Position numbers and translations under genes: made by a program
The notes under the pieces: model-generated
What the model was told of the DNA's origin: nothing
The model's database searches: none
Seen by the model: the letters and a program-made list of their open reading frames with translations, nothing else
Shown here: positions 1 to 64,000 of the stretch, in pieces
How the letters are laid out: every line of letters begins with the position of its first letter
Position numbering within the stretch: position 1 is the stretch's first letter
From: Candidatus Staskawiczbacteria bacterium
GTDB lineage: Bacteria > Patescibacteriota > Minisyncoccia > Minisyncoccales > Staskawiczbacteraceae
Length of the DNA: 64,000 bases
Direction: 5' to 3'
Assembly: GCA_903835075.1 (NCBI GenBank)
Contig: CAILLM010000002.1
Location: 16,920-80,919, forward strand

Positions 1-31
1 TCGGGCACTTAACCCGAGTTGCCCGCTTTGT

Positions 32-60
32 AAAAAAAAGACCAAGGTATTTGCCTTGGT
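32..60 (-). terminator. Rho-independent terminator after the ATP-grasp gene
   Basis: Hairpin accaagg/ccttggt (41-60) adjacent to an A8 run on the + strand (a T-run on the - strand), just past the stop at 73. Confidence 0.55.
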
Positions 61-72
61 TTGCAGTAGGGG

Positions 73-1143
73 CTATTTGCCCATGCTTTTTAAAACTTCG
101 AGGTATAGTGCCTCGACAATTTTCTCTTGAGCTTTACCAGACCTGGCGTAATGATCAAGCCCTGGCGCCGAATTTATTTCCAAAACCCAGTATTTGCCGG
201 GTTTTTTGGTTATGTCATCAGCAATCATCAAGTCAACGCCACAAAGACGTAGCCCCATGTCTTTAGTCAGTCTGGTTGCAATGCGACGAAACTCTGGGTG
301 CATCGTGGACGTGACATCCACCGAGTCTCCGCCCGTTGAGAGGTTGGCGTTGTCCAGCAGATAAACTCTCTCGCCTTTTTTGGGGACGGAATCTAAGTTC
401 ATCTTCTGACGTTTCAACTTCTCTAGCATCCGTGGATCATCTATTTTGATTTTGGTGTCTCGGCTAGATGCAACAAATTCTTTTTGCTTTTTGCGAAGCA
501 ACTGCCCAATGGTTGAAGTGCCGTTTCCAATAACGTTTAGCGGGATGCGCTGATAAGCAGAAATAACCCTGTTGTCTAAAACAACTATGCGGTAATCTTT
601 GCCTTTTACAGGTCTTTGGACAATTGCAATCCTGTCGCGCTTGAATATGTCGCGCATTGCCCTGTAAAACTCGCGTTTGTTGCTAACCAGAGCAACGCCA
701 GATCCCTGGCTGCCACCGTTTGGCTTCACAATGACTGGGAAACCCAAGTGAAGGGCATGTTTGTATGCCGCATCGATGTCTCGTCCAGTTTTTGCAATCG
801 CTTTTCCCCAAATATCAGAGTAAAAAGTTTTTCCTCCTGGAATAATGGGATAACCCATTGCTTTCATGAAGAAGTTCGCATAGTCTTTGTCGCGGGCTAT
901 TTCAGAGGCTCCAAGAGAGTTCAAGTCAAGGCTTGAATATCTGAAATATCTTTTTTTCCCATTTTTATAGACAATTTGGCCGACGATTTTCCATTTTGGC
1001 TCCATTGTAACAACAGCCCCAATGCGAGGGGCAATTTTCTGAAGTAGCCGTCCAACGAGTGGCGTAGTATCTTTTTTTACTTTTCTTTTCATGGCGGGTT
1101 CCTTTTGTTTGTCAAAGAGTGTCTGTCGCGCTTTATAATACAC
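73..1143 (-). CDS. ATP-grasp family ligase (RimK/cyanophycin-synthetase-like)
   Basis: 356-aa ORF. Gly-rich loop KPNGGSQGSGV and C-terminal VLEINSAPGLDHY are typical of the ATP-grasp fold. Visibly higher G+C than neighbouring genes. Confidence 0.7.
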   Translation of the reverse strand: MYYKARQTLFDKQKEPAMKRKVKKDTTPLVGRLLQKIAPRIGAVVTMEPKWKIVGQIVYKNGKKRYFRYSSLDLNSLGASEIARDKDYANFFMKAMGYPIIPGGKTFYSDIWGKAIAKTGRDIDAAYKHALHLGFPVIVKPNGGSQGSGVALVSNKREFYRAMRDIFKRDRIAIVQRPVKGKDYRIVVLDNRVISAYQRIPLNVIGNGTSTIGQLLRKKQKEFVASSRDTKIKIDDPRMLEKLKRQKMNLDSVPKKGERVYLLDNANLSTGGDSVDVTSTMHPEFRRIATRLTKDMGLRLCGVDLMIADDITKKPGKYWVLEINSAPGLDHYARSGKAQEKIVEALYLEVLKSMGK

Positions 1144-1263
1144 TATTTTTTATTTTTAGCAAGGTCTGTTGTCCTGAAAAACGCTATGGCATTTTGTCTG
1201 GAATTGATATATAAATATAGTTGAGGATAATAAAAAATATAATTAATTTAAAATAAAAATAAT

Positions 1264-2082
1264 ATGGAACAAGAAACAAGAAATTTATTAAATAAAACTT
1301 TTATGTTGGTACAAGTTTTAGTTGTGGGTGTTTTAGTTTTTTTGGTAGCACAAATTATTTTCCAAAATCAATTATTGCAACAACAAAATGCTTATCAAAT
1401 AACAGTTTCTGGTGAAGGGAAAGTTTATGCTAAGCCCGATGTTGCCACGGTGAGTTTGGGCGTTACAGCACAGGGCAAAACAGTTGCTGAAGCTACAAAA
1501 AATGGCACAGATAAAATGAATACTGTTATTGATGCAATTAAGAAGTTGAAAGTTGATGCAAAAGACATCCAAACAACAAATTATAGCTTAACGCCAGTAT
1601 ATGAAAATTATACTACCCCAATTGCTGTACCCATGATTTATCCTGGAAACGTTAGTAGTGGCAGTAGCACTATTAAAACAGGCTCAACAGTTACAGGTTA
1701 TAGGTTAGACCAAAATGTTCAAGTAAAAATAAGAGATTTTACAAAAGTAGGAGATATTTTATCTCAATCAACAGCAACTGGTGCTAATGTGGTTGGAGAT
1801 TTGCAATTCACCATTGATAACCCAGAGCAATTTAGAGAGCAAGCAAGGGCAACCGCCATCAAACAAGCAAAAGCTAATGCAAATAATTTAGCCAAAGAAT
1901 CAGGTATCAATTTGGGCAAAATAATTAATGTTTATGAAGGGTATAATCCTTCTCCAGTAATGTATAATTCATTATCCAAAAGCTCGGGAATGGGTGCGTC
2001 AGATGCAGTTTCCGTACCAGCAATCCAGCCTGGCCAACAAGAAATTGATGTAACTATTAATTTAACTTACCAAGTTAAATAA
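1264..2082 (+). CDS. SIMPL/DUF541 domain secreted protein
   Basis: 272-aa ORF with an N-terminal TM/signal segment. The C-terminal QPGQQEIDVTINLTYQV pattern is typical of the SIMPL (26-kDa periplasmic immunogenic protein) family. Confidence 0.7.
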   Translation: MEQETRNLLNKTFMLVQVLVVGVLVFLVAQIIFQNQLLQQQNAYQITVSGEGKVYAKPDVATVSLGVTAQGKTVAEATKNGTDKMNTVIDAIKKLKVDAKDIQTTNYSLTPVYENYTTPIAVPMIYPGNVSSGSSTIKTGSTVTGYRLDQNVQVKIRDFTKVGDILSQSTATGANVVGDLQFTIDNPEQFREQARATAIKQAKANANNLAKESGINLGKIINVYEGYNPSPVMYNSLSKSSGMGASDAVSVPAIQPGQQEIDVTINLTYQVK

Positions 2083-2086
2083 AAAT

Positions 2087-2890
2087 ATGAAAAAAATTTA
2101 TTTATTGGTTATAGTATTGTTAGTTTTGTTAGCAACACTCACGATAAATTTATATTTTTTAAGTAAAAAAGTTATTGCGCCCATTGTCCCAGTTACAAGT
2201 TGTATACAGGCGGGAGAAATTTATCAAAGCCCTGCTGTTTCGGGAGTTAAGAAAGGAAAATGTTGTAGTGGACTAACCGTGATCGAGCAAGCCACAAACC
2301 CAGATTGTGAACAAGCCAAACTTGCCGGAGGACAGGACTCTATATGTTCTGCGTGCGGCAACGGAAGGTGTGAACAATGGGAAAACAAATGTAATTGTCC
2401 TCAAGATTGTAACAATAATTGTGCAAAAGAGGGAGAAGGTGTTGGGGGAAGCGCAGTAGGAAGCAAGCAAAATTGTTGCCAGGGTTTGAAAGCAATGTCT
2501 GGGTTTGAATATAACGGTGGGTGTTCTGACATAAGGGTGCCTGGAAGCGCTGTTATTTGTAGTAGTAAGTGCGGAAATGGGATTTGTGAATCTTGGGAAA
2601 ATGGATGCAACTGTCCCTCAGATTGCCAAAAAATAGGAAATGGCTTACGAATTCCAAAAAATAATGCCGAGTTACAGTCATGTGTTCATGATTTTGACTG
2701 TTTAGTAGTTGAGGCTAAAACATGTTGTGGATGTTTTGAAGTGATAAATGGTATATATGATACATATTGGAATTCTTTGCAGTCTGAAAAGTGCGTCGTA
2801 AGCACTGCTTGCCCCGTATGTAAATATAACCTTGGTAATTCTAAGGGTGTTTGTATAAATAATGTTTGCCAAGTTAAGTCTAAGTGGTAA
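2087..2890 (+). CDS. Secreted cysteine-rich repeat protein
   Basis: N-terminal signal/TM segment. Two internal modules end in CGNGRCEQWENKCNCPQDC and CGNGICESWENGCNCPSDC, followed by a further Cys-rich C-terminal module. Confidence 0.65.
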   Translation: MKKIYLLVIVLLVLLATLTINLYFLSKKVIAPIVPVTSCIQAGEIYQSPAVSGVKKGKCCSGLTVIEQATNPDCEQAKLAGGQDSICSACGNGRCEQWENKCNCPQDCNNNCAKEGEGVGGSAVGSKQNCCQGLKAMSGFEYNGGCSDIRVPGSAVICSSKCGNGICESWENGCNCPSDCQKIGNGLRIPKNNAELQSCVHDFDCLVVEAKTCCGCFEVINGIYDTYWNSLQSEKCVVSTACPVCKYNLGNSKGVCINNVCQVKSKW

Positions 2891-2901
2891 TCAAAAATTA
2901 T

Positions 2902-3402
2902 ATGGCAGAATATAATCCAAAAAATGAAGATAACAAATGTATTTTTTGCGAAATAGTAGCTGGCAATATTAAAACGCCCGGTGTATTTTGGGAAGATGAA
3001 GAATTTATGGCATTTTTATCAATTGACCCAAATACAAAAGGTTTTTCTTGTGTAATTCCCAAAAAACATTTTAGCAGTGATGTTTTGAAAATGCCTGACA
3101 ACGAATTGCAAAAATTTATTGTTGCCGCTAAAAAGGTTGGCGGAATATTAGAAAATTATTTTGATGACGTGGGACGAGTTGGCCTAATAGTAGAGGGTAT
3201 GGGAATAGATCATGCTCATATAAAGCTTGTTCCTATGCATGGCACAGAGGCTTTTAAAAATAGTGGATGGAAGCAAATTCTTAGTGGAAAACAATTTTGG
3301 TTTGATAAATATGAAGGGTGGATTTCTTCTGGTAGCGGGGCTACGGCTGACCCAGAAGAGCTAAGAAAATTGGCTGAAGACATCAAGCAGAAGGCAGGTT
3401 GA
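2902..3402 (+). CDS. HIT (histidine triad) family protein
   Basis: CIFCEI N-terminal motif and a DHAHIKLVP histidine-triad-like motif. ATG at 2902 preferred over the GTG at 2884 used in the ORF track. Confidence 0.7.
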   Translation: MAEYNPKNEDNKCIFCEIVAGNIKTPGVFWEDEEFMAFLSIDPNTKGFSCVIPKKHFSSDVLKMPDNELQKFIVAAKKVGGILENYFDDVGRVGLIVEGMGIDHAHIKLVPMHGTEAFKNSGWKQILSGKQFWFDKYEGWISSGSGATADPEELRKLAEDIKQKAG

Positions 3403-3457
3403 TTTTTATGTGATTCGTGGTAGTATAAAATCGAAATAGATTCGAGTTATTTTAAAT

Positions 3458-5245
3458 ATGGACTCTCAAATAGAAGAAATAAAAAGTAAGCTTAATGTAT
3501 TGGATATTGTTGGAGGCTATGTTAAGCTTTCAAAAACTGGAATTAACTATCGTGGAATTTGTCCATTTCATTCTGAAAAAGGGCCATCTTTTTTTGTAAG
3601 CCCAGGTAGGCAAATGTGGAAATGTTTTGGTTGTGGAAAAGGTGGAGATATTTTTGAATTTATAAAAGAAATTGAAGGAGTGGAGTTTGGAGATGCCCTA
3701 AGGCTTTTGGCCAATAAAGCAGGAGTTGAATTAAAAAGGGAAAATCCCCAAATAACTAGTGAAAGAAAAAGATTATATGAAATTTGTGATTTGGCAAGTT
3801 CTTTTTTTGAAAAACAATTAGGAAGTTCGGCATATGGCAAAGATGCAAAAGAATATTTATTGAAAAGAGGGATTACCGAAGAAAGTATAAAAAAATGGAG
3901 GCTTGGTTATTCGCCAGACACTTGGCAGGGATTGTCAGATTTTTTAGTGGGCAGGGGATACAACAGGGAGGAAATTGTAAGGGCGGGGCTTGCTGTGCCG
4001 TCTGATAAGGGGAATAACCCATATGATAGATTCCGTGGTAGAATCATTTTCCCAATTTTTGATTTGAATTCTCAGGTTGTTGGTTTTACTGCTAGAATTT
4101 TTAAAGATGCTGATAAAAAAGAAACTGCTAAATATATTAATACTCCCCAAACAATGCTTTATGATAAGAGCAACGTTCTATACGGACTTAATTTCGCAAA
4201 ACTTTCTATTAGAAAGAATAACCAATGCGTATTGACAGAGGGCAATACAGACGCCATAATGTGCCAACAAGCTGGTTTTGAGGACACAGTGGCAGTATCG
4301 GGTACAGCATTAACTGAAAGGCATTTAAACATTTTGAGAAGATATACCGATAATTTAATTTTAGCTTTTGATATGGACTCTGCTGGAGATGCAGCGACAA
4401 AAAAGGGGATTGACTTAGCGATATTGCAAGGTTTTAATATCAAGGTAATACATAGTTATATCGGCGCAAAAGATCCAGCTGAAATAATTTTAGAAAATCC
4501 TAAAATTTGGATTGAATCACTGAAGACTGTTGTAGAGATAATGGATTTTTCTTTTAATTCTGCGCTATCTAAATTTGATAAAAATACTCCACAGGGAAGA
4601 AAAGAGATAAAATTCATACTTTATCCAAGGATAGCTATAATTCCAAATACTATTGAGCAGGCAAAACAATTTCAAAAACTAGCTCAAATATTCAATGTAA
4701 AAGAAGAGGACGTAAGAGCTGATTTTAATGAGTGGAAAAAGAATAATCAAAACAAGGGACAAATAACGACTAGGGTTAGCGTAGAAAAAGTTATACCAAT
4801 TAGCAAAAATAACCCTACAGCAGAGGGGAGAAAAAAACTTTTAGAAGATAAAGTTGTCTCACTAGTTTTAAAAAATCCCGAAAATTTAAATTTAATTGAA
4901 AAATCTCATCACTATCTATTTACAGAAAAAACAAGAAGCTTAATTGAGAATATTAAGGACAGTGCACAAAAAAGAGGTAATGATGCAGAGGCTATTTTTG
5001 TAGATATTAAGAAAGATGAATATAAAGATTTATTAGATGTAATGGCCTTAAAAGCAGAAATAGACTATGAAGATGATGGCGAAGATGAGATTAACCTTTG
5101 CCTTTCTCAGTTAAAAGATATAGAATTGAGAAACAAGTTGACTGAAATTTCAGGGGCAGTAAAATCGGAAGATGACGAAGAAAAGAGAGATGCGCTAATT
5201 AAAGAGTTTACAAAAAACGCTAAAGAATTACATCAAAAAATATAA
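3458..5245 (+). CDS. dnaG: DNA primase
   Basis: 595 aa. Zinc finger [13 protein letters not shown]...[11 protein letters not shown] and a TOPRIM region ([20 protein letters not shown]). Confidence 0.95.
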
Positions 5246-5255
5246 AAAATATTTT

Positions 5256-6461
5256 ATGGCAAAGCAAAAAACAAAAAAGATTAAAAAGGTTCAGAAGCTG
5301 AAAAAGGTCTTAAAGCCCAAAAAAATAATAAAGGCTAAAAAATCAACTGGTAAGCCACACAAAATAGAAAGAGTTTCTAAAAAAAATGTGATTGACCAGG
5401 TGCAACTTGATGCGCTTTTAAAAAAGGGTGAAGAAAGGGGTTTTGTTACAACCTCGGAGATTTTGTATGCTTTTCCTAAAATAGAACATGATATTGAAGG
5501 TTTAGAAAAAGTTTATGATGATTTCAAAGAAAGGGGAGTTCAGGTTAAAGAAATGCAGGAGTTTTTAGAAGTAAAACCAAAAAAAGGAGCAAAAGGAGCA
5601 AAAGCTAAAAAACCCTTGATTGGAAAAATTGATCCAATCCAAATGTATTTGAAAGAAATTGGAAAGTCGAGCTTTTTGTCGGCACGTGAAGAAAAAGAAT
5701 TAGCAAAAAGAATTGAGGCTGGTGATGAAGATGCAAAAAATAGGTTAGCCTTGGCAAATTTAAGATTAGTTGTTTCTATTGCCAAGAAATATGTGGGAAG
5801 GTCGCCAAACTTAACAATGCTAGACTTAATTCAAGAAGGAAATTTAGGTCTTTTTAAGGCAGTTAAAAAGTTTGATTGGAGGCGAGGATACAAATTTTCA
5901 ACTTATGCAACTTGGTGGATTAGACAATCTATTACTAGAGCCTTGGCTGACCAGGCCAGAACAATTAGAATTCCCGTGCACATGATTGAAACAATTTCTA
6001 AATACACAAAGGTAAGAAAAAATTTATTGCAGGAATTAGGCAGGGAGCCATTGGCCGAAGAAATTGCTGCTGAAATGGATTTAGATGTGGAAAAAGTACA
6101 TCACATAAGAAAGATTGCGCAAAAAGCAGTATCTTTGGAGACCCCTGTTGGAGAAGACAAAGACAAACAAGATAGTGTTTTGGCTGAGTTTATAAGGGAT
6201 GATAAAACAATTGCGCCAAACACAGAAGCTTCTAGGAAACTTTTGAAAGAAAGATTAAAAGAAATTTCTAGCGAGTTGACTCCAAGGGAATTGAAAATTT
6301 TAGGGATGAGATTTGGTTTAGATGATGGTGTAATGCATACTTTAGAAGAAACAGGGGAAGAGTTTGGCGTTACCAGAGAAAGAATCCGTCAAATTCAGGC
6401 AAAAGCTTTAGAGAAGTTGCGCAAACATAAAGAGCTCAAAAAAGTTAAAGATTATTACTAA
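5256..6461 (+). CDS. rpoD: RNA polymerase sigma-70 factor
   Basis: Region 2 [13 protein letters not shown], region 3 and region 4 ([19 protein letters not shown]). Lys-rich N-terminal extension. Confidence 0.95.
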
Positions 6462-6481
6462 CCTGTCTGCCGGCAGGATAA

Positions 6482-6505
6482 AAAAATCCCCGAAAGGGGA
6501 TTTTT
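6482..6505. terminator. Bidirectional terminator between convergent rpoD and the hydrogenase-like gene
   Basis: aaaaatcccc-gaaa-ggggattttt hairpin flanked by A and T runs. Confidence 0.7.
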
Positions 6506-6520
6506 ATTTTTTGGTTTGGT

Positions 6521-7375
6521 TTAAAATTCTGTTATTAAATTTATATCTTGTGCATCTTCTATTTTACCTCTGTGTGAGCCCATAGTATCTTCTGATGAGC
6601 GATGTGTATACTCAAAAATTATTTTTTTTCTTTCATCTATAGAGAAGTCTTGATGATTTATAGCGGGCCCTCCAATACACCCGCCGTTACAATTAAGTAA
6701 GTCTAAAAATTTGTATAACTTCGAGCCTGATTTTATTTCTTCAAGTGCTTTTTTGATATTTTCTATGCCATCTGTAACAAGAATTTCTCCTTCTTTAAAA
6801 AATTTTTGGATATGGGATGTGGCAGCTAATCCCCCAGAAATAGGATAAATTTTTGTGTATTCACTTATTAATGAGTCAAAGTAGTAATTTCCATTGAAGT
6901 TTTCTTCTTTAATGCCATTTTTTTCAAAGATTTGTTTTAAATCTTTTAAGTTTATTACAGCATCTATTTCTTCGTGTTTCGGCGCCTCAAGCGTCTCTTT
7001 GGCAAAACATGGTGAAATGAAAATAATTTTGCAATTAGGGTTAAATTTTTTGTAAATTTTTGCCATTGCTACCATTGGGGAAACAATTGGCATAAGATAC
7101 TTTGTAAATTCTGGGTACTGGTTTTTTATAAAAGCAACAACCGTGGGACAGGGAGTAGAAATAAATAATTCCTGCGAGGGGTTATCTTTTATATAATTTT
7201 CATAAGCCCAATTTACCATTTTGGCACCAAAAGTTAGCTCAGTGACTTCTTCAAATCCTAGCGCGCGCAACATTCCGATAATATTGGGATATTTGAAATC
7301 AATAGCAAAAGTTGGCGCCAGCATTGCCACTGCCGTATTGTTTTTTATTAGTTCAATTTTTTGTTGTAACTCCAT
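6521..7375 (-). CDS. [FeFe]-hydrogenase large-subunit C-terminal-domain-like protein (H-domain only)
   Basis: 284 aa. Motifs resemble H-cluster L1/L2/L3: STPCPTVV, ISPCFAKE, LLNCNGGCIGGP. Confidence 0.6.
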   Translation of the reverse strand: MELQQKIELIKNNTAVAMLAPTFAIDFKYPNIIGMLRALGFEEVTELTFGAKMVNWAYENYIKDNPSQELFISTPCPTVVAFIKNQYPEFTKYLMPIVSPMVAMAKIYKKFNPNCKIIFISPCFAKETLEAPKHEEIDAVINLKDLKQIFEKNGIKEENFNGNYYFDSLISEYTKIYPISGGLAATSHIQKFFKEGEILVTDGIENIKKALEEIKSGSKLYKFLDLLNCNGGCIGGPAINHQDFSIDERKKIIFEYTHRSSEDTMGSHRGKIEDAQDINLITEF

Positions 7376-7379
7376 TGAT

Positions 7380-7508
7380 TTAAAATCCCCAAGATTTTAC
7401 CATTGACCAGATAACAATTAAAAAAATAATTATATAAAGTACAACAAGGTGCCAAGCTGGCACTGATAGAAATGTAAGCGCTGTAATTAAGATGTCTCCG
7501 ATTGCCAT
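7380..7508 (-). CDS. Small hydrophobic peptide (42 aa), hand-translated
   Basis: ATG overlaps the upstream TAA (TAATG coupling). Sequence MAIGDILITALTFLSVPAWHLVVLYIIIFLIVIWSMVKSWGF. Below the ORF-track cutoff. Confidence 0.35.
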   Translation of the reverse strand: MAIGDILITALTFLSVPAWHLVVLYIIIFLIVIWSMVKSWGF

Positions 7509-7822
7509 TATTTTATTGTACTTGATTTAATAAAGTTTCCCCAAATAAAATTGAAAAAAGTTTTTGCTTGGTCTAAGTAATAATTTGCTGGAGTCAATAT
7601 CCAATCAAAGCTTTGATTCCATTTGTCTACGTTTACAGAAACTCCAAAAGGAGATAATATTTTATCTACATCAAATCCGAAATATCTTTGCAAAACATAA
7701 ATTAACCCTAAAATTAACAAAATACCAATAGCAATTTTGATAATAGGGCTTACTATAAATTTTATTAAAAATACAACAATAGCAATTACTACAACTATTT
7801 CTATGATAGATGTAAGATCCAT
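7508..7822 (-). CDS. Small membrane protein, unknown function
   Basis: 104 aa with two N-terminal hydrophobic helices. Same strand and compact spacing with neighbours. Confidence 0.5.
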   Translation of the reverse strand: MDLTSIIEIVVVIAIVVFLIKFIVSPIIKIAIGILLILGLIYVLQRYFGFDVDKILSPFGVSVNVDKWNQSFDWILTPANYYLDQAKTFFNFIWGNFIKSSTIK

Positions 7823-7891
7823 AATTTTATTTGATTATTAATAATTCTTTATTAATTTTACCACAAAAAGATAAATCAATGCAAAATAAAG

Positions 7892-8881
7892 CTATTGGAC
7901 TGTTTTTTCTGAGATTAATTGGTTGAGTATTTTTTTGACCTCATTCATGCTGGCTTGGTCAATTATGGAAATGGGAATAATTTTTTTTCCCCCTTCGGGC
8001 GATCTGCCGAAGGCAGAAAATTCTTTTTTGATTTTTATAACAGTTTTTTCATCAATCAAGTCACTTTTACTTAAAAATATGTATTCTTTTTTATCTAAAA
8101 GTAAATCTCCATAATTCTCTAGCTCGTGTCTGACGGTTTTATAGTCAAGCAGGGGGTTATTAGAGTCAGCAGAAATAAAATGAAACAAAATCTTTGTACG
8201 CTCTATGTGTTTTAAGAATTTCACGCCAAGCCCCTTGCCTGTTGAGGCGCCCTCTATGAGCCCAGGTATGTCAGCCAGTATTAGGTCGTAATATACGCCC
8301 AAATTTGGCTCTAGGGTGGTAAAAGAATAATTAGCCACCTTTGCTTGCGCTTTAGTAAGTTCGTTTAACAGGCTTGATTTCCCTACGTTTGGTAGGCCTA
8401 CAAAACCTACATCAGCTATCATTTTGAGTTCTAAGTGTAGTTCAAACTTTTCACCTGGTTTTCCTTCTTGAAATTGTCTTGGGCTGGTGTTGATTGCACT
8501 TCTAAAATACCAATTTCCTTTTCCGCCAATTCCACCCTTTGCAACTAACTCGCGTTGGCCAATTTTTGTGATTTCAATGTCTTTGTTTGTGGTAATATTG
8601 TGGCAAACCGTGCCTACTGGTACATGTAAAATAAAATCATCAGCATTACTACCATCGTGGAGTCCTGATTTCCCGTTTTCTCCATCTGGTGCGTTGTAGT
8701 CTTTTTTAAAACGAAAATGCCTTAAAGCTCCAAGGTCTGCGCATCCTTCCAAAAAAACGCTTCCACCAATTCCACCATTCCCGCCAGTTGGCCCTTTAAC
8801 AAATTTTATTTTACTAAAAGTTGACATGCCCTTTCCACCATGTCCAGCTGAAACAGTAATTTTTACATCATCTACCATCAT
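7892..8881 (-). CDS. obg: GTPase Obg/CgtA
   Basis: Gly-rich Obg fold (GGNGGIGGS, GGIGGKGN) and G domain GLPNVGKSS, DIPGLIEGA. Carries an in-frame GC-rich palindrome at 7992-8013. Confidence 0.93.
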   Translation of the reverse strand: MMVDDVKITVSAGHGGKGMSTFSKIKFVKGPTGGNGGIGGSVFLEGCADLGALRHFRFKKDYNAPDGENGKSGLHDGSNADDFILHVPVGTVCHNITTNKDIEITKIGQRELVAKGGIGGKGNWYFRSAINTSPRQFQEGKPGEKFELHLELKMIADVGFVGLPNVGKSSLLNELTKAQAKVANYSFTTLEPNLGVYYDLILADIPGLIEGASTGKGLGVKFLKHIERTKILFHFISADSNNPLLDYKTVRHELENYGDLLLDKKEYIFLSKSDLIDEKTVIKIKKEFSAFGRSPEGGKKIIPISIIDQASMNEVKKILNQLISEKTVQ

Positions 8882-8888
8882 AGTTTTT

Positions 8889-9161
8889 TTATTTTACGTA
8901 TAAATTGCAAAAGCAATGCCCATCTTTTTCAACCTCATCTTTGTGCCAAATGCAGGGGCAAATCTTTTTTGCATCTTCCTCTTTGTCGCCAGAAACTCTT
9001 CTGCACGGGCAATATTGTGCCCCATGAGTTTCTTCGTTGCGCAAAAGTCCGTCTATAATTCTTTCCACGGTTTTTTCATCGGGGTTTAATTTGAACCCGC
9101 TAGTTTCTGCATGCTCTTGGAATTCTTTTTTTAATTTTTTTACAATTTCTTCTTTTTCCAT
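8889..9161 (-). CDS. Ferredoxin:thioredoxin reductase catalytic-subunit-like protein
   Basis: CPC-x15-CPC-x...-HCFC cysteine pattern (YCPCRRV...ICPCIWH...GHCFCNLY). Confidence 0.7.
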   Translation of the reverse strand: MEKEEIVKKLKKEFQEHAETSGFKLNPDEKTVERIIDGLLRNEETHGAQYCPCRRVSGDKEEDAKKICPCIWHKDEVEKDGHCFCNLYVK

Positions 9162-9490
9162 TATTTTGTTTCTTTAATTGTATTTTCTACCCACTCTTTT
9201 ATGGAATTTTCAGGTATTAATCCTACAAAATTATTTACTTGTTTCCCATTTTTAAACATAAAAACTGAAGGAATTTTTTCTACATCAAATTTTTGTGAAG
9301 TAGCGGGGAACTCATCTACATTAATTTTCCACAAAACAACATTTTCCTTAAAATGTTCAGCTACTTTTTCTAAGATTGGGCCTAAAACTTGGCATGGCCC
9401 GCACCATGTAGCAAAAAAATCTACTAAGACAAATTTGTCTGTGGCGCCAAGCTCTTCTTCAAAATTTTTATCAGTTATATTTTGTGTCAT
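9161..9490 (-). CDS. trxA: Thioredoxin
   Basis: WCGPC active site, 109 aa. Confidence 0.92.
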   Translation of the reverse strand: MTQNITDKNFEEELGATDKFVLVDFFATWCGPCQVLGPILEKVAEHFKENVVLWKINVDEFPATSQKFDVEKIPSVFMFKNGKQVNNFVGLIPENSIKEWVENTIKETK

Positions 9491-9499
9491 TTTTTTAAT

Positions 9500-10126
9500 T
9501 TAATTTATATCGTTTAATAATATTTGGTGGTCTTTCTTAAACCATTTTAAACAAATGTGATAAATGCCAAACGTTATAAAGTATGCGGCCATTACATCTA
9601 TGGTGTAATGGTAATGCCCAAGCAAGGCTAATATACCTAATATAACAGAAATAGAGACAAATGAATAGCGTAATTTCTTCTCTGGCCAAAAAATTAAAGC
9701 CATTAGAAACGGGAAGCCCACATGCCCTGAAAAAAATAAATCTCCACCCGAGGTAATGCTTTTAAAAATATTTAAGTTTGTGGCAACAATATTTGGGTAA
9801 ATTCCCACGTGAGTCATGGTTATAAAAACAGAACGAATCAAAATAAAAACAGAAGTGCTTTTTAGTATAAAAAGCATTCTTTGAGGCTTAATTAAACATA
9901 GAATTATTATAAAAATAATTACGGCAAAAAAGCCATAAACAAAAATATCGGCTACATTAAAAATTGGGATATTGCTTAAAATTATGTCTGTGACAGCATT
10001 GCTTTGTTTATCGGTGGCATAGTCTGAGGCAAAATATTCAACAACCAAGCTTACAAATAAAAAAACTATTCCCGTAACAAGGGAATAAGCAAAATATTTG
10101 TTTGTTAAATATTTTTTATGAATCAT
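9500..10126 (-). CDS. PAP2_C/sphingomyelin-synthase-like membrane phosphatase-fold protein
   Basis: Polytopic membrane protein with SGH (FFSGHVGFP) and HYHYTIDV motifs. Confidence 0.5.
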   Translation of the reverse strand: MIHKKYLTNKYFAYSLVTGIVFLFVSLVVEYFASDYATDKQSNAVTDIILSNIPIFNVADIFVYGFFAVIIFIIILCLIKPQRMLFILKSTSVFILIRSVFITMTHVGIYPNIVATNLNIFKSITSGGDLFFSGHVGFPFLMALIFWPEKKLRYSFVSISVILGILALLGHYHYTIDVMAAYFITFGIYHICLKWFKKDHQILLNDIN

Positions 10127-10920
10127 TTTATTAGAAAATACCCAATTATTATTATGCCCAATATAATTCTGTAGTATCCAAACACTTTAAAGTTGTGTTT
10201 TTGAACATAATTCATGAAAAATTTTATTACCACTAGGGCTGTAAAAAAAGAAACAATAAGCCCTATTATTAATACGGAAAGCTGGCTTGGATTGAGTAAG
10301 GCGTGATATTTTAACAAGCTGTATCCGGTAGCAGCTATCATTGTTGGAATTGCCAGAAAAAATGAAAATTCTGTTGCTACTAATCGCGAAGTGCCAAGAA
10401 GCAGTGCGCCAATTATTGTAGCTCCAGATCTTGATGTGCCAGGAATCATGGACAGGCATTGAATTAATCCAATAAAAAATGCTGTTTTATAGCTAAGATC
10501 TTTTATAGAAGTAATTTTTGCATTGTGATTTAATTTTTCAACAATTAAAATAATTATTCCGCCAATTAGTAAGGCAATGGCAACCGTCCAGGGATTAAAT
10601 AATTTTTCTTCAATTTTGCTAGCAAACAATGCTCCAACTATTATGGCAGGTAAAACGCCAACCAATGTTTTGAGCCAAAGACTTTTGTCTTGCCAAAGTC
10701 GTTTCTCTCCCTTCGGGAGATGTCCCGTAGGGACACAGAAAAAGAAAACCACTGCCAAAATGGCGCCAAGTTGTATAACTACATCAAAAAGTAAAGTAAA
10801 ATTTTTATCAAAAGTGATAAATTGATTTACCAAAATTAAGTGCCCCGTAGAAGAAATAGGCAAAAATTCAGTGAAACCTTCCACCACACCCAAAATTATT
10901 GCAGTAATATAGCTAAGCAT
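10123..10920 (-). CDS. uppP: Undecaprenyl-diphosphatase
   Basis: BacA/UppP motifs (EFLPISSTGHL, PGTSRSGATI). Contains an in-frame GC-rich element at 10706-10733. Confidence 0.9.
   Translation of the reverse strand: MLSYITAIILGVVEGFTEFLPISSTGHLILVNQFITFDKNFTLLFDVVIQLGAILAVVFFFCVPTGHLPKGEKRLWQDKSLWLKTLVGVLPAIIVGALFASKIEEKLFNPWTVAIALLIGGIIILIVEKLNHNAKITSIKDLSYKTAFFIGLIQCLSMIPGTSRSGATIIGALLLGTSRLVATEFSFFLAIPTMIAATGYSLLKYHALLNPSQLSVLIIGLIVSFFTALVVIKFFMNYVQKHNFKVFGYYRIILGIIIIGYFLIK
10706..10733. repeat. GC-rich double mini-hairpin element, in-frame in uppP
   Basis: tctcccttcgggagatgtcccgtaggga. 26 of 27 nt are identical to 25984-26010. Encodes PTGHLPKGE within an otherwise AT-rich gene. Confidence 0.85.
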
Positions 10921-10964
10921 ATAGTTATTCTATCAAAAAATTGCCCAAGGGGCAATTTTTGTAA

Positions 10965-11231
10965 TTATGCGTCGTAGTGAGTTTCGGGGTAGTTTTTAAA
11001 TATTTCTTTTTTCTTTGAAATGTAACCTTTTTTGTCTGGTTCTTTCTGCATAGAGGTAAGCCAAGAAATAAAAGGAATTCTGTGTTTGTCTAAGCACCAC
11101 TCAGTATCTTTCATAAGTGGTTTTTTTTCATCTTTAAACTTATCAAGCAAAGTTAAGGTAGCTTGTAAGTTTGAAGGAGACAACTTATTATGCTCTTCTA
11201 AAAATTGTTCTTTATTAATTAGTGTTGTCAT
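10965..11231 (-). CDS. Hypothetical protein
   Basis: 88-aa ORF with no recognisable motif. Confidence 0.45.
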   Translation of the reverse strand: MTTLINKEQFLEEHNKLSPSNLQATLTLLDKFKDEKKPLMKDTEWCLDKHRIPFISWLTSMQKEPDKKGYISKKKEIFKNYPETHYDA

Positions 11232-11387
11232 AATAATACCTTATTTAAAGGTACCTAACCTTAACATACTTTCCGTAAAAAAACAAGCCCCGTTAGAAAT
11301 CGTGATTTCTAACGGGGCAAGCCCACTTTTATAAAATAAAAAAGCCGACGATTTGATTCGTCGGCGAGAAGCTTTGACTTGCTTGTT

Positions 11388-11960
11388 TCAGCCTTGGGCA
11401 TGCATTACTGCTTCGCCCCATGATATTGGTGGGTCAAAATTAATGCCATCAACATCGAGGCTAATCGCTATGCACTTGGTTTTGATTGCCCGCAGGAATG
11501 CGTGACCTTGGCATAACAGTCTTGTGTGTACATCTCCGTGGGCGACCGCAATATCTTTTCGGAAAAGTGAAGCCATGTCGTCGACGAAGTGTTGAATCCA
11601 TATTTCATCGAGTTGCAATTCGCAAAGTGTTGACCCGCTAGTCACGCCTATGCCATTGAACCACTCATTGAAGAAAGCCCATGCATAGGTGAATCTTGCT
11701 GATACCGTGCGCATTTCATCAAGAAATGCACCAATTTGCATTAAGTACACTTTTGTCGGCTTATATTCCGGTTCGGGCGCTGGCACCGGCTGTTGTTGAG
11801 CTGGCTTGCTCCGGGAAGGAATGAAAAGAATGACAGCGAGTCCGCCGGCGAGTGATGCAACTATAATGATGTATGTCCAAATTGGATGTTCAATCGTCAA
11901 GTAACGGGCTGCGAAGTAGGTGATGATAACCTGGGAAACGATGGTGATAGTGTTTTTCAT
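11388..11960 (-). CDS. Hypothetical membrane-anchored protein (GC-rich orphan islet)
   Basis: 190 aa with two N-terminal TM helices and a Pro-rich linker. Own TTGACA promoter at 12038-12043 and hairpins downstream. Confidence 0.6.
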   Translation of the reverse strand: MKNTITIVSQVIITYFAARYLTIEHPIWTYIIIVASLAGGLAVILFIPSRSKPAQQQPVPAPEPEYKPTKVYLMQIGAFLDEMRTVSARFTYAWAFFNEWFNGIGVTSGSTLCELQLDEIWIQHFVDDMASLFRKDIAVAHGDVHTRLLCQGHAFLRAIKTKCIAISLDVDGINFDPPISWGEAVMHAQG

Positions 11961-12106
11961 TGGTTTGATTTCTGGGGTTGGTTTGTCAAAGAAGCATTCC
12001 TCTCTGGATGCTTATATCTTATGACTTTTCTAAAATTTGTCAACTAAAAAACCGCCAAAAGGCGGTTTGGGAAAGCGAGGCCCGCCCTGGGCGCGCCGAG
12101 CGACTT

Positions 12107-13936
12107 TTAGTAGTCGAATTTTACGCCGGACTCGGCGCGATCTGCGCGTTTGGCGTCAACTTCGCGCAAGTGCATTTTTCGGATACGAATATTCTTTGGA
12201 GTAACTTCAACTAATTCATCATCTCCAATATACTCAAGCGAATCTTCCAAATTCATTATTTTTGGCACGTTAAAATGCTCTCTGTTTTTTTCTCCTTTAG
12301 ATCTCATGTTGGAAAGTTGTTTTTCTTTACAAACATTTACACGTATATCGTTTGGTCTTGAGTTTTGTCCAACAACTTGACCTTCATAAACCGTAACCGC
12401 TGGCCCAATAAATAAAATTCCGCGGTCTTGAACATTTTTTAAGCCGTAAAGTCTGGTGTCGCCGGTTTCTGTGGCAACCAAGCTACCGTTGTCACGTTCT
12501 TTCCAGTTGCCAACATCAAGCATATATTCAAAAAATATTGTGTTAATTATTCCCAAGCCTTTTGTGTCAGTTAAAAATTCATTCCTATATCCAAACAATC
12601 CGCGGGTTGGAATAATAAATTCTAGAAATGCCACGCCATTATGATTTCGCATTTCTTTTAATTCTCCCTTTCTGACTCCCATTTTTTGCATTACTACACC
12701 CTGATAAGTTTCGGGAACTTCAATAAATATTTTTTCGTAAGGAGTCATTAATTTGCCGTTTATTTCGCGAGTAATAACTTGAGGCCTTGAAACTTGAAAT
12801 TCAAAACCTTCGCGCCTCATTCTTTCAATTAAAATAGCCAAATGTAATTCTCCTCTACCAGAAACAATCCATTGATTTTTATCATTTTCTTCAACTTTTA
12901 AAGAAACATCAGTTTCTAATTCTTTAAATAATCTTTGTCTTATTTGTCTTGTTGTTGAAAATTCTCCTTCTTTTCCGGCAAAAGGTGAGTCATTAACCAT
13001 AAATGTCATTTTTACAGTTGGCTCGTCAATGTTAATTACAGGCAAAGCTTCTGGAGTTTCTGGGTCGGCAATTGTTTCTCCAATTGTAACATCCTCAATT
13101 CCTGCAATGGCAACAATGTCTCCTGCTTTTGACTCTTCGGCCTCAAGCCTGCCCAACCCTGCAAAGGTCATTAAAGAAGTTATTTTTGACTTAACGGCAA
13201 CTCCTTCTCTGCTTATGTGAACAACTTCTTGTCCATTTTTTATAATTCCATTGTGGATTCTTCCAATTGCAATCCTTCCTTTAAAATCATCTGGCGCAAT
13301 TGAAGTAACCAACATTTGCAAAGGTTTTGTTATGTCGGCAATAGGTGAGGGGATATGTTCTACAATTGCTTCAAAAACAGGAGTAATGTCTGTCATTTTT
13401 GACAAATCAGCTTCAAGCCCAGCTTTTCCTTCACGGCCAGAAGCATACAAAACAGGAAAATCTAAACTGTGGTCACCAGCTCCCAATTCTAAAAATAATT
13501 CAAAAGTAGCTTCAAGTGCAAAATCTGGACGAGCGCCTGGTTTATCAATTTTGTTTACAACTACAATAATTTTATGACCCATTTCTAAAGCCTTTTTCAA
13601 AACAAATCTTGTTTGAGGCATTGGGCCTTCTTTGGCGTCTATTAAAAGTAAACAACCATCTGCCATGTTTAAAACTCTTTCAACTTCACCGCCAAAATCA
13701 GCGTGACCAGGAGTGTCAATAATGTTTATTTTTACATCGCCATACATTACAGATGCATTTTTTGAAAAAATTGTAATTCCGCGCTCTCTTTCTAATTCGT
13801 TGCTGTCCATAATCATTTCTTGGGCAGCAACTTCTTTTTTCATTTCTGTTTTGCTTTGCCTTAAAAGCGCGTCCACCAAAGTAGTTTTTCCATGGTCAAC
13901 GTGAGCGATAATAGCTATATTCCTGATATTGTTCAT
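12107..13936 (-). CDS. typA: Translational GTPase TypA/BipA
   Basis: IAIIAHVDHGKTTLVD, DTPGHADFGGEV, NKIDK. 609 aa. Confidence 0.95.
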   Translation of the reverse strand: MNNIRNIAIIAHVDHGKTTLVDALLRQSKTEMKKEVAAQEMIMDSNELERERGITIFSKNASVMYGDVKINIIDTPGHADFGGEVERVLNMADGCLLLIDAKEGPMPQTRFVLKKALEMGHKIIVVVNKIDKPGARPDFALEATFELFLELGAGDHSLDFPVLYASGREGKAGLEADLSKMTDITPVFEAIVEHIPSPIADITKPLQMLVTSIAPDDFKGRIAIGRIHNGIIKNGQEVVHISREGVAVKSKITSLMTFAGLGRLEAEESKAGDIVAIAGIEDVTIGETIADPETPEALPVINIDEPTVKMTFMVNDSPFAGKEGEFSTTRQIRQRLFKELETDVSLKVEENDKNQWIVSGRGELHLAILIERMRREGFEFQVSRPQVITREINGKLMTPYEKIFIEVPETYQGVVMQKMGVRKGELKEMRNHNGVAFLEFIIPTRGLFGYRNEFLTDTKGLGIINTIFFEYMLDVGNWKERDNGSLVATETGDTRLYGLKNVQDRGILFIGPAVTVYEGQVVGQNSRPNDIRVNVCKEKQLSNMRSKGEKNREHFNVPKIMNLEDSLEYIGDDELVEVTPKNIRIRKMHLREVDAKRADRAESGVKFDY

Positions 13937-14062
13937 CGTAATATTTATTTTAATTTTTTGTAGGTAATAGAAATAATTATACGCTAAAATTTGCGTAATG
14001 TCAAAGTAATTATGTAAAAAAAAGAAGCCCGACGACGTATCGTAAGGCCCGATGAATGGATG

Positions 14063-14305
14063 TTATATGATTGTTTCAAACTCCACATTTACAAATTTTG
14101 CAACGCAATTTCCGTTGGCGTCGTAAATGAAGTAGCTGTAACGTGCATTGTCTGGTTTTTGCCATTCTCTTCTGGCTGCTCTTTTTGCACTTCTGAGATG
14201 GCTATAATCACCAAGTAAATATGAGGCACTTGTTATATTGCTCGAGCAAATTAATCTTATTTTTCCCCTGGGGGATTTGAATACCCTGAATTTCCTTCTT
14301 TTCAT
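14063..14305 (-). CDS. Hypothetical small basic protein (GC-rich islet)
   Basis: 80 aa. Start overlaps the upstream stop by 4 nt (ATGA). Confidence 0.45.
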   Translation of the reverse strand: MKRRKFRVFKSPRGKIRLICSSNITSASYLLGDYSHLRSAKRAARREWQKPDNARYSYFIYDANGNCVAKFVNVEFETII

Positions 14306-14529
14306 CTTGGTTGGGTTGGTTGGTGCTGAACTAGCGCCGTGAGCAAGAAGGCAACCGCAAGTGGCTGACTTTGAATTTGCTCAATTAAGGGCCGTCCAAT
14401 AATGTCCAGTTTGATGTTTCTCAAATCAATCATTAACTCGGTGTTGCCCTGCTTAATGACTATTAGTTCGCGTGGGAAATTAATCCGTATTGTTGTTGGG
14501 TCCATTATGGTTGGTGGTATATTTTTCAA
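14302..14529 (-). CDS. Hypothetical small protein (GC-rich islet)
   Basis: 75 aa, preceded by the TTGACA-containing 14-mer at 14594-14607. Confidence 0.45.
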   Translation of the reverse strand: MKNIPPTIMDPTTIRINFPRELIVIKQGNTELMIDLRNIKLDIIGRPLIEQIQSQPLAVAFLLTALVQHQPTQPR

Positions 14530-14691
14530 TAGCGGGGGATAGGATTCTCCGCTGAGCTATAGGTGGATTGTTTTTATCACGACAAGCTAATGATGTCAAC
14601 TAAAAAATTGCATTTTAAAAGGCTAAGAAGGGGATTTCCCTTATTAGCCTTTGTGATGTTCCCCCACGTGTGGGGGGTTATTGAGGCTTCA

Positions 14692-14943
14692 TCAAAGCCT
14701 TTTTTTCGTGGGTAGTTGTCCGCGGCGCCATGTATTTTGATATCGGAGCGGTTGGTGGCTTTCCCACAGATGGTGCAAAATGGAGATGGCGGAGAATGCC
14801 ACTCCGCCGGCGAGGTAAAACCATTCGGGTGATTCCAGCTTGAATCCCGAGTGATAGATTATTGAATTTGCGTAGCCGCCGTAAGTGGCAACACAAATTA
14901 GAAACACCCCGGCTAACAGAATTAGTACATTCGCGATTTTCAT
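14692..14943 (-). CDS. Small membrane protein (GC-rich islet)
   Basis: 83 aa with two hydrophobic helices. A perfect sigma-70 promoter lies about 55 nt upstream and a long hairpin downstream. Confidence 0.5.
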   Translation of the reverse strand: MKIANVLILLAGVFLICVATYGGYANSIIYHSGFKLESPEWFYLAGGVAFSAISILHHLWESHQPLRYQNTWRRGQLPTKKRL

Positions 14944-14999
14944 GGTATGTAGTTGGTTCAGTTGACAAGTCGTGGATTGGTATTCTCCACACTATATTA

Positions 15000-15028
15000 A
15001 TTATATCATTTTTGAGGTGGCTTGTCAA
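15000..15028 (-). promoter_or_regulatory. Consensus sigma-70 promoter
   Basis: On the - strand: TTGACA, 17 nt spacer, TATAAT. Confidence 0.7.
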
Positions 15029-15082
15029 GTTGTTGAAATAACAAAAAACCACCCCTTGCGGGATGGTTTTTCTAAATACTAA

Positions 15083-15406
15083 TTAGTATCTGTTGCCTCC
15101 ACCAAATCCACCTCTGTTTCCTCCACCGAATCCTCCTCCGGTTCTTGGAGCTCTTGGTTCCATTGGCTTTGCTTCGTTAACGGTTAGATTTCTTCCATCT
15201 AATTCTTTTCCGTTAAACATTTCGATAGCTTTTTGAGCTTCTTCTTCTGTAGACATTTCTACGAATCCGAAACCTTTTGAACGATTTGTCATCTTATCGA
15301 TGATAATTGTAGCTGTTTCAACTGTTCCAGCTTGTTCAAATGTTGATCTTAAAGTAGCTTCTGATGTGTTGTAGGATAATCCTCCAACGTATAGTTTTTT
15401 TGCCAT
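15083..15406 (-). CDS. RRM-type RNA-binding protein with Gly-rich tail
   Basis: RNP-2 LYVGGL, RNP-1 KGFGFVEM, C-terminal GGGFGGGNRGGFGGGNRY. Confidence 0.9.
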   Translation of the reverse strand: MAKKLYVGGLSYNTSEATLRSTFEQAGTVETATIIIDKMTNRSKGFGFVEMSTEEEAQKAIEMFNGKELDGRNLTVNEAKPMEPRAPRTGGGFGGGNRGGFGGGNRY

Positions 15407-15572
15407 TTTATTGTTTGCTTGGTTAATAATAAGTAAGCCGACCGCAGGTTCGAGTGAACCTACCCTCTTATCTTTCTTCAGGCTTAATTACTAATCCCTA
15501 CGAAAACAATAAGAAACTTACAAACAAATTATAGCACAGATATGTTTTAAATACAACAATCAACAGTATTAA

Positions 15573-16058
15573 TTACAACCCACAAGATTCTATTATTGGA
15601 GAAAGCTGATGTAAAATTAAATATCCTAAAAGTTTACTGCCTGCAATTACCAGTAAGGCAATTATTAAATGTCTAATTACCATAGTTAAACGGCCTTTTC
15701 TGGTTTTTGTAATTAGAAAACTTAAAAGTGCAAGCAAAATTAATCCCCAAATAGATGAAACAATTAATGCAGTAAATGGTGGAAGGAATAAAACAATTAA
15801 AATAAAAGTTGCAACCAAAAATAATCTTGCTAAGAAATTTGCAAATGCAAATGAATTTACTTCATGGCTTGAAGCGCCTTCCGATTCTTTATAAATGTGA
15901 ATGCTAAAAGAGTCGGAAATGTTGTCAGCAACCGCAATAATCAAAAGTCCAGTAATAATACTTATTTTAGCACTTGCTCCTTGGGTTAGCCCTGCAATTA
16001 ATCCCATACTGGTGATAATTGCAGCAGTAGCGCCCATGCTGAATTTATTTATATTCAT
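15573..16058 (-). CDS. VIT1/CCC1-like membrane protein (putative Fe/Mn transporter)
   Basis: 161 aa, polytopic. The GATAAIITSMGLIAGL segment resembles the VIT family. Adjacent to an Nramp gene. Confidence 0.4.
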   Translation of the reverse strand: MNINKFSMGATAAIITSMGLIAGLTQGASAKISIITGLLIIAVADNISDSFSIHIYKESEGASSHEVNSFAFANFLARLFLVATFILIVLFLPPFTALIVSSIWGLILLALLSFLITKTRKGRLTMVIRHLIIALLVIAGSKLLGYLILHQLSPIIESCGL

Positions 16059-16066
16059 AAATTTTA

Positions 16067-16534
16067 TTACTTTTTCAAGTTATTACGCCAATTTTTTGGC
16101 CAATATTTTTTTACAAAATCTTCAACGTCATTAAATTTAGCAAAATTTAATGCTTTTTGACTGGGTTGATTAATAAATCCTGGTTTGGTTTCATGCATAA
16201 TTCCGCACCAGTACTTTTCTGTAAGTCCTGCAATTTCTTTTAAATAAACTAATAATCCATTAGCATATCCGCAATACATGCAACCTATTTTCTGAAACGC
16301 GTCTAAATATTGTAATTTGTTTCTATCCATTATTAAAATATATTTTGAGCGTTCTACTTTTTCTATGCCGTGAATTGGAAAGCAAATAAATTGATACAAT
16401 GAAGCTACGGCATCTAAAAGTATAAAAAAAGGTAACGGAAGCCAAATAAATGGCCCAGTGAAAAATCTTCCCAAATCATTTTTATTGCCGTCTTTTAAAT
16501 AGTCCATAGTCTTTAAATTATATTTAATTAGCAA
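16067..16534 (-). CDS. Hypothetical protein
   Basis: 155-aa ORF with an N-terminal hydrophobic segment and a CMYCGY motif. Tightly packed between the Nramp and VIT-like genes. Confidence 0.5.
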   Translation of the reverse strand: MLIKYNLKTMDYLKDGNKNDLGRFFTGPFIWLPLPFFILLDAVASLYQFICFPIHGIEKVERSKYILIMDRNKLQYLDAFQKIGCMYCGYANGLLVYLKEIAGLTEKYWCGIMHETKPGFINQPSQKALNFAKFNDVEDFVKKYWPKNWRNNLKK

Positions 16535-16545
16535 ATCACTTCAAG

Positions 16546-17925
16546 TTACGGCATAAACATTGTTGCCACCACAGCAATTCCAACTACAGCCATAACAACA
16601 GTGGTAAGCCATCCACAAGCTGTAATAAATGCATGGTTTTTCTTTTCACCCATAACTTTTTCATTGGAACTTATGCGCACAATAAAGAAAAGTATTATTG
16701 GGGCCACCAAACCATTCCCAACAGCAGAATAAATAAGTCCCTTAATTGGGTCTAAATGAAAGTAATTAGCAACTGTGGCAACTATCATTGAAATAATAAT
16801 TATTCCATAAAAAGCTTCGGCATCTTTTAATTTGTGGTAAAGACCTTGTTTCCATCCAAAAGTTTCAGCTGTAGCGTATGCAACTGAGCCCGCCATTGTG
16901 GGGATTGCTAAAAGTCCTGTTCCAATGATTCCCAAAGCAAAGAAGAAGTAAGTAAGTTCGCCGCCAAATGGTCTAATTGCTTGAGCTGCTTGGCTAGCAG
17001 TAGCAATATTGGTGATGCCATTGGCATAAAGTGTTCCTGCACAAGCTGCAATTATGAAAAACATAATGGCATTGGAAAAAAACATTCCCGACCAAGTGTC
17101 TTTTCGCATGTCTCTTATTTCGCGCGGAGTTACATTTTCCTCACGAGATTTTATAGTAAGCTCACCTTTTAAAATTTGTTCTTCTACTTCTTGTGAAGTT
17201 TGCCAGAAAAAAAGATATGGCGAAATTGTTGTTCCCAAAATTCCACAAAGCAAGAAAATTTGATCTTTGTTAAAACTAATTGAAGGAGTAAACAAATGGC
17301 TAAAGACCACACCCCAATTTAAGTGGACTGCAAAAGCAGTAAAAACATATGAAAAAAGTCCAAGTGTTAAGTATTTTAATATTTTTGAATATTGAGCGTA
17401 AGTGGTAAAAATTTGTAGAAATAATATAAATATAGCAAAAATAGAGAGGCACCACATAAAACTAAAACTTGGAAGAAGAAGTTTTGTGGCAGCTGCCATG
17501 GCTCCCAAGTCTGCTGCAATGTTTAAGGTATTGGCAAAAAACAAAATTAACACCACAAAAAATAATATTTTTCTGGAATAATTGTGGCGAATATTCCCTG
17601 CAAGCCCTCGGCCAGTTACAATTCCAATTCTGGCACACATTTCTTGCACCATTGCCATAAATGGAAAGGTAAACAACGAAAGCCAAATAAGTTGAAAACC
17701 ATATTGTGCACCTGCCTGAGAATATGTGGCAATTCCAGAAGGGTCGTCATCTGCAGCTCCTGTAACTAAGCCTGGCCCCAAAACATCTATGTATTCTTCA
17801 GCCTTTCTAAAAGGCCTGGCTTTAATTAAGGCTTTTTCATCTTTTATAATAATGTCAATTGTTTTATCTAAAACTTTTGACGGCAGTTCGGCAACTATTT
17901 TTGCAAATTTTTCAAAATCAAACAT
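16546..17925 (-). CDS. mntH: Nramp-family divalent metal transporter
   Basis: DDDPSGIATYSQAGAQYG signature. About 11 TM segments, 459 aa. Confidence 0.85.
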   Translation of the reverse strand: MFDFEKFAKIVAELPSKVLDKTIDIIIKDEKALIKARPFRKAEEYIDVLGPGLVTGAADDDPSGIATYSQAGAQYGFQLIWLSLFTFPFMAMVQEMCARIGIVTGRGLAGNIRHNYSRKILFFVVLILFFANTLNIAADLGAMAAATKLLLPSFSFMWCLSIFAIFILFLQIFTTYAQYSKILKYLTLGLFSYVFTAFAVHLNWGVVFSHLFTPSISFNKDQIFLLCGILGTTISPYLFFWQTSQEVEEQILKGELTIKSREENVTPREIRDMRKDTWSGMFFSNAIMFFIIAACAGTLYANGITNIATASQAAQAIRPFGGELTYFFFALGIIGTGLLAIPTMAGSVAYATAETFGWKQGLYHKLKDAEAFYGIIIISMIVATVANYFHLDPIKGLIYSAVGNGLVAPIILFFIVRISSNEKVMGEKKNHAFITACGWLTTVVMAVVGIAVVATMFMP

Positions 17926-18002
17926 AATAATTTTTTAAAATATATTTTTTTATTTTAGCACAAAATAAAAAGCTGGGAAAGCCAGCATTTTATTAATTAT
18001 TT

Positions 18003-19274
18003 TTATCTAAATCGTCTGCGTTGTCCGCCCCTTTGCGGTGGTCTGTTGCTGTGGCGTGGACCGCGGCTGTTTCTTTGTGGGGCTCTTTCTAATGTCATTT
18101 GAGTACTTGCTGGCAAACCTTCGGGTAATTTTGAAATTGGTAAATTAATGCGGGTTAACATTTCTATGTCACGAACCATTGAACCTTGTTCGGGCGTTGC
18201 AAATGAAATTGCTTTTCCAGACATTCCCGCTCTGCCGGTTCTGCCAATTCTATGCACGTAATCTTCGGCATTTTCAGGCAAATCGTAGTTTATTACTAAT
18301 TCAATATTTTTAACATCAATTCCGCGTGAAGCAATGTCTGTTGCCACTAAAACTCTAAATCTTCCATTTTTAAAACCTTCCAAGGCTTCTTTTCTTTGGT
18401 TTAAACTTCTATTTGAGTGAATTTCTGCGGAAGTTATTCCAATGTAACGCAAATTATCACAAATTTTTCTGGCACTGTGTTTTACGCGTAAAAAAATTAA
18501 AACACTTCCCTTATATTCTTCTAAAAGTTTTTTTAGTAATGCTAATTTTTGGTCTTTTTTAACAACAAATAATTCTTGTTCAATATTTTTAGCAGTTGTT
18601 CCTTGTCGTTCAATTTCCACTCTAACCGGCAACTTCATGTGATGTGTGGCAATTTTTACAATACCGTCGGGCATTGTTGCAGAAAACAACATTGTTTGCC
18701 TATTTTTTGGTACAGATTCTAATATTCTAGCAATTTGGGGAGCAAAACCCATATCAAACATTCTGTCAGCTTCATCTAAAACCAAAACAGAAACCTTGTC
18801 TAGCCGTAAAGTTCTTTGTTGAATGTGGTCATTAATTCTTCCGGGAGTTCCAATAACAACATGGGGGTTGTAAGATAATTCTCTTATTTGTGGTCTAACT
18901 GGTGTGCCACCAATTAAAACAGTTGTTTGTATGCCAAAACTTCGGCCAATTTTTTTAATTGTTTCGTCAACCTGTATTGCAAGTTCACGAGTTGGCAAAA
19001 TAATTAATGCCCTAGTTTTATTTTCAGATTTTAAAATTTGCTGTATTAGCGGAATTCCAAAAGCTAAGGTTTTTCCAGTTCCAGTTTGGGCAATTCCAAT
19101 AATATCTTTTCCTTCAACAGCAACAGGAATTGCTTTATGTTGAATGGATGTTGGAGTTATAAATCCTAATCTTGAAATTATATCAAGAATTTTTGGAGCA
19201 ATGCCAAGCCCGCCAAAATTTGTTTCTGGTGTTTTTGCTGGTGGGGTGAGTGTGTTTATTTCTTCGTTTATCAT
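18003..19274 (-). CDS. DEAD-box ATP-dependent RNA helicase
   Basis: AQTGTGKT, VLDEADRM, SAT, HRIGRTGRAG. Arg-rich C-terminus. Confidence 0.93.
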   Translation of the reverse strand: MINEEINTLTPPAKTPETNFGGLGIAPKILDIISRLGFITPTSIQHKAIPVAVEGKDIIGIAQTGTGKTLAFGIPLIQQILKSENKTRALIILPTRELAIQVDETIKKIGRSFGIQTTVLIGGTPVRPQIRELSYNPHVVIGTPGRINDHIQQRTLRLDKVSVLVLDEADRMFDMGFAPQIARILESVPKNRQTMLFSATMPDGIVKIATHHMKLPVRVEIERQGTTAKNIEQELFVVKKDQKLALLKKLLEEYKGSVLIFLRVKHSARKICDNLRYIGITSAEIHSNRSLNQRKEALEGFKNGRFRVLVATDIASRGIDVKNIELVINYDLPENAEDYVHRIGRTGRAGMSGKAISFATPEQGSMVRDIEMLTRINLPISKLPEGLPASTQMTLERAPQRNSRGPRHSNRPPQRGGQRRRFR

Positions 19275-19444
19275 GTTTTCTATTATATAATAAAATTATC
19301 AAAATGTCAAATTATGCCCTTCGACTTCCTTCGGCGCGGCTCAGGGCAGGTCGCTCAGGGTTGTTTTACTTTTTATTTATTATTTAGAAAGTAAAACAAA
19401 AAAAGACCGCTGGGTGTACCCTGCGGTTTGGGGTCGTTGTGGTT

Positions 19445-19666
19445 TTACCCAAATACTTCTAGCATTATGGCGGCGCGTCTGTCGGCAATGGGGCTTTCAG
19501 ATGTTAGTCCCCATTTTGCATAAATTAAAGCTAGTGCCTTGCGTGCTTGTTTCCCAAAACCGCTATATATGGGTAGGTTTTTCATTAGGCGTTGTGCCTC
19601 TGGTGAGTTATAGTCTAGAATCTCGGGTTTTTGCTTACCCACTGGATTAATTGCAAAGATGCACAT
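19445..19666 (-). CDS. Hypothetical small protein (GC-rich islet)
   Basis: 73-aa ORF with a terminator hairpin downstream (19410-19432). Confidence 0.4.
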   Translation of the reverse strand: MCIFAINPVGKQKPEILDYNSPEAQRLMKNLPIYSGFGKQARKALALIYAKWGLTSESPIADRRAAIMLEVFG

Positions 19667-19689
19667 AATTTTTGGTTAATGGTAGACAT

Positions 19690-20307
19690 TTAGTCGCCGG
19701 GGTCATACATGCAAACTCCGCAAGCGGGGCAGTGGCGCGGACGAGGGTGGGACAATGTGGCATAAGCCGTGTGGTCGCACGTTCCATCGTCATGTTTGTG
19801 GCCTAGAGCCATCAGCTTTCTGTCAGCTTCTTCGGCAGCAACGCGCTTGTCTATTTCCATCCACGCCTGCATCGCCCTGATTGTGCCTACTGCGGTGGAA
19901 TTGGGATTGTCGTCGCATGATTCTCGGCATGCGTATTCCCGCATCCAGTTGAGCATTGAATCGATTTCCTGTGGAAGATCTGCTTCCGATCTGGATTTGA
20001 GCCATTTTGCCAATTCCTTGAAGATTGGAATTAAATCTTTTTGCAATCGCGTAATCCAAGCGTCGATGGCTTCGGCGCGAGTTGGAAAAAGATCGTCAGG
20101 GCGTGCAGGATAGGCTGTGCGTTCGCTGAAGTCGCCAGATTGGTCTACTTGCTTCACATAAATCAATTGGTTGTTTTTGTCACGGTCAAGATTTGCTCGA
20201 CTTGGCGTGTTGGTCCTTGTGACTTCAACAATTTTTGCAGAGTGCGGATAGGTATGTCTAATTGCCCAAGCTGTTTGGGTGGTCCATTCGGTTGCTGGTG
20301 TGTTCAT
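19690..20307 (-). CDS. Hypothetical protein, paralog of 20346-20750, with Cys/His-rich tail
   Basis: Start set at MNTPATEW. The leader actaccaaaatcATG is shared with the paralog. Very GC-rich: 40 of 60 G+C by hand count over 19691-19750. Confidence 0.6.
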   Translation of the reverse strand: MNTPATEWTTQTAWAIRHTYPHSAKIVEVTRTNTPSRANLDRDKNNQLIYVKQVDQSGDFSERTAYPARPDDLFPTRAEAIDAWITRLQKDLIPIFKELAKWLKSRSEADLPQEIDSMLNWMREYACRESCDDNPNSTAVGTIRAMQAWMEIDKRVAAEEADRKLMALGHKHDDGTCDHTAYATLSHPRPRHCPACGVCMYDPGD

Positions 20308-20345
20308 GATTTTGGTAGTTGTTGTTAGAGATTTAGTCACCAAGG

Positions 20346-20750
20346 TTATGCCTGAGGGCAAAGAGTTCTTCTGTCGGCTTCTCCCACCACCCCCTGCGAC
20401 AATTCCATCCAGTTGCGCATTGCATTTATTGCGCCTTCGGCGGTAGAGCCTTCTTTTGGTAGCGTTAGGTCAATCCACTTTATGAGCTCTTGTTCAATCA
20501 CGCAATGATGTTTCTCCAGTCGGCTTATCCACTCAGCAACAGCAGTTTCGCGAGTTGGGAAAATGTCAGTTTTATTTGCCAGAAACGTCTGGTGGTGTTC
20601 AAGTCCTCCCAATTGGTTGATCGGCACTACCCAAAATGTATCTTTCTGGGTAGATTCACCTATATTTATTTCAATTATTTCCGCGCGGAAATTTATGTCA
20701 GGCTTAATCGCCCACATATTAGGTGGCGATGGATGTGTTGGTTTACTCAT
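20346..20750 (-). CDS. Hypothetical protein, paralog of 19690-20307
   Basis: Start set at MSKPTHP with the shared leader. TRETAVAEWISRLEK and GAINAMRNWMEL align with TRAEAIDAWITRLQK and GTIRAMQAWMEI in the neighbour. Confidence 0.6.
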   Translation of the reverse strand: MSKPTHPSPPNMWAIKPDINFRAEIIEINIGESTQKDTFWVVPINQLGGLEHHQTFLANKTDIFPTRETAVAEWISRLEKHHCVIEQELIKWIDLTLPKEGSTAEGAINAMRNWMELSQGVVGEADRRTLCPQA

Positions 20751-20832
20751 GATTTTGGTAGTCAATGGTTGGTAATGAGCCAGCTTATTTTTACAATAGG
20801 GAAGTGGATTTGTCAATGAAAAAGAGGTATTC

Positions 20833-20860
20833 TTGACAAAACATATGGAAATGATATAAT
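20833..20860 (+). promoter_or_regulatory. Sigma-70 promoter for the glycosyltransferase gene
   Basis: TTGACA, 16 nt spacer, TATAAT. Confidence 0.6.
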
Positions 20861-20902
20861 TGATTATGAGCTCAGACCTCAAATGGCCGAGCTTTTTATT
20901 AA

Positions 20903-22048
20903 ATGAAAGTATTAACAAACATAAAATTTGCCCACACAGCCGGAATTGCTCAGGTGGTTTTATCATTTATGGATTTTGTTGAAAAAAGTAAGGGAAAAGA
21001 TTTGAATATTGTGGCTGTAACTATTTTAAATAAAAATAAAAAAACCTTTAAAAAAACAAGCACAAACAAGACAAGTACAGTTTCAATTGGGGCTGTAATT
21101 CCCGACATTGCACAAGTTGTAAATAAAGCCAAAAATTTAGCTGAAGTGAAAAAAGCTTACGAAAAAGTTATTTCTGCATACCAAACAGTCATAAAAAAAG
21201 AAAAACCAGATTTAATTTTAATAAATGGTACATATTTTATGCCTTGGTGTTTACTGCAAGCAAGTGAAAGAGAAAGTGTTCCTGCTGTTTTGCATTATCA
21301 TGGTGTTTTAATGAAGGAAGTTGTAAATTGGGGCACCAGACAAAAGAAAATTTTCTTAGAAATGGAAAAGTGTTTTGATAAAAAAGATATGTTTTATATT
21401 TTTCCATCAGAAATAACAAAAAATGTTGTTGAAAAGGAAGTTTTTAAACATAAAATAAAAAAATTAGCAGTTATACCAAATCCAATTTCTGCACATTTTT
21501 TTGATGGCAAAGATATAGTGCATGAAATATCTCAAAAAAGAAATATTGGAATTGTGAGCAGATGGACAGGAATTAAAAATGTTCAGTTTTGTGAAAACTT
21601 AGCAAAATATAACAGCAAAAATGGTAATAAATTTGTGGTAAATGTAATAACAGACATAAGTAAAAGCCATAAAAGTTATAAAAAACTTTCAAAAGTTATT
21701 ACTTTTCACAAACCCAAAAATAACAAAGAGTTGGTTTCATTTTACAAAAATATGGATGTGGTAATTAGTCCATCTCATTTTGAAACTTACGGCAATGTTG
21801 CAAAAGAATCAATTGCTTCTGGCACGCCAGCAATGGTTAGTAGTAATATGGGAGTGTCGGAAACATTTAATAATTTAGGATTGGGGGACTGGATTATAAA
21901 TTTTGATTCTGTAAAATCTGTTTACGCTAAAATTGAAAGTATAATGGGGGAGACCGTTCACATAGATGTTAAAGATAAAATGAAAAAACTTTATGCGCCC
22001 TACATAATTTTTAGTCAAATTTCTTCCATTCTAATTTCCGAAATGTAA
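20903..22048 (+). CDS. Glycosyltransferase, GT4/group 1-like
   Basis: C-terminal SHFETYGNVAKESIASGTPAMVS (E-x7-E-type motif). Confidence 0.7.
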   Translation: MKVLTNIKFAHTAGIAQVVLSFMDFVEKSKGKDLNIVAVTILNKNKKTFKKTSTNKTSTVSIGAVIPDIAQVVNKAKNLAEVKKAYEKVISAYQTVIKKEKPDLILINGTYFMPWCLLQASERESVPAVLHYHGVLMKEVVNWGTRQKKIFLEMEKCFDKKDMFYIFPSEITKNVVEKEVFKHKIKKLAVIPNPISAHFFDGKDIVHEISQKRNIGIVSRWTGIKNVQFCENLAKYNSKNGNKFVVNVITDISKSHKSYKKLSKVITFHKPKNNKELVSFYKNMDVVISPSHFETYGNVAKESIASGTPAMVSSNMGVSETFNNLGLGDWIINFDSVKSVYAKIESIMGETVHIDVKDKMKKLYAPYIIFSQISSILISEM

Positions 22049-22152
22049 AAAGGCAAACAAAAAAGCAGACGTCGGGCGTCTGCTTTTTTGTTGTGTCTTA
22101 CAAAACGCGTAACGTTTGGAGAAAAGTAAGGAAAAGTGTTTTTATAATTTTA

Positions 22153-23562
22153 CTAGCCGGCACAATATTTTACAAATAGTTTTTGGCGTTTGGAAATATC
22201 TGAAGAAGATATTTTCTTTAATTCAGCAGAGGCTTGTTTAGATAATTTTTTAAAATGTTTATCAACTTCTAGTGCTTTTGGGTTAACACAAAAAGCTAAA
22301 TTATTTATTCCTAACAAGTTTAAGCCCTTTAAAGATTTCAATCGTGACAACGCAACATAACCCATACCAGCTAAAAAACATTTAGATAAATCCATTTCTG
22401 CCGAATCTAAGTTCATGCCTTGAGACTTGTGAACAGTAATTGCCCAAGCAAGCCGTAAAGGAATTTGTGAAATTCCAGCCACAATAGTGGTTTTGTCGCC
22501 CCCGATAGTCGCGTCTGGCTCTTCAATTGTCCAATCAGTGTAAGTAACAGTAATTCTTTTGCCTTCTTCGGTTTCTACAACTGGTAAATCAGCTGCAACA
22601 AAGTCCACAACTTTTCCTTGGGTTCCATTTACATAACCTGCTTCAAAATTATTTTTAATAAACATAACATGCGCACCCTCTTTTAAAATTAATTTTTCTG
22701 GGGCCAAGCAACTTTTTTTCAAAATGTCTGAAACAACCGGATTTCCACGAAAAGTCATTTGGTAGCGATACTCTTTACCCTTTATTTTATTTAATTCGGT
22801 GTAATTTATGGTGTCGACATCTATGTTGTGTGTATACAACTTGGTCATTATTTTTTCCCTTCGACTACGCTCATGGCCTAGGTTGTTGCGTTCTAAAAGC
22901 AACAACTCTCGGGATTTTTCAGCTTCATTTTCTCTTATGTGGTTTAAAATTTTGGTAAGTTTTTTATCTTTTGTTCGGTATTGTTCATCTAAATAACAAA
23001 TTTTCATTTCCATTTTTTTCCAAATATCAGACTCCGTAACAAATCCTTGCTTATTTTTATTTGCATCAAAAAGTTCACCCTGGGTTATATTTTCATGCTT
23101 GCCCTGAGCGGAGTCGAAGGGTCTATAAACCGGCGGAAGTTGAAAAAAATCTCCAGAGCAAACAACTTGCATCCCGCCAAAAGGGCGCGGATTACGTTTT
23201 ATAAATTGGCAAATTTTATTTACTGCTTCAAACTGGCTGGCTTTAATCATTGATATCTCATCAATAATTAAAACATTTGTGTTTTTTATTCTTTTTCGTA
23301 AATATCCACGTTCGCATGCTTTTTTAATTTCTGAATCATCAAGCTCATCACGAATTCCAAGCCCGCTCCACGAATGTAAAGTAACTCCGCCCATATGAGT
23401 GGCAGCAATTCCAGTGCTAGCAGTTACAGAAACTACAATATTATTCTTTTTTAAATATTGAATATATTTGTTTAATAAAAAAGTTTTTCCGCTTCCCGGC
23501 GGACCTGTTAAAAAAGTATTGTATCCCGATTTTAATATGTCTAGCGCTTCTTTTTGTTTCAT
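22153..23562 (-). CDS. PIF1/RecD-like ATP-dependent DNA helicase
   Basis: GPPGSGKT, LIIDEISMI, TVHKSQG. Start set at MKQKEAL. Two in-frame GC-rich elements at 22858-22883 and 23101-23121. Confidence 0.85.
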   Translation of the reverse strand: MKQKEALDILKSGYNTFLTGPPGSGKTFLLNKYIQYLKKNNIVVSVTASTGIAATHMGGVTLHSWSGLGIRDELDDSEIKKACERGYLRKRIKNTNVLIIDEISMIKASQFEAVNKICQFIKRNPRPFGGMQVVCSGDFFQLPPVYRPFDSAQGKHENITQGELFDANKNKQGFVTESDIWKKMEMKICYLDEQYRTKDKKLTKILNHIRENEAEKSRELLLLERNNLGHERSRREKIMTKLYTHNIDVDTINYTELNKIKGKEYRYQMTFRGNPVVSDILKKSCLAPEKLILKEGAHVMFIKNNFEAGYVNGTQGKVVDFVAADLPVVETEEGKRITVTYTDWTIEEPDATIGGDKTTIVAGISQIPLRLAWAITVHKSQGMNLDSAEMDLSKCFLAGMGYVALSRLKSLKGLNLLGINNLAFCVNPKALEVDKHFKKLSKQASAELKKISSSDISKRQKLFVKYCAG

Positions 23563-23564
23563 TT

Positions 23565-24800
23565 TTATGCGTTGTTGCCGGCGATGTAGCCGGTGGTCCA
23601 ACAAATTTGCAAACTGTAGCCGCCAGAGGGGCGGTCAATGTCTAAAATGTCACCAGTTAAATATAAATTTGGAATTATGCGAGACTGCATTGTTTTAAAA
23701 TTTACTTCTGCCAAATCCACTCCACTGGATGAAGCCATTGCACGGTTGGCAATTAATCCAGAAACATTAAGTGGAAGTGCTTTTATTGTGGAAATTATTT
23801 TTTTACGGTTTTGTGCAGTTAAATTGTTATTTTTTATTTCTGCGTTTATTTCTAAAATTTCTAAAATTGCTAAAGCAACTGAAGATGGAATTAACTCACT
23901 TAAATTATTTTTAATTTGTTTGTTGGCGTTTTCTTGAAAAAGATTTTGAAGTTTTGTTTGTAAATCTGAAGCCTTAATTTTTGGCAGTAAATCTATTTTG
24001 ATTGTCACTTTTCCTGATTTTAGTAAGTCACCAACTTGTTTGCTGATATTAAATATGGTTGGTCCTGAAACGCCAAAATGGGTAAATAAAATTTCGCCGT
24101 CAATAGAAAACTTCTTTTTATTGTCTTGAAAAACCGTTATATTTATATCGTTAAGCGTCACGCCCGTCAATTTTTTTGGCCAATTATCGCTTAAAGCAAC
24201 GGGAGCTAAAGCAACATTATTCTTTGTAATTTTGTGTCCCATTTTTTCTAACCAGTCAAAAACTTCGCCAGTTGAGCCGGTTTCGGGGTAGGAATTTCCG
24301 CCAGTTGCCAAAATGCAAGATTTTGCTGATACGGTTTCACTCCCGCCTATTTCAATAATTATATTTTTAGTTTTTTCGTCAATGGAAATTTTTGTAACTT
24401 CAGAATTCGTTTTTATTTCTACGTTATTTTTTTGTAAATATTTTGTTAATGTTTCTAAAACATTTTTGGCGCTGTTGGAAGTGGGGAATACTCGGCCGTT
24501 ATTTTCTTCTTTTGTTTTTATGCCAATTTTTTCAAAAAATTCTAAAGTTTTTTTTACATCAAATTGTGCAAAAGCTGAAAAAAGAAACTTGCCACTGTTT
24601 CTATATTTTTTTAAAATATTTTCTGGCGTTATATTTTTGTTGGTTAAATTGCACCTTCCGCCACCTGTAAGCAATAATTTTTTGCCAAGAGTGGCATTTT
24701 TTTCTAATAATAAAACCGAGCGACCCCTTTGCGCCGCCCTACCAGCTGACAAGATGCCCGCCGGTCCCGCGCCAATTACTATTATGTCGTATGTTTCCAT
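23565..24800 (-). CDS. HI0933/BaiN-like FAD-dependent oxidoreductase
   Basis: IVIGAGPAGILSAG dinucleotide-binding motif and GGGRCNLTN signature. Confidence 0.85.
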   Translation of the reverse strand: METYDIIVIGAGPAGILSAGRAAQRGRSVLLLEKNATLGKKLLLTGGGRCNLTNKNITPENILKKYRNSGKFLFSAFAQFDVKKTLEFFEKIGIKTKEENNGRVFPTSNSAKNVLETLTKYLQKNNVEIKTNSEVTKISIDEKTKNIIIEIGGSETVSAKSCILATGGNSYPETGSTGEVFDWLEKMGHKITKNNVALAPVALSDNWPKKLTGVTLNDINITVFQDNKKKFSIDGEILFTHFGVSGPTIFNISKQVGDLLKSGKVTIKIDLLPKIKASDLQTKLQNLFQENANKQIKNNLSELIPSSVALAILEILEINAEIKNNNLTAQNRKKIISTIKALPLNVSGLIANRAMASSSGVDLAEVNFKTMQSRIIPNLYLTGDILDIDRPSGGYSLQICWTTGYIAGNNA

Positions 24801-25906
24801 GATCCTAAAATTAATTCTGTAATTTTTTTAAATAACCAAGCTAGTCCAATAAAAAATGCCAAGTATAAAATAGTTGCTAACCATGCGGGAAAATATTTAT
24901 AAATAAAATCATAACGGTAGAGAATTGGCCAGTGAAGTAGATAAATTTCGTAAGAATAAACACCAAAAAGTTGAAGCAACTTAAAGTCTAATTTTTTAAT
25001 TGAGAAAAGCCAAACAATTGCCAGCATTGTAATTACGCTAGTTAATTGACCTTTTGTGCCTGTAAAATAATAAGACAACCAGCCAATAAAAACCAAGAGT
25101 AATGCAATTAGCACATAATGCCCAATTAAAGAAGCGCGTTGCTTCAGCCAGTTTTTTCCGGCAATAAATTTTGTATAAAATTTACTAGATTTTGTGTCGG
25201 GCTGATTTGGTAGTTGGTAGAAGATCCATGAAGCAACAATTCCCAACGGAAAGGCTAGAATGTGTAAATTATAAAAAAATGCTACACCACTTATTACAGG
25301 GAAGTTAAAAATTAAAATTATATAACTTATGGCATAAATTACTATTGCTGATAACCACGGGCGTTTTTTTGAAAATAAAACAGGGTAAAGCAAATAGTAA
25401 AATAAAATGAAAGTAAAATACCAAAACGGTGAGTTAACGTCTTTGTATAAGTCGGCAGTGGTAAAAATTCCAAAAATTGCTTTTGTGACAAATTGCCAAG
25501 GATAGTCAATGTTAAAAACAAAAAAATCAATAAGTAAAAAAGAAAATAAAGCCAACCAAAATGGTACAAATAATTTTAAAAAGTTTTTTTTATAAAATTC
25601 TAGTGTTGATAATGGTTTTCTAAACATACTAGCTGTAAGCCCCAATCCCGACAGAAATAAAAATATATCTACTCCAATGCCTGACATTCCTGATAATGGA
25701 AATAAAAAACTGTGATCAGTTACCAGAAAATATCCAATATGGGAAAAAAGAATTAATAAAATTGCCAAACCTTTTAATTCTTGACTTTGCGCAATGGGAA
25801 AAAATGTTTGGTCTTTTTTTATGCGCGTGAAAAGCAAAAATACCACCAGCATTATGGCTTCAAAAATTAATGTTGAAAAAACCGGATTATTTATTGAAAT
25901 TAGCAT
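24782..25906 (-). CDS. Acyltransferase family 3 membrane protein
   Basis: 374 aa, about 10 TM segments, OafA-like layout. Adjacent to an SGNH hydrolase. Confidence 0.7.
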   Translation of the reverse strand: MLISINNPVFSTLIFEAIMLVVFLLFTRIKKDQTFFPIAQSQELKGLAILLILFSHIGYFLVTDHSFLFPLSGMSGIGVDIFLFLSGLGLTASMFRKPLSTLEFYKKNFLKLFVPFWLALFSFLLIDFFVFNIDYPWQFVTKAIFGIFTTADLYKDVNSPFWYFTFILFYYLLYPVLFSKKRPWLSAIVIYAISYIILIFNFPVISGVAFFYNLHILAFPLGIVASWIFYQLPNQPDTKSSKFYTKFIAGKNWLKQRASLIGHYVLIALLLVFIGWLSYYFTGTKGQLTSVITMLAIVWLFSIKKLDFKLLQLFGVYSYEIYLLHWPILYRYDFIYKYFPAWLATILYLAFFIGLAWLFKKITELILGSWKHTT

Positions 25907-26660
25907 AAATTATGTTTGCCCATAGCGCATAACCTGTGGCTGATGGGTGAAATAAATCTTTTGAATAATATGAATTTGATTTTTCTCCCTTCGGGAGATC
26001 TCCCGTAGGGTGATTAAATTCTTCTTTGGCAGGAGAATATAAATCAATATAACTTAAATTATATTTTGTTGCCAAATTTTTAATTATTTTGTTGAATTGA
26101 TTTGTTTTAAAATCAAAATAATAGTTCCAAGGAGGTAGAATTAAGGTATTTGCTCCTATATAGGGAATATTAATTAAATAAATTTTAGCAGAAGTTTTTG
26201 TGGTTAGTTGTTTTATGATTTCTTCATAATTTTTTTGAAATTCTGATTTTGAAACAAAGTTGTGGATGTCATTAACTCCAATTAGTAGAGTAGCAACATT
26301 AGGGTTGCTGGCAACTGCTTGTGGAAGAAAAAAATTTTTTACGTCAATGCTTTTGTAGCCAAGCTCGGAAAGATTTTTTAAGGTTATGCTGTTATTTTGA
26401 GCAAGGTTTTTGGCAATTAAATATGGGTAAGTTTGTTGGTAGTTTTCAGTACCTGCTCCTGCCGTTAGACTGTCACCCATAGCGATGTAAACTAGATTTG
26501 TTTTACTAATATTGTTGCTAATTGTATAGGTTTGGCTTTTTTCTGGAGTTTTTAAGTTGGCATTATGAATTTCTTGGTAAATGTAGGCGTAAGCTCGATT
26601 CAAATAAACCACAGATGTAGTTAAAATTAATAAAATAATAAATAGAGCAATTTTTTTCAT
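25887..26660 (-). CDS. SGNH/GDSL hydrolase
   Basis: AMGDSLTAG, GVNDI and DLFHPS blocks. Start set at MKKIALF (signal peptide). In-frame GC-rich element at 25984-26010. Confidence 0.8.
   Translation of the reverse strand: MKKIALFIILLILTTSVVYLNRAYAYIYQEIHNANLKTPEKSQTYTISNNISKTNLVYIAMGDSLTAGAGTENYQQTYPYLIAKNLAQNNSITLKNLSELGYKSIDVKNFFLPQAVASNPNVATLLIGVNDIHNFVSKSEFQKNYEEIIKQLTTKTSAKIYLINIPYIGANTLILPPWNYYFDFKTNQFNKIIKNLATKYNLSYIDLYSPAKEEFNHPTGDLPKGEKSNSYYSKDLFHPSATGYALWANIIYANFNK
25984..26010. repeat. GC-rich double mini-hairpin element, in-frame in the SGNH hydrolase
   Basis: tctcccttcgggagatctcccgtaggg, a near-identical copy of 10706-10733. Encodes PTGDLPKGE. Confidence 0.85.
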
Positions 26661-26747
26661 GTTATATTTTATTATTCTATCATAAAATTTTTTACTTGTC
26701 CTAAAAGAAGTCAAAGGACATAAAAAAAGAGAGCAAATAAATGCTCT

Positions 26748-26969
26748 TTATCTAACTTCTTGCAACCATTGGCAAGCACTGTGTTGGCAACGACATTTGC
26801 GAATTTTTACTTCACAGCCACGGACACTGCAGTTTATTTTCCCTTTTTTCTCTATTTTGATAGCTTCAACATGTGGACATAGGCCATGCCTTGAAATTTC
26901 TCCTGGGCGTATTGGGGTATGGGCTTGTGGATGCGTTGTGCTATAGTGTACATTTGCATGTTTTTCCAT
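26748..26969 (-). CDS. Small Cys/His-rich protein
   Basis: 73-aa ORF, 9 Cys, higher G+C. Confidence 0.4.
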   Translation of the reverse strand: MEKHANVHYSTTHPQAHTPIRPGEISRHGLCPHVEAIKIEKKGKINCSVRGCEVKIRKCRCQHSACQWLQEVR

Positions 26970-26974
26970 AAGTT

Positions 26975-27313
26975 TTATTTCAGGTTAGTATTTTTTGATG
27001 GCCTATAATTTTTAAATTTGCGAGGTGATATTTTTTGTCTTTTACCATTCTTAGCGTTCCAAATCATAACTACTAAGTTCATTGTCAAATAGTCATGTGG
27101 TTTATTTTTTAGTATTTCTATAATAAGCAGAGCGTAAAGCACTTCAGCGATATGATTACAATAAGTCATCTTAATCTTTGGTGCTCTTCGTACACAAAAG
27201 CGTAGATGCTTGCAACCGGTTTTGAAACAATAGTTTACAGCTTTCTGGTCTCCAATAGGGCGTTGTTTTTGCACGCAAAACGCTTCAATCATCTGAGCCT
27301 CCTTTGTTGTCAA
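26975..27313 (-). CDS. Hypothetical Cys-containing protein
   Basis: 112-aa ORF preceded by the shared 14-mer promoter module at 27360-27373. Confidence 0.45.
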   Translation of the reverse strand: MTTKEAQMIEAFCVQKQRPIGDQKAVNYCFKTGCKHLRFCVRRAPKIKMTYCNHIAEVLYALLIIEILKNKPHDYLTMNLVVMIWNAKNGKRQKISPRKFKNYRPSKNTNLK

Positions 27314-27467
27314 CGAACAGTTCGTTGGGTTAATTTAATGCTATTCTTTTGTTATTTTTTGTCAACTAAAAAACACCGCTTGTTGGCGTTTTTTAAAATT
27401 GCTCCGGTGTTTGGATTGTCAAACTATTGAAATATTTTATTTTATTTAGTAGTATAAATCTAAACAA

Positions 27468-27540
27468 TCCGGTGTAGCTCAATGGTAGAGCAACTCCCTG
27501 TTAAGGAGTGGGTTCTTGGTTCGAGTCCAGGCACCGGAGC
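27468..27540 (+). tRNA. tRNA-Asn (GTT)
   Basis: Hand-folded cloverleaf. Acceptor tccggtg/caccgga, anticodon loop ctGTTaa, T-loop ttcgagt. Confidence 0.85.
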
Positions 27541-27718
27541 ATATAAAAACCACCTTTTAATTGAGGTGGTTTTTGTTTGTCGTTTATATTGACAAAATTT
27601 ATAAATATGTGTTAGGGTATTACTATAGTTCACTAAAAATACTGTGCTGAGTATCGGGTTTTTATTGAACCAAATTAAATCAGAAATCTAACAACAAAAC
27701 GCTTGAAAGGAAAAAACA

Positions 27719-27907
27719 ATGGCAAAGAAGGAAGAGTTTGTTGTTGCGGTGAAGGATGTTTCAACTGGAAAAATTCTTCCCGGCAAAAAGCTGGCGCAAT
27801 ACCGCAAACAGGAGTTTGCCGAGCGCGACCACTGGAATCTCGCAAAAAGGGAGGGCTTGGAGCTCTGGCGTACCGGGATTTTTCTCGGTAACAAGCTGGT
27901 TTCTTGA
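27719..27907 (+). CDS. Small hypothetical protein (62 aa)
   Basis: aaaggaaaaaacaATG RBS-like leader, with a strong terminator immediately downstream. Confidence 0.5.
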   Translation: MAKKEEFVVAVKDVSTGKILPGKKLAQYRKQEFAERDHWNLAKREGLELWRTGIFLGNKLVS

Positions 27908-27944
27908 CAAGCCATACCCATAGGACCGAGCAGACCAACTGCTT

Positions 27945-27974
27945 AGAGCGATGTCACAATCGCTCTCTTTTTTT
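27945..27974 (+). terminator. Rho-independent terminator
   Basis: agagcgat-gtcaca-atcgctct hairpin followed by a T-run. Confidence 0.75.
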
Positions 27975-28017
27975 ATTTATGGTAAAATAAATTAATATAT
28001 TAAATATAAAAAATAAT

Positions 28018-28452
28018 ATGTCAGAAAAAAAATTAGATGAGCAGGTCAAAGTAAAAACGTGGCACGAGAAGCATAAAGAAAGTTTGTCTATTGGGCAAAA
28101 AATTGCTGATGGGTTAGCAAAAGGAATGGGGTCATGGGGATTTATAATAATTCAAACAATTTTAGTGATTGCTTGGATGGTTTGTAACATAATTGCCATT
28201 GTGCAACATTGGGATCCATATCCATTTATTTTGTTGAACTTACTATTTTCAACTCAGGCAGCTTATGCAGCCCCAATAATTATGATGTCGCAAAATAGGC
28301 AAAATGACAGGGACAGAATTCAAGCCTTAGAAGATTTTAAAACAAATGTGGACGCTAAAAAAGAAATTGAAGAAATGCAAAAAGCAATTGCTAGAATTGA
28401 AAATGAAAAACTGGGCGAAATTTTAAAAGCAATTGAAGAGCTTAAAAAATAA
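28018..28452 (+). CDS. DUF1003 family membrane protein
   Basis: WDPYPFILLNLLFSTQAAYAAPIIMMSQNRQ signature. Confidence 0.75.
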   Translation: MSEKKLDEQVKVKTWHEKHKESLSIGQKIADGLAKGMGSWGFIIIQTILVIAWMVCNIIAIVQHWDPYPFILLNLLFSTQAAYAAPIIMMSQNRQNDRDRIQALEDFKTNVDAKKEIEEMQKAIARIENEKLGEILKAIEELKK

Positions 28453-28623
28453 ATATTTATTTTAGAAAAACTGTCGAAAGACAGTTTTTTGGTTGTATGG
28501 GGAGTTAGGGGTGGTTCGGCACATGGCGAGTAGAGCGTTGGCACTCTTGAGGGGCTAGGGAACCCTGAGACGAATTTAGTGGTGAAAACCATAAAAGCAC
28601 CACTTGATTAAGCCGAATGTGGC

Positions 28624-28652
28624 TTGACAATGCAATTTATTTATGATATTAT
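28624..28652 (+). promoter_or_regulatory. Sigma-70 promoter with a ~175-nt leader
   Basis: TTGACA, 17 nt spacer, TATTAT. Confidence 0.6.
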
Positions 28653-28827
28653 AGAAACAGTTCTTTTACTATACGTTTGTCTCGTTCTAGTGCCTGTAAA
28701 AGTAGGGAAGTAGTTTTTTTTATCTATTTTTATAGGCACTGGAATTTAACGAGATTATTCCAACTGCCCAAATCAACCGAATCTCGAATTCTAAACACAG
28801 ACCTCCAAAAAAACGGAAAGTCAGACC

Positions 28828-29580
28828 ATGAAAAATACACAGTTAAGTAAAGAACAAATCGAGCACTTCTATAACAACGTGCTGACTCCCCTAAACATCA
28901 CTCGGACCGAGTGGCAATATGTCCTCGAATCGGGCATCATACCCGATATTATCGCCGGAAAGCGGCGTCGAGGATACTTTGTCCGAGGTGAAGTTCGGCA
29001 GGCGCTCGGCCTTGACGAATGGCCAGAGCCAACCTACTTTGATGTTATCGTGAAAGTTAACCGCAGCCTCACGCTACGGGATTCGCTAATTATTACGGGA
29101 TGTGAAATCCAGCCCGAAAATATTCCCGACCGCTCGTTTGCCGGACCCCCCGAAGAGAACGTCACTGTGACTATTTTCCACTTCGGCAAAGGCCGACAGA
29201 TGGAACACGAGGAGGTTTTTGAAGAGCTGAGGGCTTATGGATATCGGCCGGTTTTGGTCGAAGAAATTCTTGCCCTTAGTGCTCAGAAGCCGCACCTTCA
29301 GTCTAAATTCCCGATTGCGGGAGTGGGCTGCAACCAAGGTGTTCATCTCTTCTGGATGATCGACAGTCCTGTCACAAGGACTGGGCCAAGGAAGCGTCGC
29401 GTTGGCATCTTCAACAAATATGATACGGTCTATGATTTCTATCGAGTCGCGGCAGTGAGAGACTTGAGCATCGTTGCGACCAAGTACTTCTCCTCTTTCG
29501 CTACCACGGAAGAAAAGGAAGTCCTGTTCGTGGACGCTGAGCATGCTGCCATGGAGTCAGCTTATCGGACAGTTGAATAA
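28828..29580 (+). CDS. Hypothetical protein (GC-rich islet)
   Basis: 250-aa ORF with no recognised motif. Own promoter and a terminator at 29753-29782. Confidence 0.6.
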   Translation: MKNTQLSKEQIEHFYNNVLTPLNITRTEWQYVLESGIIPDIIAGKRRRGYFVRGEVRQALGLDEWPEPTYFDVIVKVNRSLTLRDSLIITGCEIQPENIPDRSFAGPPEENVTVTIFHFGKGRQMEHEEVFEELRAYGYRPVLVEEILALSAQKPHLQSKFPIAGVGCNQGVHLFWMIDSPVTRTGPRKRRVGIFNKYDTVYDFYRVAAVRDLSIVATKYFSSFATTEEKEVLFVDAEHAAMESAYRTVE

Positions 29581-29752
29581 TGTTTCGTTTTCTGGCTTTT
29601 GTAAAGCCGGCATAGGTGTTGAGACTATATTCTCGAATACCTTCGGTAATCAACCCGACGTGTGGCATGCCACAAAATATGGAGGAACGCGATAAGTTCC
29701 TCCCACCCAACTGAGTTTGTCAGCCTAAGGCTGGTAAATTGACAGGGTTAAA

Positions 29753-29782
29753 AACATCCCAATGTACGTAGGGATGTTTTTT
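29753..29782 (+). terminator. Rho-independent terminator
   Basis: acatccc...gggatgt hairpin followed by T6. Confidence 0.7.
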
Positions 29783-29800
29783 TGATAGAATATATTTATT

Positions 29801-30151
29801 ATGCAAATTACAGGTAGGCGTTTTACAATTAAAAAAAGAGAGCAGGCAAGAAGACTAGTGGAAAATAGGCTCAGCTTTTTTAATAAAATTTATAATTTTG
29901 AAATAAATAGAATAGCAATAAAAAACACTAGCACAAGGTGGGGAAGCTGCTCATCAAAAGGAAACTTAAATTTCAATTATAAAATATTGTATATAAGGCC
30001 GGCTTTGGCCGATTATTTAATTGTTCACGAGTTGTGCCATTTAGGGGAACTCAATCACTCAAAAAGATTTTGGGCACTTGTATCAAAAACTATTCCAGAC
30101 TATATTGAAGTAAACAAAGAACTTAGACGCACAAATATAAAATTAGTATGA
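29801..30151 (+). CDS. YgjP/DUF45 (SprT-like) metal-dependent hydrolase, short form
   Basis: WGSCSS and HELCHLGELNHSKRFW motifs. Confidence 0.75.
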   Translation: MQITGRRFTIKKREQARRLVENRLSFFNKIYNFEINRIAIKNTSTRWGSCSSKGNLNFNYKILYIRPALADYLIVHELCHLGELNHSKRFWALVSKTIPDYIEVNKELRRTNIKLV

Positions 30152-30690
30152 CATTATTAGATTTTGTTAACATATTTTTAGCGGTTGGTGTAGTTTTATC
30201 GCAATTTTTTATCCTGCTGGCGATAGTCTATATTTTTCTACCGTTTAATAAAAATATTGTTTCTCGTTTTTTTTCTAAAAATGGAATAAGTTTGGCATTC
30301 ATTGTCTCTGTGCTGGCAACTACCGTAAGCTTATTTTATTCTAATTATGCTGGATTTGAGCCATGCGTTCTTTGTTGGTATCAGAGGATTTTTATGTATC
30401 CACAGGTTATAATTTTAGGAATAGCACTCTTAAAAAATAATATAGAAGAAGAAAGAAAAATAATTGATTATAGTTTAGCACTTTCTATTTTAGGAGGGGT
30501 AATTTCTATTTACCATAACTATATTTATTTTATGGGGGTGCATGCAAAGGTTTGTTCGGCAACAGAGTCATGCATAACGCCATATATAACAGAATTTGGG
30601 TATATAACGATTCCTGTTATGGCGCTAACGGGGTTTGCCTTAATGAGCTTACTATTAATAATAAAAAAAATATATGATAAGAAATTTTAG
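30148..30690 (+). CDS. DsbB/BdbC-family disulfide bond formation protein
   Basis: CVLCWYQRIFMYP motif, 4 TM segments. Confidence 0.8.
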   Translation: MTLLDFVNIFLAVGVVLSQFFILLAIVYIFLPFNKNIVSRFFSKNGISLAFIVSVLATTVSLFYSNYAGFEPCVLCWYQRIFMYPQVIILGIALLKNNIEEERKIIDYSLALSILGGVISIYHNYIYFMGVHAKVCSATESCITPYITEFGYITIPVMALTGFALMSLLLIIKKIYDKKF

Positions 30691-31291
30691 TGAATTGGCC
30701 ACAGATGAGTCAATAAAAGTAGCAAGGGAGGCGTTAGAAAAAAACGGTATTACGGTTGTGGTTGTAGAGAACGGGCAACAAGCAAAAGCAAAAGTTTTAG
30801 AAATGGTCCCAGCTGGAGCAGAAATTATGAATATGTCTTCGGTGACAGTTGATTTAATAGGATTGGCGGAAGAATTAAATAAATCGGGCAAGTTTAATTC
30901 GGTAAGGAATAAATTAACAGAAATGTCTGATAAAAAAGACACAACATTTGATGGAAAAAAATTGGGCGCAGCGCCAGATTGGACCGTGGGAAGTGTGCAT
31001 GCGGTAACCGAAGACGGAAAAGCTATCATAGCATCGGCAAGTGGTAGCCAGTTGCCTTCTTATGCCTATGGCTCAAATCATGTTTTGTGGATTGTGGGTT
31101 CGCAAAAAATTGTTAAAGATTTTGATCAAGGCATGGAAAGAATTAATGAATATGTTTTTCCGCTGGAAAATGAAAGGGCCATGAAAGCTTACGGCATGGC
31201 AAGTAGTATAAATAAAGTTTTGCTAATTAATAAAGAGAGCACGGCAGGTAGAATTACAATGATAATTGTGAAAGAAAAATTAGGATTTTAA
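30674..31291 (+). CDS. LUD (DUF162) domain protein
   Basis: 205 aa. General similarity to the lactate-utilisation LutC-like fold, judged by recollection of the family pattern. Confidence 0.5.
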   Translation: MIRNFSELATDESIKVAREALEKNGITVVVVENGQQAKAKVLEMVPAGAEIMNMSSVTVDLIGLAEELNKSGKFNSVRNKLTEMSDKKDTTFDGKKLGAAPDWTVGSVHAVTEDGKAIIASASGSQLPSYAYGSNHVLWIVGSQKIVKDFDQGMERINEYVFPLENERAMKAYGMASSINKVLLINKESTAGRITMIIVKEKLGF

Positions 31292-31512
31292 GTGAGCAAC
31301 TCTTTTTTGCGATGTATCCGTAATGATAATGTCGCCAGGCTAGTATCTTGGAGACACAACTAGTTTTTTAGGGTCTCTTACGACCATATTACGCAAGAAA
31401 CAAAACGCCCTTTTGGGGCGTTTTGTTTTATGCTGAAAATTGGGCATCTTGCACGATTATAAAAAATAATATACAATAGAGTTGATTTACCCGCCAAAAT
31501 TTTTAGGTATGT

Positions 31513-31767
31513 ATGTATTACGTTTATATTTTGCAAAGCAAAAAGGATAATGATCTATATACGGGGTGTACAAATGATTTAAAAAAGAGGTTTTTATTGC
31601 ACAATAGTGGAAAAATTTTTTCTACCAAAGACAGAAAACCATTTAAAATAATATATTATGAAGCTTTTTTAAATCAAAGAGATGCCTTTGCGAGAGAGCA
31701 ATGGTTAAAAACTGGCTGGGGTCGTAATCATATTAATAAAATATTAAGTAATTACCTAAAAATTTAG
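31513..31767 (+). CDS. GIY-YIG nuclease-domain protein (short, UPF0213-like)
   Basis: YYVYILQS...LYTGCTNDLKKRFLLHN. 84 aa. Confidence 0.8.
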   Translation: MYYVYILQSKKDNDLYTGCTNDLKKRFLLHNSGKIFSTKDRKPFKIIYYEAFLNQRDAFAREQWLKTGWGRNHINKILSNYLKI

Positions 31768-31775
31768 GCGGGTTA

Positions 31776-32522
31776 ATGGAGATATCATTAAAAGCTGAAG
31801 ACATATTCAGTATAGGAAATTTTAATATTACAAATGGGTTGTTGCTGGCTGCAGTGGTGTCTTTAATTTTAATAATTTTTGCAGTTATTTTTAGAAGCAA
31901 AATTAAAATGGTTCCTGGAAAAGTGCAAGCAGTTGTAGAAATGGGATTAGAGGGACTTTTAGGATTAATGGAATCAGTACTAGGTACAAGAGCTGCAGCA
32001 GAAAAATATTTGCCGTTAATAGCGACAATTTTTATTTTTGTGTTAACATCTAATTGGCTGGGGTTATTGCCTGGAGTTGGGTCATTTCATATAAAAGTAG
32101 GCGAGGATGTGGTGCCTTTATTTCGTTCGCCAGCAGCAGATTTAAATTTTACTTTAGCTTTGGCGATAATAGCAGTTTTTACAACTAATTTTTTTGGGAT
32201 TGTTGTTTTGGGAACATTTACACATATTAAAAAGTTTATAAACTTTTCTAGCCCAATTAATTTTTTTGTTGGAATATTGGAATTTTTATCAGAAATATCT
32301 AGAGTAATATCGTTTTCTTTTAGGTTATTTGGAAATATTTTCGCTGGAGAAGTTTTATTAACAATAATATTTTTCCTATTACCATATATAGTGCCTATTC
32401 CTTTTATGTTTATGGAGATATTTTTTGGAGCAATTCAGGCTTTAATTTTTGCAATGCTAACATTGGTATTTTTATCTGCCAGCATTGCTTCACATGGAGA
32501 GGAACACGCCACAGAGCATTAA
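31776..32522 (+). CDS. atpB: F0F1 ATP synthase subunit a
   Basis: LSFRLFGNIFAGE motif. Operon context. Confidence 0.92.
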   Translation: MEISLKAEDIFSIGNFNITNGLLLAAVVSLILIIFAVIFRSKIKMVPGKVQAVVEMGLEGLLGLMESVLGTRAAAEKYLPLIATIFIFVLTSNWLGLLPGVGSFHIKVGEDVVPLFRSPAADLNFTLALAIIAVFTTNFFGIVVLGTFTHIKKFINFSSPINFFVGILEFLSEISRVISFSFRLFGNIFAGEVLLTIIFFLLPYIVPIPFMFMEIFFGAIQALIFAMLTLVFLSASIASHGEEHATEH

Positions 32523-32589
32523 AAAGTAATTTATTAAAAAATTAAATAATATAAATAAAAAGAAATCTTAAACAAGTTAAAAATCCTAA

Positions 32590-32871
<282 letters not shown>

Positions 32872-32895
32872 TAAGTAGTAAGGTAACAATAATTT

Positions 32896-33402
32896 ATGAA
32901 TGCATTTATAGAGCAATTTGGAATAGACTGGAAACTTTTTTTGAGCCAACTGGTTAACTTTGTGTTAATTTTGATTGTCTTGAAGTTTTTTGTTTACAAC
33001 CCAGTGTTAAAAACGCTTAAGGAAAGAAACAAAAAAATTAAAGAAGGTTTAGATAAAGCAGAAGAAGCAGGTGTAAGACTAAAAGAAGTTGATGCAATTG
33101 GAAAAGCAAAAATTAAAGAGGCAGAAACAGCTTCTATCAAAATAATAAAAGCCACCGAGGATAAGGCAAAACTTTTAGATCAGGAATTGCAAAAAAAGTC
33201 TGAAGAAAAGCAAATTAAATTGCAAAAAGAATTGCAAGATAATTACAAAAAACAGCAGGAGCAAGCAAATGATTTAGTAATGAAAAATGCAGTAGAACTG
33301 GTCAAAAAAACAATTGTGAAGACAGTTGAATTAAAGCCAGAAGCAATTGACGAGGCATTAATTAAAAAAGCAGTAGCAGGAGTAAAAGATGAAGCAGAAT
33401 AA
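32896..33402 (+). CDS. atpF: F0F1 ATP synthase subunit b
   Basis: N-terminal TM segment followed by a long charged coiled coil. Operon position. Confidence 0.85.
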   Translation: MNAFIEQFGIDWKLFLSQLVNFVLILIVLKFFVYNPVLKTLKERNKKIKEGLDKAEEAGVRLKEVDAIGKAKIKEAETASIKIIKATEDKAKLLDQELQKKSEEKQIKLQKELQDNYKKQQEQANDLVMKNAVELVKKTIVKTVELKPEAIDEALIKKAVAGVKDEAE

Positions 33403-33778
33403 AACAAAATTATATGCCAGGGCGTTAGCAGAAATTCTTTCTAAAAAGGGAGGAGTTTCGGCTACGGAAGAAAAGAGAGTGGTAAGTAATTTTGTTAAAC
33501 TTATAATTGCCGCTGGATTAGAAAAAAAATTAAAAGAAATTTTGAGTTTGGCGGAAGATTTTATTTTGGCAAATCAAGGAAAAAGAAGAATAACTTTTGA
33601 AACAGCCAGAACAACAACCGCCAGCCAGAAAAAAATATTAGATGGTATTGTAAATAAAGGAGACATTGTAAAAGAAAAAATTAGCCCAGAATTAATAGCG
33701 GGCATAAAAATAATAATTAACGATTCAAAGCAATTAGATTTGTCATTATTAGCAAAATTGCAAGAGGTATTTACATAA
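33389..33778 (+). CDS. atpH: F0F1 ATP synthase subunit delta (short, 129 aa)
   Basis: Operon position. OSCP-like C-terminus LIAGIKIIINDSKQLDLSL. Confidence 0.7.
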   Translation: MKQNKTKLYARALAEILSKKGGVSATEEKRVVSNFVKLIIAAGLEKKLKEILSLAEDFILANQGKRRITFETARTTTASQKKILDGIVNKGDIVKEKISPELIAGIKIIINDSKQLDLSLLAKLQEVFT

Positions 33779-33781
33779 AGG

Positions 33782-33866
33782 CGATACCAATCTACGAATA
33801 AACATACCAATAATACGAATATAAAAATTAGTATAATTAGTATGAGATTAGTATATTAGTATCGCG
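33782..33866. repeat. ~90-bp AT-rich repeat, copy 1 (upstream of atpA)
   Basis: gcgataccaatctacgaataaacataccaataatacgaata...attagtatcgc. A second copy lies at 35941-36031. Confidence 0.85.
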
Positions 33867-33877
33867 TTAAGGAACTT

Positions 33878-35404
33878 ATGAGCCAAGAAACTTTAGAAAA
33901 AATTAAGCAAGCCATTGAAGGTTACAAAGAAAGCACCGAGTGGGAAGAAATTGGAAAGGTGTCGGAAGTTGGTGATGGTATTGCCAAGGTAACTGGTTTA
34001 ACAAATGCACAATCACAAGAGGTGCTTGTCATAGAAGCCGGTGACCAAAAAATTAAGGCAGTTGCTTTGAACCTAGAAGAAGACTCTGTGGGGGTTTTAA
34101 TTTTGGGTGATGGATCTTTAATAAAATCTGGTCAAACAGTTAAAAGAACTAAACAAATTCTTTCAATGCCAGTTGGGGAAAGTTTGCTAGGAAGAGTTAT
34201 TGACCCATTGGGAAACCCCATAGATGGCAAAGGACCAATATTCTCTGAGAAGGACAAACCTGTTTTAAGCTTTTTGGAAAATGATGCGCCAAACGTTATT
34301 GGCAGAGAAAAAGTTAGTACTCCAATGCACACAGGAATTAAAGCAATTGACTCAATGATTCCAATTGGACGTGGTCAAAGAGAATTAATTATTGGAGACA
34401 GGGGAACCGGAAAAACTGCTGTTGCTTTGGACGTTATAATTAACCAAATTCAAGACAACCCCGAAAATCCACCAATTTGTATTTATGTTGCCATTGGACA
34501 AAAAGAATCTAAGGTTGCCAAAATTGTTGAAACACTAAAACAACACGGAGCAATGCCTTATACAGTTGTTGTTTCAGCAAGTGCCTCTAGCCCTGCAGCA
34601 TTTTGGTATTTGGCACCGTTTGCAGGTTGCGCAATTGGAGAATATTTTCGCGATAATAAAAAAGATGCACTTATTGTTTATGATGATTTGTCTAAGCACG
34701 CATGGTCTTACAGACAAATTTCTTTACTTTTAAGGAGACCACCAGGACGTGAAGCCTATCCTGGAGACGTATTTTATTTACACTCAAGATTATTAGAAAG
34801 AGCAGCCAGACTTTCAAAAGAAAAAGGAGGTGGGAGTTTAACTGCTTTGCCAATTATTGAAACTCAACTTGGCGATGTTACAGCTTACATTCCAACAAAC
34901 GTTATTTCAATTACTGACGGACAAATTTATTTGGAATCAGATTTGTTTTATCAGGGTACAAGACCAGCTGTTAACATTGGTTTGTCGGTTTCCCGCGTTG
35001 GAGGAGATGCTCAAACAAAAGCAATGAAAAAAGTTGCCGGAAAGTTAAGGCTTGAGTTGGCTCAATTTAGAGAATTGCAAACTTTCGTTCAATTTGCCAG
35101 TGACGTTGATGAAGCCACAAAAAAGAGAATTAACAAAGGAAAGATTGTTACCGAAATTTTAAAGCAAAGTGACTTGGCTCCAATGGCTTTTGAAAAACAA
35201 GTTTTGGTTTTGTACGCCGCTTTAAATGATTATTTTGAAAAGTTTGAGCCAAAACAAATGAAAGAAATTGAGGTAAAATATATTGAATATTTTGAAAATT
35301 TACACAAAGACATTGTTGACGAAATAAGAACAGAAAAGAAAATTAGCGACGAGTTAGAAGAAAAGATAAAGCAAGCTATTGGCAAGTTCGTTGAAGCAAA
35401 TTAA
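33878..35404 (+). CDS. atpA: F0F1 ATP synthase subunit alpha
   Basis: GDRGTGKT Walker A. 508 aa. Confidence 0.96.
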
Positions 35405-35458
35405 AAATTTGCAAAAAAAATCCCTGTAGTAGTACAGGGCATGCGAGCAGTCATCTGT

Positions 35459-35656
35459 TCAACTGTCAATTTTGTAAGCCACTATTATGGTTGAAAAACC
35501 AGCTAACATGGAAGCAAGGCTCGCCACGACTGGTGTCCAAAAACCAATTTCTGGCCAAAACTTAATTGGTGGATGAATTATAACTGCGAAGATCAGCAAT
35601 AGAACGCCGGAAAGCCATAATAGCACAACGCCCAAATCGATTGTCCAGTGTCTCAT
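35459..35656 (-). CDS. Small two-TM membrane protein (65 aa)
   Basis: Antisense to the atp operon. ATGA overlap with the upstream 65-aa ORF. Higher G+C. Confidence 0.5.
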   Translation of the reverse strand: MRHWTIDLGVVLLWLSGVLLLIFAVIIHPPIKFWPEIGFWTPVVASLASMLAGFSTIIVAYKIDS

Positions 35657-35850
35657 GACTTTGTCCTTCTAGTAATTTCTAATGCCCAAAGGAAGGAATA
35701 TCCCAAAGAAAATCCGACTGAGTCTATTACCATTGATTCAGTGTTGAATGGCATTTTGAATAACAGTCGAATTATTACCAGGATTAAGAAGCCCAAAATA
35801 GCTAGTGGCAGGGTTAAATTTAACAGCCACCATTTCAAAAAAGTTTTCAT
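35653..35850 (-). CDS. Small two-TM membrane protein (65 aa)
   Basis: First gene of the antisense pair, with its own promoter at 35901-35929. Confidence 0.5.
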   Translation of the reverse strand: MKTFLKWWLLNLTLPLAILGFLILVIIRLLFKMPFNTESMVIDSVGFSLGYSFLWALEITRRTKS

Positions 35851-35900
35851 AGCGTTTCAGGAGGTTTGATTAACAAGGAGCTACGAGCTCTCGTATAAAA

Positions 35901-35929
35901 ATATTATAACTATTATAAAAAATTGTCAA
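35901..35929 (-). promoter_or_regulatory. Sigma-70 promoter for the antisense small-protein pair
   Basis: On the - strand: TTGACA, 17 nt spacer, TAATAT. Confidence 0.6.
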
Positions 35930-35940
35930 GAATAATAACA

Positions 35941-36031
35941 GCGATACCAATCTACGAATATACATACCAATTATACGAATACGGAAATTATTAGTATCAT
36001 TGGTATGCGATTAGTATATAATTAGTATCGC
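35941..36031. repeat. ~90-bp AT-rich repeat, copy 2 (upstream of atpG)
   Basis: Aligns with 33782-33866 over its full length, with a few substitutions and small indels. Confidence 0.85.
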
Positions 36032-36045
36032 TTTCAGCGAAGCAC

Positions 36046-37020
36046 ATGGAATCACCACAGAACATAAAGAAAAGACTGAGGTCAGTCAATAATATAAACA
36101 AAATTACTAAGGCCATGGAAATGGTTGCGGCTACTAAAATGCGTAAATCGCAGGAAATAGCCCTAGCCAGCAGGCCTTATGCTTTTGCGGCACTTGATTT
36201 TTTGGCAACAGTTTCCAACTTAGATTCGGCAAAATTGCCAGAATTGTTTCACGATAGGACAAAAAATCCTTCGACAAGCTCAGGACCGCGGGTTTTATTT
36301 GTTTTGGTGTCTTCTGACAAGGGCTTGGCGGGAGCATTTAACAGTTCGGTTTTTAGAAAATTCGCCGCCCATTTTGAAAAATGGGCGAGCCTCGCCCCAA
36401 AGGGGCGGGAGGAGCAATTGTTTGTCGCGATTGGTGAAAAAGCAAATCAGTATTTATCAAAAAAGGGTTACAACGTTGTAAAAAAATTTACAGCAGTTGG
36501 CGACCATACCACAGTAGAGCAAGTTAAGCCAATCGCTGATTTTATTGTTGAAGGTTTTTTGGCGGAAAGCTGGGACAGGGTAGTTGTTGTTTCAACACAT
36601 TTTAGAAGTGCATTAAAACAAGAACCGCACGTACGCACAATCTTGCCTATTGATTTTGATCATATTGCAGAAACAATAAAAGAAATTATTCCCGAGCGCG
36701 GAAAATTTGCTGATTTGATAAAAGAACAAAACATAAGTTTTATACCAAGCAAAACCGATTCAAGGGATTATTTAATAGAACCGTCGGCAGAAGAAGTTTT
36801 AAATAATTTGGCAAAGCATTTATTTTTTATGCAAATGTACCATATAATTTTAGAAGCAAACGCATCCGAACATTCCGCCCGCAGAATGGCCATGAAAACA
36901 GCTTCTGACAACGCAAAAGATTTAGGAGACAGATTAAATTTACAATATAATAAATCAAGACAGTCGAGAATAACTACAGAAATTAGTGAAATCTCGGCGG
37001 GTGCTGAGGCATTAAGTTAA
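36046..37020 (+). CDS. atpG: F0F1 ATP synthase subunit gamma
   Basis: ITKAMEMVAATKMRK N-terminus and ITTEISEISAGAEAL C-terminus. In-frame GC-rich elements at 36267-36291 and 36384-36410. Confidence 0.93.
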   Translation: MESPQNIKKRLRSVNNINKITKAMEMVAATKMRKSQEIALASRPYAFAALDFLATVSNLDSAKLPELFHDRTKNPSTSSGPRVLFVLVSSDKGLAGAFNSSVFRKFAAHFEKWASLAPKGREEQLFVAIGEKANQYLSKKGYNVVKKFTAVGDHTTVEQVKPIADFIVEGFLAESWDRVVVVSTHFRSALKQEPHVRTILPIDFDHIAETIKEIIPERGKFADLIKEQNISFIPSKTDSRDYLIEPSAEEVLNNLAKHLFFMQMYHIILEANASEHSARRMAMKTASDNAKDLGDRLNLQYNKSRQSRITTEISEISAGAEALS

Positions 37021-37031
37021 AAAGTAAATAA

Positions 37032-38410
<1,379 letters not shown>

Positions 38411-38411
<1 letters not shown>

Positions 38412-38653
38412 TGAAATTATCAATTTACTCATTAAAAAATATTTTATTTCAGGGCGAGGCCTCGCTTTTAAATTGCCAAACAATGGCTGGGGAAATTACT
38501 GTTTTAGATAGACACGAGGCCTTAATTAGCGTTTTAACAGCTGGCATAATTAGAATTGTTGATAAAGACAAGAAGGAACAATTTTTTCCCATAACATCGG
38601 GATTTTTGGAAGTTAAACCCGATAGCGATGTGAGGTGTATTGTTGAACAATAG
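38411..38653 (+). CDS. atpC: F0F1 ATP synthase subunit epsilon (80 aa, beta-sandwich domain only)
   Basis: Operon position with ATGA-type coupling to atpD. No C-terminal helical hairpin. Confidence 0.8.
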
Positions 38654-38660
38654 AATTTTA

Positions 38661-38696
38661 AAAGCCGTGCTGAGCTCGTCGAAGTACGGCTTTTTG
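38661..38696 (+). terminator. atp operon terminator built from a CTGAGC...CGAAG repeat unit
   Basis: gccgt-gctgagctcgtcgaag-tacggc hairpin followed by T5. Confidence 0.65.
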
Positions 38697-38824
38697 CTTG
38701 TCCTGAGCCTGCCGAATGGGTTGCAAAAAAAATAAAATGTGGTAAATTATATTTATCCGCTCAAGCGAATTGAATCGGACAGCATTTTTACAACAGAATA
38801 ATGGAAAAACCGGAGGAGAAATAA

Positions 38825-39091
38825 ATGACACAAGGATTTATTGATTACGTGGTGGGTCGCGTGCGAGTTGATTTTGAAAAATCTGCTAATGGGGATGATT
38901 TTTTGCATATGCTCAAATTTGATGTAGGCATAGTACGAGTATGTATCGCTAGGTTTATTAATGTGTGGGCAGTTGATTATATGAATATTTCAGGGGAAGT
39001 GGCTCGTTATAATTTCATCGAAGATTCGGCAATTTTGTTGTCGGCCGTACAAGCCAATTTTTCCGAGGAATTGGCTAAAATCAATGAATAA
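38825..39091 (+). CDS. Small hypothetical protein, member 1 of a tandem trio
   Basis: 88 aa with aggagaaataaATG RBS. Higher G+C. Confidence 0.55.
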   Translation: MTQGFIDYVVGRVRVDFEKSANGDDFLHMLKFDVGIVRVCIARFINVWAVDYMNISGEVARYNFIEDSAILLSAVQANFSEELAKINE

Positions 39092-39108
39092 CGAAAGGAA
39101 AATAAGAA

Positions 39109-39453
39109 ATGAAAATAAAAACATGGTTAGGAGTTTTGATTTTTTGGAGAGGCAAACAGCCTAAGCCGTCACTGAATGAAAAGTTCATAGAATGGATGAT
39201 TGCCAGAATAGAAGAGGCCTCGCTGGTGATAAGGACAGAAGTTTTGAGAATGGTAAAATATCACCCAATTTTGTCTGGCAATATACTCTCTGGCAACCTG
39301 CTTAGATGGCGAACGCAATTTTTAGAAGACGCCCGCATAGAAGACGTGGCAATTTTTAATGATCCTCATGATGCCAGGGAGTTGGTGAAGGCTATCAAAG
39401 CTCGCTTCTCTAAAGAAATATCAGCCATTGATATGGTTGTTCCTGCAACATGA
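39109..39453 (+). CDS. Small hypothetical protein, member 2 of a tandem trio
   Basis: 114 aa with aaaggaaaataagaaATG RBS. Confidence 0.55.
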   Translation: MKIKTWLGVLIFWRGKQPKPSLNEKFIEWMIARIEEASLVIRTEVLRMVKYHPILSGNILSGNLLRWRTQFLEDARIEDVAIFNDPHDARELVKAIKARFSKEISAIDMVVPAT

Positions 39454-39695
39454 ATGCAGATTTTAAAAATTGGCTTTTAGATAATTTAGGGCCTTCGGTT
39501 CTTGATGGTTTTAGAAATAATCCCAAAGGTACGCGAGCATTTATAACTGGTCATCTGAGAAATTGGATGTATCAGTGGGCTTTGCAAACCAAACCCAAGG
39601 TTGAAATTGTTCCTGATTTCAATAAACATCCCGAAGAGTTAGAGAGATTTTTTCAAAAGCACCTGGAGGGAGAGTTGGTTAAAGCTTCTGAATAA
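39450..39695 (+). CDS. Small hypothetical protein, member 3 of a tandem trio
   Basis: 81 aa. ATGA overlap with member 2. Terminator at 39714-39739. Confidence 0.55.
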   Translation: MNADFKNWLLDNLGPSVLDGFRNNPKGTRAFITGHLRNWMYQWALQTKPKVEIVPDFNKHPEELERFFQKHLEGELVKASE

Positions 39696-39713
39696 TGAAG
39701 CTCCAACCTCACA

Positions 39714-39739
39714 AAGCAACTACGGTTGCTTCTTTTTTT
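39714..39739 (+). terminator. Rho-independent terminator
   Basis: aagcaac-tacg-gttgctt hairpin followed by a T-run. Confidence 0.7.
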
Positions 39740-39760
39740 ACATAATATTATAATAGAATA

Positions 39761-40303
39761 ATGACTTGGGAAATTTTATACAACGCATTGGGAATAAAAG
39801 ACTTTATTTATTTTATTTCTTCTTCGCAAATACAAGACATGCTTTTTCCGGTAAAGCTGGTGTTTGTTTTGTGCTCAGCTTTATTTTTAATATTAGTAGT
39901 ATATTTTATGCTGAATTCTTCGTGGCTTCAGTATAAATTTTTAGAAGATGTGACAGAGTTTTTTTCATGGCAGGCTTTTGGTCAAAGAGAAATGTCTAAG
40001 CAGTGGTCAAAAATTAAAAAAAGAACTGATTCTGGGGCAGAATCAGATTATAAGTTGGCAATAATTGATGCAGACGATTTTCTATTAGAAGTTTTAGATA
40101 ACAGGGGTTATGATGGTGATAGTTTTGAATCAGGTATCAAAGATGCGGGCAGATTAATAGCTCCAATTTTAGATGATTTATTGCATGCGCATGACGTAAG
40201 AAATTCTATAGTATATAATCCGGATTATAAATTATCAGTTGTTGATGCTAAAAAAATATTAGAAACCTATGAAGCTGCTGCCAATGGAATAGGGCTAGGC
40301 TAA
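39761..40303 (+). CDS. Hypothetical membrane protein
   Basis: 180-aa ORF with one clear TM segment and a terminator at 40315-40343. Confidence 0.55.
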   Translation: MTWEILYNALGIKDFIYFISSSQIQDMLFPVKLVFVLCSALFLILVVYFMLNSSWLQYKFLEDVTEFFSWQAFGQREMSKQWSKIKKRTDSGAESDYKLAIIDADDFLLEVLDNRGYDGDSFESGIKDAGRLIAPILDDLLHAHDVRNSIVYNPDYKLSVVDAKKILETYEAAANGIGLG

Positions 40304-40352
40304 AAATAAACAAAAAATCTCGCCTTTAAAAGCGAGTTTTTTTATGTTATAT

Positions 40353-40451
40353 TTATTTTAGAACTGGAGCAATTAAAAATAACACAGTGCCTAATGCCAC
40401 TAAGCTTATTAATATTGTCCAAGTAATTTTAAATAATGTTTTTCTTTTCAT
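40353..40451 (-). CDS. Possible 32-aa hydrophobic peptide (hand-translated)
   Basis: MKRKTLFKITWTILISLVALGTVLFLIAPVLK. Below the ORF-track cutoff, with no other support. Confidence 0.25.
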   Translation of the reverse strand: MKRKTLFKITWTILISLVALGTVLFLIAPVLK

Positions 40452-40457
40452 AAATTA

Positions 40458-40865
40458 ATGGTATCTGATTTTAATAAAAAAGGGAATAGCAAATTCTTTA
40501 ATAACAATCTTTTGTATAAAATAGGCGGGGTTTTTATTTTATTTTTTATTGTTTTTATGGTTTTTGAAGATATAAAAATATATAATAAAAAACAAGAATT
40601 AATTTCTCAGATAAACATTTATAAAAAACAAATTGAAGAGTTAAAAAATAGTAGTAAAAATTTGCAAAATGAAATTGCAAATTCAGATAGTGTGGATTAT
40701 TTGGAAAAATTAGGTTATGAGCAATTTGGTCAAACCAAGCCAGGTGAAACAGAATATATGTTTGTAAAAACCCCCAAAAAACCCGAAGGTTATGTTGTGT
40801 CCAAAAATCCATGGGAAGTTTTTACTGCTTGGTTTTCTGGCATATGGTCTAAACCTAAAAATTAG
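40458..40865 (+). CDS. FtsB/DivIC-like septum formation initiator
   Basis: N-terminal TM segment, coiled coil, and YLEKLGYEQFGQTKPGE, typical of the family. Confidence 0.55.
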   Translation: MVSDFNKKGNSKFFNNNLLYKIGGVFILFFIVFMVFEDIKIYNKKQELISQINIYKKQIEELKNSSKNLQNEIANSDSVDYLEKLGYEQFGQTKPGETEYMFVKTPKKPEGYVVSKNPWEVFTAWFSGIWSKPKN

Positions 40866-40902
40866 TGTATTATTGTTTACACTGAGGCCGTAAGGCAAAA
40901 GT

Positions 40903-40976
40903 GCGAGAGTGGTTCAATGGTAGAACGTATCCTTCCCAAGGATAAGACGCGGGTTCGATTCCCGTCTTTCGCTCCA
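40903..40976 (+). tRNA. tRNA-Gly (CCC)
   Basis: Hand-folded. Acceptor gcgagag/ctttcgc, anticodon loop ttCCCaa, T-loop ttcgatt, encoded CCA. Confidence 0.85.
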
Positions 40977-40982
40977 TTTTTC

Positions 40983-41058
40983 GCCACCTTAGCTCAGTTG
41001 GTAGAGCAACGCTTTCGTAAAGCGTGGGTCCGCAGTTCGATTCTGCGAGGTGGCTCCA
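40983..41058 (+). tRNA. tRNA-Thr (CGT)
   Basis: Hand-folded. Acceptor gccacct/aggtggc, anticodon loop ttCGTaa, T-loop ttcgatt, encoded CCA. Confidence 0.85.
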
Positions 41059-41092
41059 AAAATCAGGTTAACCATGGTTAACCTGAAATATT

Positions 41093-42796
41093 ATGGAACA
41101 AGAAATTAAATTATGCCAAAATTGTAAAAAGGACTTTACTATAGAGCCTCAAGATTTTGATTTCTATGAAAAAATGAAAGTGCCAGCTCCAACGTTTTGT
41201 CCGGAATGTAGGTTTCAACGTCGCATAATGTTTCGCAATGAAAGGACGCTTTATAAGCGAAAGTGTGATTTGTGTGGCAAGGATGTGGTGACAATTTTTT
41301 CTTTAGATTCAAAATTGATTGTGTATTGCCAATCGTGTTGGTGGTCGGACAAATGGGACGATGGTGAATATTTTTTAGATTATAACCCAGAAAAACCGTT
41401 TTTTGAGCAAATGATTGAATTGCAGAAAAAAACTCCGCATATGGCTTTAGTGAGTGAATATGCAACATTGATTAACAGTGATTATGTAAATCACGCAGGA
41501 GGGCTTAAAAATTGTTATTTAATCTTTAACGCTGATTTTTGTGAAAATGTTTTATACTCAACAGTAGTTGTTCGAGTTAAAGATTCTTTGGATTGCCATA
41601 TGGTTGGCGAATCAGAGCTTATGTATGAAGACATTGATAGCACGGGTTATAAGCTATTTTTCTCCGAAAGTTGCACAAAATGTAGTGAATCTTATTTTTT
41701 AAAAAGTTGCATTGGTTGTGATAATTGTTTTGGTTGCATTAATTTAAGAAATAAAAAATACTGCATTTTTAATCAGCAATTTACGCGAGAAGAATATTTT
41801 GAAAAAATTAAGGAATACAAACTTAACAGTCATAGTGAATTGTTGAAGATTAGAAAAATAGTCGATGATTTTTGGTTGAAATATCCTAATAAATTTATGC
41901 ACAAAGACGCCCAGTGCGTCAATGTTTCTGGGGAATATGTTTTTCGTGCAAAAAATGCTTTAAACTGTTATCAGGCGCGCGAGCTGGAAGATGCTCGTTA
42001 TTGTCAGTTTATAACAATGCCACCGGCTAAAGATATTTATGATCTTACCGAGTGGGGGATGGGTGTTCAGCGGGTAGTAGATGTCACGGGCGTTGGCGAT
42101 GGGGCTGACATGGTCAAATTTAGCATGAATGCCTGGCATCAAGGAACTATGGAGGTGGAATATGGGATGTATAATATATCATGTCAAAATGTTTTTGGTT
42201 GCATTAACCAGAAGAAAAAACAATATAGTATTTTAAATAAGAAGTATTCGTCGGAGGAATATTTTGCTTTGCGTGCGCAAATCATAGAAGACATGGAAAA
42301 AAATCCTTATGTTGATTCTGTGGGAAGAATTTGGCATTATGGAGATTTCTTGCCATATGACTTAAGCCCATTCACATATAACGAATCTCAAGCAATACAA
42401 TATTACCCGCTTTCTAAAGAAGAAATTTTAAAAAAGGGATGGACATGGCGTGAGCCAGTTACGAGCAGTCACGTTATAACAATACCGGCCAATAAAATCC
42501 CCGACAATATTAATGAAACACAAGATTCAATATTAAGAGAAATTTTAGGATGCGATTTGTGCGGTAAAGCTTTTAAAATAACTTCGGCTGAGTTCGCGCT
42601 TTTAAAGCGTTTTGGATTTTCTGTTCCACATTTTTGCTCGGATTGTCGGCATATGGAGCGCATTAAACGAATTAACCCGCCTAAATTATGGAATCGTAAT
42701 TGTGCTAAATGCAACACAGCATTTCAAACATCTTACGCGCCCGATAGGCCGGAAATTGTGTATTGCGAAGGCTGTTACAATAACGAAGTAAATTAA
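41093..42796 (+). CDS. Cys-rich multi-zinc-ribbon protein, paralog A
   Basis: N-terminal CQNCKKDFTIEPQDFDFYEKMKVPAPTFCPECRFQRR (zf-trcl-like). Central repeats of the GCINLRNKKYCIFN type. C-terminal double ribbon ending RPEIVYCEGCYNNEVN. Confidence 0.75.
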   Translation: MEQEIKLCQNCKKDFTIEPQDFDFYEKMKVPAPTFCPECRFQRRIMFRNERTLYKRKCDLCGKDVVTIFSLDSKLIVYCQSCWWSDKWDDGEYFLDYNPEKPFFEQMIELQKKTPHMALVSEYATLINSDYVNHAGGLKNCYLIFNADFCENVLYSTVVVRVKDSLDCHMVGESELMYEDIDSTGYKLFFSESCTKCSESYFLKSCIGCDNCFGCINLRNKKYCIFNQQFTREEYFEKIKEYKLNSHSELLKIRKIVDDFWLKYPNKFMHKDAQCVNVSGEYVFRAKNALNCYQARELEDARYCQFITMPPAKDIYDLTEWGMGVQRVVDVTGVGDGADMVKFSMNAWHQGTMEVEYGMYNISCQNVFGCINQKKKQYSILNKKYSSEEYFALRAQIIEDMEKNPYVDSVGRIWHYGDFLPYDLSPFTYNESQAIQYYPLSKEEILKKGWTWREPVTSSHVITIPANKIPDNINETQDSILREILGCDLCGKAFKITSAEFALLKRFGFSVPHFCSDCRHMERIKRINPPKLWNRNCAKCNTAFQTSYAPDRPEIVYCEGCYNNEVN

Positions 42797-42848
42797 TATA
42801 GAAACAGCCGAAGTCCTGAGCCGTGCCGAAGGACGAAACTTGCTACCA
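42746..42848. repeat. 103-nt near-identical block (3' end of paralog A plus downstream)
   Basis: Matches 44560-44662 with only 3 mismatches, whereas the gene bodies are strongly diverged. Confidence 0.85.
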
Positions 42849-42942
42849 GCAAGAAGTTGCATAAAATTAAAGATAACTTTTTTGCCACGTGGCAAAAAAG
42901 TTAGGTTAATGAGTATTAACTTAAGTAACTTGCAGTAAAAGC

Positions 42943-44610
42943 ATGGAACAAGATGCGCGTAATTGTCAGAATTGCAAAAGCGAGTTTGTAATTGAGCCCG
43001 ATGATTTTGCGTTTTACGAAAAAATGAAGGTACCAGCACCAACATTTTGCCCAGAGTGCAGGAGACGAAGAAGATTGTCTTGGCGAAATGATTTTGTTTT
43101 TTATAATCGTAATTGTGATTTGTGCAAAAGAAACATAATTTCAATTTATTCTCCGGATAGCCCTCAAGTAATTTATTGCAATAAATGTTGGTGGGGTGAT
43201 GGCTGGGATCCAAAAAAATATGCACAAGATTTTGATTTTAGCCGTACTTTTTTTGAGCAATTTAAAGAATTTCGCCTAAAAGTGCCAACTCTTGCTTTAA
43301 CTAATGACAATAATATAGGAAGTGAAAATTGTGAATATACGCAAAATTTTGCTTTGGGTAAAAATTGCTATATGACAATGGTTTCTTGGAAGGTTGAAAA
43401 TTGTATGTACACTTGTTATGCCGCTGAAACAAAAGACACAGTGGATTCAATGGGAATTTTTAGCACTGGCGAAGGTCTTTACGAGGTAATGTATAGTGAA
43501 AAATGTTTTGGATGTAGAAATATCTATGGTTCTTCAAGTCTTATGAATTGCGCCTATTGTACAGAATGCGTGGGCTGTGAAAATTGCTTTATGTGTATAA
43601 ACTTGCGGAATAAGCAATATTATATTTTAAATAAACCCTATTCCAAAGAGGAGTACGAAAAGATTATAAATTCTTATAAATTAGAAACGCTTAGCGGAAG
43701 CGAAAAAGCCAGAGTTGAATTTGAGGCTTTTTTACGCACTCAGCCAAGGAGATTTGTTTCTTCAAGGAATTGCGTTAATTGCACGGGAAACAACATAATT
43801 AATAGCAAAAATGCAAAAAATGTTTTTCATTGTCGCAGATCGGAAGATTCTAAATATTTAGAGAATGGCGATACCCAAAAAGATAGTTATGACTTGTGCG
43901 TTGGTGGGGAACTTTCAGAATGTTATGAGGGTATAACTCCAGATAACTCAAACAAAGCATTGTTTTCTATTTATACATGGAAATGCATGGATGTAGCTTA
44001 TTCGGAATTTTTGCAATCTTCAAAAAATTGTTTTGGCAGTGTTGCTTTAAAACATGGTGAATATTCAATTTTTAATAAACAATACACCAAAGAAGAATAT
44101 TTTAAGTTAAAAGATGAAATTATAGAGCATATGAAAAAAAGTGGAGAATGGGGGGAGTTTTTTCCAATAAATTACTCACCATTTTCCTATAATGAATCCA
44201 TGGCAATGGTAGATTTTCCTTTAACAAAAGAAGAAGCTTTGATAAAAGGTCTTAATTGGCAAGATAATATTCAGGAAACCAAGGGCAAAACAACTTTAAA
44301 AAATATTCCAGATAGCATAAATAATGTTGAGGATTCAATTTTAAATGAAATTTTAGAATGTTCTGTTTGTGAAAGAAATTATAAAATAGTTACTGATGAG
44401 CTGGCTTTTTATAGAAAATGGAAAATTCCAGTACCTACAAAATGCTTTTTTTGTAGAATTAAAAAAAGACTAGAAATTCGCGGGCCATCTAGGCTTTGGC
44501 ATAGGAATTGCATGAATAAAGGTTGCACAAATGAATTTGAAACCAGCTATGCGCCCAACAGGCCGGAAATTGTGTATTGCGAAGGCTGTTACAATAACGA
44601 AGTAAATTAA
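42943..44610 (+). CDS. Cys-rich multi-zinc-ribbon protein, paralog B
   Basis: Same architecture as 41093-42796. N-terminal CQNCKSEFVIEPDDFAFYEKMKVPAPTFCPECRRRRR. Confidence 0.75.
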   Translation: MEQDARNCQNCKSEFVIEPDDFAFYEKMKVPAPTFCPECRRRRRLSWRNDFVFYNRNCDLCKRNIISIYSPDSPQVIYCNKCWWGDGWDPKKYAQDFDFSRTFFEQFKEFRLKVPTLALTNDNNIGSENCEYTQNFALGKNCYMTMVSWKVENCMYTCYAAETKDTVDSMGIFSTGEGLYEVMYSEKCFGCRNIYGSSSLMNCAYCTECVGCENCFMCINLRNKQYYILNKPYSKEEYEKIINSYKLETLSGSEKARVEFEAFLRTQPRRFVSSRNCVNCTGNNIINSKNAKNVFHCRRSEDSKYLENGDTQKDSYDLCVGGELSECYEGITPDNSNKALFSIYTWKCMDVAYSEFLQSSKNCFGSVALKHGEYSIFNKQYTKEEYFKLKDEIIEHMKKSGEWGEFFPINYSPFSYNESMAMVDFPLTKEEALIKGLNWQDNIQETKGKTTLKNIPDSINNVEDSILNEILECSVCERNYKIVTDELAFYRKWKIPVPTKCFFCRIKKRLEIRGPSRLWHRNCMNKGCTNEFETSYAPNRPEIVYCEGCYNNEVN

Positions 44611-44662
44611 TATAAAAACAGCCGAAGTCCTGAGCCGTGCCGAAGGGCGAAACTTGTTACCA
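44560..44662. repeat. 103-nt near-identical block (3' end of paralog B plus downstream)
   Basis: See 42746-42848. Confidence 0.85.
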
Positions 44663-44818
44663 AAATGAAGTCTCCTAGTATATTAGGTAGTAAAAAAAAC
44701 ACAATAACCGACTAAATTGGTCGGTTATGCGATGAAAAGACGAATTTAATCCCATGAAAAGTTCACATTACGATTTGGACTTTTTTCTTTATGAAAAATA
44801 TGATAAACTTGAAATAAC

Positions 44819-45908
44819 ATGGCAGAAATAACTCCACAAATTGAAGAGCTTGAATCACGCCTCCAGAATTTGGGAGACCGTCTTTGACATAACCGGAAAA
44901 GAAAAGAAATTAAAAGAATTAGAAGACGAGTCTGTAACGCCAGATTTTTGGAATAATAACGAACATGCAACAGAAGTTCAGCAAGAAATTTCAGAAATAA
45001 AAAATGAGATTTCAGCTTTAGAAGAAATAAAGAAAGATATAACCGCCTTCGCCGAAGGCTTCGGCGAGTCAAGGGAAGATTTAAATAAAAAGATAGAAAA
45101 ATTGGAATTTAAAACCTATTTATCTGGCAAATATGACAAAAATAATGCAATTTTAGAAATATTTTCTGGCGCAGGTGGGCAAGATTCGCAAGATTGGTCA
45201 ACAATGCTTTTACGAATGTATGAGAGATATTGCAACAGCAAGGGTTGGAAAACTGAAATTTTACATCAAGCATTTGGAGAGGGTGGTGGACCAGAAGGAA
45301 GAATTGGCACAAAATCTGTCACAATAGAAATAAAGGGAAGTCATGCATATGGATTTTTGAAAAAAGAAGCAGGGGTGCACAGGCTAGTAAGGCTTTCACC
45401 GTTTAATTCGCAAAAACTTAGACACACTTCCTTTGCTTTAGTAAATGTTTTGCCCGAGATAAAGGATAGCGAATTATCCGCCCTAGGCGGACCAGCCTCG
45501 GGCTGGGAAATTAGGCCAGATGATTTAAAAATTGATACCTTTAAGGCTTCTGGACCAGGCGGACAGTATGTTAACAAAACAGAATCAGCAGTAAGAATTA
45601 CGCACATACCAACGGGAATTGTTGTGGCTTCACAAACCGAAAGATTGCAGGGAAAGAACAAAGATAAGGCAATGAAAATATTGGTTGCAAAACTATACCA
45701 GTTGCGCGAAGAACAACACGTAAAAGAAATTAAAGAAATAAAAGGGGAAAACATTTCTGTGCGTTTTGGAAATCAAATAAGGTCTTATGTTTTACACCCA
45801 TATAAAATGGTAAAAGACTTACGCACACTTTACGAAGCATCTGATGCAGAAGGAGTTTTAGATGGGGATTTAGAAAAATTTATTGAAGCTGAAATAAAAC
45901 ATGATTAA
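44819..45908 (+). CDS. prfB: Peptide chain release factor 2, with programmed +1 frameshift
   Basis: Frame 0: MAEITPQIEELESRLQNLGDRL then CTT TGA C at 44882-44888, preceded by GGGAG. The +1 frame continues as DITGKEKK... SPF-equivalent region and GGQ motif (SGPGGQYVNKTESAVR). Confidence 0.92.
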
Positions 45909-46581
45909 ATTTAATAAAGTAGAAAAAATTTATCCTCCTGAGACGCTAGTTTTTGATGAGATTTCTTTTCAAATAAAAAAGGGGGAGTTCGTGTCATTTG
46001 TTGGAAAGTCGGGAGCTGGAAAAACCACTTTGTTGTATATGATTTTGGGCCTGGAGATGCCAACTTCCGGAGAAGTTTATTTTGAAGATGTTAATTTAAG
46101 TGAAGCTAGCCATGATAAAATCCAAGAGCTGAGAAGAAAAATAGGTGTTATTCATCAGGACTATAAATTATTACCCAAAAAAACTGTTTACGAAAATGTG
46201 TCTTATGTTATGGAAGTAGAAGGTAAAGATGCAGAGGAAATAGAAAGAGAAGTCCCCAAAGTTTTGGAAGTGATTGGCTTGGAAAGTAAGGTTAATAATT
46301 TCCCAAATGAACTTTCTGGTGGGGAAAAACAAAGATTAGCTATTGCTAGGGCACTTGTTAACCAGCCAGACATTATTATTGCCGACGAACCAACGGGTAA
46401 CTTAGACCCTTACAACACCTATGAAGTAATTTCTCTTCTAAGAAAAATAAATGAAGCAGGTAAAACAATAATTTTAGCTACGCACGACAGAGAGGTTATA
46501 AATAAATTAGGCAAAAGGGTTATTACTTTAGAAAAAGGTAAAATATTAAGAGATGAAGCTGAGGGTAAATTTATCATTTAA
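45901..46581 (+). CDS. ftsE: Cell division ABC ATPase FtsE
   Basis: GKSGAGKTT, LSGGEKQR, IIADEPTGNLD. Confidence 0.9.
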   Translation: MIKFNKVEKIYPPETLVFDEISFQIKKGEFVSFVGKSGAGKTTLLYMILGLEMPTSGEVYFEDVNLSEASHDKIQELRRKIGVIHQDYKLLPKKTVYENVSYVMEVEGKDAEEIEREVPKVLEVIGLESKVNNFPNELSGGEKQRLAIARALVNQPDIIIADEPTGNLDPYNTYEVISLLRKINEAGKTIILATHDREVINKLGKRVITLEKGKILRDEAEGKFII

Positions 46582-46595
46582 ATAATTTAAAAAAT

Positions 46596-47510
46596 ATGTT
46601 TACAAATTTTAAAAGAATAACAGACTTTGCAGTAAAAGATTTTAGCAGAAACAAAGGCATTTCAATTGCTGCAATATTTGTTTTGGTGATTACAATTATG
46701 TTAGTTACTGGGTTATTCTTTTTTCAGGGCATGGTGGGTTATTTAACAACTCAAATTCAAGATAAAATTGATATTACAGCTTATTTCAAAGATGGCACTG
46801 CTGAGCAAGATATTTTAAATGCAAAAGATGAAATTATAAAAATGTCTCCAAGTGTAAAAAATATAGAATATGTTTCTAAAGATCAGGCGTTGGCAACTTT
46901 TAATACAACACATCAATCGGACACGGTTTTATCACAAGCGTTGCAGGAAGTAGGAGTTAATCCATTTTTGCCTTCTTTGAATATCACAACAAACGGGGAT
47001 GCTACTCAATATTCTCAAATTTCTAATCTTTTACAAACAGCGGATTTTAGTAATTTGGTTGACAGCGTAGATTATTCTCAGAAAAAAGATATCATTGAAA
47101 AAGTTTATTCCATAACATCTAAAATAAACTTAGTGGGCCTAATTTTGGGAATTATTTTAGTTATTTTAGCTATATTAGTAGTTTATAATACAATAAAACT
47201 TGCAATAGAAAATTCCAGCGAAGAAATTAGCACAATGAAAATAGTTGGTGCGTCTGATTGGTTTATACGCGGACCATTTATCGTGCAAGGAGCAATTTAT
47301 GGGTTAGTTTCATTTTTAGTTTGTATTGTTGTTACTGCTATTGCTGCATTCTTTTTGTCTCCTCAAACAGCAATCGCTTTGCCAGGGTTTGATATGTTTG
47401 GTTATTTTATGAGTAATTTGTGGATTTTTATATTAATACAATTGGGGTTTGGCGTAGGTGTAGGGGGAATTTCTAGTTTTATTGTTGTCAAAAAACACTT
47501 ACAGGTATAA
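46596..47510 (+). CDS. ftsX: Cell division permease-like protein FtsX
   Basis: N-terminal TM segment, periplasmic domain and 3 C-terminal TM segments. Adjacent to ftsE. Confidence 0.85.
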   Translation: MFTNFKRITDFAVKDFSRNKGISIAAIFVLVITIMLVTGLFFFQGMVGYLTTQIQDKIDITAYFKDGTAEQDILNAKDEIIKMSPSVKNIEYVSKDQALATFNTTHQSDTVLSQALQEVGVNPFLPSLNITTNGDATQYSQISNLLQTADFSNLVDSVDYSQKKDIIEKVYSITSKINLVGLILGIILVILAILVVYNTIKLAIENSSEEISTMKIVGASDWFIRGPFIVQGAIYGLVSFLVCIVVTAIAAFFLSPQTAIALPGFDMFGYFMSNLWIFILIQLGFGVGVGGISSFIVVKKHLQV

Positions 47511-47628
47511 TATAGACCGTAATATTGCGAGATCGTCCCTCGGCCGTAGCCCGTTGGTCTACAGCCTACGGGCGAGGCTAACGGCCCCGCCTTAGCGGGG
47601 TCCCGCTGTGGCGGGATAAGACACTACT

Positions 47629-47868
47629 ATGTATTTTGTTTATATTCTCAAAAGTATAAAAGATTCTAAATATTATATTGGTCAAACCGAAAATTTAAGC
47701 GATAGGTTGAATAAGCATAACGTAGGACAAGTTAAATCAACACGTAATAGAAGGCCTTTTGTTTTGATAAAATCAGAAATTTTTGATACAAGGAGTGAAG
47801 CTAGAAAAAGAGAAAATTATTTGAAAAAACTAAAGGGTGGTAATGAATTTAAAAAAATAATAAACTGA
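47629..47868 (+). CDS. GIY-YIG nuclease-domain protein (short)
   Basis: YFVYILKS...YYIGQTENLSDRLNKHN. Paralog of 31513-31767. Confidence 0.8.
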   Translation: MYFVYILKSIKDSKYYIGQTENLSDRLNKHNVGQVKSTRNRRPFVLIKSEIFDTRSEARKRENYLKKLKGGNEFKKIIN

Positions 47869-47886
47869 AGGATTTGTTTTCAGGGC

Positions 47887-47960
47887 TGCGGGATCGTCTA
47901 ATGGTAGGACACGTCCCTCTGAAGGATGTTATCTAGGTTCGAGTCCTAGTCCCGCAGCCA
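47887..47960 (+). tRNA. tRNA-Gln (CTG)
   Basis: Hand-folded. Acceptor tgcggga/tcccgca (U1-A72), anticodon loop ctCTGaa, T-loop ttcgagt, encoded CCA. Confidence 0.85.
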
Positions 47961-48031
47961 TCACATGCTAAGTCAGGTGACTGAGATGCATGACGAAAAA
48001 AGCATGGTTGCGACCCGCAGCTTTGGAAATA

Positions 48032-48079
48032 AAACAAACTAAAAAGGCATAGAATTTTCCATGCCTTTTTAGTTTGTTT
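48032..48079. terminator. Long perfect hairpin at the end of the RT gene
   Basis: aaacaaactaaaaaggcat / atgcctttttagtttgttt: a 19-bp perfect stem overlapping the RT stop codon. Confidence 0.7.
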
Positions 48080-49604
48080 ATAAGGTAACTTTTTGGGCAT
48101 TATCAAATTGAGACTTAAGATCATCAAGCACCTTTTTCTTTTTAGTTAATGCGCGCATTCTGATTATACTGCTGCTAGCTTCTCCTAACTGTCCTAGACT
48201 ATGCCCGGAATGATAAATTTCAACTTCATCTATAATTATATATCGGTCATGTGATTCAAAGCGTCCTTTATCTTTCAGACTTTCTCTGCAATCAATTTGT
48301 ATTTCTGGATGAAGATTAATGAGTTTTTTCAATTCACCGATACAATCTTCATATTTCTTTTTATTCTCTTGTGATATTAAGAGCTTAAAATTTATTAGCT
48401 TATTTTTAGACAGTATGCTCTCCAATAGGCTAACGATAGTCCCCTTCAAATAATTATCAATAATAAAGATTTCTCGCGTGGCACAAAGGAATATCGTTTC
48501 CAGAAAATTCAACCCCTTATAAAGTTCACCCCGTACAAAATGCTCTTCTTCCGGCCAGTTTTTTATTGGAATAATTTCAAATATTTTTTTTTCAGCTAGG
48601 CTGTTAAATTTTTCTGCGAGTATTCTATATGTATTGTCTCCTTTAGTTTTAATCTGTTTTATGAAATTTATTTTACCCTTAAGGGATTCATAGAAATCTG
48701 TACAATATTTATTTTGGTATTGTGCGCTGGCATTTTTTATTCCGAATTTTTTCCAAATATGTAGCATCATTCGTACCTCTTTTATGAACTCTCTCTTAAC
48801 ATTAGGAAACTTATTAACAATAAGACCAGTGACTTCTTGTCTTTCCGTATAAAAGCGGATCCTTGTTTTGTTAGGATTTATTTCAAATCCATTTCCAACA
48901 ACTATCTCATTTAATTTTGGTCCAGCAATCCATTCGCTAGCACCACCCTCAAGCATATTCTGAGAAAATCCGTTTCTATTATTAGTTGAGAATACTATAT
49001 CGTCAGCGTATCTGGAGTATATGCAATGCTCTTCGTACGCAAAGTGCTGTAATTGATAGTCTAATTTAGAACAAATCATGTTAGAAATTATCGGTGATGT
49101 CGGAGCGCCTTGAGGTAAAACACCCTTATGACAACAGAAACCAGCTATTATTGTAGCGCCATTTTTAGATAAGCCATATGGAAAAGCTTGCAATATGCCA
49201 CGAATTCTTCCAAAATGAATCGTCGGAAAAAAATCTTTTAGATCGATGTTTAGCAATGCTTTATGACGTATGTGTTTCTCGGCATTTGTGATGATGCTTT
49301 TTCCTTGTCGAAAACCGTGTACTGAAGCCCTGCCGATATATATTAAGGAGAGTACATGAGCCAATCTACGTTGAATAAATTTTAATTTATATTTTGGAGA
49401 TAGAATTTGTCTTTTTTCACCAGATTTTTTATTTATAAAAAATTCCGTATAATGTTTTTCTTGATATCTTGTTTCGCCAAATATTCTTTCTAAAGCATAA
49501 GCATTAAATTCAAGTAAGTCAGCAAGCGTCCCAAAATTACTCACTCTGTGAAATTTTTCAATTAATTCATCGTCAGTTGCTTTAAATGATGGTCGCATAT
49601 GCAT
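48078..49604 (-). CDS. Retron-type reverse transcriptase fused to a C-terminal PLD-like (HxR-x4-D) domain
   Basis: RT motifs: ITNAEKHIRHK, DLKDFFPTI, LPQGAPTSPIISN, YSRYADDIVFS, RQEVTGLIVN. About 190 extra C-terminal residues contain FIIDNYL and SHDRYIIIDEVEIYHSGHSL. Start moved to MHMRPSF because the upstream part of the ORF overlaps the a2 repeat. Confidence 0.85.
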   Translation of the reverse strand: MHMRPSFKATDDELIEKFHRVSNFGTLADLLEFNAYALERIFGETRYQEKHYTEFFINKKSGEKRQILSPKYKLKFIQRRLAHVLSLIYIGRASVHGFRQGKSIITNAEKHIRHKALLNIDLKDFFPTIHFGRIRGILQAFPYGLSKNGATIIAGFCCHKGVLPQGAPTSPIISNMICSKLDYQLQHFAYEEHCIYSRYADDIVFSTNNRNGFSQNMLEGGASEWIAGPKLNEIVVGNGFEINPNKTRIRFYTERQEVTGLIVNKFPNVKREFIKEVRMMLHIWKKFGIKNASAQYQNKYCTDFYESLKGKINFIKQIKTKGDNTYRILAEKFNSLAEKKIFEIIPIKNWPEEEHFVRGELYKGLNFLETIFLCATREIFIIDNYLKGTIVSLLESILSKNKLINFKLLISQENKKKYEDCIGELKKLINLHPEIQIDCRESLKDKGRFESHDRYIIIDEVEIYHSGHSLGQLGEASSSIIRMRALTKKKKVLDDLKSQFDNAQKVTL

Positions 49605-49610
49605 ATCTTT

Positions 49611-49755
49611 TTGGGGGCAAAGATATATTCTCACTTTGCGCATGAACATAAGCAAACACTATAACTGCGCCTAGCACGCCACAGGCGTGATCCTATGAAC
49701 TTTTTAAAAATCGCCGCGAATACACAGCGTAATCAATATTTATCTTTGCCCCCAA
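49611..49755 (-). ncRNA. Candidate retron msr-msd non-coding RNA bounded by a1/a2 inverted repeats
   Basis: A perfect 15-bp inverted repeat, ttgggggcaaagata (49611-49625) and tatctttgcccccaa (49741-49755), brackets 115 nt immediately 5' of the RT start. Internal hairpin cacgcc-tgt-ggcgtg. Putative promoter TTGTAT, 17 nt spacer, TAATAT just upstream. Confidence 0.55.
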
Positions 49756-49839
49756 TTTATATTACTAAGCTATATAAATCAATACAAGTCCTATGTGAAA
49801 CTTAGTAAAAAGGTGCATATAATATACGTGTCTTTTTAG

Positions 49840-51156
49840 TTATTCCAATATGATATTTTTATCTTTTAAGATTAGTTTACTTTTTAAGAAGAACAGCAGT
49901 TCGCGTTTTTCAATAAGCGTTCCTTCTCGTAGAAGATATTTTGTATAATTTCTCACGTCGATATCTGAGTTGTGGGTTTCTTTTTTGTGACCTAGTACAC
50001 CAATCCTGAATTTATTAAATCTTGCCAATTCGTTTTCAATTGCATTTTTAACTCCAAGCTCATCCAAGTCAATTTTGTCCATTAAGTTTATAAGCTCTTC
50101 TATTAAGCTCGGCTCATTGATGGCGGGATTTTTGCAGTCTATATTTCTGGCCTTACTACAAAAGTAGTATACGTGGCGATTTACTCCGCCATCTTTAAGC
50201 TTTTTGAATTTCTCGTCAGCAGATATTCCTGATCCACAATATCCACATTTAATCAGCTTGGTGAAGGCGAATTCCTTTGATTCTGTTTTCGGTACAAATT
50301 TTTCGTTTAGGGTTAGTTGCACCTTATCGAATAATTCTTTGCTAATTATTGGTGTATGCTTTCCGTTGTACCAATTGCCACTGCCAATAGGATATTCAAA
50401 CTCACCGTAATAGAATGGATTCCTTAGAATTAGATAAATATTACCAAGCACCAAAGATTTTCCAGTTTTGGTTTTAAATCCTACATTAATGAGCCAACGA
50501 TATGTTTTCCTGCCCGACCATTGTTCGTTAGCAACTTTCTCGAACATCTGCTTTATATAAGGAGCTCGTTTTGGATCTATTCTGCATTGGCATTTTTTAT
50601 CAACGTGCTTTTCATTTAAATATCCAGTTGGTGCTACGCCTGGGCGATACCCCATTTCACAACGGGTTTTTAGTCCACGCTTTACATTGAGGGCCTTATT
50701 GTCATTTTCCAGTTTCGCCTGGCTTCCGAGAATCATTAGCAAAAATTTCTCGTTTGGATTATTGGTAAACCTTTGTCCGTGAGTCCTAATTTCAATGAGT
50801 AATTTTTGATCCATTAAATCTACCACTGAACCCAAGTCCCCTGCGTTTCGGCTGAGCCTGTCAGGCGCCCATGTCAGAATAGCATTATATTTTCCTTCGC
50901 GAATTTCAGTAATCATTTTATTAAAAATGATTCTTTGCCCAACTTCCTTGGATGAGTGAGCTTCGCGCTTAATGTCTATGATGTTTAGGCTATCCCGTTG
51001 TGCCAGCGTCAGCATCTCCTTAACCTGCGATTCTATAGATAATGCTTGTTTATCCTCAGCCTCCGTAGATTTCCTTGCATAGAGACAATATTTGAGTATT
51101 GGTGCGACTATAACGGGGGATTGCCGACTATTTTGTGTTGTTGCTATTTGTTGCAT
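49840..51156 (-). CDS. Large serine recombinase
   Basis: N-terminal resolvase domain (YARKSTEAEDKQALSIESQ), recombinase domain and zinc ribbon (CGYCGSG...YYFCS). 438 aa. Confidence 0.85.
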   Translation of the reverse strand: MQQIATTQNSRQSPVIVAPILKYCLYARKSTEAEDKQALSIESQVKEMLTLAQRDSLNIIDIKREAHSSKEVGQRIIFNKMITEIREGKYNAILTWAPDRLSRNAGDLGSVVDLMDQKLLIEIRTHGQRFTNNPNEKFLLMILGSQAKLENDNKALNVKRGLKTRCEMGYRPGVAPTGYLNEKHVDKKCQCRIDPKRAPYIKQMFEKVANEQWSGRKTYRWLINVGFKTKTGKSLVLGNIYLILRNPFYYGEFEYPIGSGNWYNGKHTPIISKELFDKVQLTLNEKFVPKTESKEFAFTKLIKCGYCGSGISADEKFKKLKDGGVNRHVYYFCSKARNIDCKNPAINEPSLIEELINLMDKIDLDELGVKNAIENELARFNKFRIGVLGHKKETHNSDIDVRNYTKYLLREGTLIEKRELLFFLKSKLILKDKNIILE

Positions 51157-51301
51157 AATTTTTTGTTTAGTTGTTAATATTCCATATTCGACCTTTGCAA
51201 TGACAAGGATGACGCAACCGCGCTAAGGAGTCCAGACCCCGTCAGTTGGTAAGGCTTCGCTTTACGAGGAGCTTTTTTCGGTATAAAATAAAGTAATTAA
51301 T

Positions 51302-52054
51302 ATGCCAATTTTTAATGATTTAAATTTAAATAATTGGAAGGATTCAGAAATTTGGACCGATAGTCTTTGGTTAATTCCTGAAAGAGATAAAACAGGAAAA
51401 CATGACGGATTTTATCATGGTAACTTTGTTCCCCAAATACCTCGTCAACTAATCTTGAGATATACAAAAAAGAACGATGTTATTTTTGATCCTTTTGTTG
51501 GTAGCGGGACAACTGCTTATGAGGCTGAAAGTTTGAGTAGACATTTTATTGGTATTGATATACAGGAAGCTTTAGTTGAGAAATTAAAATCAAGAGTAGA
51601 TAATAATAAATATTTTTCAGAGATTATTCTTGGCGACAGTGCAAAAGAACTTGTTTATGATAAAGTGAATGAAATTTTAGAGAAACAAAAAAAGAAAAAT
51701 ATTAATCTGGCAATTTTACATCCTCCTTATGCCGATATAATTAAATTTAGTGATTCGAAGGACGATTTATCAAACGTAAAATCGCTAAAAGAATTTTTAG
51801 ATAAATTTGCGGAGGTTCTTAAGAATACGATTAAAATTCTTGAAAATGGGAGGTATTTAGCAATTATTATTGGTGATAAATATTCTGCCGGTCAGTGGAT
51901 ACCATTATCTTTTTATTGTATGAATGAAGCTCAAAAATTAGGATTAACACTCAAAAGCGTTATAATAAAGAATATGGCAGGTAATCGTGCCAAACAAAAT
52001 AAGGAAGCGATTTGGCGGGTAGCGCAGAATACACTTGGGTTTGTGACCCAGTAG
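51302..52054 (+). CDS. N6-adenine/N4-cytosine DNA methyltransferase, probably altered or truncated at the 3' end
   Basis: Motif I DPFVGSGTTAYEA and motif IV ILHPPYADI. The reading frame runs into the IMPase fragment. Confidence 0.7.
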   Translation: MPIFNDLNLNNWKDSEIWTDSLWLIPERDKTGKHDGFYHGNFVPQIPRQLILRYTKKNDVIFDPFVGSGTTAYEAESLSRHFIGIDIQEALVEKLKSRVDNNKYFSEIILGDSAKELVYDKVNEILEKQKKKNINLAILHPPYADIIKFSDSKDDLSNVKSLKEFLDKFAEVLKNTIKILENGRYLAIIIGDKYSAGQWIPLSFYCMNEAQKLGLTLKSVIIKNMAGNRAKQNKEAIWRVAQNTLGFVTQ

Positions 52055-52587
52055 ATGGAACCGTGCCATTTTCGCATGGCATACCAGTTTCCACTTTTTC
52101 TTTGGCACTAACAAAAAATGGCGAAAGTATTTTGGGCGTTGTATATGACCCATTTCAGGATAGGCTTTATTCTGCATTAAAAGGCGAAGGGGCATTTTTA
52201 AACGGCAAAAAAATTAGTGTTTCAAGCGCTTCTCAATTTAAAGGAACAGTCGGCGAATATGAAATGTTTGAACACTCAAAATATAATTTAAATAAGTTGC
52301 AAGAGAGGTTTGTTTTTGAAGGGGTAAAACTAATGAGCTTTTGTTCGGTAATATACCCCTCAATGCTTGTGGCAGCAGGCGAGTTGGCGTTTGTAGTTTT
52401 TCCGCTTACCAATGCACATGACGGAGCTGCAGTTAAAATAATTGTTGAAGAGGCGGGAGGTAGGGTCACCGATATTTTTGGTGAAGATCAAAAATATGAT
52501 ACAAAAATAAACGGATTTATTGCTTCAAATGGAATTTTACATAAACAATTGGTTTCTTTATGTAAGGAATTGATAATTAAGCAGTAG
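52012..52587 (+). pseudogene. Inositol monophosphatase family gene lacking its 5' portion
   Basis: Begins about 8 codons before WVCDPVDGT and retains HDGAAVKIIVEEAGG. Only a TTG start is available. The N-terminal region expected in full-length IMPases is absent. Confidence 0.65.
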
Positions 52588-52732
52588 TATAATTACATTA
52601 AAAAATCGCCTAAGGGCGATTTTTTTTGGGCTGAGGCAGTATTTACTTTTTATATATTTATTTACATAGTTTTTTTACTTCTTTTTTGAGTTTTATGATT
52701 ATGCTATAATATAAAAAATATAAGATTTATCT

Positions 52733-54457
52733 TTGATTATGAAAAAATATAGTTTTTTTATTTTGTTGTTTGCTGTGTTGGTGAGTTTATTTTTTTGCGA
52801 TATTGGAATGTCTATGGCAACCGTGCATGGTTCAATAAAAATTATAACTCAACCATTCAGCACAGGCAGTGTTGACTTAACTTTTTCTCAAAAGCCAGTT
52901 GTATCAGTTAAAGATTTAAATAATAGCCCCATACAAGGCGTCACAGTGACTGCAGTTGCTAGCGGGGCCGGGGAATTGAGCGGAGATTTGGCAGAAGTTA
53001 CAGACTCAAATGGGTTAGCTACTTTTGATAATTTAAGTTACAGCGGAGTAGATCCTTTTAAGATTATTTTTGGTTCTAGTGTTGGTAAAGCAACATCCGA
53101 ATCAATGCAGTTATTGCCAGGAGTAGCTAGTGCTTCTAAGTCTTTAATTTATGTAAGCCCATTGACTGTTGTGGCTGACGGAGAATCTTTGGCAACAATA
53201 AAAATTCAGTGTGAAGATCAATACGGAAACATAATACCAGGGGCAGATGTCAAGGTTTCAACTTCCGGTAGTAATAATGTACTTAGCCAGCCAGGTGTTA
53301 AAGATCAGCCAGGTGTTACAACTGTTAATCTTTCATCTACAACAGCTGAATCTAAAACAATTTCAGTAGCAATTAATGGCATAGGCATGGGAAATTCTAG
53401 TCCTGTAAATTTCGTTGCAGGTAGAATTGCAAAATTATCAATCTCTACCGATAGTCCAGTTGATACTGATCATAAGAGTGAGATTATAATTACGGGGAAG
53501 GACAAATTTGATAATATTGTAACCAATGATAGTACAACGCAATTGGCTCTTTCAGCAGATAATGGCGCTTTGTTGGACACATCACTGGCAACATTTAATC
53601 AGGGGGTCATCATGGTCCATTTGAGCAGGGCAAATTCCGGAATAGTAAATGTTTTTGCATCAAAGGGCGATGTAAGCGGCAGCACTAAAGTTGTATTCAA
53701 TTCAGCTGACACAACATCGCCAGTTATTTCAGCTCAGTACCCACTTGGTGGAGCGGAAGACGTGCCGTTGGATGTTATTTCTTATATAAATTTTTCAAAA
53801 AAAATTGACACGGCAACAATTACTGATTATAACGTTCAATTAAGAAAATCATCTGATAATAGTTTGGTAAAAACAACTATTTCTGTAGCTAATGGTGGTA
53901 AACAAATAAGATTCCAACCAGACACTATTTTAAGTCCCGGTGCGAAGTATTATTTATATGTTGGTATTGGAGTGGTTGATTTGTCGGGGAATGCTTTAGA
54001 GTTGCCGTATAGTGGTAATTCGTTCACTACTGCTTCAACAGTTGCCAACAAAATAAGCAATAATATTTCTTCTGGTTCAATAGATGTTAGCGCAATAAAA
54101 AACTCTGACGAAGCAGAGAATATAGTTATTTCTTCTAATAATACAATTGTAGCAAAAGCAGGCAATAAAGAGTCAAAAGAAAATTTATTTAGCTATGCCA
54201 CCGCAGGAATTTTGAATGTGTTAAAGGTTTTTAGTATAGATAAATTTGGCAATTGGCTTGTCTCTAATTTTGTTTGGGCTTTTTTATTCTTAATAGTGGC
54301 ATCGCTGGTATATATATATATATATATTGGTATCTTTACCTTTGATGTTTATTTAACTCGGCAGACGCTTGCCATTTTTTTAAGCTTTGAAAATCCAGAG
54401 AATACAATTACTGCGAGAGTCAATATAATAGTTATTGGAACCGCTATTTTTGTATAA
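52733..54457 (+). CDS. Surface protein with bacterial Ig-like (Big/invasin-type) repeats and a C-terminal TM anchor
   Basis: Signal peptide, repeated beta-rich modules (TVTAVASGAGELSGD..., ATIKIQCEDQYGN...) and a C-terminal hydrophobic helix. The 3' end is uncertain because of the (TA)9 tract. Confidence 0.7.
   Translation: MIMKKYSFFILLFAVLVSLFFCDIGMSMATVHGSIKIITQPFSTGSVDLTFSQKPVVSVKDLNNSPIQGVTVTAVASGAGELSGDLAEVTDSNGLATFDNLSYSGVDPFKIIFGSSVGKATSESMQLLPGVASASKSLIYVSPLTVVADGESLATIKIQCEDQYGNIIPGADVKVSTSGSNNVLSQPGVKDQPGVTTVNLSSTTAESKTISVAINGIGMGNSSPVNFVAGRIAKLSISTDSPVDTDHKSEIIITGKDKFDNIVTNDSTTQLALSADNGALLDTSLATFNQGVIMVHLSRANSGIVNVFASKGDVSGSTKVVFNSADTTSPVISAQYPLGGAEDVPLDVISYINFSKKIDTATITDYNVQLRKSSDNSLVKTTISVANGGKQIRFQPDTILSPGAKYYLYVGIGVVDLSGNALELPYSGNSFTTASTVANKISNNISSGSIDVSAIKNSDEAENIVISSNNTIVAKAGNKESKENLFSYATAGILNVLKVFSIDKFGNWLVSNFVWAFLFLIVASLVYIYIYIGIFTFDVYLTRQTLAIFLSFENPENTITARVNIIVIGTAIFV
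54309..54327. repeat. (TA)9 dinucleotide tract inside a coding sequence
   Basis: tatatatatatatatatat encodes YIYIYI in the TM anchor of the surface protein. Confidence 0.9.
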
Positions 54458-55077
54458 TCATTACCCGTCATTAAAACAAAATCATATAATCCGTGTAGAG
54501 ATACAGCTATTAGTATGCCAATAATTAATGGCATGTATTTTCTTTTTGCTTTGTAGAAAGAAAATGCTAAAAAGTATCCAATAACCGCTGAGCACAAAGT
54601 ATGTAAAAAGGTTGCACCTATAAATCGTACAAGGGTCATAATTAGTGCCCTAGTTACGGTTTGGTCAAAAGACATTGGTCCTGCGGGAGAAAAAAGATAT
54701 AAAATATTTTCTACAGCAGCAAACCCCAATGCAGTAACCACCATGTATAGCATTGCATCAACTGGTTCGTCTAAATGAGGGCTGTTTAAGACTTTTGTTC
54801 TAAACACAAAGTATTTAAAAAATTCTTCAGAAAGAGCTATTATTAGAAACCAATATATAATGCTTGTTGTAGTTGAATCTAGGTTTGATAAGTCTAATAA
54901 CTTGGACAAGCCTATTTGTACAAAAAATACGGGTATGGTTATTAACGCACCCAGCAAAAATATTTTTAAAATCATTTTTTTTGGTTCGGGGTGTAAGTCT
55001 TCTTTCAAATAGAAAGAAAGCCAGACTAAGCTGGGCAATAAACCAAAAATTATATAAATGATAATTATGAAATCCAT
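54349..55077 (-). CDS. PrsW-family intramembrane protease
   Basis: SEEFFKY (EExxK) and HGLYDF (HxxxD) motifs. Polytopic. Confidence 0.7.
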   Translation of the reverse strand: MDFIIIIYIIFGLLPSLVWLSFYLKEDLHPEPKKMILKIFLLGALITIPVFFVQIGLSKLLDLSNLDSTTTSIIYWFLIIALSEEFFKYFVFRTKVLNSPHLDEPVDAMLYMVVTALGFAAVENILYLFSPAGPMSFDQTVTRALIMTLVRFIGATFLHTLCSAVIGYFLAFSFYKAKRKYMPLIIGILIAVSLHGLYDFVLMTGNDYTKIAVPITIILTLAVIVFSGFSKLKKMASVCRVK

Positions 55078-55377
55078 ATTGTATTATTATATCACTTAAG
55101 TTTTGAAACTTCTACTACCATTTTATGAAAAGTTGTGGTATATTAATAACATAAAGGGTCGCGGATAAAATTATTTTAAACATAACCAAAAAAACTATGC
55201 CAACATGGGCTAACGTAAAAAGACTCGGGAGAAGAGTTAAAAAAAGAAAAAGAACTAAGCTTAACAAGAGAAAAAAATAGCTATGATTTTTAAAAACCGG
55301 CAAATTGTCGGTTTTTTGCTTGCACTGAGCCCGTGGAAGTGCTTGTGCTGAGCCTGTTGAAGTATTAGAATAAATAT

Positions 55378-56076
55378 ATGACAGCAGAAGAAATTATAAA
55401 GAAAATAAAATCTCTTGGGAATAAAAGAAATATTGAAGGTATGGCGAGATTTGGTATAAGGCCTAAAACAAAAGTTTTTGGGGTGTCCATGCCAGAATTA
55501 AGAAAAATATCTAAAAATATTATTCGCCAAAATCAGGATAAACAAAAAAACCATAATTTGGCCTTGAAACTTTGGGATTCAGAAATTCATGAGGCTAGAA
55601 TATTGGCTGGGCTTATTGCTGATTCAGAGAAACTAACAGAAACGCAAATAGAAAAATGGGTTAGTGGTTTTGATTCTTGGGATGTAGTAGACCAGGTTTG
55701 TATGAATCTTTTTGATAAGTCAGTCTTAGCAAAGAAAAAAATATCTGAATTTGCGACAAGACAACCAGAATTTGAAAAAAGAACAGCATTTGCCTTGATA
55801 GCTGCGCTGGCCTCTCATGATAAGAAAATGTCAGATAAGGATTTTGTAAACTTTTTTACATTAATTAAGCGTGCATCAATTGATGAAAGAAACTTTGTGC
55901 GTAAAGCAGTAAATTGGGCCTTGCGTGGAATTGGTAAAAGAAATAAAAAACTCAATGAAGAGGCAATAAAATTTGCAAAAGAAATTAAAAAAATAGACTC
56001 TAAGACTGCTAAGTGGATTGCTGCTGATGCAATAAAAGAACTAACAAGTGAAAAAGTTTTAAGCCGATTAAAATGA
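55378..56076 (+). CDS. DNA alkylation repair enzyme (AlkD-like HEAT-repeat family)
   Basis: MARFGI..VFGVSMPELRKI and WDSEIHEARILA patterns typical of PF08713. Confidence 0.75.
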   Translation: MTAEEIIKKIKSLGNKRNIEGMARFGIRPKTKVFGVSMPELRKISKNIIRQNQDKQKNHNLALKLWDSEIHEARILAGLIADSEKLTETQIEKWVSGFDSWDVVDQVCMNLFDKSVLAKKKISEFATRQPEFEKRTAFALIAALASHDKKMSDKDFVNFFTLIKRASIDERNFVRKAVNWALRGIGKRNKKLNEEAIKFAKEIKKIDSKTAKWIAADAIKELTSEKVLSRLK

Positions 56077-56561
56077 AAAAGATTTTTAATAAAATAATAG
56101 ACGACTTTTTTGAAGTGGGGGTCATTATAAAGCTCTTTTTTGGGTTTTTTGAAGTTTTGACTGGAACAATTTTGGCTATTTCGGGTAAATTGATTGTTAA
56201 TAATTTGGTTATTTTTTTGACACAACAAGAAATATCAGAGGATCCAAATGATTTTTTTGCTAATTCTCTTATACAAATTTCAAATGGTATTTCTTCTAGT
56301 CTGCACGTATTTGCAATTGTTTATTTGATTTTTCATGGGGTGGTTAACATTTTCTTGGGAGCTTTCTTATTAAAGGGAAAACTGTGGGCATACCCTGCTG
56401 CTATTGGAGTTTTTTTCCCATTTTTGATATATCAAATATATAGATATTTCCATACTCATTCTTTGGCTCTAATATTTTTGAGTATTTTTGACGCATTTGT
56501 AATGTGGATTATATTTATGGAATATAATAAAAAAATTGCTAAATTAAATAAGCCTGTTTAG
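56073..56561 (+). CDS. DUF2127-like membrane protein
   Basis: 162 aa, 4 TM segments. Weak family recollection. Confidence 0.4.
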   Translation: MKKIFNKIIDDFFEVGVIIKLFFGFFEVLTGTILAISGKLIVNNLVIFLTQQEISEDPNDFFANSLIQISNGISSSLHVFAIVYLIFHGVVNIFLGAFLLKGKLWAYPAAIGVFFPFLIYQIYRYFHTHSLALIFLSIFDAFVMWIIFMEYNKKIAKLNKPV

Positions 56562-56573
56562 AAAAATAAAAAA

Positions 56574-57050
56574 ATGAAAACATATTTTCAAATATTATTA
56601 TTAATAATCATGGTGATTATTTTAATATATTTATTTTTTATTTTATCTGATAGGATATTGTCTCCGGCAACACCCCAGAATAGAAATAGCAGTATATGTT
56701 TCGGAGAAAAATGTTTTTTTGTAGAGATTGCAAAAACTTCAGCAGAAAGGGAAAAGGGGTTGATGTATAGAAATTTATTGGCCAAAGATAGGGGCATGCT
56801 TTTTATTTTTGATAAAGAGGGAATATACCCATTTTGGATGAAAAACACTTTAATTCCTTTAGACATAATTTGGATAGATTCTAACAACAAGGTTGTTTTT
56901 ATTGCTAATAATGTCCAACCATGTAAAAATTTAATTTGTCCAATAACTAATCCTTTAGTTTCGGCGAAATATGTTTTGGAAATAAATGCTAATATTGCAA
57001 AAACAATAGGGATAAAAACGGGCGACCAGATGGTAATAAATATAAAATAA
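56574..57050 (+). CDS. DUF192 domain protein
   Basis: GLMYR...GMLFIF...FWMKNTLIPLDIIWID signature. Confidence 0.8.
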   Translation: MKTYFQILLLIIMVIILIYLFFILSDRILSPATPQNRNSSICFGEKCFFVEIAKTSAEREKGLMYRNLLAKDRGMLFIFDKEGIYPFWMKNTLIPLDIIWIDSNNKVVFIANNVQPCKNLICPITNPLVSAKYVLEINANIAKTIGIKTGDQMVINIK

Positions 57051-57158
57051 ATTTAGAGCATTGACGTGCAATTTTGTGGTATAATATATTAACCAAGTTG
57101 ATTAGCTTGGCAAAGGTCGATTTTAAAGAATAATTTATTAATTAATTTGTAAAATCGA

Positions 57159-57359
57159 ATGAAATTTAAAACATTAGATCTAGTTGCTTTAATATTGGTT
57201 ATAATTGGAGGATTGAATTGGTTGTTGGTTGCATTTGGGTATAATTTGGTTACCTTGATTTTCGGAACAGTGCCAACATTAGAGGCCACAGTTTACGTTT
57301 TAGTTGGATTGTCTGCAGTTTATTTGGCAGTTGTAATGCCAAAATTGGGAAGAAATTAG
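57159..57359 (+). CDS. DUF378 small membrane protein
   Basis: IIGGLNWLLVAFGYNLV motif. 66 aa. Confidence 0.75.
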   Translation: MKFKTLDLVALILVIIGGLNWLLVAFGYNLVTLIFGTVPTLEATVYVLVGLSAVYLAVVMPKLGRN

Positions 57360-57411
57360 AAATTAGTAAAACAAAAAACCCGCATAAGCGGGTTTTTTGT
57401 TGTTTATAAAT

Positions 57412-58761
57412 TCAATATAAGTATCCCCAAGTTTGAAGTTTGTCAGAATCTTCATACCAGCCTAACCCTATGTCGGTTCTGTAGAACATATTTTGCAATA
57501 AAATATTATCTATTCTACTATATGCTTGTTTTCTGGCGTCCTCAACAGTTATGCCGTTTCCTGTTACTATTAAATCATATCCCATATTTCCTGCAATTCT
57601 CCAGCTTCCGTCAATAAGTTTGATATCTCCTAAATGAACTCCCTCTAAATTTGGCTTTTTAAAAATAATAGATAAATCTCGATAAATTCCTGCTTCAGTC
57701 GGCTCGTCATATGGCCACGGTGGTGTGGCGCAAACAACACCAACTTGAAACCCTTTTTTGGTTTTTAGATCATAGTTTTCTCCTTTGGCAATTTTATATA
57801 AAAAGTCGCCCCACTCAGAAATGACTCCTTCCATTTGTATGGATATGGTTGGGTAGCCAAACCTAGTTGTGAATTCTAGCGGATAAATACCTCTACCATT
57901 TGCGATACAATTAATATCAATATATCCCACATACCCCGATTTCTTAATATCTTCTTTCATTTTCTCTAAGGTAGTTCGGAATATTGTATTAGGACCTGAC
58001 CAATACATTAAAGTCCCCATTTCTCCAGTAAAGGGCCCAATATCTCCTGGGAAAAGCTTTTTATGTTCAAAATTAATATTTATAGGATAAATAAAATCAT
58101 TCCCATTAAAAAAAGCCCCAACTGCAATTTCAACGCCTTGTGCGAATTTTTGAATTTGGAACTGTTTAACTTTTTTCTCTAAAATATTTCTGTTGGATCG
58201 TAATATCTCATGGATGTCTTTTCCATCTTCATCTTTCCCTAGAAATAATAACCCTTTTGAATTTGAAGGAGTAAATCCAGACGGCTTAAACGCATATCTT
58301 CCTGGATTTTCTTCAATAAATTTTAATGCTAAGTCATAATCTGTAAAATCCCAGTGGGGAAGGGTTAACATCCCAACTCTTTTCATTTCTGCTTGGCCAA
58401 ATTCTCTGTCCTCTTCTAATTTATCAGTATATGAGCTTCCCCCAACTACAAATTTTCCAGCTTTTCTTAATTCATCAGCTGTTTGCCCAAATCCTACGTC
58501 ATCTAATACAATTACATCAGCCCAATCAATATGTTTTTTCCAGTCATCAACTTTTTCTAAAAATCCATCATAAACATCTTTATCTTTTTCAGATTTTACA
58601 TAAATTTTTACTTCATGACCTTCTTTTTTAACTTGCCATGCCAAATCTCCTGATAAGCTTTCCCAGCTCACAAATAAAAATTTTCTTATTTGTTTCTCAA
58701 CCAATGGCAAAATATTTTTTCCGTTTCCGTTTCCGTTGCCATTACCATTTTCGTTGCTCAT
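57412..58761 (-). CDS. ATP-grasp protein, PurD (phosphoribosylamine-glycine ligase)-like
   Basis: 449 aa. N-terminal (NG)5 low-complexity tract from a hexanucleotide repeat. General PurD-like layout. Confidence 0.5.
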   Translation of the reverse strand: MSNENGNGNGNGNGKNILPLVEKQIRKFLFVSWESLSGDLAWQVKKEGHEVKIYVKSEKDKDVYDGFLEKVDDWKKHIDWADVIVLDDVGFGQTADELRKAGKFVVGGSSYTDKLEEDREFGQAEMKRVGMLTLPHWDFTDYDLALKFIEENPGRYAFKPSGFTPSNSKGLLFLGKDEDGKDIHEILRSNRNILEKKVKQFQIQKFAQGVEIAVGAFFNGNDFIYPININFEHKKLFPGDIGPFTGEMGTLMYWSGPNTIFRTTLEKMKEDIKKSGYVGYIDINCIANGRGIYPLEFTTRFGYPTISIQMEGVISEWGDFLYKIAKGENYDLKTKKGFQVGVVCATPPWPYDEPTEAGIYRDLSIIFKKPNLEGVHLGDIKLIDGSWRIAGNMGYDLIVTGNGITVEDARKQAYSRIDNILLQNMFYRTDIGLGWYEDSDKLQTWGYLY

Positions 58762-58767
58762 GTTTAA

Positions 58768-59184
58768 TTAAAGGTATTTTTCGTCGTAGGTTTTATAAGC
58801 AACCTGCAACTCTTCACCTTTTTTTATTTTTCTTAAAGTAATAAAATTTTCTCCGTCATCTGTTGTTTTGATGTTTGGAGTTTTTGAATCATTTAAATAG
58901 TAAGAAATGTCCATTCCATTTAATCCAGATTCTGATATCCATACTGATTTATCTTTATGAATAACAAAAAAACTGTCTACCAAGGGCAAAATTTCTTTTT
59001 TTAACCCTTTCAATTCTTTCATATCAAATTTAAGCCATTTTTGTTTTTTATTTCCAAAAAATGGGTTTATTCCTTTGGGAATATCCCTTACTGCAAAAAT
59101 TCCAACACCTTCAATTTTTGAAGGCATTAATCTACAATAAGTATTTTTTAATTTCTCTAAAAGTTTTTGTTTTTCTGTTGCCAT
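58768..59184 (-). CDS. SET-domain protein
   Basis: YLNDSKTPNI (NHSxxPN-like) and KKGEELQVAY motifs. 138 aa. Confidence 0.6.
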   Translation of the reverse strand: MATEKQKLLEKLKNTYCRLMPSKIEGVGIFAVRDIPKGINPFFGNKKQKWLKFDMKELKGLKKEILPLVDSFFVIHKDKSVWISESGLNGMDISYYLNDSKTPNIKTTDDGENFITLRKIKKGEELQVAYKTYDEKYL

Positions 59185-59290
59185 AAATTTTTTTATTTAT
59201 TTTTTTTATTGTATCACTATAAAAAAATAATGCAAAAAAATTATAAAAAAATAACCCCCAAAAAGGGGATTATTTCTAAAATTCATAGAA

Positions 59291-59470
59291 TTACCTGCTG
59301 AATTTTGGAGGTCTTTTTTTAGACCAGCATTCTCTGCAATAGATTGGTCTGTCAGGAGCTGGTTCAAAAGGAAGCTCTGTAATTTCTACTCCGCATTCGG
59401 AGCATTTCCAGTTTCCTTTGACAGGCTCTCTTCTTACAAAACCTCCACTGTTGTTGTTTCTGTCGAACAT
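59291..59470 (-). CDS. 59-aa CxxC...CxxC zinc-ribbon protein (hand-translated)
   Basis: MFDRNNNSGGFVRREPVKGNWKCSECGVEITELPFEPAPDRPIYCRECWSKKRPPKFSR. The DRPIYCREC motif matches the C-termini of the 41093 and 42943 proteins. A perfect promoter lies upstream. Confidence 0.7.
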   Translation of the reverse strand: MFDRNNNSGGFVRREPVKGNWKCSECGVEITELPFEPAPDRPIYCRECWSKKRPPKFSR

Positions 59471-59557
59471 TTTTTGTTTCTTTTATGGGCACGCGCCCAA
59501 TAAATAGTAAAACGACCTTTCTAATAGGTCGTTTAGCCGACTTATTAGCTTGTTTTT

Positions 59558-59586
59558 ATTATACTTTACTTATGAACTCATGTCAA
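59558..59586 (-). promoter_or_regulatory. Perfect consensus sigma-70 promoter
   Basis: On the - strand: TTGACA, 17 nt spacer, TATAAT, about 85 nt upstream of the zinc-ribbon ORF. Confidence 0.75.
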
Positions 59587-59651
59587 GTGCATAAATAAAA
59601 AAAGAGCCGTTGATTTCGGGATCAACGGCATAACGAAAAAACGTGAAGTTA

Positions 59652-59966
59652 TTAGAATGGCGTGGCACCGGCTTTTGGCTCCTCTATTGCTTCAAAATTG
59701 GCAACTTCAAGTTCGGTGAGAGGTCGACAAAAACGCACTGGGAAACGAATATTACAGTCTCCTCCGCCTTCCAATAAATGACCAACGTAACAGCATTCAA
59801 CTCGACTGTGAAATGCCACGGGGGTGTCTTGTTTGAAAGCAATGGACTTGTTCATCGAAATAGATGCTGTATTCGCCATTACTACGCCGACGTCATTCAG
59901 ATTTATTAAGTGACGAAGTCTTTGTGCTGCCTCACGTGGGCCTATAGAATCTGATTCGGTTTGCAT
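59652..59966 (-). CDS. Hypothetical protein (GC-rich islet)
   Basis: 104-aa ORF. Promoter TTGACA, 16 nt spacer, TAATAT at 60002-60029. Terminator hairpin at 59606-59629. Confidence 0.55.
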   Translation of the reverse strand: MQTESDSIGPREAAQRLRHLINLNDVGVVMANTASISMNKSIAFKQDTPVAFHSRVECCYVGHLLEGGGDCNIRFPVRFCRPLTELEVANFEAIEEPKAGATPF

Positions 59967-60090
59967 TTTATTTTCAAGGTTACAATTGATACAGATATTT
60001 TATATTATATTTTTACGTGTTTATGTCAAGCCTTTTAATTATTTGGTTAAAGGGTAGAATGAAGTATAAATACAATTAACAAATATATAT

Positions 60091-60540
60091 ATGAAAAAAG
60101 AAATTTGGTTATTAGGTGTGTTAGGTTTAATAATGGTAATTTTGCTCTGCATTTTATTTTTTGTCCCCGCAAAAAAAACACAAGCACCCCAGCCAACACA
60201 AAATAAGCCAGTTGTTGTTGTCGAAGGTATACAAATTATTTCTCCTAAGTTGAATGAAGAAGTTGCTTCGCCAATAAAAATTTCAGGAATAGTTACAGGG
60301 AATGGGTGGAGCGGTTTTGAGGGGCAAGTTGGAGTAGTTGAAGTAAGGGATTTGAAAGGTATGAGTGGGGCTGTTTTGAAGGCAATGACAGATTGGACGG
60401 TTTTGCCTACAAGTTTTGAAGCAACTGTAACTTTAAATAAAATAATCTCTGGGCCAATAACCTTGGTTTTTCATAATGAAAATCCAAGTGGCGACCCCGC
60501 AAAAGACAAAACATTTTCTTTACCTATTAAAATAAAATGA
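60091..60540 (+). CDS. Secreted Gmad2-like Ig-fold protein
   Basis: Signal/TM segment, then SPIKISGIVTGNGWSGFEGQVGVVEVRD, typical of the Gmad2 domain. Confidence 0.5.
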   Translation: MKKEIWLLGVLGLIMVILLCILFFVPAKKTQAPQPTQNKPVVVVEGIQIISPKLNEEVASPIKISGIVTGNGWSGFEGQVGVVEVRDLKGMSGAVLKAMTDWTVLPTSFEATVTLNKIISGPITLVFHNENPSGDPAKDKTFSLPIKIK

Positions 60541-61679
60541 ATTTTAAAATATTAAAAAAATCAAACAAAAGTAAAGCAAGGTTGGGATTTTTAGAAACAG
60601 AACATGGAATTGTTGAAACGCCATGTTTGGTGCCAGTTGCAACACAAGCGGTTGTTAAAACCTTAGAAAGTAAAGAAGTTGAAGAAACAAAATCTCAAAT
60701 TTTAATTTCTAATACCTTTCATTTGCATCTAAAACCCGGTGAGAAAGTAGTTGATAAGGCTGGAGGAATTCATAAATTTATGAATTGGAAAAAGCCTTTA
60801 ATGACAGATTCTGGTGGATATCAAGTTTTTTCTTTAGGTTTTGGAACAGATTATGGTTTGGGTAGTAAAATATTGAAAAAAGAGCAGGAAGAGGGTGTAT
60901 CCATAAAAGTAAACGCCCAGCCTAATAAAATGAAAATAAGTCATGACGGCGTAACTTTTCGCTCACCAATAAATGGGGACACTTTATTCATTGGCCCAAA
61001 AGAATCAATTAAAATACAAGAAAAAATTGGTGCTGATATTATTTTTTCTTTTGACGAGTGTACAGCTCCCTTGGCTGAATATGAATATGTTAAAAAATCT
61101 TTAGAAAAGACCCATAAATGGGCAGAAATTTGCCTTAAGATCAAGAAATCTAAGCAAGCTCTTTATGGAATTGTTCAAGGTTCTAAATTTAAAGATTTGA
61201 GAATAGAAAGTGCAAAAGTTATTGGAGCCATGGATTTTGACGGGTTTGGAATTGGGGGTGAATTTGGAAATGATAAAAAGAAAATGGGTGAAATGATTGG
61301 TTGGGTGGTTGATGAATTGCCAGAAAAAAAGCCAAGGCATTTATTGGGGGTGGGTTATTTAGAGGACATGGAGTTAATTATAAAATCTGGTGCTGACACT
61401 TTTGATTGTACGGTTCCAACTCATTATGCTAGGCGTGGAATTGCTTTTACCAGTAAAGGTAAATTAAATTTAAAACAAACAAAATTTTTGAACAAAAATG
61501 AGTCCTTAGACAAGGGATGTGTTTGCTATGTGTGTCAAAATTATAAAAAAGACTACATTTGCCACTTGCTTAAAGCGGGGGAGATAACAGGTATGAAACT
61601 TCTAACTTTTCACAATTTATTTTATTTCAACACCTTTGTAGAAGAAATTAGAAACAAAATAAAGCGTGGCGAAATATAA
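60537..61679 (+). CDS. tgt: tRNA-guanine transglycosylase
   Basis: TDSGGYQVFSL, LLGVG, DTFDCTVPT and a CxCxxC zinc site. Confidence 0.92.
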   Translation: MNFKILKKSNKSKARLGFLETEHGIVETPCLVPVATQAVVKTLESKEVEETKSQILISNTFHLHLKPGEKVVDKAGGIHKFMNWKKPLMTDSGGYQVFSLGFGTDYGLGSKILKKEQEEGVSIKVNAQPNKMKISHDGVTFRSPINGDTLFIGPKESIKIQEKIGADIIFSFDECTAPLAEYEYVKKSLEKTHKWAEICLKIKKSKQALYGIVQGSKFKDLRIESAKVIGAMDFDGFGIGGEFGNDKKKMGEMIGWVVDELPEKKPRHLLGVGYLEDMELIIKSGADTFDCTVPTHYARRGIAFTSKGKLNLKQTKFLNKNESLDKGCVCYVCQNYKKDYICHLLKAGEITGMKLLTFHNLFYFNTFVEEIRNKIKRGEI

Positions 61680-61712
61680 CTTAAAAGCGCCCCTAAATGG
61701 GGTGCTTTTTGA

Positions 61713-62726
61713 TTATTCTTCGGTGCCTGCCTGCTTGGTAGGCATGTTGTGAGACTTAGAGTTAACTTCGTAGTTTGTGTTTTGAGCTTCAAAAAAGTTA
61801 ACTAATTCATAAACATCTGTTGCCGTGCTCATCCATTTTGCAGGATTTGTTGCATTGTAGTGTGGAGCAAATCCCAATTCTTCCATTCTTCTGTCAGCAA
61901 CATATTGCACATATTGATTAACATAATCTGCATTTAGTCCCAAAATTCCTCTTGGAAATAAGTTTTTGTTATATTCGGTTTCTAAATCAACGCCCTTAAT
62001 AATTATTTGTTTAATTTCTTCAGCAAATTCTGCAGAAACTATTTCCGGATTTTCTTCAAGCAAAGTTAAAACCAAATTAATGCCAAATTTTAAGTGTAAA
62101 CTTTCGTCGCGTAAAACCCAATTTATCATTGAAGCTAAGTTTCGTAATTTATTTCTTTGCCTAAAAGAAAGCATAACCATAAATCCCGAATAAAACCAAA
62201 CCCCCTCCATAACAATGTTGTAAGCTGCAAGGTTTCTAATAAAATCTTTTTTACCTTCAATTGTTGTTACATCATAAGTGTCTTCGGTCATTCTAGCCAC
62301 ATAATCATTAATATAATCTTCTTTAGCCTTCATTGATGGCGTAGTAATATGTGTTTCATATATCTTAGTTCTATCTAGTGGTAAAGTTTCTAAAACATAT
62401 TCAAAGGCAACGCAGTGGTTGGCCTCTTCCCACATTTGTTTTGCCAAGTACAAGTGGCACTCAGCAGATTTCAAATAAGGGTAAACGCCCAAAGCTAAAA
62501 CCCTATTAACAACTAATTCTGCAGGATTAAAAAATGACATGACAAATTCAACTGCATATTTTTCGTCATCAGTCATTGTTGCCCAATCCTCTAAGTCTTC
62601 TTTTAGCGGTATCTCATGGGGGTACCAAGTGTTTGCAATAGCTTGGTCATATAATTCTCTTGCCCAAGGATATAAAGATGGGTGAATGTTATAATCTTTT
62701 GGTGATGCTTTTCCTATAAGTGCCAT
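61713..62726 (-). CDS. nrdB: Class I ribonucleotide reductase beta subunit
   Basis: Ferritin-like di-iron motifs (EEANHCVAF, MEGVWFYSGF, RDESLH). Confidence 0.92.
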   Translation of the reverse strand: MALIGKASPKDYNIHPSLYPWARELYDQAIANTWYPHEIPLKEDLEDWATMTDDEKYAVEFVMSFFNPAELVVNRVLALGVYPYLKSAECHLYLAKQMWEEANHCVAFEYVLETLPLDRTKIYETHITTPSMKAKEDYINDYVARMTEDTYDVTTIEGKKDFIRNLAAYNIVMEGVWFYSGFMVMLSFRQRNKLRNLASMINWVLRDESLHLKFGINLVLTLLEENPEIVSAEFAEEIKQIIIKGVDLETEYNKNLFPRGILGLNADYVNQYVQYVADRRMEELGFAPHYNATNPAKWMSTATDVYELVNFFEAQNTNYEVNSKSHNMPTKQAGTEE

Positions 62727-62902
62727 AATTTTTTATTGAGCAATAAATTATTTTCGCTCGGCAGTCAATTTTCTTCGCTTGGCAATAAAATTTTTCTGCG
62801 AGGAGAGCCTCTCTACGGGGCACCCTCTTCTCGAAAAAGTTCATTACCTCGCTACGAATTAATCGCCTTGCTTCAAATTTATTGTCTTGCTTTTATTTAA
62901 TT

Positions 62903-64000
62903 TTACTGACAACTGTCGCAAACAAATTTTTCTTGTGGATCTTCTGGGCTTCGAGGAGCAGAAACCTTGGCCATTATTGCTTCATATTCTGCAGGGTCTT
63001 GTTCGGGTATTCCAACTGCTCCCTTGTCCGCCGAAACTTTAGTGAAGGCGGAAAATCCAACTCTGCCCATTTTTTCTCTCTTATTCACTGACACTGTGCT
63101 TTGCTCTGCGGTATGTCTTGGTTTCATATGAAGATAATAGGTGGTTTTTAAACCTTTTTTCCAGGCTGCGCTGTATATATCCATAATTTCTTCTGTTATT
63201 CTGGTTTCTAGATACATATTTCTAGACAATGCTTGATCAACCCATTTTTGCGCACGAGCAGCAATTTCTACAAATGCATATGGGGAAGTAGTAAAAGCTG
63301 ATTTATATCTTTTCTTTAATTCTTGAGGTATTTTTTCAATACTTAAAATATCTCCTTGTTTTTCAACAATTTCATTTCTTACTTCATCCCAAATTTTTAT
63401 TTCTTTTAAGTCGTTAACTAGATTGTGATTTATATCTAAATATTTTCCAGATATTTTATTTCTAGAAAATACTTGAGCAAATCTAGGGTCGATTCCAGGA
63501 GTAGTTCCGGCCAAAAGTCCAATGTTTGCATTTGGTGCTACTGCCATTAATGTAGCATTTCTCATTCCTTGTTGAACTTTCTTTTTTAAATCAGCCCAAT
63601 TGATTTTAAGTTCTTGTGCGTGGCTAGTTTTATCTAAATCTAAACTTTCCCCCCTTGAGTTTTCTAATTGTTGTATTGTATCAAATGGCACTAACCCGCG
63701 AGACCACCCCGATCCAACAAAATTTTTGTAACTGCCACGTTCTTGTGCTAAGTTAGCGCTTTCATCTATGGCAACATAGCTTATAAATTCAAAAATCTTA
63801 TCTGCCATTTCAAATGTTTTTTCATCTTCATATCCTAATCTGAGTAATTCAACGGCCTCAGAAAAACCCATAACGCCCAAACCTATTGCTCTGTTTTCTT
63901 TGTCTGATTTTACAGCTTCTGGTATTGGCAATAAGTTGATGTCTATTAAGTTATCTAATTGCCTTACCGCTAATCTTGTGGTTGCTTCAAGTTTTTCCCA
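62903..64000 (-). CDS. nrdA: Ribonucleotide reductase alpha subunit, C-terminal part (gene continues beyond the window)
   Basis: LMAVAPNANIGLLAGTTPGIDP, TTYYLHMKPR and a C-terminal CDSCQ tail. Adjacent to nrdB. Confidence 0.85.
   Translation of the reverse strand, partial: WEKLEATTRLAVRQLDNLIDINLLPIPEAVKSDKENRAIGLGVMGFSEAVELLRLGYEDEKTFEMADKIFEFISYVAIDESANLAQERGSYKNFVGSGWSRGLVPFDTIQQLENSRGESLDLDKTSHAQELKINWADLKKKVQQGMRNATLMAVAPNANIGLLAGTTPGIDPRFAQVFSRNKISGKYLDINHNLVNDLKEIKIWDEVRNEIVEKQGDILSIEKIPQELKKRYKSAFTTSPYAFVEIAARAQKWVDQALSRNMYLETRITEEIMDIYSAAWKKGLKTTYYLHMKPRHTAEQSTVSVNKREKMGRVGFSAFTKVSADKGAVGIPEQDPAEYEAIMAKVSAPRSPEDPQEKFVCDSCQ

Follow-up and report, generated by a model that had tools for sequence, protein, structure and literature searches.

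A dispersed 30-bp double-hairpin repeat of CPR/Patescibacteria genomes that also lies in-frame within protein-coding genes

Why would the same short, GC-rich sequence be found in-frame in two unrelated genes? The question is raised by a 64,000-nucleotide stretch of DNA (the window) from Candidatus Staskawiczbacteria, in which a reading made from the sequence alone (the sequence-only reading) had pointed out two 27-mers, one at 10706-10732 in uppP and one at 25984-26010 in a gene for an SGNH hydrolase. It described each as a pair of tiny hairpins and proposed a mobile or templated mini-element, tolerated in-frame and analogous to the Rickettsia palindromic elements. The two 27-mers are indeed separated by a single difference (G/C at position 17), a match of which none is expected from 100 dinucleotide-preserving shuffles. 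They stand out because the window has about 35% G+C. The unit is larger than was proposed: the 27-nt repeat is present, but the second hairpin runs three bases further, and the full unit is 30 nt.

Copies in the window and the wider family

The copy in uppP occupies 10706-10735 on the plus strand and is made up of TCTCCC-TTC-GGGAGA (10706-10720) followed by TGTCCC-GTA-GGGACA (10721-10735). Its host gene (10123-10920, minus strand) encodes an undecaprenyl-diphosphatase of 265 amino acids (PF02673) that contains FFFCVPTGHLPKGEKRLW. On the coding (minus) strand, the copy reads tg[T GTC CCT ACG GGA CAT CTC CCG AAG GGA GA]g, which translates into (C)VPTGHLPKG(E). The second copy, at 25984-26013 on the plus strand, consists of TCTCCC-TTC-GGGAGA and TCTCCC-GTA-GGGTGA, with one T·T mismatch in stem 2 and a predicted peptide (N)HPTGDLPKG(E). 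It lies in an SGNH/GDSL hydrolase gene (25887-26714, minus strand; PF13472/PF00657) that contains EEFNHPTGDLPKGEKSNS and whose translation probably starts at an ATG that yields a product of 257 aa. The closest named homologues are from Candidatus Staskawiczbacteria and other Patescibacteria. Three independent assemblies, made from different samples and runs, agree at 100% identity over the SGNH gene and its insert, so that the insert is not an assembly artefact.

A third, diverged copy is located at 7988-8017 (plus strand; TCCCCC-TTC-GGGCGA and TCTGCC-GAA-GGCAGA) within the gene for the Obg GTPase (7892-8881, minus strand), for which the Pfam assignment GTP1_OBG was made on syntenic orthologues. 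This copy, also picked up as a GC island in the window, reads SAFGRSPEGG in-frame close to the C-terminus of Obg, and the pairing of its second stem is preserved by a double change from C-G to G-C (CTGCC-GAA-GGCAG). A covariance model built from 91 family members and run on the window without filters identifies exactly three copies in the 64 kb: those in uppP (59.5 bits, E = 1.2e-15), in the SGNH hydrolase gene (49.9 bits, E = 7.4e-13) and in obg (match at 7985-8020, 37.1 bits, E = 3.8e-9).

The 27-mers of the window are members of a dispersed family of 30-bp GC-rich repeats in CPR/Patescibacteria genomes. A search for further copies, which the sequence-only reading had suggested, finds the sequence at 111 loci in species-representative genomes and at no fewer than 120 loci in metagenomes. 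The genome search used the pattern CCCTTCGGGAGATNTCCCGNAGGG, which has 22 fixed bases, on 596 Gb of bacterial and archaeal DNA with one genome per species; its 111 loci, in about 70 assemblies, compare with approximately 0.07 expected by chance. CPR lineage names are attached to 95 of these loci, and they include Saccharibacteria, Paceibacterota/Parcubacteria, Nomura-, Doudna-, Staskawicz-, Azam-, Berkel-, Portnoy-, Uhr-, Harrison-, Roizman- and Yanofskybacteria as well as Moraniibacteria. Matches in Pedobacter (L037) and a Clostridia MAG (L044) were rejected as plain terminator palindromes of the form AAAAG-CCCTTCGGGA...TCCCGAAGGG-CTTTT that do not belong to the family. The remaining non-CPR matches are unclassified or doubtfully labelled MAG contigs. 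They include MAG contigs labelled Gammaproteobacteria, Methanoregula and Methylomirabilis, and one of these (L002) has flanks that are 87.5% identical to a Patescibacteria locus.

The metagenome loci (at least 120) were found with a looser pattern, TCTCCCNNNGGGAGATNTCCCNNNGGGA, in which both loops are free. Neither pattern matched viral contigs in IMG/VR, and a phage origin was set aside on this ground. A known RNA family was likewise rejected, as an Rfam 15 scan of the window gave only four tRNAs at the gathering score, and a screen with conserved 16S/23S motifs found no rRNA-embedded copies in the sample. In 700 kb of flanking DNA, the covariance model added about 10 unseeded copies. Copies are thus sparse, with 3 in the 64 kb of the window and roughly one every 20-70 kb overall; the richest MAG has at least 14 loci. 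The open full-text literature yielded no published description of the sequence or of REP/MITE-like repeats in CPR, and within that literature repeats of the REP/REPIN kind in CPR have not previously been reported.

Hairpin anatomy and placement in genes and proteins

In the consensus, AAATTG and CAAATT flank two inverted 15-nt stem-loops, TCTCCC-TNC-GGGAGA and T(C/G)TCCC-GNA-GGGA(G/C)A, that have 6-bp stems and adjoin each other without a spacer. With the pattern that leaves the loops unconstrained, the first loop is TNC in 88% and the second GNA in 94% of copies, the middle base being free. GNA reads as TNC on the opposite strand. The element thus contains one 15-nt stem-loop twice, in inverted orientation, so that each DNA strand presents a C(TNC)G hairpin first and a C(GNA)G hairpin second.

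The description of the element as two mini-hairpins is borne out by covariation, whereas a single long hairpin has no such support. Over the 91 copies, 95.1% of cells pair under the two-hairpin model, and none of 500 shuffles reaches its pairing or covariation score, a comparison in which most columns are fixed by the search pattern. The sole stem pair that the pattern left free covaries (CG 47, GC 32, AU 3, other 9), which may reflect a few ancestral switches and not many independent events. A single long hairpin scores no better than shuffles, and complementary middle bases in the two loops are seen in 13 copies, fewer than the 27.8 expected by chance. A single long hairpin or cruciform, which accounts for neither the 20/32 covariation nor the non-complementary loop centres, was therefore rejected. 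Nearest-neighbour DNA folding favours the long hairpin (approximately -9 kcal/mol, z-scores of -2.6 to -3.9), likely because conventional energy models rate GNA mini-hairpins too low: among triloops, only GNA, with any N, gives the C(GNA)G DNA mini-hairpin its very high stability, which such models fail to capture (PMC13037366). That the loops keep so strictly to TNC/GNA suggests folding at the level of DNA and not of RNA.

The element is depleted in coding DNA. Called coding sequences harbor 49 of 119 copies (41%), whereas approximately 83% of the sequence in the same loci is coding according to a crude gene caller; the odds that a copy lies in a coding sequence are about seven-fold under expectation. 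Open frames of at least 200 codons contain 81 of 184 sites (44%), divided 33/24/24 over the three frames, and a few of these 81 sites are probably located just upstream of the true start codon. At none of the 184 sites does the element contribute a stop that has 120 or more open codons on each side, and the sole combination of frame and loop that would create a TAG is absent among coding copies. Copies are evenly distributed along genes and are found in both orientations and all three frames. An orientation bias was not significant either in coding sequences (30:17) or between co-directional genes (18:15).

The sequence-only reading held that the element is tolerated in-frame in two unrelated genes, which is correct and extends to many other host genes. 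A Pfam scan of ten of the longest host ORFs identified DNA gyrase A (which also has an intein), three class-I synthetases of the tRNA-synt_1 family (Ile/Leu/Val/Met type), three SecA proteins, pyruvate phosphate dikinase, an O-antigen ligase-like protein and NAD-dependent DNA ligase; host proteins named so far are GyrA, SecA, IleRS, PPDK, LigA, Obg and UppP. The coding copies have at least five peptide readings (SPFGRSPVGR, LPSGDLPKG, SLREISRRE, SPYGRSPEGR and LPTGDLPKG). A conserved peptide motif was ruled out, as one DNA sequence is read in all three frames and in either orientation. In two SecA orthologues, independent copies occupy one variable loop but differ in frame (SLPPGDLPKGD and SSPYGRSPEGRQ), indicating that the repeat is an entity at the DNA level and that permissive loops have been struck repeatedly.

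In UppP, the insert had been placed in a loop between conserved blocks, and this placement is confirmed by homologues, in which the loop is rich in indels, and by a structure match, in which it is variable. UppP matches PDB 5oon (E. coli UppP) with E = 1e-53, and the insert falls into a length-variable loop that follows the VVIQLGxILAV helix. An AlphaFold2 model of the SGNH hydrolase has a mean pLDDT of 92. The insert (about residues 216-225 of 257) lies in a block with pLDDT 61-71, the sole extended low-confidence coil of the model, and its residues are thus predicted to form an ordinary surface coil.

Insertion, conservation and competing explanations

That the element is a lineage-specific insertion in both UppP and the SGNH hydrolase, as was proposed, is supported by orthologue alignments and by an empty site in uppP. 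In the syntenic orthologue L114, the empty site reads ttt ttt tgg aaa agg ttg tgg, and the window has ttt ttc tg[30 nt]g aaa cga ctt tgg. Compared with L114, the insert is exactly 30 nt within a TGG codon, and target bases are not duplicated. An alignment of 120 homologues gives the same result for the protein, with FFW-KRLW-xxDLW in short-loop homologues and FF[C-VPTGHLPKG-E]KRLWQDKSLW in the window, and the element is present in 2 of 121 close UppP orthologues. In the SGNH hydrolase, the ten insert residues are absent from all 78 orthologues when the identical P0121 is left aside, so that the element is present in 1 of 79. The insert DNA is compatible with aa[ TCACCCTACGGGAGATCTCCCGAAGGGAGA ]a, a boundary that can be moved by one base because A/T runs flank it. 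The obg copy is not present in the syntenic orthologue L114, and the obg gene of L112 harbors an unrelated 18-nt perfect palindrome, CCTGCCTGCGCAGGCAGG, a few codons from the site of the obg copy. Further GC-rich blocks that lie in-frame were noticed as inserts in RF2 and ATP synthase gamma. Presence/absence polymorphism among close strains was not found, the nearest insert-free orthologues being only 69-76% identical.

The reading that we favour, with reasonable though far from full confidence, is that the element is a REP/REPIN-like non-autonomous repeat whose functional unit is the folded single strand, and that it is translated where it is tolerated. The proposal of a mobile mini-element holds insofar as insertion and dispersal are observed; mobility itself, its mechanism and enzyme, and the translation of the insert are what we infer from them. 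New copies would arise by insertion without target duplication, and would probably be placed by an enzyme that acts in trans and recognises the folded single strand. Most of the copies that land in genes would afterwards be cleared by selection, and the surviving coding copies would be transcribed and translated as part of the host protein. Such survival could be explained by the properties of the unit: it amounts to ten codons, its frames are free of stops except where, in one frame, the GNA loop of the coding strand is GTA, and the encoded decapeptide, rich in Pro, Gly, Ser, Arg and Glu, would be suited to surface loops.

The candidate enzyme was looked for in two ways, each of which is a weak test. 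A phmmer search of 1.6 Mb of flanking DNA with approximate sequences of IS608 TnpA and of E. coli RAYT had no match. Among 93 neighbouring ORFs of the richest MAG, Pfam revealed no recurring transposase family but housekeeping families only, with PDDEXK_3 found twice.

Several observations count against a selfish repeat as such: the class-wide stems, the conservation of the uppP copy, the presence of a second palindrome family at its insertion site, the absence of a linked transposase and the absence of strain polymorphism.

The strongest of the rival explanations, an unlikely one in our judgement, holds that the element is not selfish DNA but a signal in DNA or RNA that the host selects and keeps by purifying selection even within genes. 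It could be a site where a conserved CPR protein binds or primes, a signal in replication or recombination, or an element for mRNA pausing or stability. The covariation of the stems is consistent with this notion, as is the finding that the stems are common to, and invariant across, class-level CPR lineages. GNA mini-hairpins are, moreover, found at single-strand initiation sites of phages and plasmids (PMC13037366). The most direct argument comes from uppP, where the copy of the window is shared with L112/L113. The gene has 74% nucleotide identity, and the copy is identical at 29 of 30 positions, with third-codon positions matching at 11 of 11 versus 54% elsewhere in the gene (P = 0.001). This comparison is free of pattern bias because L112/L113 were found by protein homology, and it indicates constraint, conversion or a second insertion at that site; such conservation would not be expected of a neutral, decaying selfish insert. 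It is, however, a single orthologous pair on which the bias-free evidence for conservation rests. Other orthologous pairs keep 28-30 of 30 bases within flanks that are 65-79% identical, but were set aside as evidence because both members had to match the search pattern.

A host signal is also difficult to reconcile with the sporadic presence of the element (1 of 79 SGNH and 2 of 121 close UppP orthologues), with the turnover of the obg site between relatives, and with positions in genes that are arbitrary and include both orientations and all frames. Its density is low as well: the 64-kb window has 3 copies, and the loci have one additional copy in about 70 kb. At the uppP site itself, the gene of another lineage (L115) harbors a member of a different, 18-nt palindrome family, inserted at the identical position between tg and g, and the use of this position by two palindrome families points to a site preference or a shared host process. 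Composite forms exist too. In the MAG H43-bin045_1, the unit is enclosed by a larger element of approximately 120 nt, which is bounded by 12-bp terminal inverted repeats (TGTCATTGCGAG...CTCGCAATGACA), and many intergenic copies are flanked by tandem GGAAATT-like repeats. By analogy, these forms suggest mosaic elements like REP/BIME.

A second alternative, which appears improbable, is that the element owes its spread and uniformity not to transposition but to homologous recombination, gene conversion or DNA uptake, for instance as an uptake sequence in competence-dependent bacteria. CPR bacteria are thought to import DNA, the sequence is identical in distant lineages, and old copies remain uniform, all of which would fit. 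Uptake sequences (DUS/USS) occur about once per kb, whereas the element occurs about once per 20-70 kb, as shown by the 3 copies in the 64 kb of the window and the 10 or so unseeded copies in 700 kb. Furthermore, a bias in uptake leaves unexplained how a 30-nt block first enters a site without flanking homology, and 30 bp lies at the lower limit for RecA-type conversion.

It is very unlikely that the insert is present in the gene but not in the protein, either as a mini-intron that is removed from the mRNA or through ribosome skipping like that at the byp elements of yeast mitochondria. GC-rich structured blocks in AT-rich genes superficially resemble bypass elements. Unlike a bypass element or mini-intron, however, the insert breaks no frame: it measures exactly 30 nt in uppP (from DNA) and ten residues in the SGNH hydrolase, the two comparable genes of the window, at none of the 184 sites does an element stop or a frame break divide a long ORF, the combination of frame and loop that gives a stop is absent from coding copies, and the SGNH insert is modelled as ordinary surface coil. 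Finally, a match by chance or an artefact of assembly or adapters, for which only the short length of the match speaks, can be dismissed, given that shuffles predict no match, that gene and insert are identical in three independent assemblies, that a copy is conserved in a different species and that hundreds of copies exist elsewhere.

Relation to known elements and meaning for CPR genomes

REPINs are inverted doublets of REP sequences that are mobilised by RAYT tyrosine transposases, and REPs are usually species-specific. The element resembles them in being a dispersed inverted dimer of short GC-rich stem-loops (REP units are 20-40 bp, with stems of 5-13 bp), in having subfamilies with complementary stem changes, and in having some intragenic copies (PMC3733652, PMC3337134). 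REPs, too, are occasionally found inside genes, sometimes at one site in orthologues (PMC3733652, PMC3337134), and they persist for long in a lineage (bioRxiv 10.1101/2022.05.22.493013). There are also clear differences. The element lacks the GTAG/CGTC end tag of REPs and is instead bordered by AAATTG and CAAATT; GTAG appears only in loop 2 when N is T, and this base is variable. Its two units have no spacer between them, unlike those of a REPIN, and its loops are restricted to TNC/GNA triloops. It is not mainly extragenic, as 41-44% of copies are in ORFs, though this is a depletion relative to the approximately 83% of sequence that is coding. One sequence is found across class-level lineages, and the host phylum is CPR. 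As to copy number, which is tens to hundreds per genome in REPs, the counts are 3 in 64 kb and at least 14 loci in one MAG. A cognate RAYT, an IS200/IS605-type Y1 transposase whose gene the repeats often border in REP systems, was found neither in the 1.6 Mb searched with approximate queries nor among the 93 neighbouring ORFs. The element thus appears to work like a REPIN but is not classed as one, because the end tag, the extragenic bias and the RAYT were not found.

The analogy with Rickettsia palindromic elements (RPEs) holds for in-frame tolerance and does not extend to membership, given 30 versus about 150 bp and a different phylum. RPEs are palindromic, lie in-frame in unrelated housekeeping genes of a reduced, AT-rich genome, and are translated into segments compatible with the protein fold (PMC10969869). 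They are about 100-150 bp long, occur only in Rickettsia and have a single frame that encodes a conserved peptide, whereas the present element is 30 bp, uses three frames and both orientations, and is found superphylum-wide.

The GC clusters and hairpin elements in mitochondria of fungi, sponges and placozoans are likewise GC-rich hairpins that invade compact, AT-rich genomes, and the double-hairpin elements of Allomyces mitochondria are comparable. These elements are mostly intergenic but are also found in rRNA and protein genes at length-variable sites, and their spread is unexplained (PMC2800124). They differ from the present element in being organellar and unrelated in sequence, and no rRNA copy of the latter was found in the sample. 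MITEs, such as the Correia elements and the QMITEs of Coxiella, share with it a non-autonomous nature, terminal inverted symmetry (which here comprises the whole unit) and in-frame fusions with ORFs (PMC10969869, PMC5896051). MITEs are usually 50-500 bp and have a target-site duplication and a parent IS, whereas the element is 30 bp and has no duplication at the single clean site, that in uppP. AAATT is present on both sides of many intergenic copies, but their flanks often consist of tandem GGAAATT repeats. In structure, the element resembles d(GCGNAGC) DNA mini-hairpins, whose C(GNA)G triloop with free N, the sequence that their high stability is reported to require, is present in each half of the element on one strand (PMC13037366). 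These hairpins are a structural motif and not a genetic element, and are known at single sites, namely phage and plasmid origins and promoters.

A bolder interpretation, which we regard as tentative and far from established, goes beyond such likenesses. With its 30 bp, the unit may be smaller than any other self-contained mobile or actively maintained DNA element described in bacteria, its two C(GNA)G hairpins being recognised by a CPR-wide enzyme that acts on single-stranded DNA; or the hairpins may themselves be under selection as a DNA signal, for example in priming, restart or recombination, and be kept at synonymous sites even in essential genes.

A large part of bacterial diversity belongs to CPR/Patescibacteria, whose tiny, gene-dense genomes are usually called repeat-poor. 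The element would represent an overlooked source of lineage-specific loop insertions in the proteins of these bacteria, which affects alignments, phylogenies and structure predictions, and it could serve as a marker for typing strains and for detecting contamination of bins. The TNC/GNA loop rule makes its mechanism testable in vitro with short oligonucleotides. The element also offers a route to the enzyme or host process that places GC-rich hairpins in AT-rich genomes, a question that is common to mitochondrial GC clusters and Rickettsia RPEs.

GC-rich blocks in RF2 and ATP synthase gamma

The release factor gene prfB (RF2; window positions 44841-45908, plus strand) carries two GC-rich blocks, at 45474-45511 and 45041-45075. 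The former is an in-frame double mini-hairpin, CCGCC-CTA-GGCGG AC CAGCC-TCG-GGCTG, that is distinct from the 30-nt double mini-hairpin element and is translated as SALGGPASGW. In comparison with the solved RF2 structure 9fy1, this site corresponds to an insertion of approximately 8-9 residues in the RF2 of the window, and a further insertion of six residues, of the GGGPEG type, is found at query residues 144-149 (about 45270-45287). The block at 45041-45075, read AFAEGFGES, aligns where the RF2 of the window is shorter than 9fy1. Two in-frame GC-rich blocks are likewise present in the AT-rich, essential gene for ATP synthase gamma (36046-37020, plus strand), one at 36268-36292, translated as PSTSSGP, and one at 36380-36418, translated as WASLAPKGRE. 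The first of these blocks is similar to CCTTCGACAAGCTCAGG-type repeats, which are common in metagenome-assembled genomes (MAGs).

Hairpin-like segments between genes

Other GC-rich segments are found between the open reading frames (ORFs) of the window. The hairpin TGCCC-AAG-GGGCA (10942-10954) is flanked by AAAAAAT and ATTTTT within the gap separating uppP from the upstream minus-strand ORF, and looks like a bidirectional intrinsic terminator. Near-identical GC-rich segments (ACAGCCGAAGTCCTGAGCCGTGCCGAAGG...) lie at 42804-42836 and 44618-44653. Each follows, by a few bases, the stop codon of one of two neighboring ORFs that are alike in length (41093-42796 and 42943-44610), and the pair resembles a duplicated 3' hairpin or terminator. 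A very GC-rich segment of approximately 100 nt with strong self-complementarity (47526-47622) is located just past an ORF ending at 47510, overlaps no called feature, and is followed 265 nt downstream by a tRNA. A comparison of this segment with Rfam returned no family at threshold, and it may be a structured RNA that lacks annotation or several hairpin repeats clustered together.

Surroundings of the 30-nt element in other genomes

In the MAG H43-bin045_1, the double hairpin is contained within a repeat of approximately 120 nt that is bounded by 12-bp terminal inverted repeats (TGTCATTGCGAG...CTCGCAATGACA). This MITE-like composite is present in at least 12 contigs (loci L004, L016-L018, L028, L033, L034, L038, L051, L072, L101 and L108). 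Intergenic copies of the 30-nt element often have tandem heptamers, AT-rich and of the GGAAATT/GAAATTG type, on both sides (L003, L040, L047, L061, L085 and many metagenome loci), which gives the flank consensus its apparent AAATT direct repeat. These heptamers may reflect a target preference, a duplication or a piece of a larger element.

Some proteins with the element hold further insertions. A GyrA with an in-frame copy (L075:2177-6223, minus strand) also harbors an intein with a LAGLIDADG domain, and the three element-bearing class-I tRNA synthetases (tRNA-synt_1, Ile/Leu/Val/Met type; L087, L216 and L090) each carry a histidine-phosphatase domain (His_Phos_1) inserted in mid-protein.

A second hairpin family and the UppP loop

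A second hairpin family consists of an 18-nt perfect palindrome, CCTGCCTGCGCAGGCAGG, inserted in-frame and read LPAQAG or LPAQSG. It is found in Obg (L112:5636-5653 and L113:5549-5566) and in the UppP of L115 (gene 2215-3009), where it occupies, within the TGG codon (tg|g), exactly the position at which the 30-nt element sits elsewhere; a search of the 64-kb window did not find it. In the alignment of UppP homologues, the loop bearing the 30-nt insert holds other lineage-specific inserts in P0020, P0050, P0096, P0102 and P0118, examples being VPHSGQARLQ, NPSAPLWA, GPEGRLNG and SGQALQNKPGQTPLKV. Judged from this alignment, this loop is apparently a hotspot at which short sequences are inserted, and their P, G, S, Q, A and R residues suggest that they derive from GC-rich DNA.

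Follow-up and report, generated by a model that had tools for sequence, protein, structure and literature searches.

The window (the whole stretch of DNA analysed here, 64 kb from Candidatus Staskawiczbacteria, Patescibacteria) contains an atpBEFHAGDC operon that carries three secondary insertions: two copies of a quasi-palindromic element and, between atpA and atpG, a small unit on the opposite strand. The repeat pair, the antisense open reading frames, the promoter-like site and the hairpin at 35422-35439 described by the original prediction are all present in the sequence. The features of the locus are as follows.

31776-32522, + strand: atpB (ORF list)
32644-32871, + strand: atpE (ORF list)
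32896-33402, + strand: atpF (ORF list)
33389-33778, + strand: atpH (Pfam OSCP), with its stop TAA at 33776-33778
33781-33865, + strand: element copy 1 (85 nt), in the atpH-atpA spacer
33878-35404, + strand: atpA, F1 alpha subunit (Pfam)
35413-35439, - strand: predicted intrinsic terminator of the antisense unit (terminator scan), stem-loop 35439-35422 followed by T8
35459-35656, - strand: ORF B, 65 aa, two-TM
35653-35850, - strand: ORF A, a hydrophobic ORF of 65 aa, coding status uncertain
35901-35929, - strand: sigma-70-like promoter, TTGACA-17-TAATAT, 10/12 matches
35941-36031, + strand: element copy 2 (91 nt), between the antisense promoter and atpG
36037-36043, + strand: GCGAAGC mini-hairpin motif, between copy 2 and the atpG ATG
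36046-37020, + strand: atpG (Pfam), with its ATG at 36046
37041-38411, + strand: atpD
38411-38653, + strand: atpC

The order of the upstream genes (atpB-atpE-atpF-atpH) matches that of the relatives (comparison loci L001-L007), and AtpA is 88% identical to that of one Ca. Staskawiczbacteria MAG. Contigs from the same population are 99.7-100% identical to the window and show no polymorphism of element or cassette. Shine-Dalgarno (SD) motifs are scarce in this genome (4 of 57 genes).

Two members of a dispersed element family

The sequence GCGATACCAATCTACGAATA occurs exactly twice in the 64 kb, at 33781 and 35941, both times on the + strand, and in none of 100 shuffles. Copy 1, which starts 2 nt past the atpH stop and ends 12 nt 5' of the atpA ATG, is built of a GCGATAC clamp, four ATAC[C/G]AAT units, four ATTAGTAT units and GTATCGC; copy 2 ends 14 nt 5' of the atpG ATG. 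Both are quasi-palindromes over their whole length (the window holds no other long palindrome like them), with RNA folding z-scores of -4.3 and -4.4 on the + strand and of -7.5 and -6.1 on the - strand. The two copies are about 83-86% identical and differ at 1 of 64 unit positions against about 8 of 21 non-unit positions. Copy 1 is an insertion, because the atpH-atpA junction overlaps or measures a few nt in 8 of 8 relatives; among the atp operons of close relatives the element is sporadic, being found only in the window and in L007.

In a metagenome scan, 72 distinct elements that share this 8-unit build (GCGATAC, four ATAC-N-AAT units, four inverted ATT-N-GTAT units, GTATCGC), all quasi-palindromic and 77-107 nt long, turned up on 97 contigs. 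There was no match in 619 kb of atp loci from outside the Patescibacteria, nor in viral contigs scanned with two patterns. Rfam covariance models found only tRNAs in the window at the gathering threshold, and nothing at the element positions of five element-bearing loci at E<=1, while a literature search for the element returned only primers or unrelated papers. The family is widespread in CPR bacteria and apparently undescribed.

Its placement is regular. A start codon lies 1-17 nt from one end of the element in about 80 of 83 unique contexts, the distance being at most 13 nt in 59 of the 63 forward cases with a called gene, and this tight spacing persists even where 40-1489 nt of noncoding DNA lie upstream; a stop codon frequently adjoins the far end. 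The element points forward relative to the gene in about 66 contexts and is reversed in about 17 (~80% versus ~20%), and both orientations are found at orthologous SSB and response regulator genes. About 60% of the contexts are intercistronic and 40% lie in 5' UTRs; convergent spacers host at most 2 of the 83 elements, against 10% expected (p = 0.01). The downstream genes are mostly housekeeping ones (ribosomal proteins, EF-Tu, GroES/EL, RpoA, SSB); those named include RpoA, L10, L27, L29, L22, L18, L24, S2 and S7, as well as EF-Tu, GroEL, SSB and RNase Y, among others. The element is kept at orthologous sites across 64-85% protein identity, at a density of about one extra copy per 65 kb of the fetched loci. 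The earlier idea that the repeat acts as a leader fits this position directly 5' of start codons throughout the family.

The idea that the two copies bracket the antisense cassette is not supported, since each belongs independently to a family that is old and dispersed, and what they flank is atpA together with the cassette. The closest relative of copy 2 is the element 5' of rpsG in another organism (L167), copy 1 being more distant. The GCGAAGC motif recurs 4-7 nt past the element end in about 10 unrelated contexts, for which reason we rejected the view that GAAGCA before atpG is a duplicated 3' end of atpA.

Fold of the element and its possible roles

Among 59 folded elements, 42 have a G.A or U.C mismatch where the unit centres of pair 2-7 meet, and 47 have one where those of pair 4-5 meet, against Watson-Crick pairs in 10 and 6, respectively; standard pairs are fewer at unit centres than in all 500 shuffles. 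In the L007 variant all units have become ATGC-N-AAT / ATT-N-GCAT with the mismatch pattern kept, the stem register is preserved by side hairpins and extra apical unit pairs, and local compensatory changes occur in L090, L089 and L128. Judging from these sequence patterns, the fold of the element is under selection. The units vary so little that positive covariation is weak, and their conservation, which exceeds what a plain hairpin would need, hints at a sequence-specific partner. Counts of G.U versus A.C (10 versus 8) reveal no bias as to which strand is preferred as RNA; the commoner orientation is the one with the weaker sense-strand hairpin (-27 versus -31.5 kcal/mol). A sigma-70-like promoter precedes the element in 11 of 20 5'-UTR contexts, and its predicted -10 ends 7-8 nt before the first G of the element in 4 of these 11 and 18-101 nt before the element in the others.

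We think that the element is best read as a transcribed, clamped hairpin leader, and we give a probability of about one half to the whole explanation, that is, such a leader plus an antisense unit at an exchange hotspot (see below). The element would be transcribed within the mRNA, here the polycistronic atp transcript, and would fold into a self-contained, GC-clamped and AU-rich hairpin that keeps its mismatches and leaves the start codon single-stranded. Given the scarce use of SD motifs, it would most likely be a 5'-proximal protective or processing structure, blocking 5'-to-3' decay or defining a processed end, and insulating the start region; atpA, and atpGDC past a 640-nt untranslated stretch, would then be expressed independently of their upstream context. 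Members of the family would mostly be kept at orthologous genes and now and then be copied to new start sites.

Several known structures resemble such a leader. The hairpins of the E. coli ompA and B. subtilis ermC and aprE leaders and of the phage T7 RNase III sites also lie near the 5' end of a cistron, in a 5' UTR or between cistrons, at highly expressed genes and with the start codon free; these are gene-specific, whereas the element, known from sequence, is one portable family present at many genes and in both orientations. An inverted repeat before the start of atpA or groES/EL is likewise found in the E. coli atpH-atpA intercistronic structure (a translational coupling switch) and in CIRCE, which lies between the groESL promoter and start and acts on DNA and mRNA. 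However, the element has no sequence relationship with either, its fold leaves the start region unsequestered, and the atpH-atpA junctions of close relatives, where stop and start codons overlap, are without it.

The start region is more open with the native element than with a shuffled one (0.548 versus 0.498, p = 1e-4), but not significantly more than with the element deleted (0.527), and folding may therefore serve solely to render the insertion harmless. This brings us to the possibility, in our opinion unlikely but the one to be taken most seriously, that we are dealing with a selfish mobile palindrome, akin to MITEs or REPs and without host function, surviving where a self-folding insert does no harm, i.e. 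in the few untranslated bases between stop and start of a very compact genome. In favour of such a palindrome, folding leaves start-site openness equal to that of the element-free state, close relatives differ in its presence at atp junctions, one subtype (loop and GCGAAGC tail included) stands before the unrelated atpG of the window and rpsG of L167, and either orientation occurs at the orthologous SSB and response regulator genes. The element also has the terminal inverted repeats of a MITE (perfect GCGATAC/GTATCGC ends and whole-length quasi-palindromy). Target-site duplication, however, is absent, direct repeats of 2, 3, 4 and 5 nt being found in 4, 1, 0 and 0 of 75 contexts; the flanks extend the palindrome instead (A at -3, T at +3). 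Nor are there many near-identical copies: copy number is low, and the two copies in the 64 kb are just about 83% identical, with no sign of a burst. Selfish repeats usually accumulate in convergent spacers, from which the element is depleted; it is still pressed to the ATG in long 5' UTRs, and it has been kept at the same genes over the range of protein divergence given above, in streamlined genomes.

REP/BIME sequences (RAYT-associated) are palindromes of 20-40 nt with a conserved GTAG head and lie mostly at gene 3' ends, whereas the element is 77-107 nt long, has no GTAG head and is start-codon-proximal. With REP/BIME, ERIC, Correia (NEMIS), RUP and the Rickettsia palindromic elements it shares the nature of a short, noncoding, intergenic and co-transcribed hairpin repeat whose presence differs among relatives, and some of these are known to alter mRNA stability or to carry expression signals. 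It differs from them in the absence of target-site duplication, in its few, old and diverged copies, in a location that is nearly always 5' of start codons, not at 3' ends or in convergent spacers, and in its periodic 8-unit build, its selected mismatches and its occurrence at the same housekeeping genes across genera.

It is rather improbable that the element acts as duplex DNA, in the form of an operator array of eight ATAC-N-AAT sites (four direct and four inverted, spaced by ~9-10 bp) through which a global regulator or nucleoid protein controls a small regulon of growth-related genes. The units are indeed far more conserved than spacers and loop (conservation figures being inflated, because 22 terminal bases were fixed in the search that gave the element set), the L007 lineage altered all eight in concert, and extra unpaired units stand beside the copies in L087, L133, L159 and L171; the copy number is regulon-like and the element works in either orientation. 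Nevertheless, duplex DNA offers no reason to prefer a G-site/T-site mismatch over identical sites, and the side hairpins, which add 14 bp to one arm, break the site spacing while keeping the folded stem. Moreover, the GC clamps fall outside the units, and many copies lie within tight operons, far from promoters.

An internal promoter driving atpA and atpGDC, as first proposed, is very unlikely. The gene-proximal unit ATTAGTAT does hold a -10-like TAGTAT or TATATT, the forward orientation prevails, and a start site there would give the very short leaders that suit an SD-less genome, but a sigma-70-like site (-35 and -10 hexamers 16-18 nt apart on the strand of the gene, at least 9/12 matches) is present inside only 6 of 47 elements, and none was found on the + strand of either window copy. 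In the reversed copies, some of them at genes where other lineages carry the forward form, it is TGGTAT (without the -11 A) that comes to lie beside the gene, and 5'-UTR copies already have canonical promoters upstream.

The antisense unit at the atpA-atpG junction

The third insertion (35413-35929, minus strand; ~540 bp) is, as far as its sequence tells, an autonomous antisense unit with promoter, ORF A, ORF B and a unidirectional terminator, and the atp transcript would have to read through it. Such a self-contained interruption is, as noted at the outset, unusual when compared with the compact junctions of L002 and L007, where the atpA-atpG gap is 3-15 nt. The hairpin at 35422-35439, which could be taken for an atpA terminator, is followed by a run of T when read on the minus strand (the + strand shows A8 at 35413-35420 and no U-run), which makes it the antisense unit's own intrinsic terminator.

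ORF A and ORF B overlap by ATGA. The claim that both encode two-TM proteins holds for ORF B, which has two clear hydrophobic segments; in ORF A one segment is strong and the second weaker. ORF B has a homologue of 64 aa (P0002; 47% identity, E 2e-8) encoded antisense between atpA and atpG in L184, with a conserved loop motif, LLLIFAVxIxPPIxxWPExG, and 17 of 60 codons that differ synonymously only; on this comparison ORF B is a real, positionally conserved gene. A word-based search returned no homologue of ORF A, which is absent from L184 and not called by gene finders in L081-L086. A codon-usage coding test was ambiguous for ORF A (intermediate score), for ORF B and for the + strand ORF.

We regard it as doubtful that the two proteins are type I toxin-like membrane peptides, their mRNA being silenced by the fully complementary atp read-through transcript, or else accessory subunits of the ATP synthase. 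They are of suitable size, have TM segments, and their hydropathy peaks of 2.7-2.9 are those expected of the small hydrophobic peptides of type I toxins. From the layout, transcription of the cassette is obligately convergent with the atp operon, unrelated small proteins with two TM segments are likewise found in 4 of 6 relatives' cassettes, ORF B has been kept at precisely this place in a genome with 78% AtpA identity, and a PemK toxin pair is present elsewhere in the L184 atp operon. On the other hand, closer relatives are without the gene, and nothing significant was found for either ORF in Pfam, PHROGs or NCBIfam, be it a toxin, holin, defence or AtpI/AtpZ family; AtpI/AtpZ are encoded on the sense strand at the head of the operon, whereas these ORFs are antisense between atpA and atpG.

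In relatives, the atpA-atpG junction is either short or occupied by cassettes without the element. No homology was detected among the cassette proteins of the window, L001, L003, L004 and L005, and searches of Pfam, PHROGs and NCBIfam yielded no significant match. The junction is thus an insertion hotspot, because relatives hold there either nothing or unrelated cassettes. The TGTCAA core of the antisense promoter stands at the atpG-proximal edge of every relatives' cassette, and 32 nt of the window's antisense promoter region are homologous to L001. The 3' end of atpA and the 5' end of atpG are duplicated in L184, L003 and L006; the content of the hotspot is exchanged between lineages, probably by recombination in the conserved atpA and atpG sequences on either side. 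The antisense insert is an acquisition separate from the repeats. That both copies and the DNA between them form a composite mobile unit, or that the element is the recombination site of the cassette, is extremely improbable: there are indeed two copies in the same orientation 2.16 kb apart, one of them abutting the cassette, but they enclose the essential atpA, resemble each other no more than they resemble copies from other organisms and each obey the general start-codon rule alone, and L001, L003, L004, L005 and L184 have cassettes at this junction without any element. The cassette-bearing relatives also express atpG without it, which counts against the leader model.

Unrelated small genes at one junction, with duplicated flank fragments that mark recombination, recall variable gene islets, and small hydrophobic ORFs overlapping an antisense transcript (here deduced from the layout) recall type I toxin-antitoxin loci. 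The present case differs from both in that the operon holding the hotspot is essential, every small-ORF unit runs antisense in a minimal package from promoter to terminator, and there is no match to a known toxin family.

Implications for gene expression in Patescibacteria

The leader reading may be taken one step further, to a phylum-specific portable expression module for SD-less bacteria that would combine a shunt joining stop and start, a 5' shield and an escape from RNase III, a proposal that we make tentatively and consider improbable as a whole. The clamped hairpin would bring the upstream stop and the downstream start together at the base of the stem, so that terminating ribosomes could re-initiate across the 80-100-nt insert (a bacterial "shunt"); the fold would also shield the 5' end of the downstream cistron, and retention of the periodic mismatches would serve to evade RNase III. 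If this were true, the element would represent a class of cis-acting RNA not recognised before, with control over about 15-25 core genes in each Patescibacteria genome.

The element is in any case a candidate new RNA family, and one whose selected mismatches ("anti-covariation") imply that standard covariation screens can miss elements of this kind. The atpA-atpG junction shows in addition that antisense genes for small membrane proteins can form an exchangeable islet even inside an essential operon. Much of bacterial diversity belongs to the Patescibacteria (CPR), most of which are uncultivable; to our knowledge, almost nothing is known of how they control gene expression. A recurrent structured element before the starts of ribosomal protein, EF-Tu, chaperonin, RNA polymerase and ATP synthase genes provides a testable handle on expression in these bacteria, and could open the way to their mRNA processing, mRNA stability and translation start.

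The atp operon and its variable atpA-atpG junction

An F1Fo ATP synthase operon occupies this region. Its AtpA shares 88% and 85% identity with the AtpA proteins of two Candidatus Staskawiczbacteria MAGs, and 74-80% with those of further Staskawiczbacteria or Patescibacteria MAGs, which places the host in the CPR/Patescibacteria. The repeat, the antisense two-ORF unit, its promoter-like site and the hairpin of the original prediction are all present in the sequence.

Features of the atp operon in the window
31776-32522, atpB
32644-32871, atpE
32896-33402, atpF
33389-33778, atpH (Pfam confirmed)
33781-33865, +, element copy 1, 85 nt, whole-length quasi-palindrome
33878-35404, atpA (Pfam confirmed)
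35439..35422, -, hairpin, T8 next on the minus strand
35656..35459, -, ORF B, 65 aa, hydrophobic
35850..35653, -, ORF A, 65 aa, hydrophobic
35929..35901, -, promoter-like site TTGACA-17-TAATAT
35941-36031, +, element copy 2, 91 nt, whole-length quasi-palindrome
36046-37020, atpG (Pfam confirmed)
37041-38411, atpD
38411-38653, atpC

From atpA to copy 2 the minus strand carries a complete transcription unit, made up of a promoter-like site, two ORFs overlapping by ATGA and a terminator hairpin. This hairpin had been mis-assigned as the atpA terminator: its T8 stands on the minus strand, so it terminates the antisense unit, and since the atp strand lacks a U-run there, atp transcription should not be halted by it. 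ORF A is skipped by gene callers and no homologue of it was found. For ORF B, a search of 1.84 billion representatives gave a single clear homologue, P0002 (64 aa, E 2e-8, 47% identity), which occupies the same place on the same antisense strand, directly adjoining atpG, in L184, a contig whose AtpA is 78% identical to that of the window. Differences are only synonymous in 17/60 aligned codons, which marks ORF B, on this comparison, as a real gene under protein-level constraint. Neither small protein matches toxin, holin, defence or AtpI/AtpZ families.

The insert had been considered unusual for a normally tight operon. It is so when set against two compact relatives, L002 and L007, with junctions of 3-15 nt. 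L001 and L003-L006 also carry inserts, and the junction is highly variable among the eight relatives compared. A different antisense small-ORF unit is found in each of L001, L003, L004 and L005, equipped with a minus-strand terminator of its own and, 3-12 nt from the atpG ATG, a TTGACA box; a duplicated 5' end of atpG flanks the sense-strand NYN-domain genes present in L003 and L006. The proteins that the cassettes encode are unrelated to one another. At their atpG-proximal edge all units have an invariant promoter core, TGTCAA, and the window and L001 share 32 homologous nt in the promoter region. The L184 spacer (1280 nt) holds, in order, an antisense two-TM ORF, a truncated atpG 5' copy, a zinc-ribbon gene, an antisense tRNA-Leu(taa) (5461-5533), a duplicated atpA 3' end and the ORF B homologue. 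The flank duplications suggest that recombination across the conserved sequences of atpA and atpG exchanges the content of the junction. The cassette marks an insertion hotspot within an essential operon.

Other small genes were seen in and around these operons. In L184 (2501-6205) a PemK-toxin gene and an 86-aa gene stand between atpG and atpD. NYN-domain genes are found at gene starts inside the operons of relatives (L003:1464-1949, L003:4598-5137, L006:5658-6218), each insert having at its flank a second copy of the 5' end of the gene that follows (atpG MESPQN.., atpH MSSKNKAKLYA..), which suggests a mobile gene that may target or copy start regions. In the window, an 84-aa GIY-YIG nuclease gene (Pfam PF01541; 31513-31767, +) lies between a LUD-domain gene and atpB; it is absent from the same junction of L001, so it is another small insertion adjoining the operon.

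A family of elements at start codons

The 20-mer GCGATACCAATCTACGAATA occurs exactly twice in the window, each time on the + strand (33781 and 35941; 0 expected by chance), and a profile built from the 72 elements described below likewise finds these two copies and no third. Copy 1 starts 2 nt past the atpH stop and ends 12 nt short of the atpA ATG, taking the place of an overlapping atpH/atpA stop-start coupling present in all relatives. Copy 2, itself preceded by a 640-nt untranslated antisense stretch, ends 14 nt short of the atpG ATG. The apparent bracketing of the cassette by the two copies is coincidental, copy 2 being nearest to an element that precedes rpsG in another organism and having the loop and a GCGAAGC tail in common with it.

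This heptamer, an unusually stable DNA mini-hairpin, is found at 36037-36043 of the window and at about ten loci (e.g. L099, L100, L141, L145, L167 and L182, contigs carrying family members), 4-7 nt downstream of the element and 1-4 nt ahead of the start codon, in unrelated gene contexts. L082 and L084, public contigs of the same population, both start 6 nt inside copy 1, and one of them (L084:2270-3287) runs into unrelated sequence past atpG codon 4; these anomalies are probably assembly breaks or chimeras due to the palindromic repeat. A 23-nt inverted repeat near a gene end (48032-48079; 96% complementary, 2-nt loop) is unrelated to the element and probably a bidirectional terminator.

A metagenome scan in which only the 11-nt ends were fixed (GCGATACCAAT N55-85 ATTAGTATCGC) yielded 97 contigs, drawn from many metagenomes of sediment and groundwater, with 72 distinct elements of 77-107 nt. 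All have a GCG clamp, four ATAC-N-AAT units, a variable loop, four ATT-N-GTAT units and a CGC clamp. In atp loci of other phyla, 619 kb in all, the profile matched nothing. It found additional copies in several loci, about one per 65 kb, and also a divergent copy filling the atpE-atpF spacer of Staskawiczbacteria RIFCSPHIGHO2_01_FULL_39_25 (L007:3035-3109). Its units are ATGC-N-AAT / ATT-N-GCAT, without the GCG clamp; lineage-specific unit variants therefore exist, and such variants were missed by the exact-pattern scan. The viral contigs searched held no copy, Rfam gave no family match to the element even at E<=1 (its only matches in the window are tRNAs), and a literature search found no description: the family appears to be undescribed.

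A start codon lies 1-17 nt from one element end in about 80 of 83 unique contexts; about 66 contexts are forward (ATG after ATTAGTATCGC) and about 17 reversed. Some 60% lie between cistrons, the stop codon of the preceding gene being 0-4 nt ahead of the first G; the other 40% or so are in 5' UTRs, where the element abuts the ATG despite 40-1489 nt of non-coding DNA upstream. Convergent spacers, 10% of junctions, hold at most two of the 83 (p = 0.01). The downstream genes identified by Pfam encode RpoA, the ribosomal proteins L10, L27, L29, L22, L18, L24, S2 and S7, EF-Tu, GroEL, SSB, RNase Y, RNase H, a class II aminoacyl-tRNA synthetase, YebC, and a PilB-like ATPase, response regulator, ferredoxin and cysteine desulfurase; N-terminal sequences add L2, L3, L11, L36, GroES, MetRS, GAPDH and PilC. 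The same genes are found again in lineages 15-36% apart in these proteins, and at orthologous sites the element is 82-95% identical (a figure inflated by the 22 fixed terminal bases demanded for retrieval) versus 65-77% over the gene's first 300 nt. The SSB and response regulator genes have reversed copies where other lineages carry forward ones. The family combines long retention at given genes with occasional copying. The family is unusual in that it adjoins start codons, in either orientation, retains mismatches and accompanies core genes.

The MetRS leaders (L089:663-752 and L096:1406-1493, plus the upstream 60 nt) combine a TATAAT promoter, a terminator-like hairpin with a U-run, the element and an ATG 3 nt on; the U-run hairpin is a possible attenuator.

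A probable folded transcript and its possible role

One rival reading is that the element is a duplex operator array. Classical covariation is weak because the paired unit positions, nearly invariant, hardly vary, and we rely on three observations from the sequences, which point to a folded single strand. The first concerns mismatches. The centres of unit pairs 2-7 and 4-5 are G.A or U.C in 42/59 and 47/59 clean elements, one-step Watson-Crick intermediates (G-C, U-A) number just 10 and 6, and standard pairs are fewer than in all 500/500 column shuffles; pairing at these centres is therefore avoided. The centre of pair 3-6 is usually C-G. Secondly, all eight units are altered in the L007 variant, i.e. 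compensatory changes in four helices, with mismatches retained at pairs 1, 2 and 4 and C-G at pair 3. Thirdly, insertions respect the fold: L142 has a GC-rich side hairpin on a single arm (a predicted three-way junction), CCACC/GGTGG replaces CCGCC/GGCGG in the side hairpin of L095, a compensatory change, and in some elements further unit pairs are inserted at the apex. Two facts count against a purely structural reading, namely that units are far better conserved than spacers and that some copies bear extra unpaired units; a sequence-specific partner, protein or RNA, is therefore likely.

A purely selfish palindrome, tolerated at these positions only, is another rival reading; no target-site duplication was found around element copies. 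The internal promoter envisaged by the original prediction is not supported, with a sigma-70-like site in just 6/47 elements and none detected in the window copies, such promoters lying instead upstream of the element (11/20 5'-UTR contexts versus 4/27 intercistronic ones), and the reversed copies also speaking against it. In four cases the predicted -10 box ends 7-8 nt ahead of the element's first G, so that the hairpin would form the exact mRNA 5' end. Taken together, these results favour a leader or intercistronic structure within the transcript over a promoter, and the leader role also foreseen is supported at the family level by the proximity of start codons.

A Shine-Dalgarno-like 4-mer at -17..-4 is found in 4 of 57 window genes (each of at least 120 aa), and upstream regions are A/T-rich. 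Translation initiation in this host appears to proceed largely without such pairing, and the choice of start site must therefore rest on a start region that is open and rich in A and U. When 56 contexts were folded with a partition function, this gave an unpaired probability at positions -4..+12 of 0.548 with the native element, 0.498 with the element shuffled (p = 1e-4 versus native) and 0.527 with it deleted (not significant versus native). Thus, being self-contained, the fold leaves the start codon undisturbed by an 80-nt insert, and the fold alone gives no further opening of the start region.

We think that the most likely mechanism is one in which the element would be co-transcribed and form a GC-clamped, mismatch-studded hairpin directly 5' of the start codon. 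The retained mismatches may limit stem stability, or avoid the cleavage of long perfect duplexes. Such a hairpin would serve in the protection or processing of the downstream cistron; it may block 5'-to-3' exonucleolytic decay following upstream cleavage, define processed ends and insulate the start region.

Follow-up and report, generated by a model that had tools for sequence, protein, structure and literature searches.

What is the short sequence that recurs across the 64-kb stretch of DNA analysed here (the window), both between genes and in frame within atpG and a PIF1-family helicase gene, and how did its copies come to lie there? The first-pass annotation had described it as a dispersed repeat family. 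A covariance model was built from the copies and then run on the window, where it returned ten clean units at 19.4–33.7 bits, with units at every site listed earlier; the next-best window match scored 10.9 bits (E 1.3). Besides these ten there is an outer shell round one unit and one decayed coding copy in the helicase gene, the latter an addition to the earlier list (Table 1). The units are enriched over chance, with 5 window matches to CCTTCGRC-N0-8-GCTCAGG as compared to 0.00 expected from shuffles, and 5 matches to the 3-nt-spacer form at up to two mismatches as compared to 0.02. The atpG copy falls outside the literal ccttcgacNNNgctcagg form that had been given as the common one, because its spacer is 2 nt.

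Table 1 Copies of the element and associated features, in window coordinates
Feature	Position	Strand	Sequence, score and remarks
Nested double unit	19317..19360	+	outer CCC-TTCGAC (19317-19325)...GCTCA-GGG (19353-19360)
Inner unit of nested pair	19328-19346 (model match 19324-19349)	+	CC-TTCGGC-GCG-GCTCA-GGG, 29.2 bits
Decayed helicase copy, hot spot 3	22495..22518	-	encodes PDATIGGD
PIF1-family helicase unit, hot spot 2	22854..22879	+	CCC-TTCGAC-TAC-GCTCA-TGG, 24.6 bits; gene on minus strand; encodes GHERSRREK
PIF1-family helicase unit	23099..23124	-	CCC-TTCGAC-TCC-GCTCA-GGG, 31.8 bits; encodes PFDSAQGKH
atpG unit	36264..36288	+	TCC-TTCGAC-AA-GCTCA-GGA, 33.7 bits
atpC terminator-like hairpin and U-run	38660..38695	+	element core is its 11-13-nt loop
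Unit in atpC terminator	38665-38689	minus-strand reading	TTCGAC-GA-GCTCA, 28.4 bits
Unit downstream of atpC terminator	38698..38722	-	CCCA-TTCGGC-AG-GCTCA-GGAC, 29.4 bits; centre of T-run/A-run inverted repeat
Unit 15 nt past stop of first Cys-rich paralogue	42811..42836	-	GTCC-TTCGGC-ACG-GCTCA-GGAC, 30.8 bits
Duplicate of 42811-42836 unit	44625..44650	-	29.3 bits
Two adjacent same-orientation units	55320-55344, 55343-55367	-	GCAC-TTCCAC-GG-GCTCA-GTGC and TAC-TTCAAC-AG-GCTCA-GCA; 19.4 and 29.8 bits

In the window and in other genomes alike, the unit consists of a stem, most often of 3–4 bp, the loop TTCGRC-N2-3-GCTCA, and the complementary stem. Units are about 21–27 nt long and GC-rich (40–69% G+C, in a window of 31–41% G+C); the 13-nt loop is asymmetric and almost invariant, and the stem sequence is free to vary, even within a single genome. 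The self-complementary flanks round a conserved core that had been noted earlier thus take the form of complementary but variable stems, and these covary. Watson-Crick pairing occurs at the three loop-closing positions in 85, 86, and 74% of 274 secondary copies, as compared to only 48, 36, and 31% for the same positions with shuffled partners, and C-G, G-C, and T-A are all common as closing pairs. A single phage contig (L047) carries eight copies whose stems (CCC, AGC, CAC, AAC, and GTC) are all complementary around a near-constant loop. The folding energies predicted by nearest-neighbour models, the terminator excepted, range from 0 to −8 kcal/mol for RNA and from 0 to −3.4 kcal/mol for DNA, and hairpins of 3–4 bp are predicted to be thermodynamically marginal. 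Within-genome stem variation is not predicted by simple copy-and-decay from a master copy; it requires either that many lineages breed true, that stems undergo compensatory correction, or that the target supplies them.

The unit is often followed by a short, subfamily-specific 3′ tail (CGAACGG, CAGGC/CAAGC, TGACA, or ACCGA), and the flank profiles contain neither a GTAG or CGTC tag nor a conserved 5′ tag. The commonest tail outside CPR genomes may share a 14-nt identity with the 5′ end of 16S rRNA. Four of the ten window units are preceded by GCTTG, part of which may belong to the element; as a target pentanucleotide, GCTTG is suggestive only. Several known folds were considered by eye and dropped: a hammerhead core (no UGA after CUGA), a kink-turn (the three-base bulge followed by GA is missing), a tRNA T-loop or D-arm likeness, and group II intron domain 5.

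The copies within genes encode the peptides originally read from them (NPSTSSGPR, PFDSAQGKH, and HERSRREK), and a test set beforehand addressed whether these are inserted or ancestral. The segment is missing in 110 of 120 atpG orthologues and in most helicase orthologues. Because most orthologues are without them, the coding copies are, as judged from the alignments, lineage-specific insertions and not ancestral residues. Compared with most orthologues, the window’s atpG has seven additional codons from its copy (about 36265–36285, NPSTSSG). Ten of the 120 carry a longer segment at this position, of which at least seven are clearly motif-derived, in two reading frames. These ten are scattered among the orthologues without the segment, and the nearest relative has no insert for six of eight insert carriers examined. 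The helicase gene has three insertion hot spots with copies in both orientations. Among 79 aligned homologues, the copy at 23099–23124 is confined to the window and one relative with 96% identity; at hot spot 3, other orthologues read PFDAVQGK or PFDKAQGG and one (L325) is empty. A further in-frame hot spot lies in atpA. The inserted peptides vary with frame and orientation (PSTSSG, LRQGSG, FDxAQG, and PERSRRE) and add 4–8 residues. In atpG, a moderate-confidence structural model places the insert in coil just ahead of the globular domain’s first strand; in the helicase, the insert sites fall in a loop that is itself low-confidence in a poor model. Instead of targeting, the recurrence of coding hot spots might result from selection for loops that tolerate insertion.

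Presence/absence polymorphism among relatives, suggested earlier as a check, was found in spacers as well as in atpG and the helicase. The site downstream of atpC is empty in L202 (TTTTTGCTTT/ACAAAAAG, the slash marking the site) and L203 (TTTTTTTG/ACAAAAAAA), holds a single unit in the window, and holds a nested pair in L201. Downstream of the RRM gene, the site is empty in the window (TAA/TTA) and filled in L325. Both empty sites are inverted-repeat centres. Insertions were found at such centres, within the loop of a terminator, or within a further copy, and this preference for palindrome centres is based on about five sites. Comparison of filled with empty sites in atpG, the helicase, and intergenic DNA gave no flanking target-site duplication. 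In nine contigs with identical atpC there was no new insertion and the copies were identical in all; seven of these match the window DNA at 99.98–100%, one at 99.2%, and one at 91.5% (too short to inform), so that the set says little about strain-level polymorphism.

The terminator loop belongs to atpC. In the window, the element core sits in the loop of this terminator, where relatives have a plain terminator with a 4–6-nt loop. Its 12-bp stem and UUUUU start 7 nt past the atpC stop codon, in keeping with the first-pass annotation, which had the first of the two units here forming the atp terminator. A simple terminator scan overlooked it because the scan’s loop limit was 8 nt. Unit 38665 thereby combines a GC-rich hairpin, a U-run, and an operon 3′ end, as an intrinsic terminator does.

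Copies also occur in close association with one another. Fourteen of 492 units are nested, the inner unit having its own complementary stem (the pair at 19317–19360 and 13 more), and inverted doublets and tandem arrays account for 23% and 11% of units. Adjacent units in the window are tandem or nested, with no inverted pairs. The two units reported at 19317–19360 are both there, but nested and not tandem: an outer CCCTTCGAC...GCTCAGGG surrounds an inner CCTTCGGC-GCG-GCTCAGGG, between a minus-strand terminator and a promoter-like site of the DEAD-box helicase gene. The pair at 55320–55367 follows a hairpin/T-run and lies upstream of a DNA-alkylation-repair gene. Units do follow both zinc-ribbon (Cys-rich) paralogues, as had been listed, but these two (42811 and 44625) are not independent insertions because both lie inside one 148-nt segmental duplication (87% identity) that spans the 3′ ends of both genes.

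The family extends well beyond the window. More than 120 genome contigs, drawn from over a dozen phyla and including cultured isolates, carry the atpG copy’s 17-mer without a mismatch, as do more than 120 viral contigs. All fetched DNA together contains 465 perfect cores as compared to 6 in reversed-sequence controls, and the carriers have G+C contents of 0.31–0.72. Unselected bacterial DNA has about 2 good copies in 843 kb, as compared to 10 in the 64-kb window, and the window’s relatives have 1–3 copies per 20 kb. The distribution is patchy yet very wide, and the family is not special to this Staskawiczbacteria-like genome. In high-GC genomes, some single matches probably arose by chance or belong to genuine coding sequence, such as a conserved phage gene in L022, L054, and L063 and a Gordonia FDKLRERFDKLRER repeat.

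A scan of 61 window ORFs found no transposase, RAYT included, and when 2004 ORFs from 240 copy-centred loci were clustered all against all, the only recurrent neighbours were phage structural genes. Neither a parent IS nor terminal inverted repeats of one were seen for the element. Two genes in the window, one for a retron-type reverse transcriptase and one for a large serine recombinase, have no obvious tie to the element. The reverse transcriptase (48078–49655) has a fused C-terminal domain, best matches PADLOC retron RT types XI, XII, and I-C, and sits in an island beside tRNA-Gln and the serine recombinase; its sequence identifies it as a predicted defence gene. At gathering thresholds, Rfam returned four tRNAs for the whole window and nothing for the element, and a permissive Rfam search on the copies gave nothing relevant but a sub-threshold match to RF02901 in L049. 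Literature searches by nucleotide core (in DNA and RNA spelling) and by peptide translations gave no relevant match, and a keyword search gave only general REP, MITE, and RPE papers.

Taken together, the copies probably form a family of very small, non-autonomous selfish DNA hairpins that multiply by insertion in the manner of REP, SDR, and RPE elements. With its loop present in many phyla and in phage contigs, the element is small and widespread to an unusual degree for a repeat of the REP/SDR kind. For its mobilisation we infer a route in which new copies would land chiefly in intergenic DNA, with a preference for the centres of existing inverted repeats, hairpin tips, terminator loops, and the loop of another copy, the last giving rise to nesting. 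Copies that add a multiple of three bases and no stop, in a surface loop of the protein, would persist as short peptide insertions. A trans-acting, structure-specific enzyme would recognise the element by its conserved loop, with folded and probably single-stranded DNA as the substrate, by analogy with REP/RAYT, IS200/IS605 ends, or integron attC. A bolder form of this proposal, possible though doubtful, takes the 13-nt loop as the signature of one pan-bacterial mobile element of about 17–27 nt that moves as a folded single strand, its stem supplied by or matched to the target. Integration would then occur at hairpin tips or the centres of short palindromes, the element itself among them, and the machinery would be either a host function found almost everywhere or an enzyme that has been transferred broadly and is encoded away from the copies.

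The same hairpins might instead be a functional RNA or DNA module kept by selection, with a loop that binds a conserved host factor, a role as terminator, mRNA 3′-end stabiliser, or regulatory site, and coding copies that are incidental; we consider this unlikely. One copy does make a hairpin and U-run after atpC, and the sub-threshold Rfam match shows that the motif also underlies an annotated sRNA of Aggregatibacter (RF02901); no Rfam family was matched at threshold. Read as UGAGC..GUCGAA, the element folds better as RNA (−15.2 as compared to −9.2 kcal/mol for the terminator, an A.C mismatch becoming G.U), and by eye the loop could pair as U-A, tandem sheared G.A/A.G, and G-C. All seven intergenic window units have this reading in the presumed transcript, but they make up only four independent clusters, and in low-GC loci the orientations are balanced, at 25:24 downstream of genes and 24:21 among coding copies. 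Such balance with respect to genes favours DNA over RNA. Additionally, both orientations occur inside genes, the wobble asymmetry of the stem differs from position to position with no consistent pattern, and presence/absence in close relatives, nesting, arrays, and patchy abundance are unlike a required module. Same-locus orientation concordance is weak (201:159, from non-independent pairs). Oriented by GC skew, copies show a bias of 130:60 in the pooled data and the opposite in the window, and gene-strand effects are not separable here.

Replication template switching is known at inverted-repeat centres and hairpin tips, and filled sites lie at just such centres and tips and in other copies, so that spread might need no dedicated enzyme: polymerase template switching or short-patch gene conversion between hairpins would move the copies, and quasi-palindrome correction would keep stems complementary. 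The missing transposase (window ORFs and 240 loci), the covarying stems within one contig (L047), and half-site arrays with slippage-like junction microhomology (GACAAGCTCAGGAC three times in L219; also L242, L282, and L315) agree with this. We nonetheless rate it as quite unlikely, since it leaves the near-invariant asymmetric 13-nt loop across phyla and G+C contents unaccounted for, several empty coding alleles have no obvious prior hairpin (helicase site 3, for example), and stems of 3–4 bp are weak switching primers. An RNA intermediate, in which a copy is transcribed and then reverse transcribed into a nick, was reportedly suggested by Elhai et al. in 2008 for the cyanobacterial SDR elements. 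The present element resembles those in its size of 21–27 nt, compensatory changes, and self-nesting, and a reverse transcriptase is encoded in the window. That gene, however, appears to be the retron-type defence gene of an island, copy orientation is unbiased relative to transcription, poly-A or other retro-insertion marks are absent, and one reverse transcriptase common to many host lineages is unlikely, all of which makes this route very improbable. Units this short might be put down to chance, to biased composition, or to an artefact of assembly or adapters, particularly as chance or genuine coding sequence probably accounts for some high-GC single matches. This explanation is refuted by the shuffled and reversed controls (0.00–0.02 expected against 5 observed, and 6 against 465), by covarying flanks, by copies in frame in intact conserved genes, by identical copies in independent assemblies from different samples, and by copies in cultured isolates.

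If the selfish-hairpin reading is true, a unit of near-restriction-site size colonises genomes of 0.31–0.72 G+C as well as phages with no transposase visible nearby, which would widen the notion of a mobile repeat. If the pan-bacterial form holds, few known mobile DNAs would be smaller or more widely distributed, and the element would be a steady source of short peptide insertions in essential proteins of streamlined CPR genomes. Through in-frame insertions that recur at the same loops of ATP synthase alpha and gamma and the PIF1 helicase, genomes that are being strongly reduced provide a natural test of what proteins tolerate. In annotation, the element makes CPR protein alignments longer and distorts them, gives rise to spurious short ORFs and to peptide motifs such as PSTSSG, FDKLRxG, LRQAQG, PExVEG, and LSLSKG, can be mistaken for conserved protein sequence, and has seeded at least one annotated sRNA family. 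The conserved loop with its free closing pairs points to a structure-specific DNA (or RNA) recognition system.

Among known systems, REP elements and their REPIN doublets are mobilised by RAYT (Y1/HUH) transposases (PMC3116915, PMC3733652). Like them, the element is a dispersed, high-copy, GC-rich imperfect palindrome in the 20–40-nt class, mostly intergenic near gene ends, asymmetric with a one-sided unpaired tag, and non-autonomous. Inverted doublets, the replicative unit of REPINs, make up 23% of units in other genomes and are missing from the window. Unlike REPs, the element has no GTAG/CGTC tag. The window ORFs scanned and the neighbours in 240 loci gave no RAYT gene. The REP stem is long and family-specific, whereas here the stem is 3–4 bp and variable and the conserved part is the 13-nt loop. 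REP families are also species- or genus-specific and extragenic, whereas this core spans many phyla and is found in frame within essential genes, atpG and the helicase together having three clear copies and a decayed one.

Small dispersed repeats SDR1–8 of the Nostocaceae were reportedly described by Elhai et al. in 2008 (Genome Res 18:1484; cited as ref. 43 of PMC3116915). The element shares with SDRs a length of 21–27 nt, a predicted hairpin with compensatory changes, self-nesting, and the lack of an encoded protein, and its insertion at inverted-repeat centres parallels that of SDR5, which sits in the short palindrome HIP1. SDRs are reported as confined to one cyanobacterial subgroup (PMC5861425). 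The element, by contrast, spans many phyla and viral contigs and is prominent for in-frame insertions in housekeeping proteins; with a range so far beyond Nostocaceae, it would be at most a different family of the SDR kind.

Rickettsia palindromic elements (RPE) are palindromic repeats found in frame in unrelated, often essential genes, and are thought to occupy positions compatible with the protein fold (PMC10969869, PMC1458961). The in-frame insertions, the small-genome host, and presence or absence among orthologues are shared features. RPEs, however, are about 100–150 bp, encode a conserved peptide of tens of residues, and are limited to Rickettsia and relatives, whereas the element adds 4–8 residues in varied frames and orientations and is not so limited. 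Unlike a MITE, it has no visible parent-IS terminal inverted repeats and no target-site duplication.

The consensus of RF02901 (AaHKsRNA41, Aggregatibacter sRNA 41), an sRNA model of about 190 nt from one genus, contains an inverted core doublet (CUGAgCUUGcCGAAG ... UUCGgCAAGcUCAg). It matches the L049 doublet at 27.6 bits against a gathering threshold of 97, and has no match in the window. Recognition of folded DNA through structure and a few bases is a feature of integron attC sites, IS200/IS605 ends, IS1397, and group IIC introns, the last two of which target REP or terminator hairpins; IS targeting of REP hairpins was reportedly described by Tobes and Pareja in 2006 (cited in PMC3116915). 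With attC, the element shares a structure that is kept as the paired sequence varies and a DNA-level hairpin as putative substrate; with IS1397 and group IIC introns, it shares insertion at hairpin tips or terminators. Known recombinases act in those systems, where the cargo is much larger or the sites are longer, whereas the element would be the site alone, multiplying itself.

Every site at which the first-pass annotation had placed its hairpin repeat carries a unit, and its reading of a dispersed hairpin family with intergenic and in-frame coding copies is supported. A covariance model of 18 aligned units finds ten in the window (19–34 bits) and no further window match above 10.9 bits. The string CCTTCGRC-N0-8-GCTCAGG was observed 5 times versus 0.00 expected from dinucleotide shuffles. 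The units share a common plan of a 3–4 bp stem, TTCGRC, 2–3 free bases, GCTCA, and the complementary stem, with stems that vary between window copies (CCC/GGG, TCC/GGA, GTCC/GGAC, GCAC/GTGC, and GCCGTAC/GCACGGC with one mismatch). Two entries are amended. The two units at 19317–19360 are both present, one nested inside the other. The copies at 42811 and 44625, listed separately, both lie within one 148-nt segmental duplication and therefore represent a single event. This duplication comprises the 3′ ends and next 60 nt of two tandem paralogues of ~560 aa (41093–42796 and 42943–44610), in which Cys-rich segments recur and the C terminus weakly matches a treble-clef zinc finger. The DEAD-box helicase gene has a promoter-like site, TTGACA-17-TATAAT, 6 nt downstream of the end of the nested unit (19275–19316); in L325, a relative of the window, the promoter-like site is retained and other GC-rich CGAAG mini-hairpins lie at the equivalent place (14000–14060).

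The anatomy of the unit was derived from 274 secondary copies, which were not selected by the search pattern. Their loop reads TTCGAC (80%) or TTCGGC (10%), a spacer of two purines (AG, AA) or less often three bases, and GCTCA (88%). At the three closing positions, Watson-Crick pairing is seen in 85, 86, and 74% of copies, compared with 48, 36, and 31% with shuffled partners; the positions truly covary, since C-G, G-C, and T-A are all represented. Stem length has a sharp peak at 3–4 bp. Subfamily tails (CGAACGG, CAGGC/CAAGC, TGACA, ACCGA) follow on the 3′ side with no 5′ counterpart, making the unit directional. Copies from the candidate phyla radiation (CPR) make up a subfamily in which TTCGGC and 3-nt spacers are commoner and the tail is GGRCAR. 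The commonest tail outside CPR gives GCTCAGG(A/G)CGAACGG (e.g., L026, L210, L240), which would share 14 bases, possibly by chance, with bacterial 16S rRNA at its 5′ end, immediately beyond primer 27F. In the phage contig L047, eight copies point the same way; their stems are of five kinds, complementary in every case, and the loop is nearly constant. Six of the eight continue into the same ACCGA tail. Among 492 units, 23% are arranged as inverted doublets, 11% in tandem, and 3% nested; inner nested units have their own stems, e.g., GG[TG..CA]CC in L093. Its sequence arrangements suggest a tendency toward local amplification. Regular tandem arrays with 23–46-nt periods occur among L219, L242, L282, L315, L294, L316, and L066. 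In some arrays one half-site alone is multiplied (GACAAGCTCAGGAC ×3; five TTCGAC halves, then four GCTCA halves).

By comparison with orthologues, the coding copies are insertions and not ancestral residues, the opposite of a refuting outcome named by the first-pass annotation. Alignment of window atpG with 26 relatives places NPSTSSG as seven extra residues between the N-terminal helices and first strand of gamma. The window DNA reads AAA/AAT CCT TCG ACA AGC TCA GGA CCG/CGG; L201, L202, and L121 run uninterrupted. The short form is found in 110 of 120 orthologues, and the remaining ten are longer at exactly the same position, at least seven of them through translations of the element's nucleotide motif (one frame: PSTSSG, PSTGSG, PVTGTG, PSVGSGQA; a second frame: LRQGSG, LRQGFG). 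Inserts occur in scattered orthologues. In six of the eight cases examined the nearest relatives have none, and L204 has a stem unlike the window's (AACCC-TTCGAC-GG-GCTCA-GGGTT). The helicase gene has three insertion hot spots. Among 79 aligned homologues, PFDSAQGKH occurs only in the window and one 96%-identical relative; other orthologues carry GPERSRRE, two copies in tandem, or a copy in reverse (TSPRLRG) at window GHERSRREK, and PFDAVQGK or PFDKAQGG at window PDATIGGD. A hot spot in atpA after EVLxIE is empty in the window and L201 and filled in L203 by the element (AHSASSGQA) and in L202 by a different GC-rich insert (IDGEPASAKASAR). The gamma insert is modeled within coil 69–81, ahead of strand 82–88 (AlphaFold, mean pLDDT 63), and the three helicase sites all fall in low-confidence loops of a poor model (pLDDT 55).

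Intergenic sites are likewise filled and empty among relatives, a comparison the first-pass annotation had proposed. In all relatives the terminator behind atpC is plain, with a 4–6-nt loop; the loop of the window terminator holds the 13-nt core. Immediately downstream, L202 (TTTTTGCTTT/ACAAAAAG) and L203 (TTTTTTTG/ACAAAAAAA) are empty, and between the same anchors a single unit stands in the window and a nested pair in L201. Behind the RRM-protein gene it is the window that is empty (TAA/TTA); in L325 two units separate TAA from TTA. The empty atpG allele, AAAAAA/GTTTT, is a small A/T inverted repeat. About five evaluable sites, nesting included, suggest insertion at inverted-repeat centers or hairpin tips. 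L325 also contains, at 18715–18770, TCC-TGCGAAGCTTA-GGA beside a perfect unit (ATCC-TGAGC-TA-GTCGAA-GGAT); the former looks like a unit with its half-sites in swapped order.

The exact 17-mer of the atpG copy (CCTTCGACAAGCTCAGG) occurs in at least 120 stretches in viral contigs and at least 120 in bacterial contigs (one genome per species). Hosts among the matches listed include Bacteroidota, Cyanobacteria, Alpha-, Beta-, and Gammaproteobacteria, Chloroflexota, Nitrospirota, Planctomycetota, NC10, Acidobacteriota, Armatimonadota, Verrucomicrobiota, Actinomycetota, and three CPR groups; carriers include cultured isolates and span G+C contents of 0.31–0.72. All DNA fetched contained 465 perfect cores versus 6 in reversed-sequence controls. 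Distribution is patchy, from ten copies in the 64-kb window and one to three per 20 kb in its relatives to about two good copies in the 843 kb of unselected DNA sampled around atpG in bacteria.

One alternative to a mobile repeat is an RNA or DNA module kept by selection. In the window, all intergenic units, in only four independent clusters, read UGAGC..GUCGAA in the presumed transcript, the strand with the better computed RNA folding. In a wider low-GC sample orientation is even (25:24 downstream of genes, 24:21 in coding sequence), and stem wobble asymmetry is inconsistent; we therefore favor an element that acts at the DNA level and has been taken up into some terminators. A pooled GC-skew bias of 130:60, against which the window's own copies go, hints at strand asymmetry. 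The mini-element is structured, directional, gained and lost, self-nesting, array-forming, and tolerated in protein loops.

We found no transposase among the window ORFs scanned and no recurrent neighbor gene in 240 loci; target-site duplications and strain-level polymorphism of copies were also not seen. The element would be non-autonomous, with a trans-acting function recognizing it as a folded strand via its loop. Enzyme-free template switching between hairpins is a rival to such a function. Spread via an RNA intermediate is another, with little support, as the window's retron reverse transcriptase looks like a defence gene (top PADLOC matches: retron RT types XI, XII, and I-C). The 185-nt gap upstream of this gene could contain a retron ncRNA.

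The window is AT-rich (31–41% G+C), and the best-named relatives of its ATP synthase gamma and PIF1-family helicase are Candidatus Staskawiczbacteria (Parcubacteria, CPR). Apart from those of one small island, the genes scanned have ordinary housekeeping roles. The atp operon is interrupted, as 640 nt with opposite-strand small hydrophobic ORFs part atpA from atpG (35405–36045), and an AT-rich block of ~90 nt is duplicated (86%) upstream of atpA (33775–33861) and atpG (35935–36024). A second, distinct GC-rich palindromic family, TCTCCCTTCGGGAGATCTCCCGTAGGG, consists of two adjacent mini-hairpins and encodes AFGRSPEGGKK in Obg, VPTGHLPKGEK in BacA/UppP, and HPTGDLPKGEK in a GDSL lipase.

Window features accompanying the listed units
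Feature	Position	Strand	Remark
Decayed copy of the element	22495–22518		In helicase; absent from first-pass list
TCTCCCTTCGGGAGATCTCCCGTAGGG-family copies	7984–8014, 10702–10732, 25980–26010		All in frame within minus-strand housekeeping genes
Island adjoining tRNA-Gln	47887–52054		Retron-type reverse transcriptase, large serine recombinase, DNA methylase
Retron-type reverse transcriptase	48078–49655	minus	Fused C-terminal domain of unknown type
Large serine recombinase	49840–51156	minus	
Type II-like DNA methyltransferase	51302–52054		

The element is a very small palindromic repeat of a kind already known. We found no description of the core itself. It works like REP/REPIN sequences, without their GTAG or CGTC tag, long family-specific stem, or extragenic location (PMC3733652, PMC3116915). 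Its effect on proteins parallels that of the ~150-bp Rickettsia palindromic elements (PMC10969869). A doublet of the present core underlies an Aggregatibacter sRNA family in Rfam. The SDR elements of Nostocaceae are 21–27 nt long, show compensatory changes, and nest within themselves, with SDR5 found inside the HIP1 palindrome. Compared by description, these are closest in behavior to the present element. SDR elements were reported from a single cyanobacterial group (PMC5861425). What is notable here is a loop conserved across phyla, with in-frame copies in essential genes.

Follow-up and report, generated by a model that had tools for sequence, protein, structure and literature searches.

Two adjacent genes of a Candidatus Staskawiczbacteria bacterium, whose coding regions have strongly diverged, end in DNA that is almost the same, which raises the question of how such a 3' end came to stand behind both of them. 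The locus was analysed within a 64-kb stretch of one contig (64,000 nucleotides, here called the window), the coordinates of which are used throughout; the genes and gene parts given below lie on its forward strand.

Tandem paralogs of a zinc-ribbon family

Gene A (41093-42796, 567 a.a.) and gene B (42943-44610, 555 a.a.) are open reading frames whose products are 41% identical over their full length (BLASTP, E=1e-143). They are old tandem paralogs with strongly diverged bodies, in agreement with an initial annotation of this DNA, which had described a tandem pair of ~560-residue proteins with zinc ribbons at both ends and repeated modules in between. The identical gene A protein (P0001) occurs on 16 contigs, and gene B belongs to a separate subfamily, its best relatives being 72% identical. 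Both proteins contain an N-terminal motif (CxxC...F(D/A)FYEKMKVPAPTFCPECRxxRR) and a C-terminal motif (RPEIVYCEGCYNNEVN), and the ribbons at the two protein ends are of the treble-clef type. In gene A, a double zinc ribbon (residues 1-88) is followed by a Cys-rich center with two internal modules and by a second double zinc ribbon (residues 482-567). The module GC(I/V)NLRNK..Y.I.N..(T/S).EEY is present twice in each protein (41717-41801 and 42182-42266 in A; 43576-43660 and 44020-44104 in B), and the two halves of gene A match each other (BLASTP, E=5e-10). The cysteines number 31 and 35 in A and B, rather than the more than 40 per protein initially given; 16 of them are invariant and make up four CxxC...CxxC ribbons, of which the last in gene A is spaced C537-x2-C540-x17-C558-x2-C561.

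The family comprises thousands of members in thousands of 50%-identity clusters, and its hosts are Patescibacteria wherever the source names the organism. Its architecture is that of gene A: a double treble-clef zinc ribbon, a Cys-rich center whose two halves are related, and another double zinc ribbon that is homologous to the first. In line with the initial annotation, no database assigns the family a function and no curated model describes it. Gene A scores 21.7 bits on PF23477 (zf_Tbcl_2) and gene B 19 bits on PF13451 (zf_Tbcl), below the gathering cut-offs of 27 and 24 bits, respectively; many close homologs have a precomputed PF23477 match. Small archaeal CxxC-x17-CxxC proteins bind zinc (PMC12704099), and the corresponding NCBIfam model (TIGR04272, CxxC-x17-CxxC domain) fits the last ribbon of gene A in pattern but not in score (10.5 bits against a cut-off of 36). 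The best PDB profile match of the C-terminal module, a LIM domain (E=0.0029, 19.7 bits, 54 residues), is a weak resemblance only. What the family shares with zf_Tbcl, zf_Tbcl_2, TIGR04272 and LIM domains is pairs of CxxC knuckles. Neither Pfam nor NCBIfam nor PADLOC has a model that covers the center (380 residues), structural comparison gave no significant match for it, and no significant superposition was obtained with left-handed beta-helix (hexapeptide-repeat) proteins. An earlier guess of a beta-helix thus finds predicted models that are weakly consistent with a beta-solenoid-like center, but no significant fold match.

The PADLOC anti-phage defense models match neither A nor B. A VirD4/HerA-like ATPase, which has the same type of zinc ribbon, often adjoins family arrays, and at other loci the adjoining ATPase has only generic mad8/HerA matches in PADLOC. 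Our working guess is that the protein is a zinc-dependent adaptor or substrate linked to this ATPase.

The shared 3' tract and its anatomy

The near-identity of the two gene ends, initially noted by eye, was confirmed over 103 nt with 3 mismatches (42746-42848 in A, 44560-44662 in B); weaker similarity runs on to about 42857/44671. Within the last 17 codons, every identical residue has an identical codon (16/16), as compared with 112/211 (53%) in the rest of the gene, and 52 of the 55 bases in the non-coding part are identical. In contrast, the N-terminal motif combines 94% amino-acid identity with a third-position identity of only about 41-47%. Protein constraint is therefore not the cause of the tract identity, and these data support the earlier view that it arose recently and at the DNA level. 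The mismatches (G/A, A/G, and C/T) lack an adenine-specific pattern and both copies are gene ends, so that the variable repeat of a diversity-generating retroelement was rejected as an explanation.

An assembly collapse or duplication, which the initial annotation had named as the finding that would overturn it, has a negligible probability. Contigs that different pipelines had assembled independently out of several samples repeat the A-B arrangement with the same two copy-specific differences (both copies on L003, L004, L005, and L142; copy A on L006 and L007), so the tract is not an artefact. Moreover, the repeat is just 103 nt long, which should be shorter than an Illumina read, and its flanks are unique.

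The tract is composed of the last 17 codons, the stop codon, an A-rich spacer of ~17 nt, and a 22-nt G+C-rich hairpin; the identity between A and B reaches 51 nt into the coding sequence, with a fuzzy left boundary inside conserved codons. The translated end of A (42764-42796; TGC GAA GGC TGT TAC AAT AAC GAA GTA AAT TAA, CEGCYNNEVN*) is identical in sequence to that of B (44578-44610). A relative (L080, 76% identical) ends natively in CEGCYNNEVA. The spacer after the A stop codon (42797-42812) holds AACAGCC (42803-42809), which is complementary to GGCTGTT in the coding end (42770-42776), the two being the arms of a stem termed P1; after the B stop codon (spacer 44611-44626), the arms lie at 44584-44590 and 44617-44623. 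Hairpin copy A (42813-42834; GTCCTGAGCCGTGCCGAAGGAC) has a 5-bp stem, tandem G.A/A.G pairs, and a loop, and copy B (44627-44648; GTCCT...AGGGC) differs by an A-to-G change that converts a U-A pair to U.G. The CTGAGC/CGAAG sequence that had been read as a repeat unit is present, but it belongs to this hairpin, the 20-mer core of which (42813-42832) is dispersed across many phyla.

Directly downstream of the tract, both genes have a second, untranslated, and gene-specific copy of their last 8-10 codons (the pseudo-end), into which the A-B identity extends for 8 nt. It reads GAA ACT TGC TAC CAG CAA GAA GTT GCA TAA (ETCYQQEVA*) after A (42835-42864) and GAA ACT TGT TAC CAA AAT GAA GTC TCC TAG (ETCYQNEVS*) after B (44649-44678); a single-copy ortholog of A, 79% identical, ends in CEQCYQQEVA*. 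As the block stands before a second, untranslated gene end, family 3'-end sequence lies on both sides of the hairpin. Of the gene conversion proposed initially, recent copying at the DNA level is retained, but not a simple homologous conversion, since a composite block precedes the second gene end. The 38-nt core of the element downstream of the coding sequence occurs only twice in the window, with 0 occurrences expected from shuffles.

Terminator-like sites were found by scanning only beyond the pseudo-ends: a perfect 15+15 palindrome at 42874-42903 (10 nt after the pseudo-end A stop) and a hairpin at 44704-44728 (25 nt after the pseudo-end B stop). The hairpin at 42813-42834 was rejected as an intrinsic (Rho-independent) terminator because GAAACUUGCUACC follows it instead of a U-run. 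A hammerhead ribozyme was also rejected, as the sequence (CCGAAG-GUCCU...AGGAC-GAAAC) lacks the CUGANGA core and has no Rfam match; Rfam was searched with E limits of 10 for the window and 1 for six other loci with a cassette, and neither search gave a match.

Recurrence of the cassette and dispersal of its hairpin

The same arrangement, hereafter the cassette, was sought in 83 loci with 177 family genes, a sample that is biased because the loci were chosen for their relatedness to gene A. A strict pattern (another CYxxEVx-stop no more than 200 nt past the real stop codon) was found in 7/177 genes, against ~0.05 expected by chance from base frequencies, and the cassette is present in ~5% of the sampled genes. 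The architecture stands at the same codon in at least 6 further family genes of other organisms, and the junction codon TGC^GAR is constant in 8 genes of at least 6 organisms. In every cassette, GG(G/A)C closes the hairpin and GAR-NNN-TGY-TAY comes next. Gene B and L098, which come from different organisms, have the first 20 nt of their pseudo-ends in common, and the cassette-specific flanks (GCCGAAG-TCCYGAG...CGARGGRCGAA) occur at family 3' ends only in 1.08 Mb of fetched sequence. In L075 and L077 the cassette has decayed, its pseudo-end being out of frame and without a stop codon. The close orthologs of A (77-81% identity; L001, L002, and L062-L066) lack the cassette and have just one gene end. 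All differences between translated end and pseudo-end are synonymous in L076 (5/5), and those in L111 comprise 4 synonymous and 1 conservative; these mostly synonymous differences indicate that both copies come from functional gene ends.

A mirror form exists at ~13 distinct gene starts, where a displaced start (ATG...TGY CAR AAY) is followed by a G+C-rich palindrome and a new start, with a junction at CAR AAY^TGY. Two to six same-strand paralogs are present at 63 of the 83 loci, and tandem paralogs elsewhere share tracts of 35-153 nt with 90-97% identity at their 3' or 5' ends; short near-identical terminal tracts are common in the tandem arrays of this family.

Among representative genomes, the 20-mer core of the hairpin was found in 54 stretches that span many phyla and have unrelated flanks; the copies are sometimes nested or tandem and sometimes lie in frame inside conserved genes. 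The window alone has 7-8 related hairpins against 0.9 expected, and intact family genes have in-frame insertions in their N-terminal leaders. Elsewhere, the hairpins are bare, with neither cassette nor duplicated flanks. Rickettsia palindromic elements, cyanobacterial small dispersed repeats, and mitochondrial GC clusters are very small palindromic repeats. These, together with REP/REPIN sequences, which belong to the same class (PMC3116915), and MITEs (reviewed in PMC10969869), resemble the present element as dispersed 20-30 nt G+C-rich hairpins, and very small palindromic repeats are likewise at times nested, tandem, or in frame in protein-coding genes. Measured against REP/REPIN sequences (extragenic imperfect palindromes of 20-40 nt in high copy number), the element is palindromic and repeated, but several copies lie inside coding regions. 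In contrast to a repeat of one species or genus, the same 20-mer here spans many phyla, and the hairpins are tied to duplicated gene termini within a protein family. One doubtful reading joins these features: G+C-rich palindromic elements of about 20-90 nt in Patescibacteria would target, by homing, the outermost CxxC knuckle at each end of the genes in this family of thousands of members, the insertion being made harmless by the duplicated terminus, and the core hairpin (GTCCTGAGCCGTGCCGAAGG) would belong to an undescribed class that many bacterial phyla share with identical sequence and that is tolerated in frame in essential genes. How an identical 20 nt could be common to Chloroflexota, Gallionellaceae, and Parcubacteria is a question that this dispersal poses.

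Origin of the cassette and its meaning for the family

The reading that we prefer, the chances of which seem evenly balanced, is that of a small insertion flanked by duplicated target sequence, which would spread among paralogs by homologous recombination. The shared tract would be a composite of a substitute gene end (up to 17 codons and the stop), the spacer, and the hairpin, with the two family 3'-end flanks of the hairpin serving as homology arms. Non-reciprocal homologous recombination (gene conversion) would recently have copied this block from one paralog to the other, or from a third copy to both, with a left exchange point in the conserved RPEIVYCE codons and a right one in the opening bases of the pseudo-end, where A and B have the same GAAACTTG despite the variability of the ACT codon. 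The A/B pair may then be one case of a family-wide process in which tandem paralogs exchange gene termini, with the outer junction occupied by G+C-rich palindromic mini-elements inside the outermost CxxC knuckle of either gene end. The hairpin itself is possibly a neutral or selfish passenger, or may modestly affect the 3' end of the mRNA. No recombination intermediate, no donor lacking a pseudo-end, and no empty-site allele of the same species was found; each contig of this species has both cassettes.

Several observations sit uneasily with homologous recombination. With a length of just 8-30 nt or so, the right arm, which is imperfect, would be short for RecA-type exchange, and a site-specific process accounts at least equally well for the junction held constant in 8 genes. 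It is conceivable, if unlikely, that hairpin and borders constitute a tiny non-autonomous element, moved in trans by a putative HUH/RAYT-type or other nuclease that targets the outermost CxxC knuckle; it would have inserted independently into A and B, with the duplicated gene end as a by-product of insertion or rescue. The mirror site at 5' ends, the wide dispersal of the core, the excess of hairpins in the window, and the in-frame leader insertions all speak for such an element, but the A-B identity goes well past the hairpin on both sides, the hairpins elsewhere are bare, and a transposase was not identified. A fresh target-site duplication followed by decay is also unlikely, since the gene-end copies differ synonymously and not randomly. 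Nor does purely passive recombination predict the compensatory differences in stem P1, where x-Cys codons and post-stop spacer pair as GGCTGTT/AACAGCC, AGCTGTT/AACAGCT, and GGCCTGTT/AACAGGCC, while a stem of at least 7 bp occurs in 1/170 control genes; this compensation hints at selection or a templated mechanism.

Selection is the basis of a distinctly unlikely alternative, akin to the functional shared 3' element that the initial annotation had offered beside gene conversion, in which P1 around the stop codon and the hairpin (P2) with its tandem G.A pairs form a 3' UTR structure acting in mRNA stability, processing, or translation termination. Consistent with this, P1 covaries in independent cassettes, the single A/G difference in the hairpin preserves pairing, and the non-coding core (GCCGAAGTCCYGAG...CGARGGRCGAA) is conserved across organisms whose proteins are only 44-50% identical. 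However, the folding energy of the 66-nt region is no better than that of shuffles (z = -1.55 for A, +0.23 for B), the Rfam searches and the missing U-run offer no known element, few sampled genes and none of the close orthologs have the cassette, and the second gene end is left unexplained. That second end also makes it very unlikely that the homologous 3' ends and 3' UTRs of the tandem paralogs were plainly converted with nothing inserted. Although homogenised terminal tracts are frequent in family arrays and the left boundary is fuzzy, as such conversion would have it, A and B each keep their own last codons right after the tract, chance hardly supplies such matches, and orthologs have a single end, from which it follows that the tract adds sequence and does not merely replace it. 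If instead the segment from the first CY codons through the hairpin were cut from the mRNA or skipped by the ribosome, the pseudo-end would be the real end. The pseudo-ends are indeed intact and coding-like with synonymous-type differences, and removal of 68 nt, as read from the sequence, joins the frames exactly. This is nevertheless highly improbable, as intron and ribozyme signatures are missing, the upstream end already gives a complete consensus C-terminus, no stop codon follows the candidate take-off codon, and the L075/L077 pseudo-end has lost its stop and frame.

The preferred composite insertion has partial parallels in known systems. As in concerted evolution of tandem paralogs by gene conversion, short tracts of near-identity occur in otherwise saturated paralogs, within their most conserved sequence, and recur across many arrays of the family; ordinary conversion, however, replaces sequence, whereas here a stop, spacer, and hairpin are added and a second gene end stays behind. 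In the displaced "orphan" C-terminal modules of polymorphic toxin loci (CdiA-CT, Rhs), recombination at a conserved motif brings in a new 3' end, and the old end stays downstream, untranslated. Such loci exchange a domain with its immunity gene, whereas the cassette spans 8-10 codons, is marked by a hairpin at its junction, and has a 5'-end mirror form; because it swaps the most conserved portion of the protein, no new function is gained. Integrative elements with a replacement target-gene end, such as phage 21/e14 in icd and islands in tRNA genes, likewise lie between the functional and displaced copies of a gene end. Here, the insert is about 40-90 nt, has no integrase, and targets a multigene family.

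Should the elements prove mobile, they would rank among the smallest known, with an unusual insertion that shields the host gene by target duplication; if the hairpin acts on RNA, the 3' UTR motif would be a new one. Annotators should not call short orphan starts or ends beside family genes as genes or frameshifts. The terminal cassettes suggest that recombination, frequent and very local, reshapes the arrays at the two conserved gene ends, with hairpins at the junctions, and the proteins may be diversifying substrates or adaptors for a VirD4/HerA-like ATPase that has the same zinc ribbon. Patescibacteria have tiny genomes, yet they keep this ~560-residue protein in tandem arrays that can reach six or more copies, and with thousands of clusters annotated without a function, the family is one of the larger blind spots in the biology of Patescibacteria.

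Two paralogous genes with a common 3' end

Gene A (41093..42796, + strand) and gene B (42943..44610, + strand) are open reading frames of 567 and 555 aa, whose products align end to end at 41% identity (BLASTP). The sequence motifs that the initial annotation quoted for the pair are found in both proteins, and its figure of more than 40 cysteines per protein is too high, as 31 and 35 were counted. A module of the form ...FGC.NLRNK.Y.I.N..(S/T).EEY is present in two copies per protein; the repeat is seen in the DNA (repeat family D1) and is supported at the protein level as well (E=5e-10).

The near-identity of the two gene ends (42746-42848 versus 44560-44662) holds, with 3 mismatches in 103 nt followed by ~10 nt of weaker similarity. 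In a codon alignment of A and B, each of the 16 identical residues at the last 17 positions is encoded by the same codon in both genes, compared with 112 of 211 in the rest of the gene, and the N-terminal motif combines 94% amino-acid identity with a third-position identity of only about 41-47%. The identity between A and B also extends 52 nt beyond the stop codon. Protein constraint does not explain the tract. Nor is it an assembly artefact, as a check of contigs from several samples recovered A, B, both copies of the tract and the same copy-specific differences. The gene A protein is present on 16 contigs, and an exact look-up places the gene B sequence on 16 contigs as well; the cluster representative of the latter is a 325-aa fragment, and a word-indexed homologue search with B does not list its own exact sequence, the best match having 72% identity.

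The codons of the tract end in ...RPEIVYCEG CYNNEVN and a stop, followed by 17 nt of A-rich spacer and then by a hairpin of 22 nt, GTCCTGAGCCGTGCCGAAGGAC (42813-42834 after gene A), with 5 bp in its stem, tandem G.A/A.G pairs and a loop. Directly after the hairpin, both copies begin an untranslated second gene end, or pseudo-end: GAA ACT TGC TAC CAG CAA GAA GTT GCA TAA (ETCYQQEVA stop, 42835-42864) after A, and GAA ACT TGT TAC CAA AAT GAA GTC TCC TAG (ETCYQNEVS stop, 44649-44678) after B. Approximately 68 nt (42767-42834) thus lie between the ...YC codons of the family and the second E-x-C-Y-x-x-E-V-x-stop, and terminator-like palindromes are located 3' of the pseudo-ends, not of the translated stops. 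A single-copy orthologue with 79% identity is found in another Staskawiczbacteria genome (locus L001), with the same neighbors as in the window (DivIC and prfB-ftsE-ftsX). This orthologue ends in CEQCYQQEVA, without the hairpin or a second end, and the remaining close orthologues likewise have a single end and no hairpin. The second gene end after the hairpin, together with the single-copy orthologue that lacks both, indicates that the tract adds sequence. Comparison with orthologue ends favors neither of the window's two ends as the original, since a relative with 76% identity (L080) natively ends in CEGCYNNEVA and since the pseudo-end is able to travel with the hairpin.

Several other features were observed in this neighborhood. 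Palindromes of the type AGGTTAACC..GGTTAACCT, which may be terminators or operator-like sites, occur upstream of A (41063-41086), in degenerate form between A and B (42905-42930) and downstream of the L001 orthologue (6743-6762). At 44882-44888, the release factor 2 gene prfB (44819-45908) has CTT TGA C, its classical site of programmed +1 frameshifting; frame 0 contains the ATG (44819), and the +1 frame contains the long ORF that starts at 44841. A small GIY-YIG protein of 79 aa (47629-47868) adjoins a tRNA gene (47887-47957), a pair that is also present in L001.

Cassettes at both ends of a large gene family

Searches scored more than 5,400 homologues of gene A and more than 6,800 of gene B; all those with an organism named by the source are from Patescibacteria (Parcubacteria-type), and nearly all are called hypothetical. 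An exhaustive search yields 3,836 clusters at 50% identity for E<=1e-3 and 1,419 for E<=1e-30, almost all of 540-600 residues. Sixteen invariant cysteines form four ribbons, and the N-terminal module (residues 1-88) is homologous to the C-terminal module (residues 482-567; 32% identity, E=2e-15). The family has no function in the databases: its center has no family in Pfam, NCBIfam or PADLOC, neither A nor B matches a PADLOC model, and zf_Tbcl and CxxC-x17-CxxC matches in Pfam and NCBIfam are sub-threshold only. Small archaeal proteins with the CxxC-x17-CxxC domain bind zinc (PMC12704099), and this paper on Methanosarcina small proteins was the only one found in a literature search on the domain names. 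PDB sequence searches, including a profile search, give weak LIM-like matches only. AlphaFold2 models the whole protein with a pLDDT of 80.9 and a pTM of 0.86, and the center alone, with many short strands, with a pLDDT of 82.7; Foldseek finds no significant match, and its top, non-significant matches for the center are all left-handed beta-helix proteins.

Recurrence was surveyed by mapping every family gene in 80 fetched metagenome loci with relatives of gene A. Tandem arrays of 2-6 same-strand paralogues within 10 kb are present in 63 of 83 loci. Self-comparison of each locus reveals homogenised termini, with tracts of 35-153 nt that are 90-97% identical between paralogues, at 3' ends (L002, L088, L091, L092, L117/L121, and L125) as well as at 5' ends or gene junctions (L071, L079, L083, L100, L108, L124, L127, L131, and L136). 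Downstream of a four-gene array and a split VirD4-like ATPase in L002, fragments of a decayed fifth paralogue (9223-9720 and 9996-10550) indicate gene death within arrays.

Under a strict pattern, 7 of 177 genes have another CYxxEVx-stop beyond the real one, namely both window genes and one each in L072, L076, L082, L098, and L111, for an estimated chance expectation of about 0.05; L075/L077 carries a decayed 3' cassette. All cassettes share one layout: a stop, an A-rich spacer, one or more G+C-rich hairpins ending in GG(G/A)C, and GAR-NNN-TGY-TAY. The non-coding core of the window cassettes, GCCGAAG-TCCYGAG-loop-CGARGGGCGAA, recurs with differing loops in L098 and L111, despite protein identities to A of 44-50%, and different G+C-rich structures occupy the equivalent site in L072, L076, and L082. 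The cassette-specific flanks are restricted to 3' ends of the family throughout the 1.08 Mb of DNA that was fetched.

In a further stem, P1, the spacer directly after the stop base-pairs with the 'x-Cys' codons with which the translated end opens. Its arms are GGCTGTT/AACAGCC in the window, AGCTGTT/AACAGCT in L082, GGCCTGTT/AACAGGCC in L111, and GGCTT/AAGCC in L098; among 170 family genes that lack a cassette, the mean length of the longest such stem is 4.0 bp, with a single gene reaching 7 bp. Differences between translated end and pseudo-end are mostly synonymous (5 of 5 in L076; in L111 four synonymous differences, one Ile/Val and one change in the variable x codon), and both copies therefore derive from functional gene ends. 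A fresh target-site duplication followed by decay is unlikely, as the copies differ synonymously. Over its first 20 nt, the pseudo-end of window B is identical to that of L098, from which it follows that a pseudo-end can travel with its hairpin.

A mirror form exists at 5' ends. In about 13 distinct genes, a displaced start, ATG ... TGY CAR AAY (M..ETK.CQN), is followed by a G+C-rich palindrome (CCCGAC...GTCGGG or TGTCCCGAT...ATCGGGACA) and then by a new start, which has a CQNC of its own; these cases lie in L068 (two), L073 (two), L075/L077, L078, L082, L100 (two), L111, L115, L120, and L127. The 5' palindromes belong to other families than the 3' hairpin. Junctions fall within the outermost CxxC knuckle, at C-Q-N^C at the 5' end and at C^E-x-C at the 3' end. 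In-frame mini-hairpins are also present in the leader before the first cysteine of intact family genes (L062, L065, L066, where they are nested, and L124). In L071 (7440-7530) and L132 (1745-1830), the conserved ...YTKE-EY..LR.-KII... segment contains a hairpin-like TCCTTCGA(C/G)G(A/T)GCTCAGGACA (+ strand), which keeps the length of the segment and reads SFDELRT or SFEVLRT; it may be either an element or native sequence.

Origin of the cassette and the hairpin core outside the family

The block was most likely spread by non-reciprocal homologous recombination. Since family 3'-end sequence stands on both sides of the hairpin, any family member would offer homology to both. The left exchange point would fall among conserved codons 5' of 42746, a stretch over which A/B identity fades gradually. 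The right one would fall at the very beginning of the pseudo-end; A and B have GAAACTTG in common there, though ACT is a variable codon, and divergence follows. Recombination of this kind would account for identity beyond the hairpin on both sides, for mosaic relations among cassettes, for the general homogenisation of array termini and for the lack of a cassette in orthologues. The origin of the first cassette, the co-variation of P1 and the constancy of the junctions are not accounted for. The gene conversion initially proposed for the 3' ends of A and B is partly right, and the feature is richer, as it comprises a hairpin mini-cassette with a duplicated target.

The rivals to this reading are a mini-transposon with site specificity, an RNA structure under selection and an element that is excised; the presence of the hairpin core outside the family bears on them. 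The 20-mer GTCCTGAGCCGTGCCGAAGG (42813-42832 and 44627-44646) has exact matches in 54 stretches of GTDB representative genomes (L008-L061), for an estimated chance expectation of about 1-3 in 596 Gb, with hosts that include Chloroflexota, Binatia, Gallionellaceae, Planctomycetota, Peribacteria, Saccharibacteria, and Parcubacteria. Its flanks are unrelated across hosts except that (G)C(C/T)T is favored in the 5' flank, and copies are nested in L013 and L014 and tandem in L018. The 20-mer is in frame in what reads like an era gene of Gallionellaceae (L019, L022, L031, L038, and L055) and, by reading, in a putative recO-like gene (L047); a few matches, in three alphaproteobacterial purD-like loci, look like native coding sequence. 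Within the window, 7-8 CTGAG-N-CGAAG hairpins compare with 0.9 expected. Mini-hairpins lie at 19329-19358 (- strand; nested, upstream of ORF 18003-19274), 23104-23119 (+ strand; within ORF 22153-23604), 36269-36283 (- strand), 38670-38684 (+ strand) and 38700-38719 (+ strand); the ATP synthase gamma gene contains one of them in frame, read as PSTSSGP, and two lie just 3' of the atpC stop, the first of them within a terminator-like stem. Neither the protein family nor the 20-mer was found in viral contigs, and no description of the element was found in the searched literature, as DNA, as peptide strings or in general work on palindromic insertions. As to a selected RNA structure, the folding energies of the window cassettes are unremarkable (z = -1.55 and +0.23), and Rfam returns four tRNAs only for the whole window (gathering thresholds), noise only for the A-B intergenic region (E up to 10) and no match at the cassettes of six other loci (E up to 1).

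Various known structures and processes were also considered. A hammerhead reading of ...GUCCUGAGCCGUGCCGAAGGACGAAAC is ruled out by the absence of the CUGANGA core, and HDV-like, pistol and twister ribozymes are unsupported by eye. No U-run follows the hairpin, which rules out a terminator; an integron attC would have R'/R'' boxes, which are absent; the mismatches are not adenine-specific, which excludes a DGR; and no stop follows a take-off codon, as would be the case in a programmed bypass like that of T4 gene 60. Simple tandem duplication by unequal exchange at CGAAGG repeats would give a product other than the post-hairpin ACGAAACT.

Gene neighborhood and implications

A co-directional VirD4/TraG/HerA-like ATPase adjoins the arrays or is interleaved with them in 26 of 83 loci (e.g., L114, 193-2529), and carries a C-terminal zf_Tbcl_2 ribbon above the Pfam threshold (46 bits). 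Other repeated neighbors are CutA1 (10 loci), a cytidylyltransferase-like protein (6) and an NYN-domain protein (4); the window contains neither a third family copy nor a VirD4-like ATPase. From gene neighborhood and the shared domain, our guess is that the family protein may be a zinc-dependent adaptor or substrate linked to the VirD4/HerA-like ATPase.

No earlier description was found of the combination seen in the cassette. Analogies to it among known processes are conversion, C-terminal modules left as orphans, and integrative elements that duplicate their target. The feature is a hairpin mini-cassette with a duplicated target, which recurs at both ends of a very large family of Patescibacteria.
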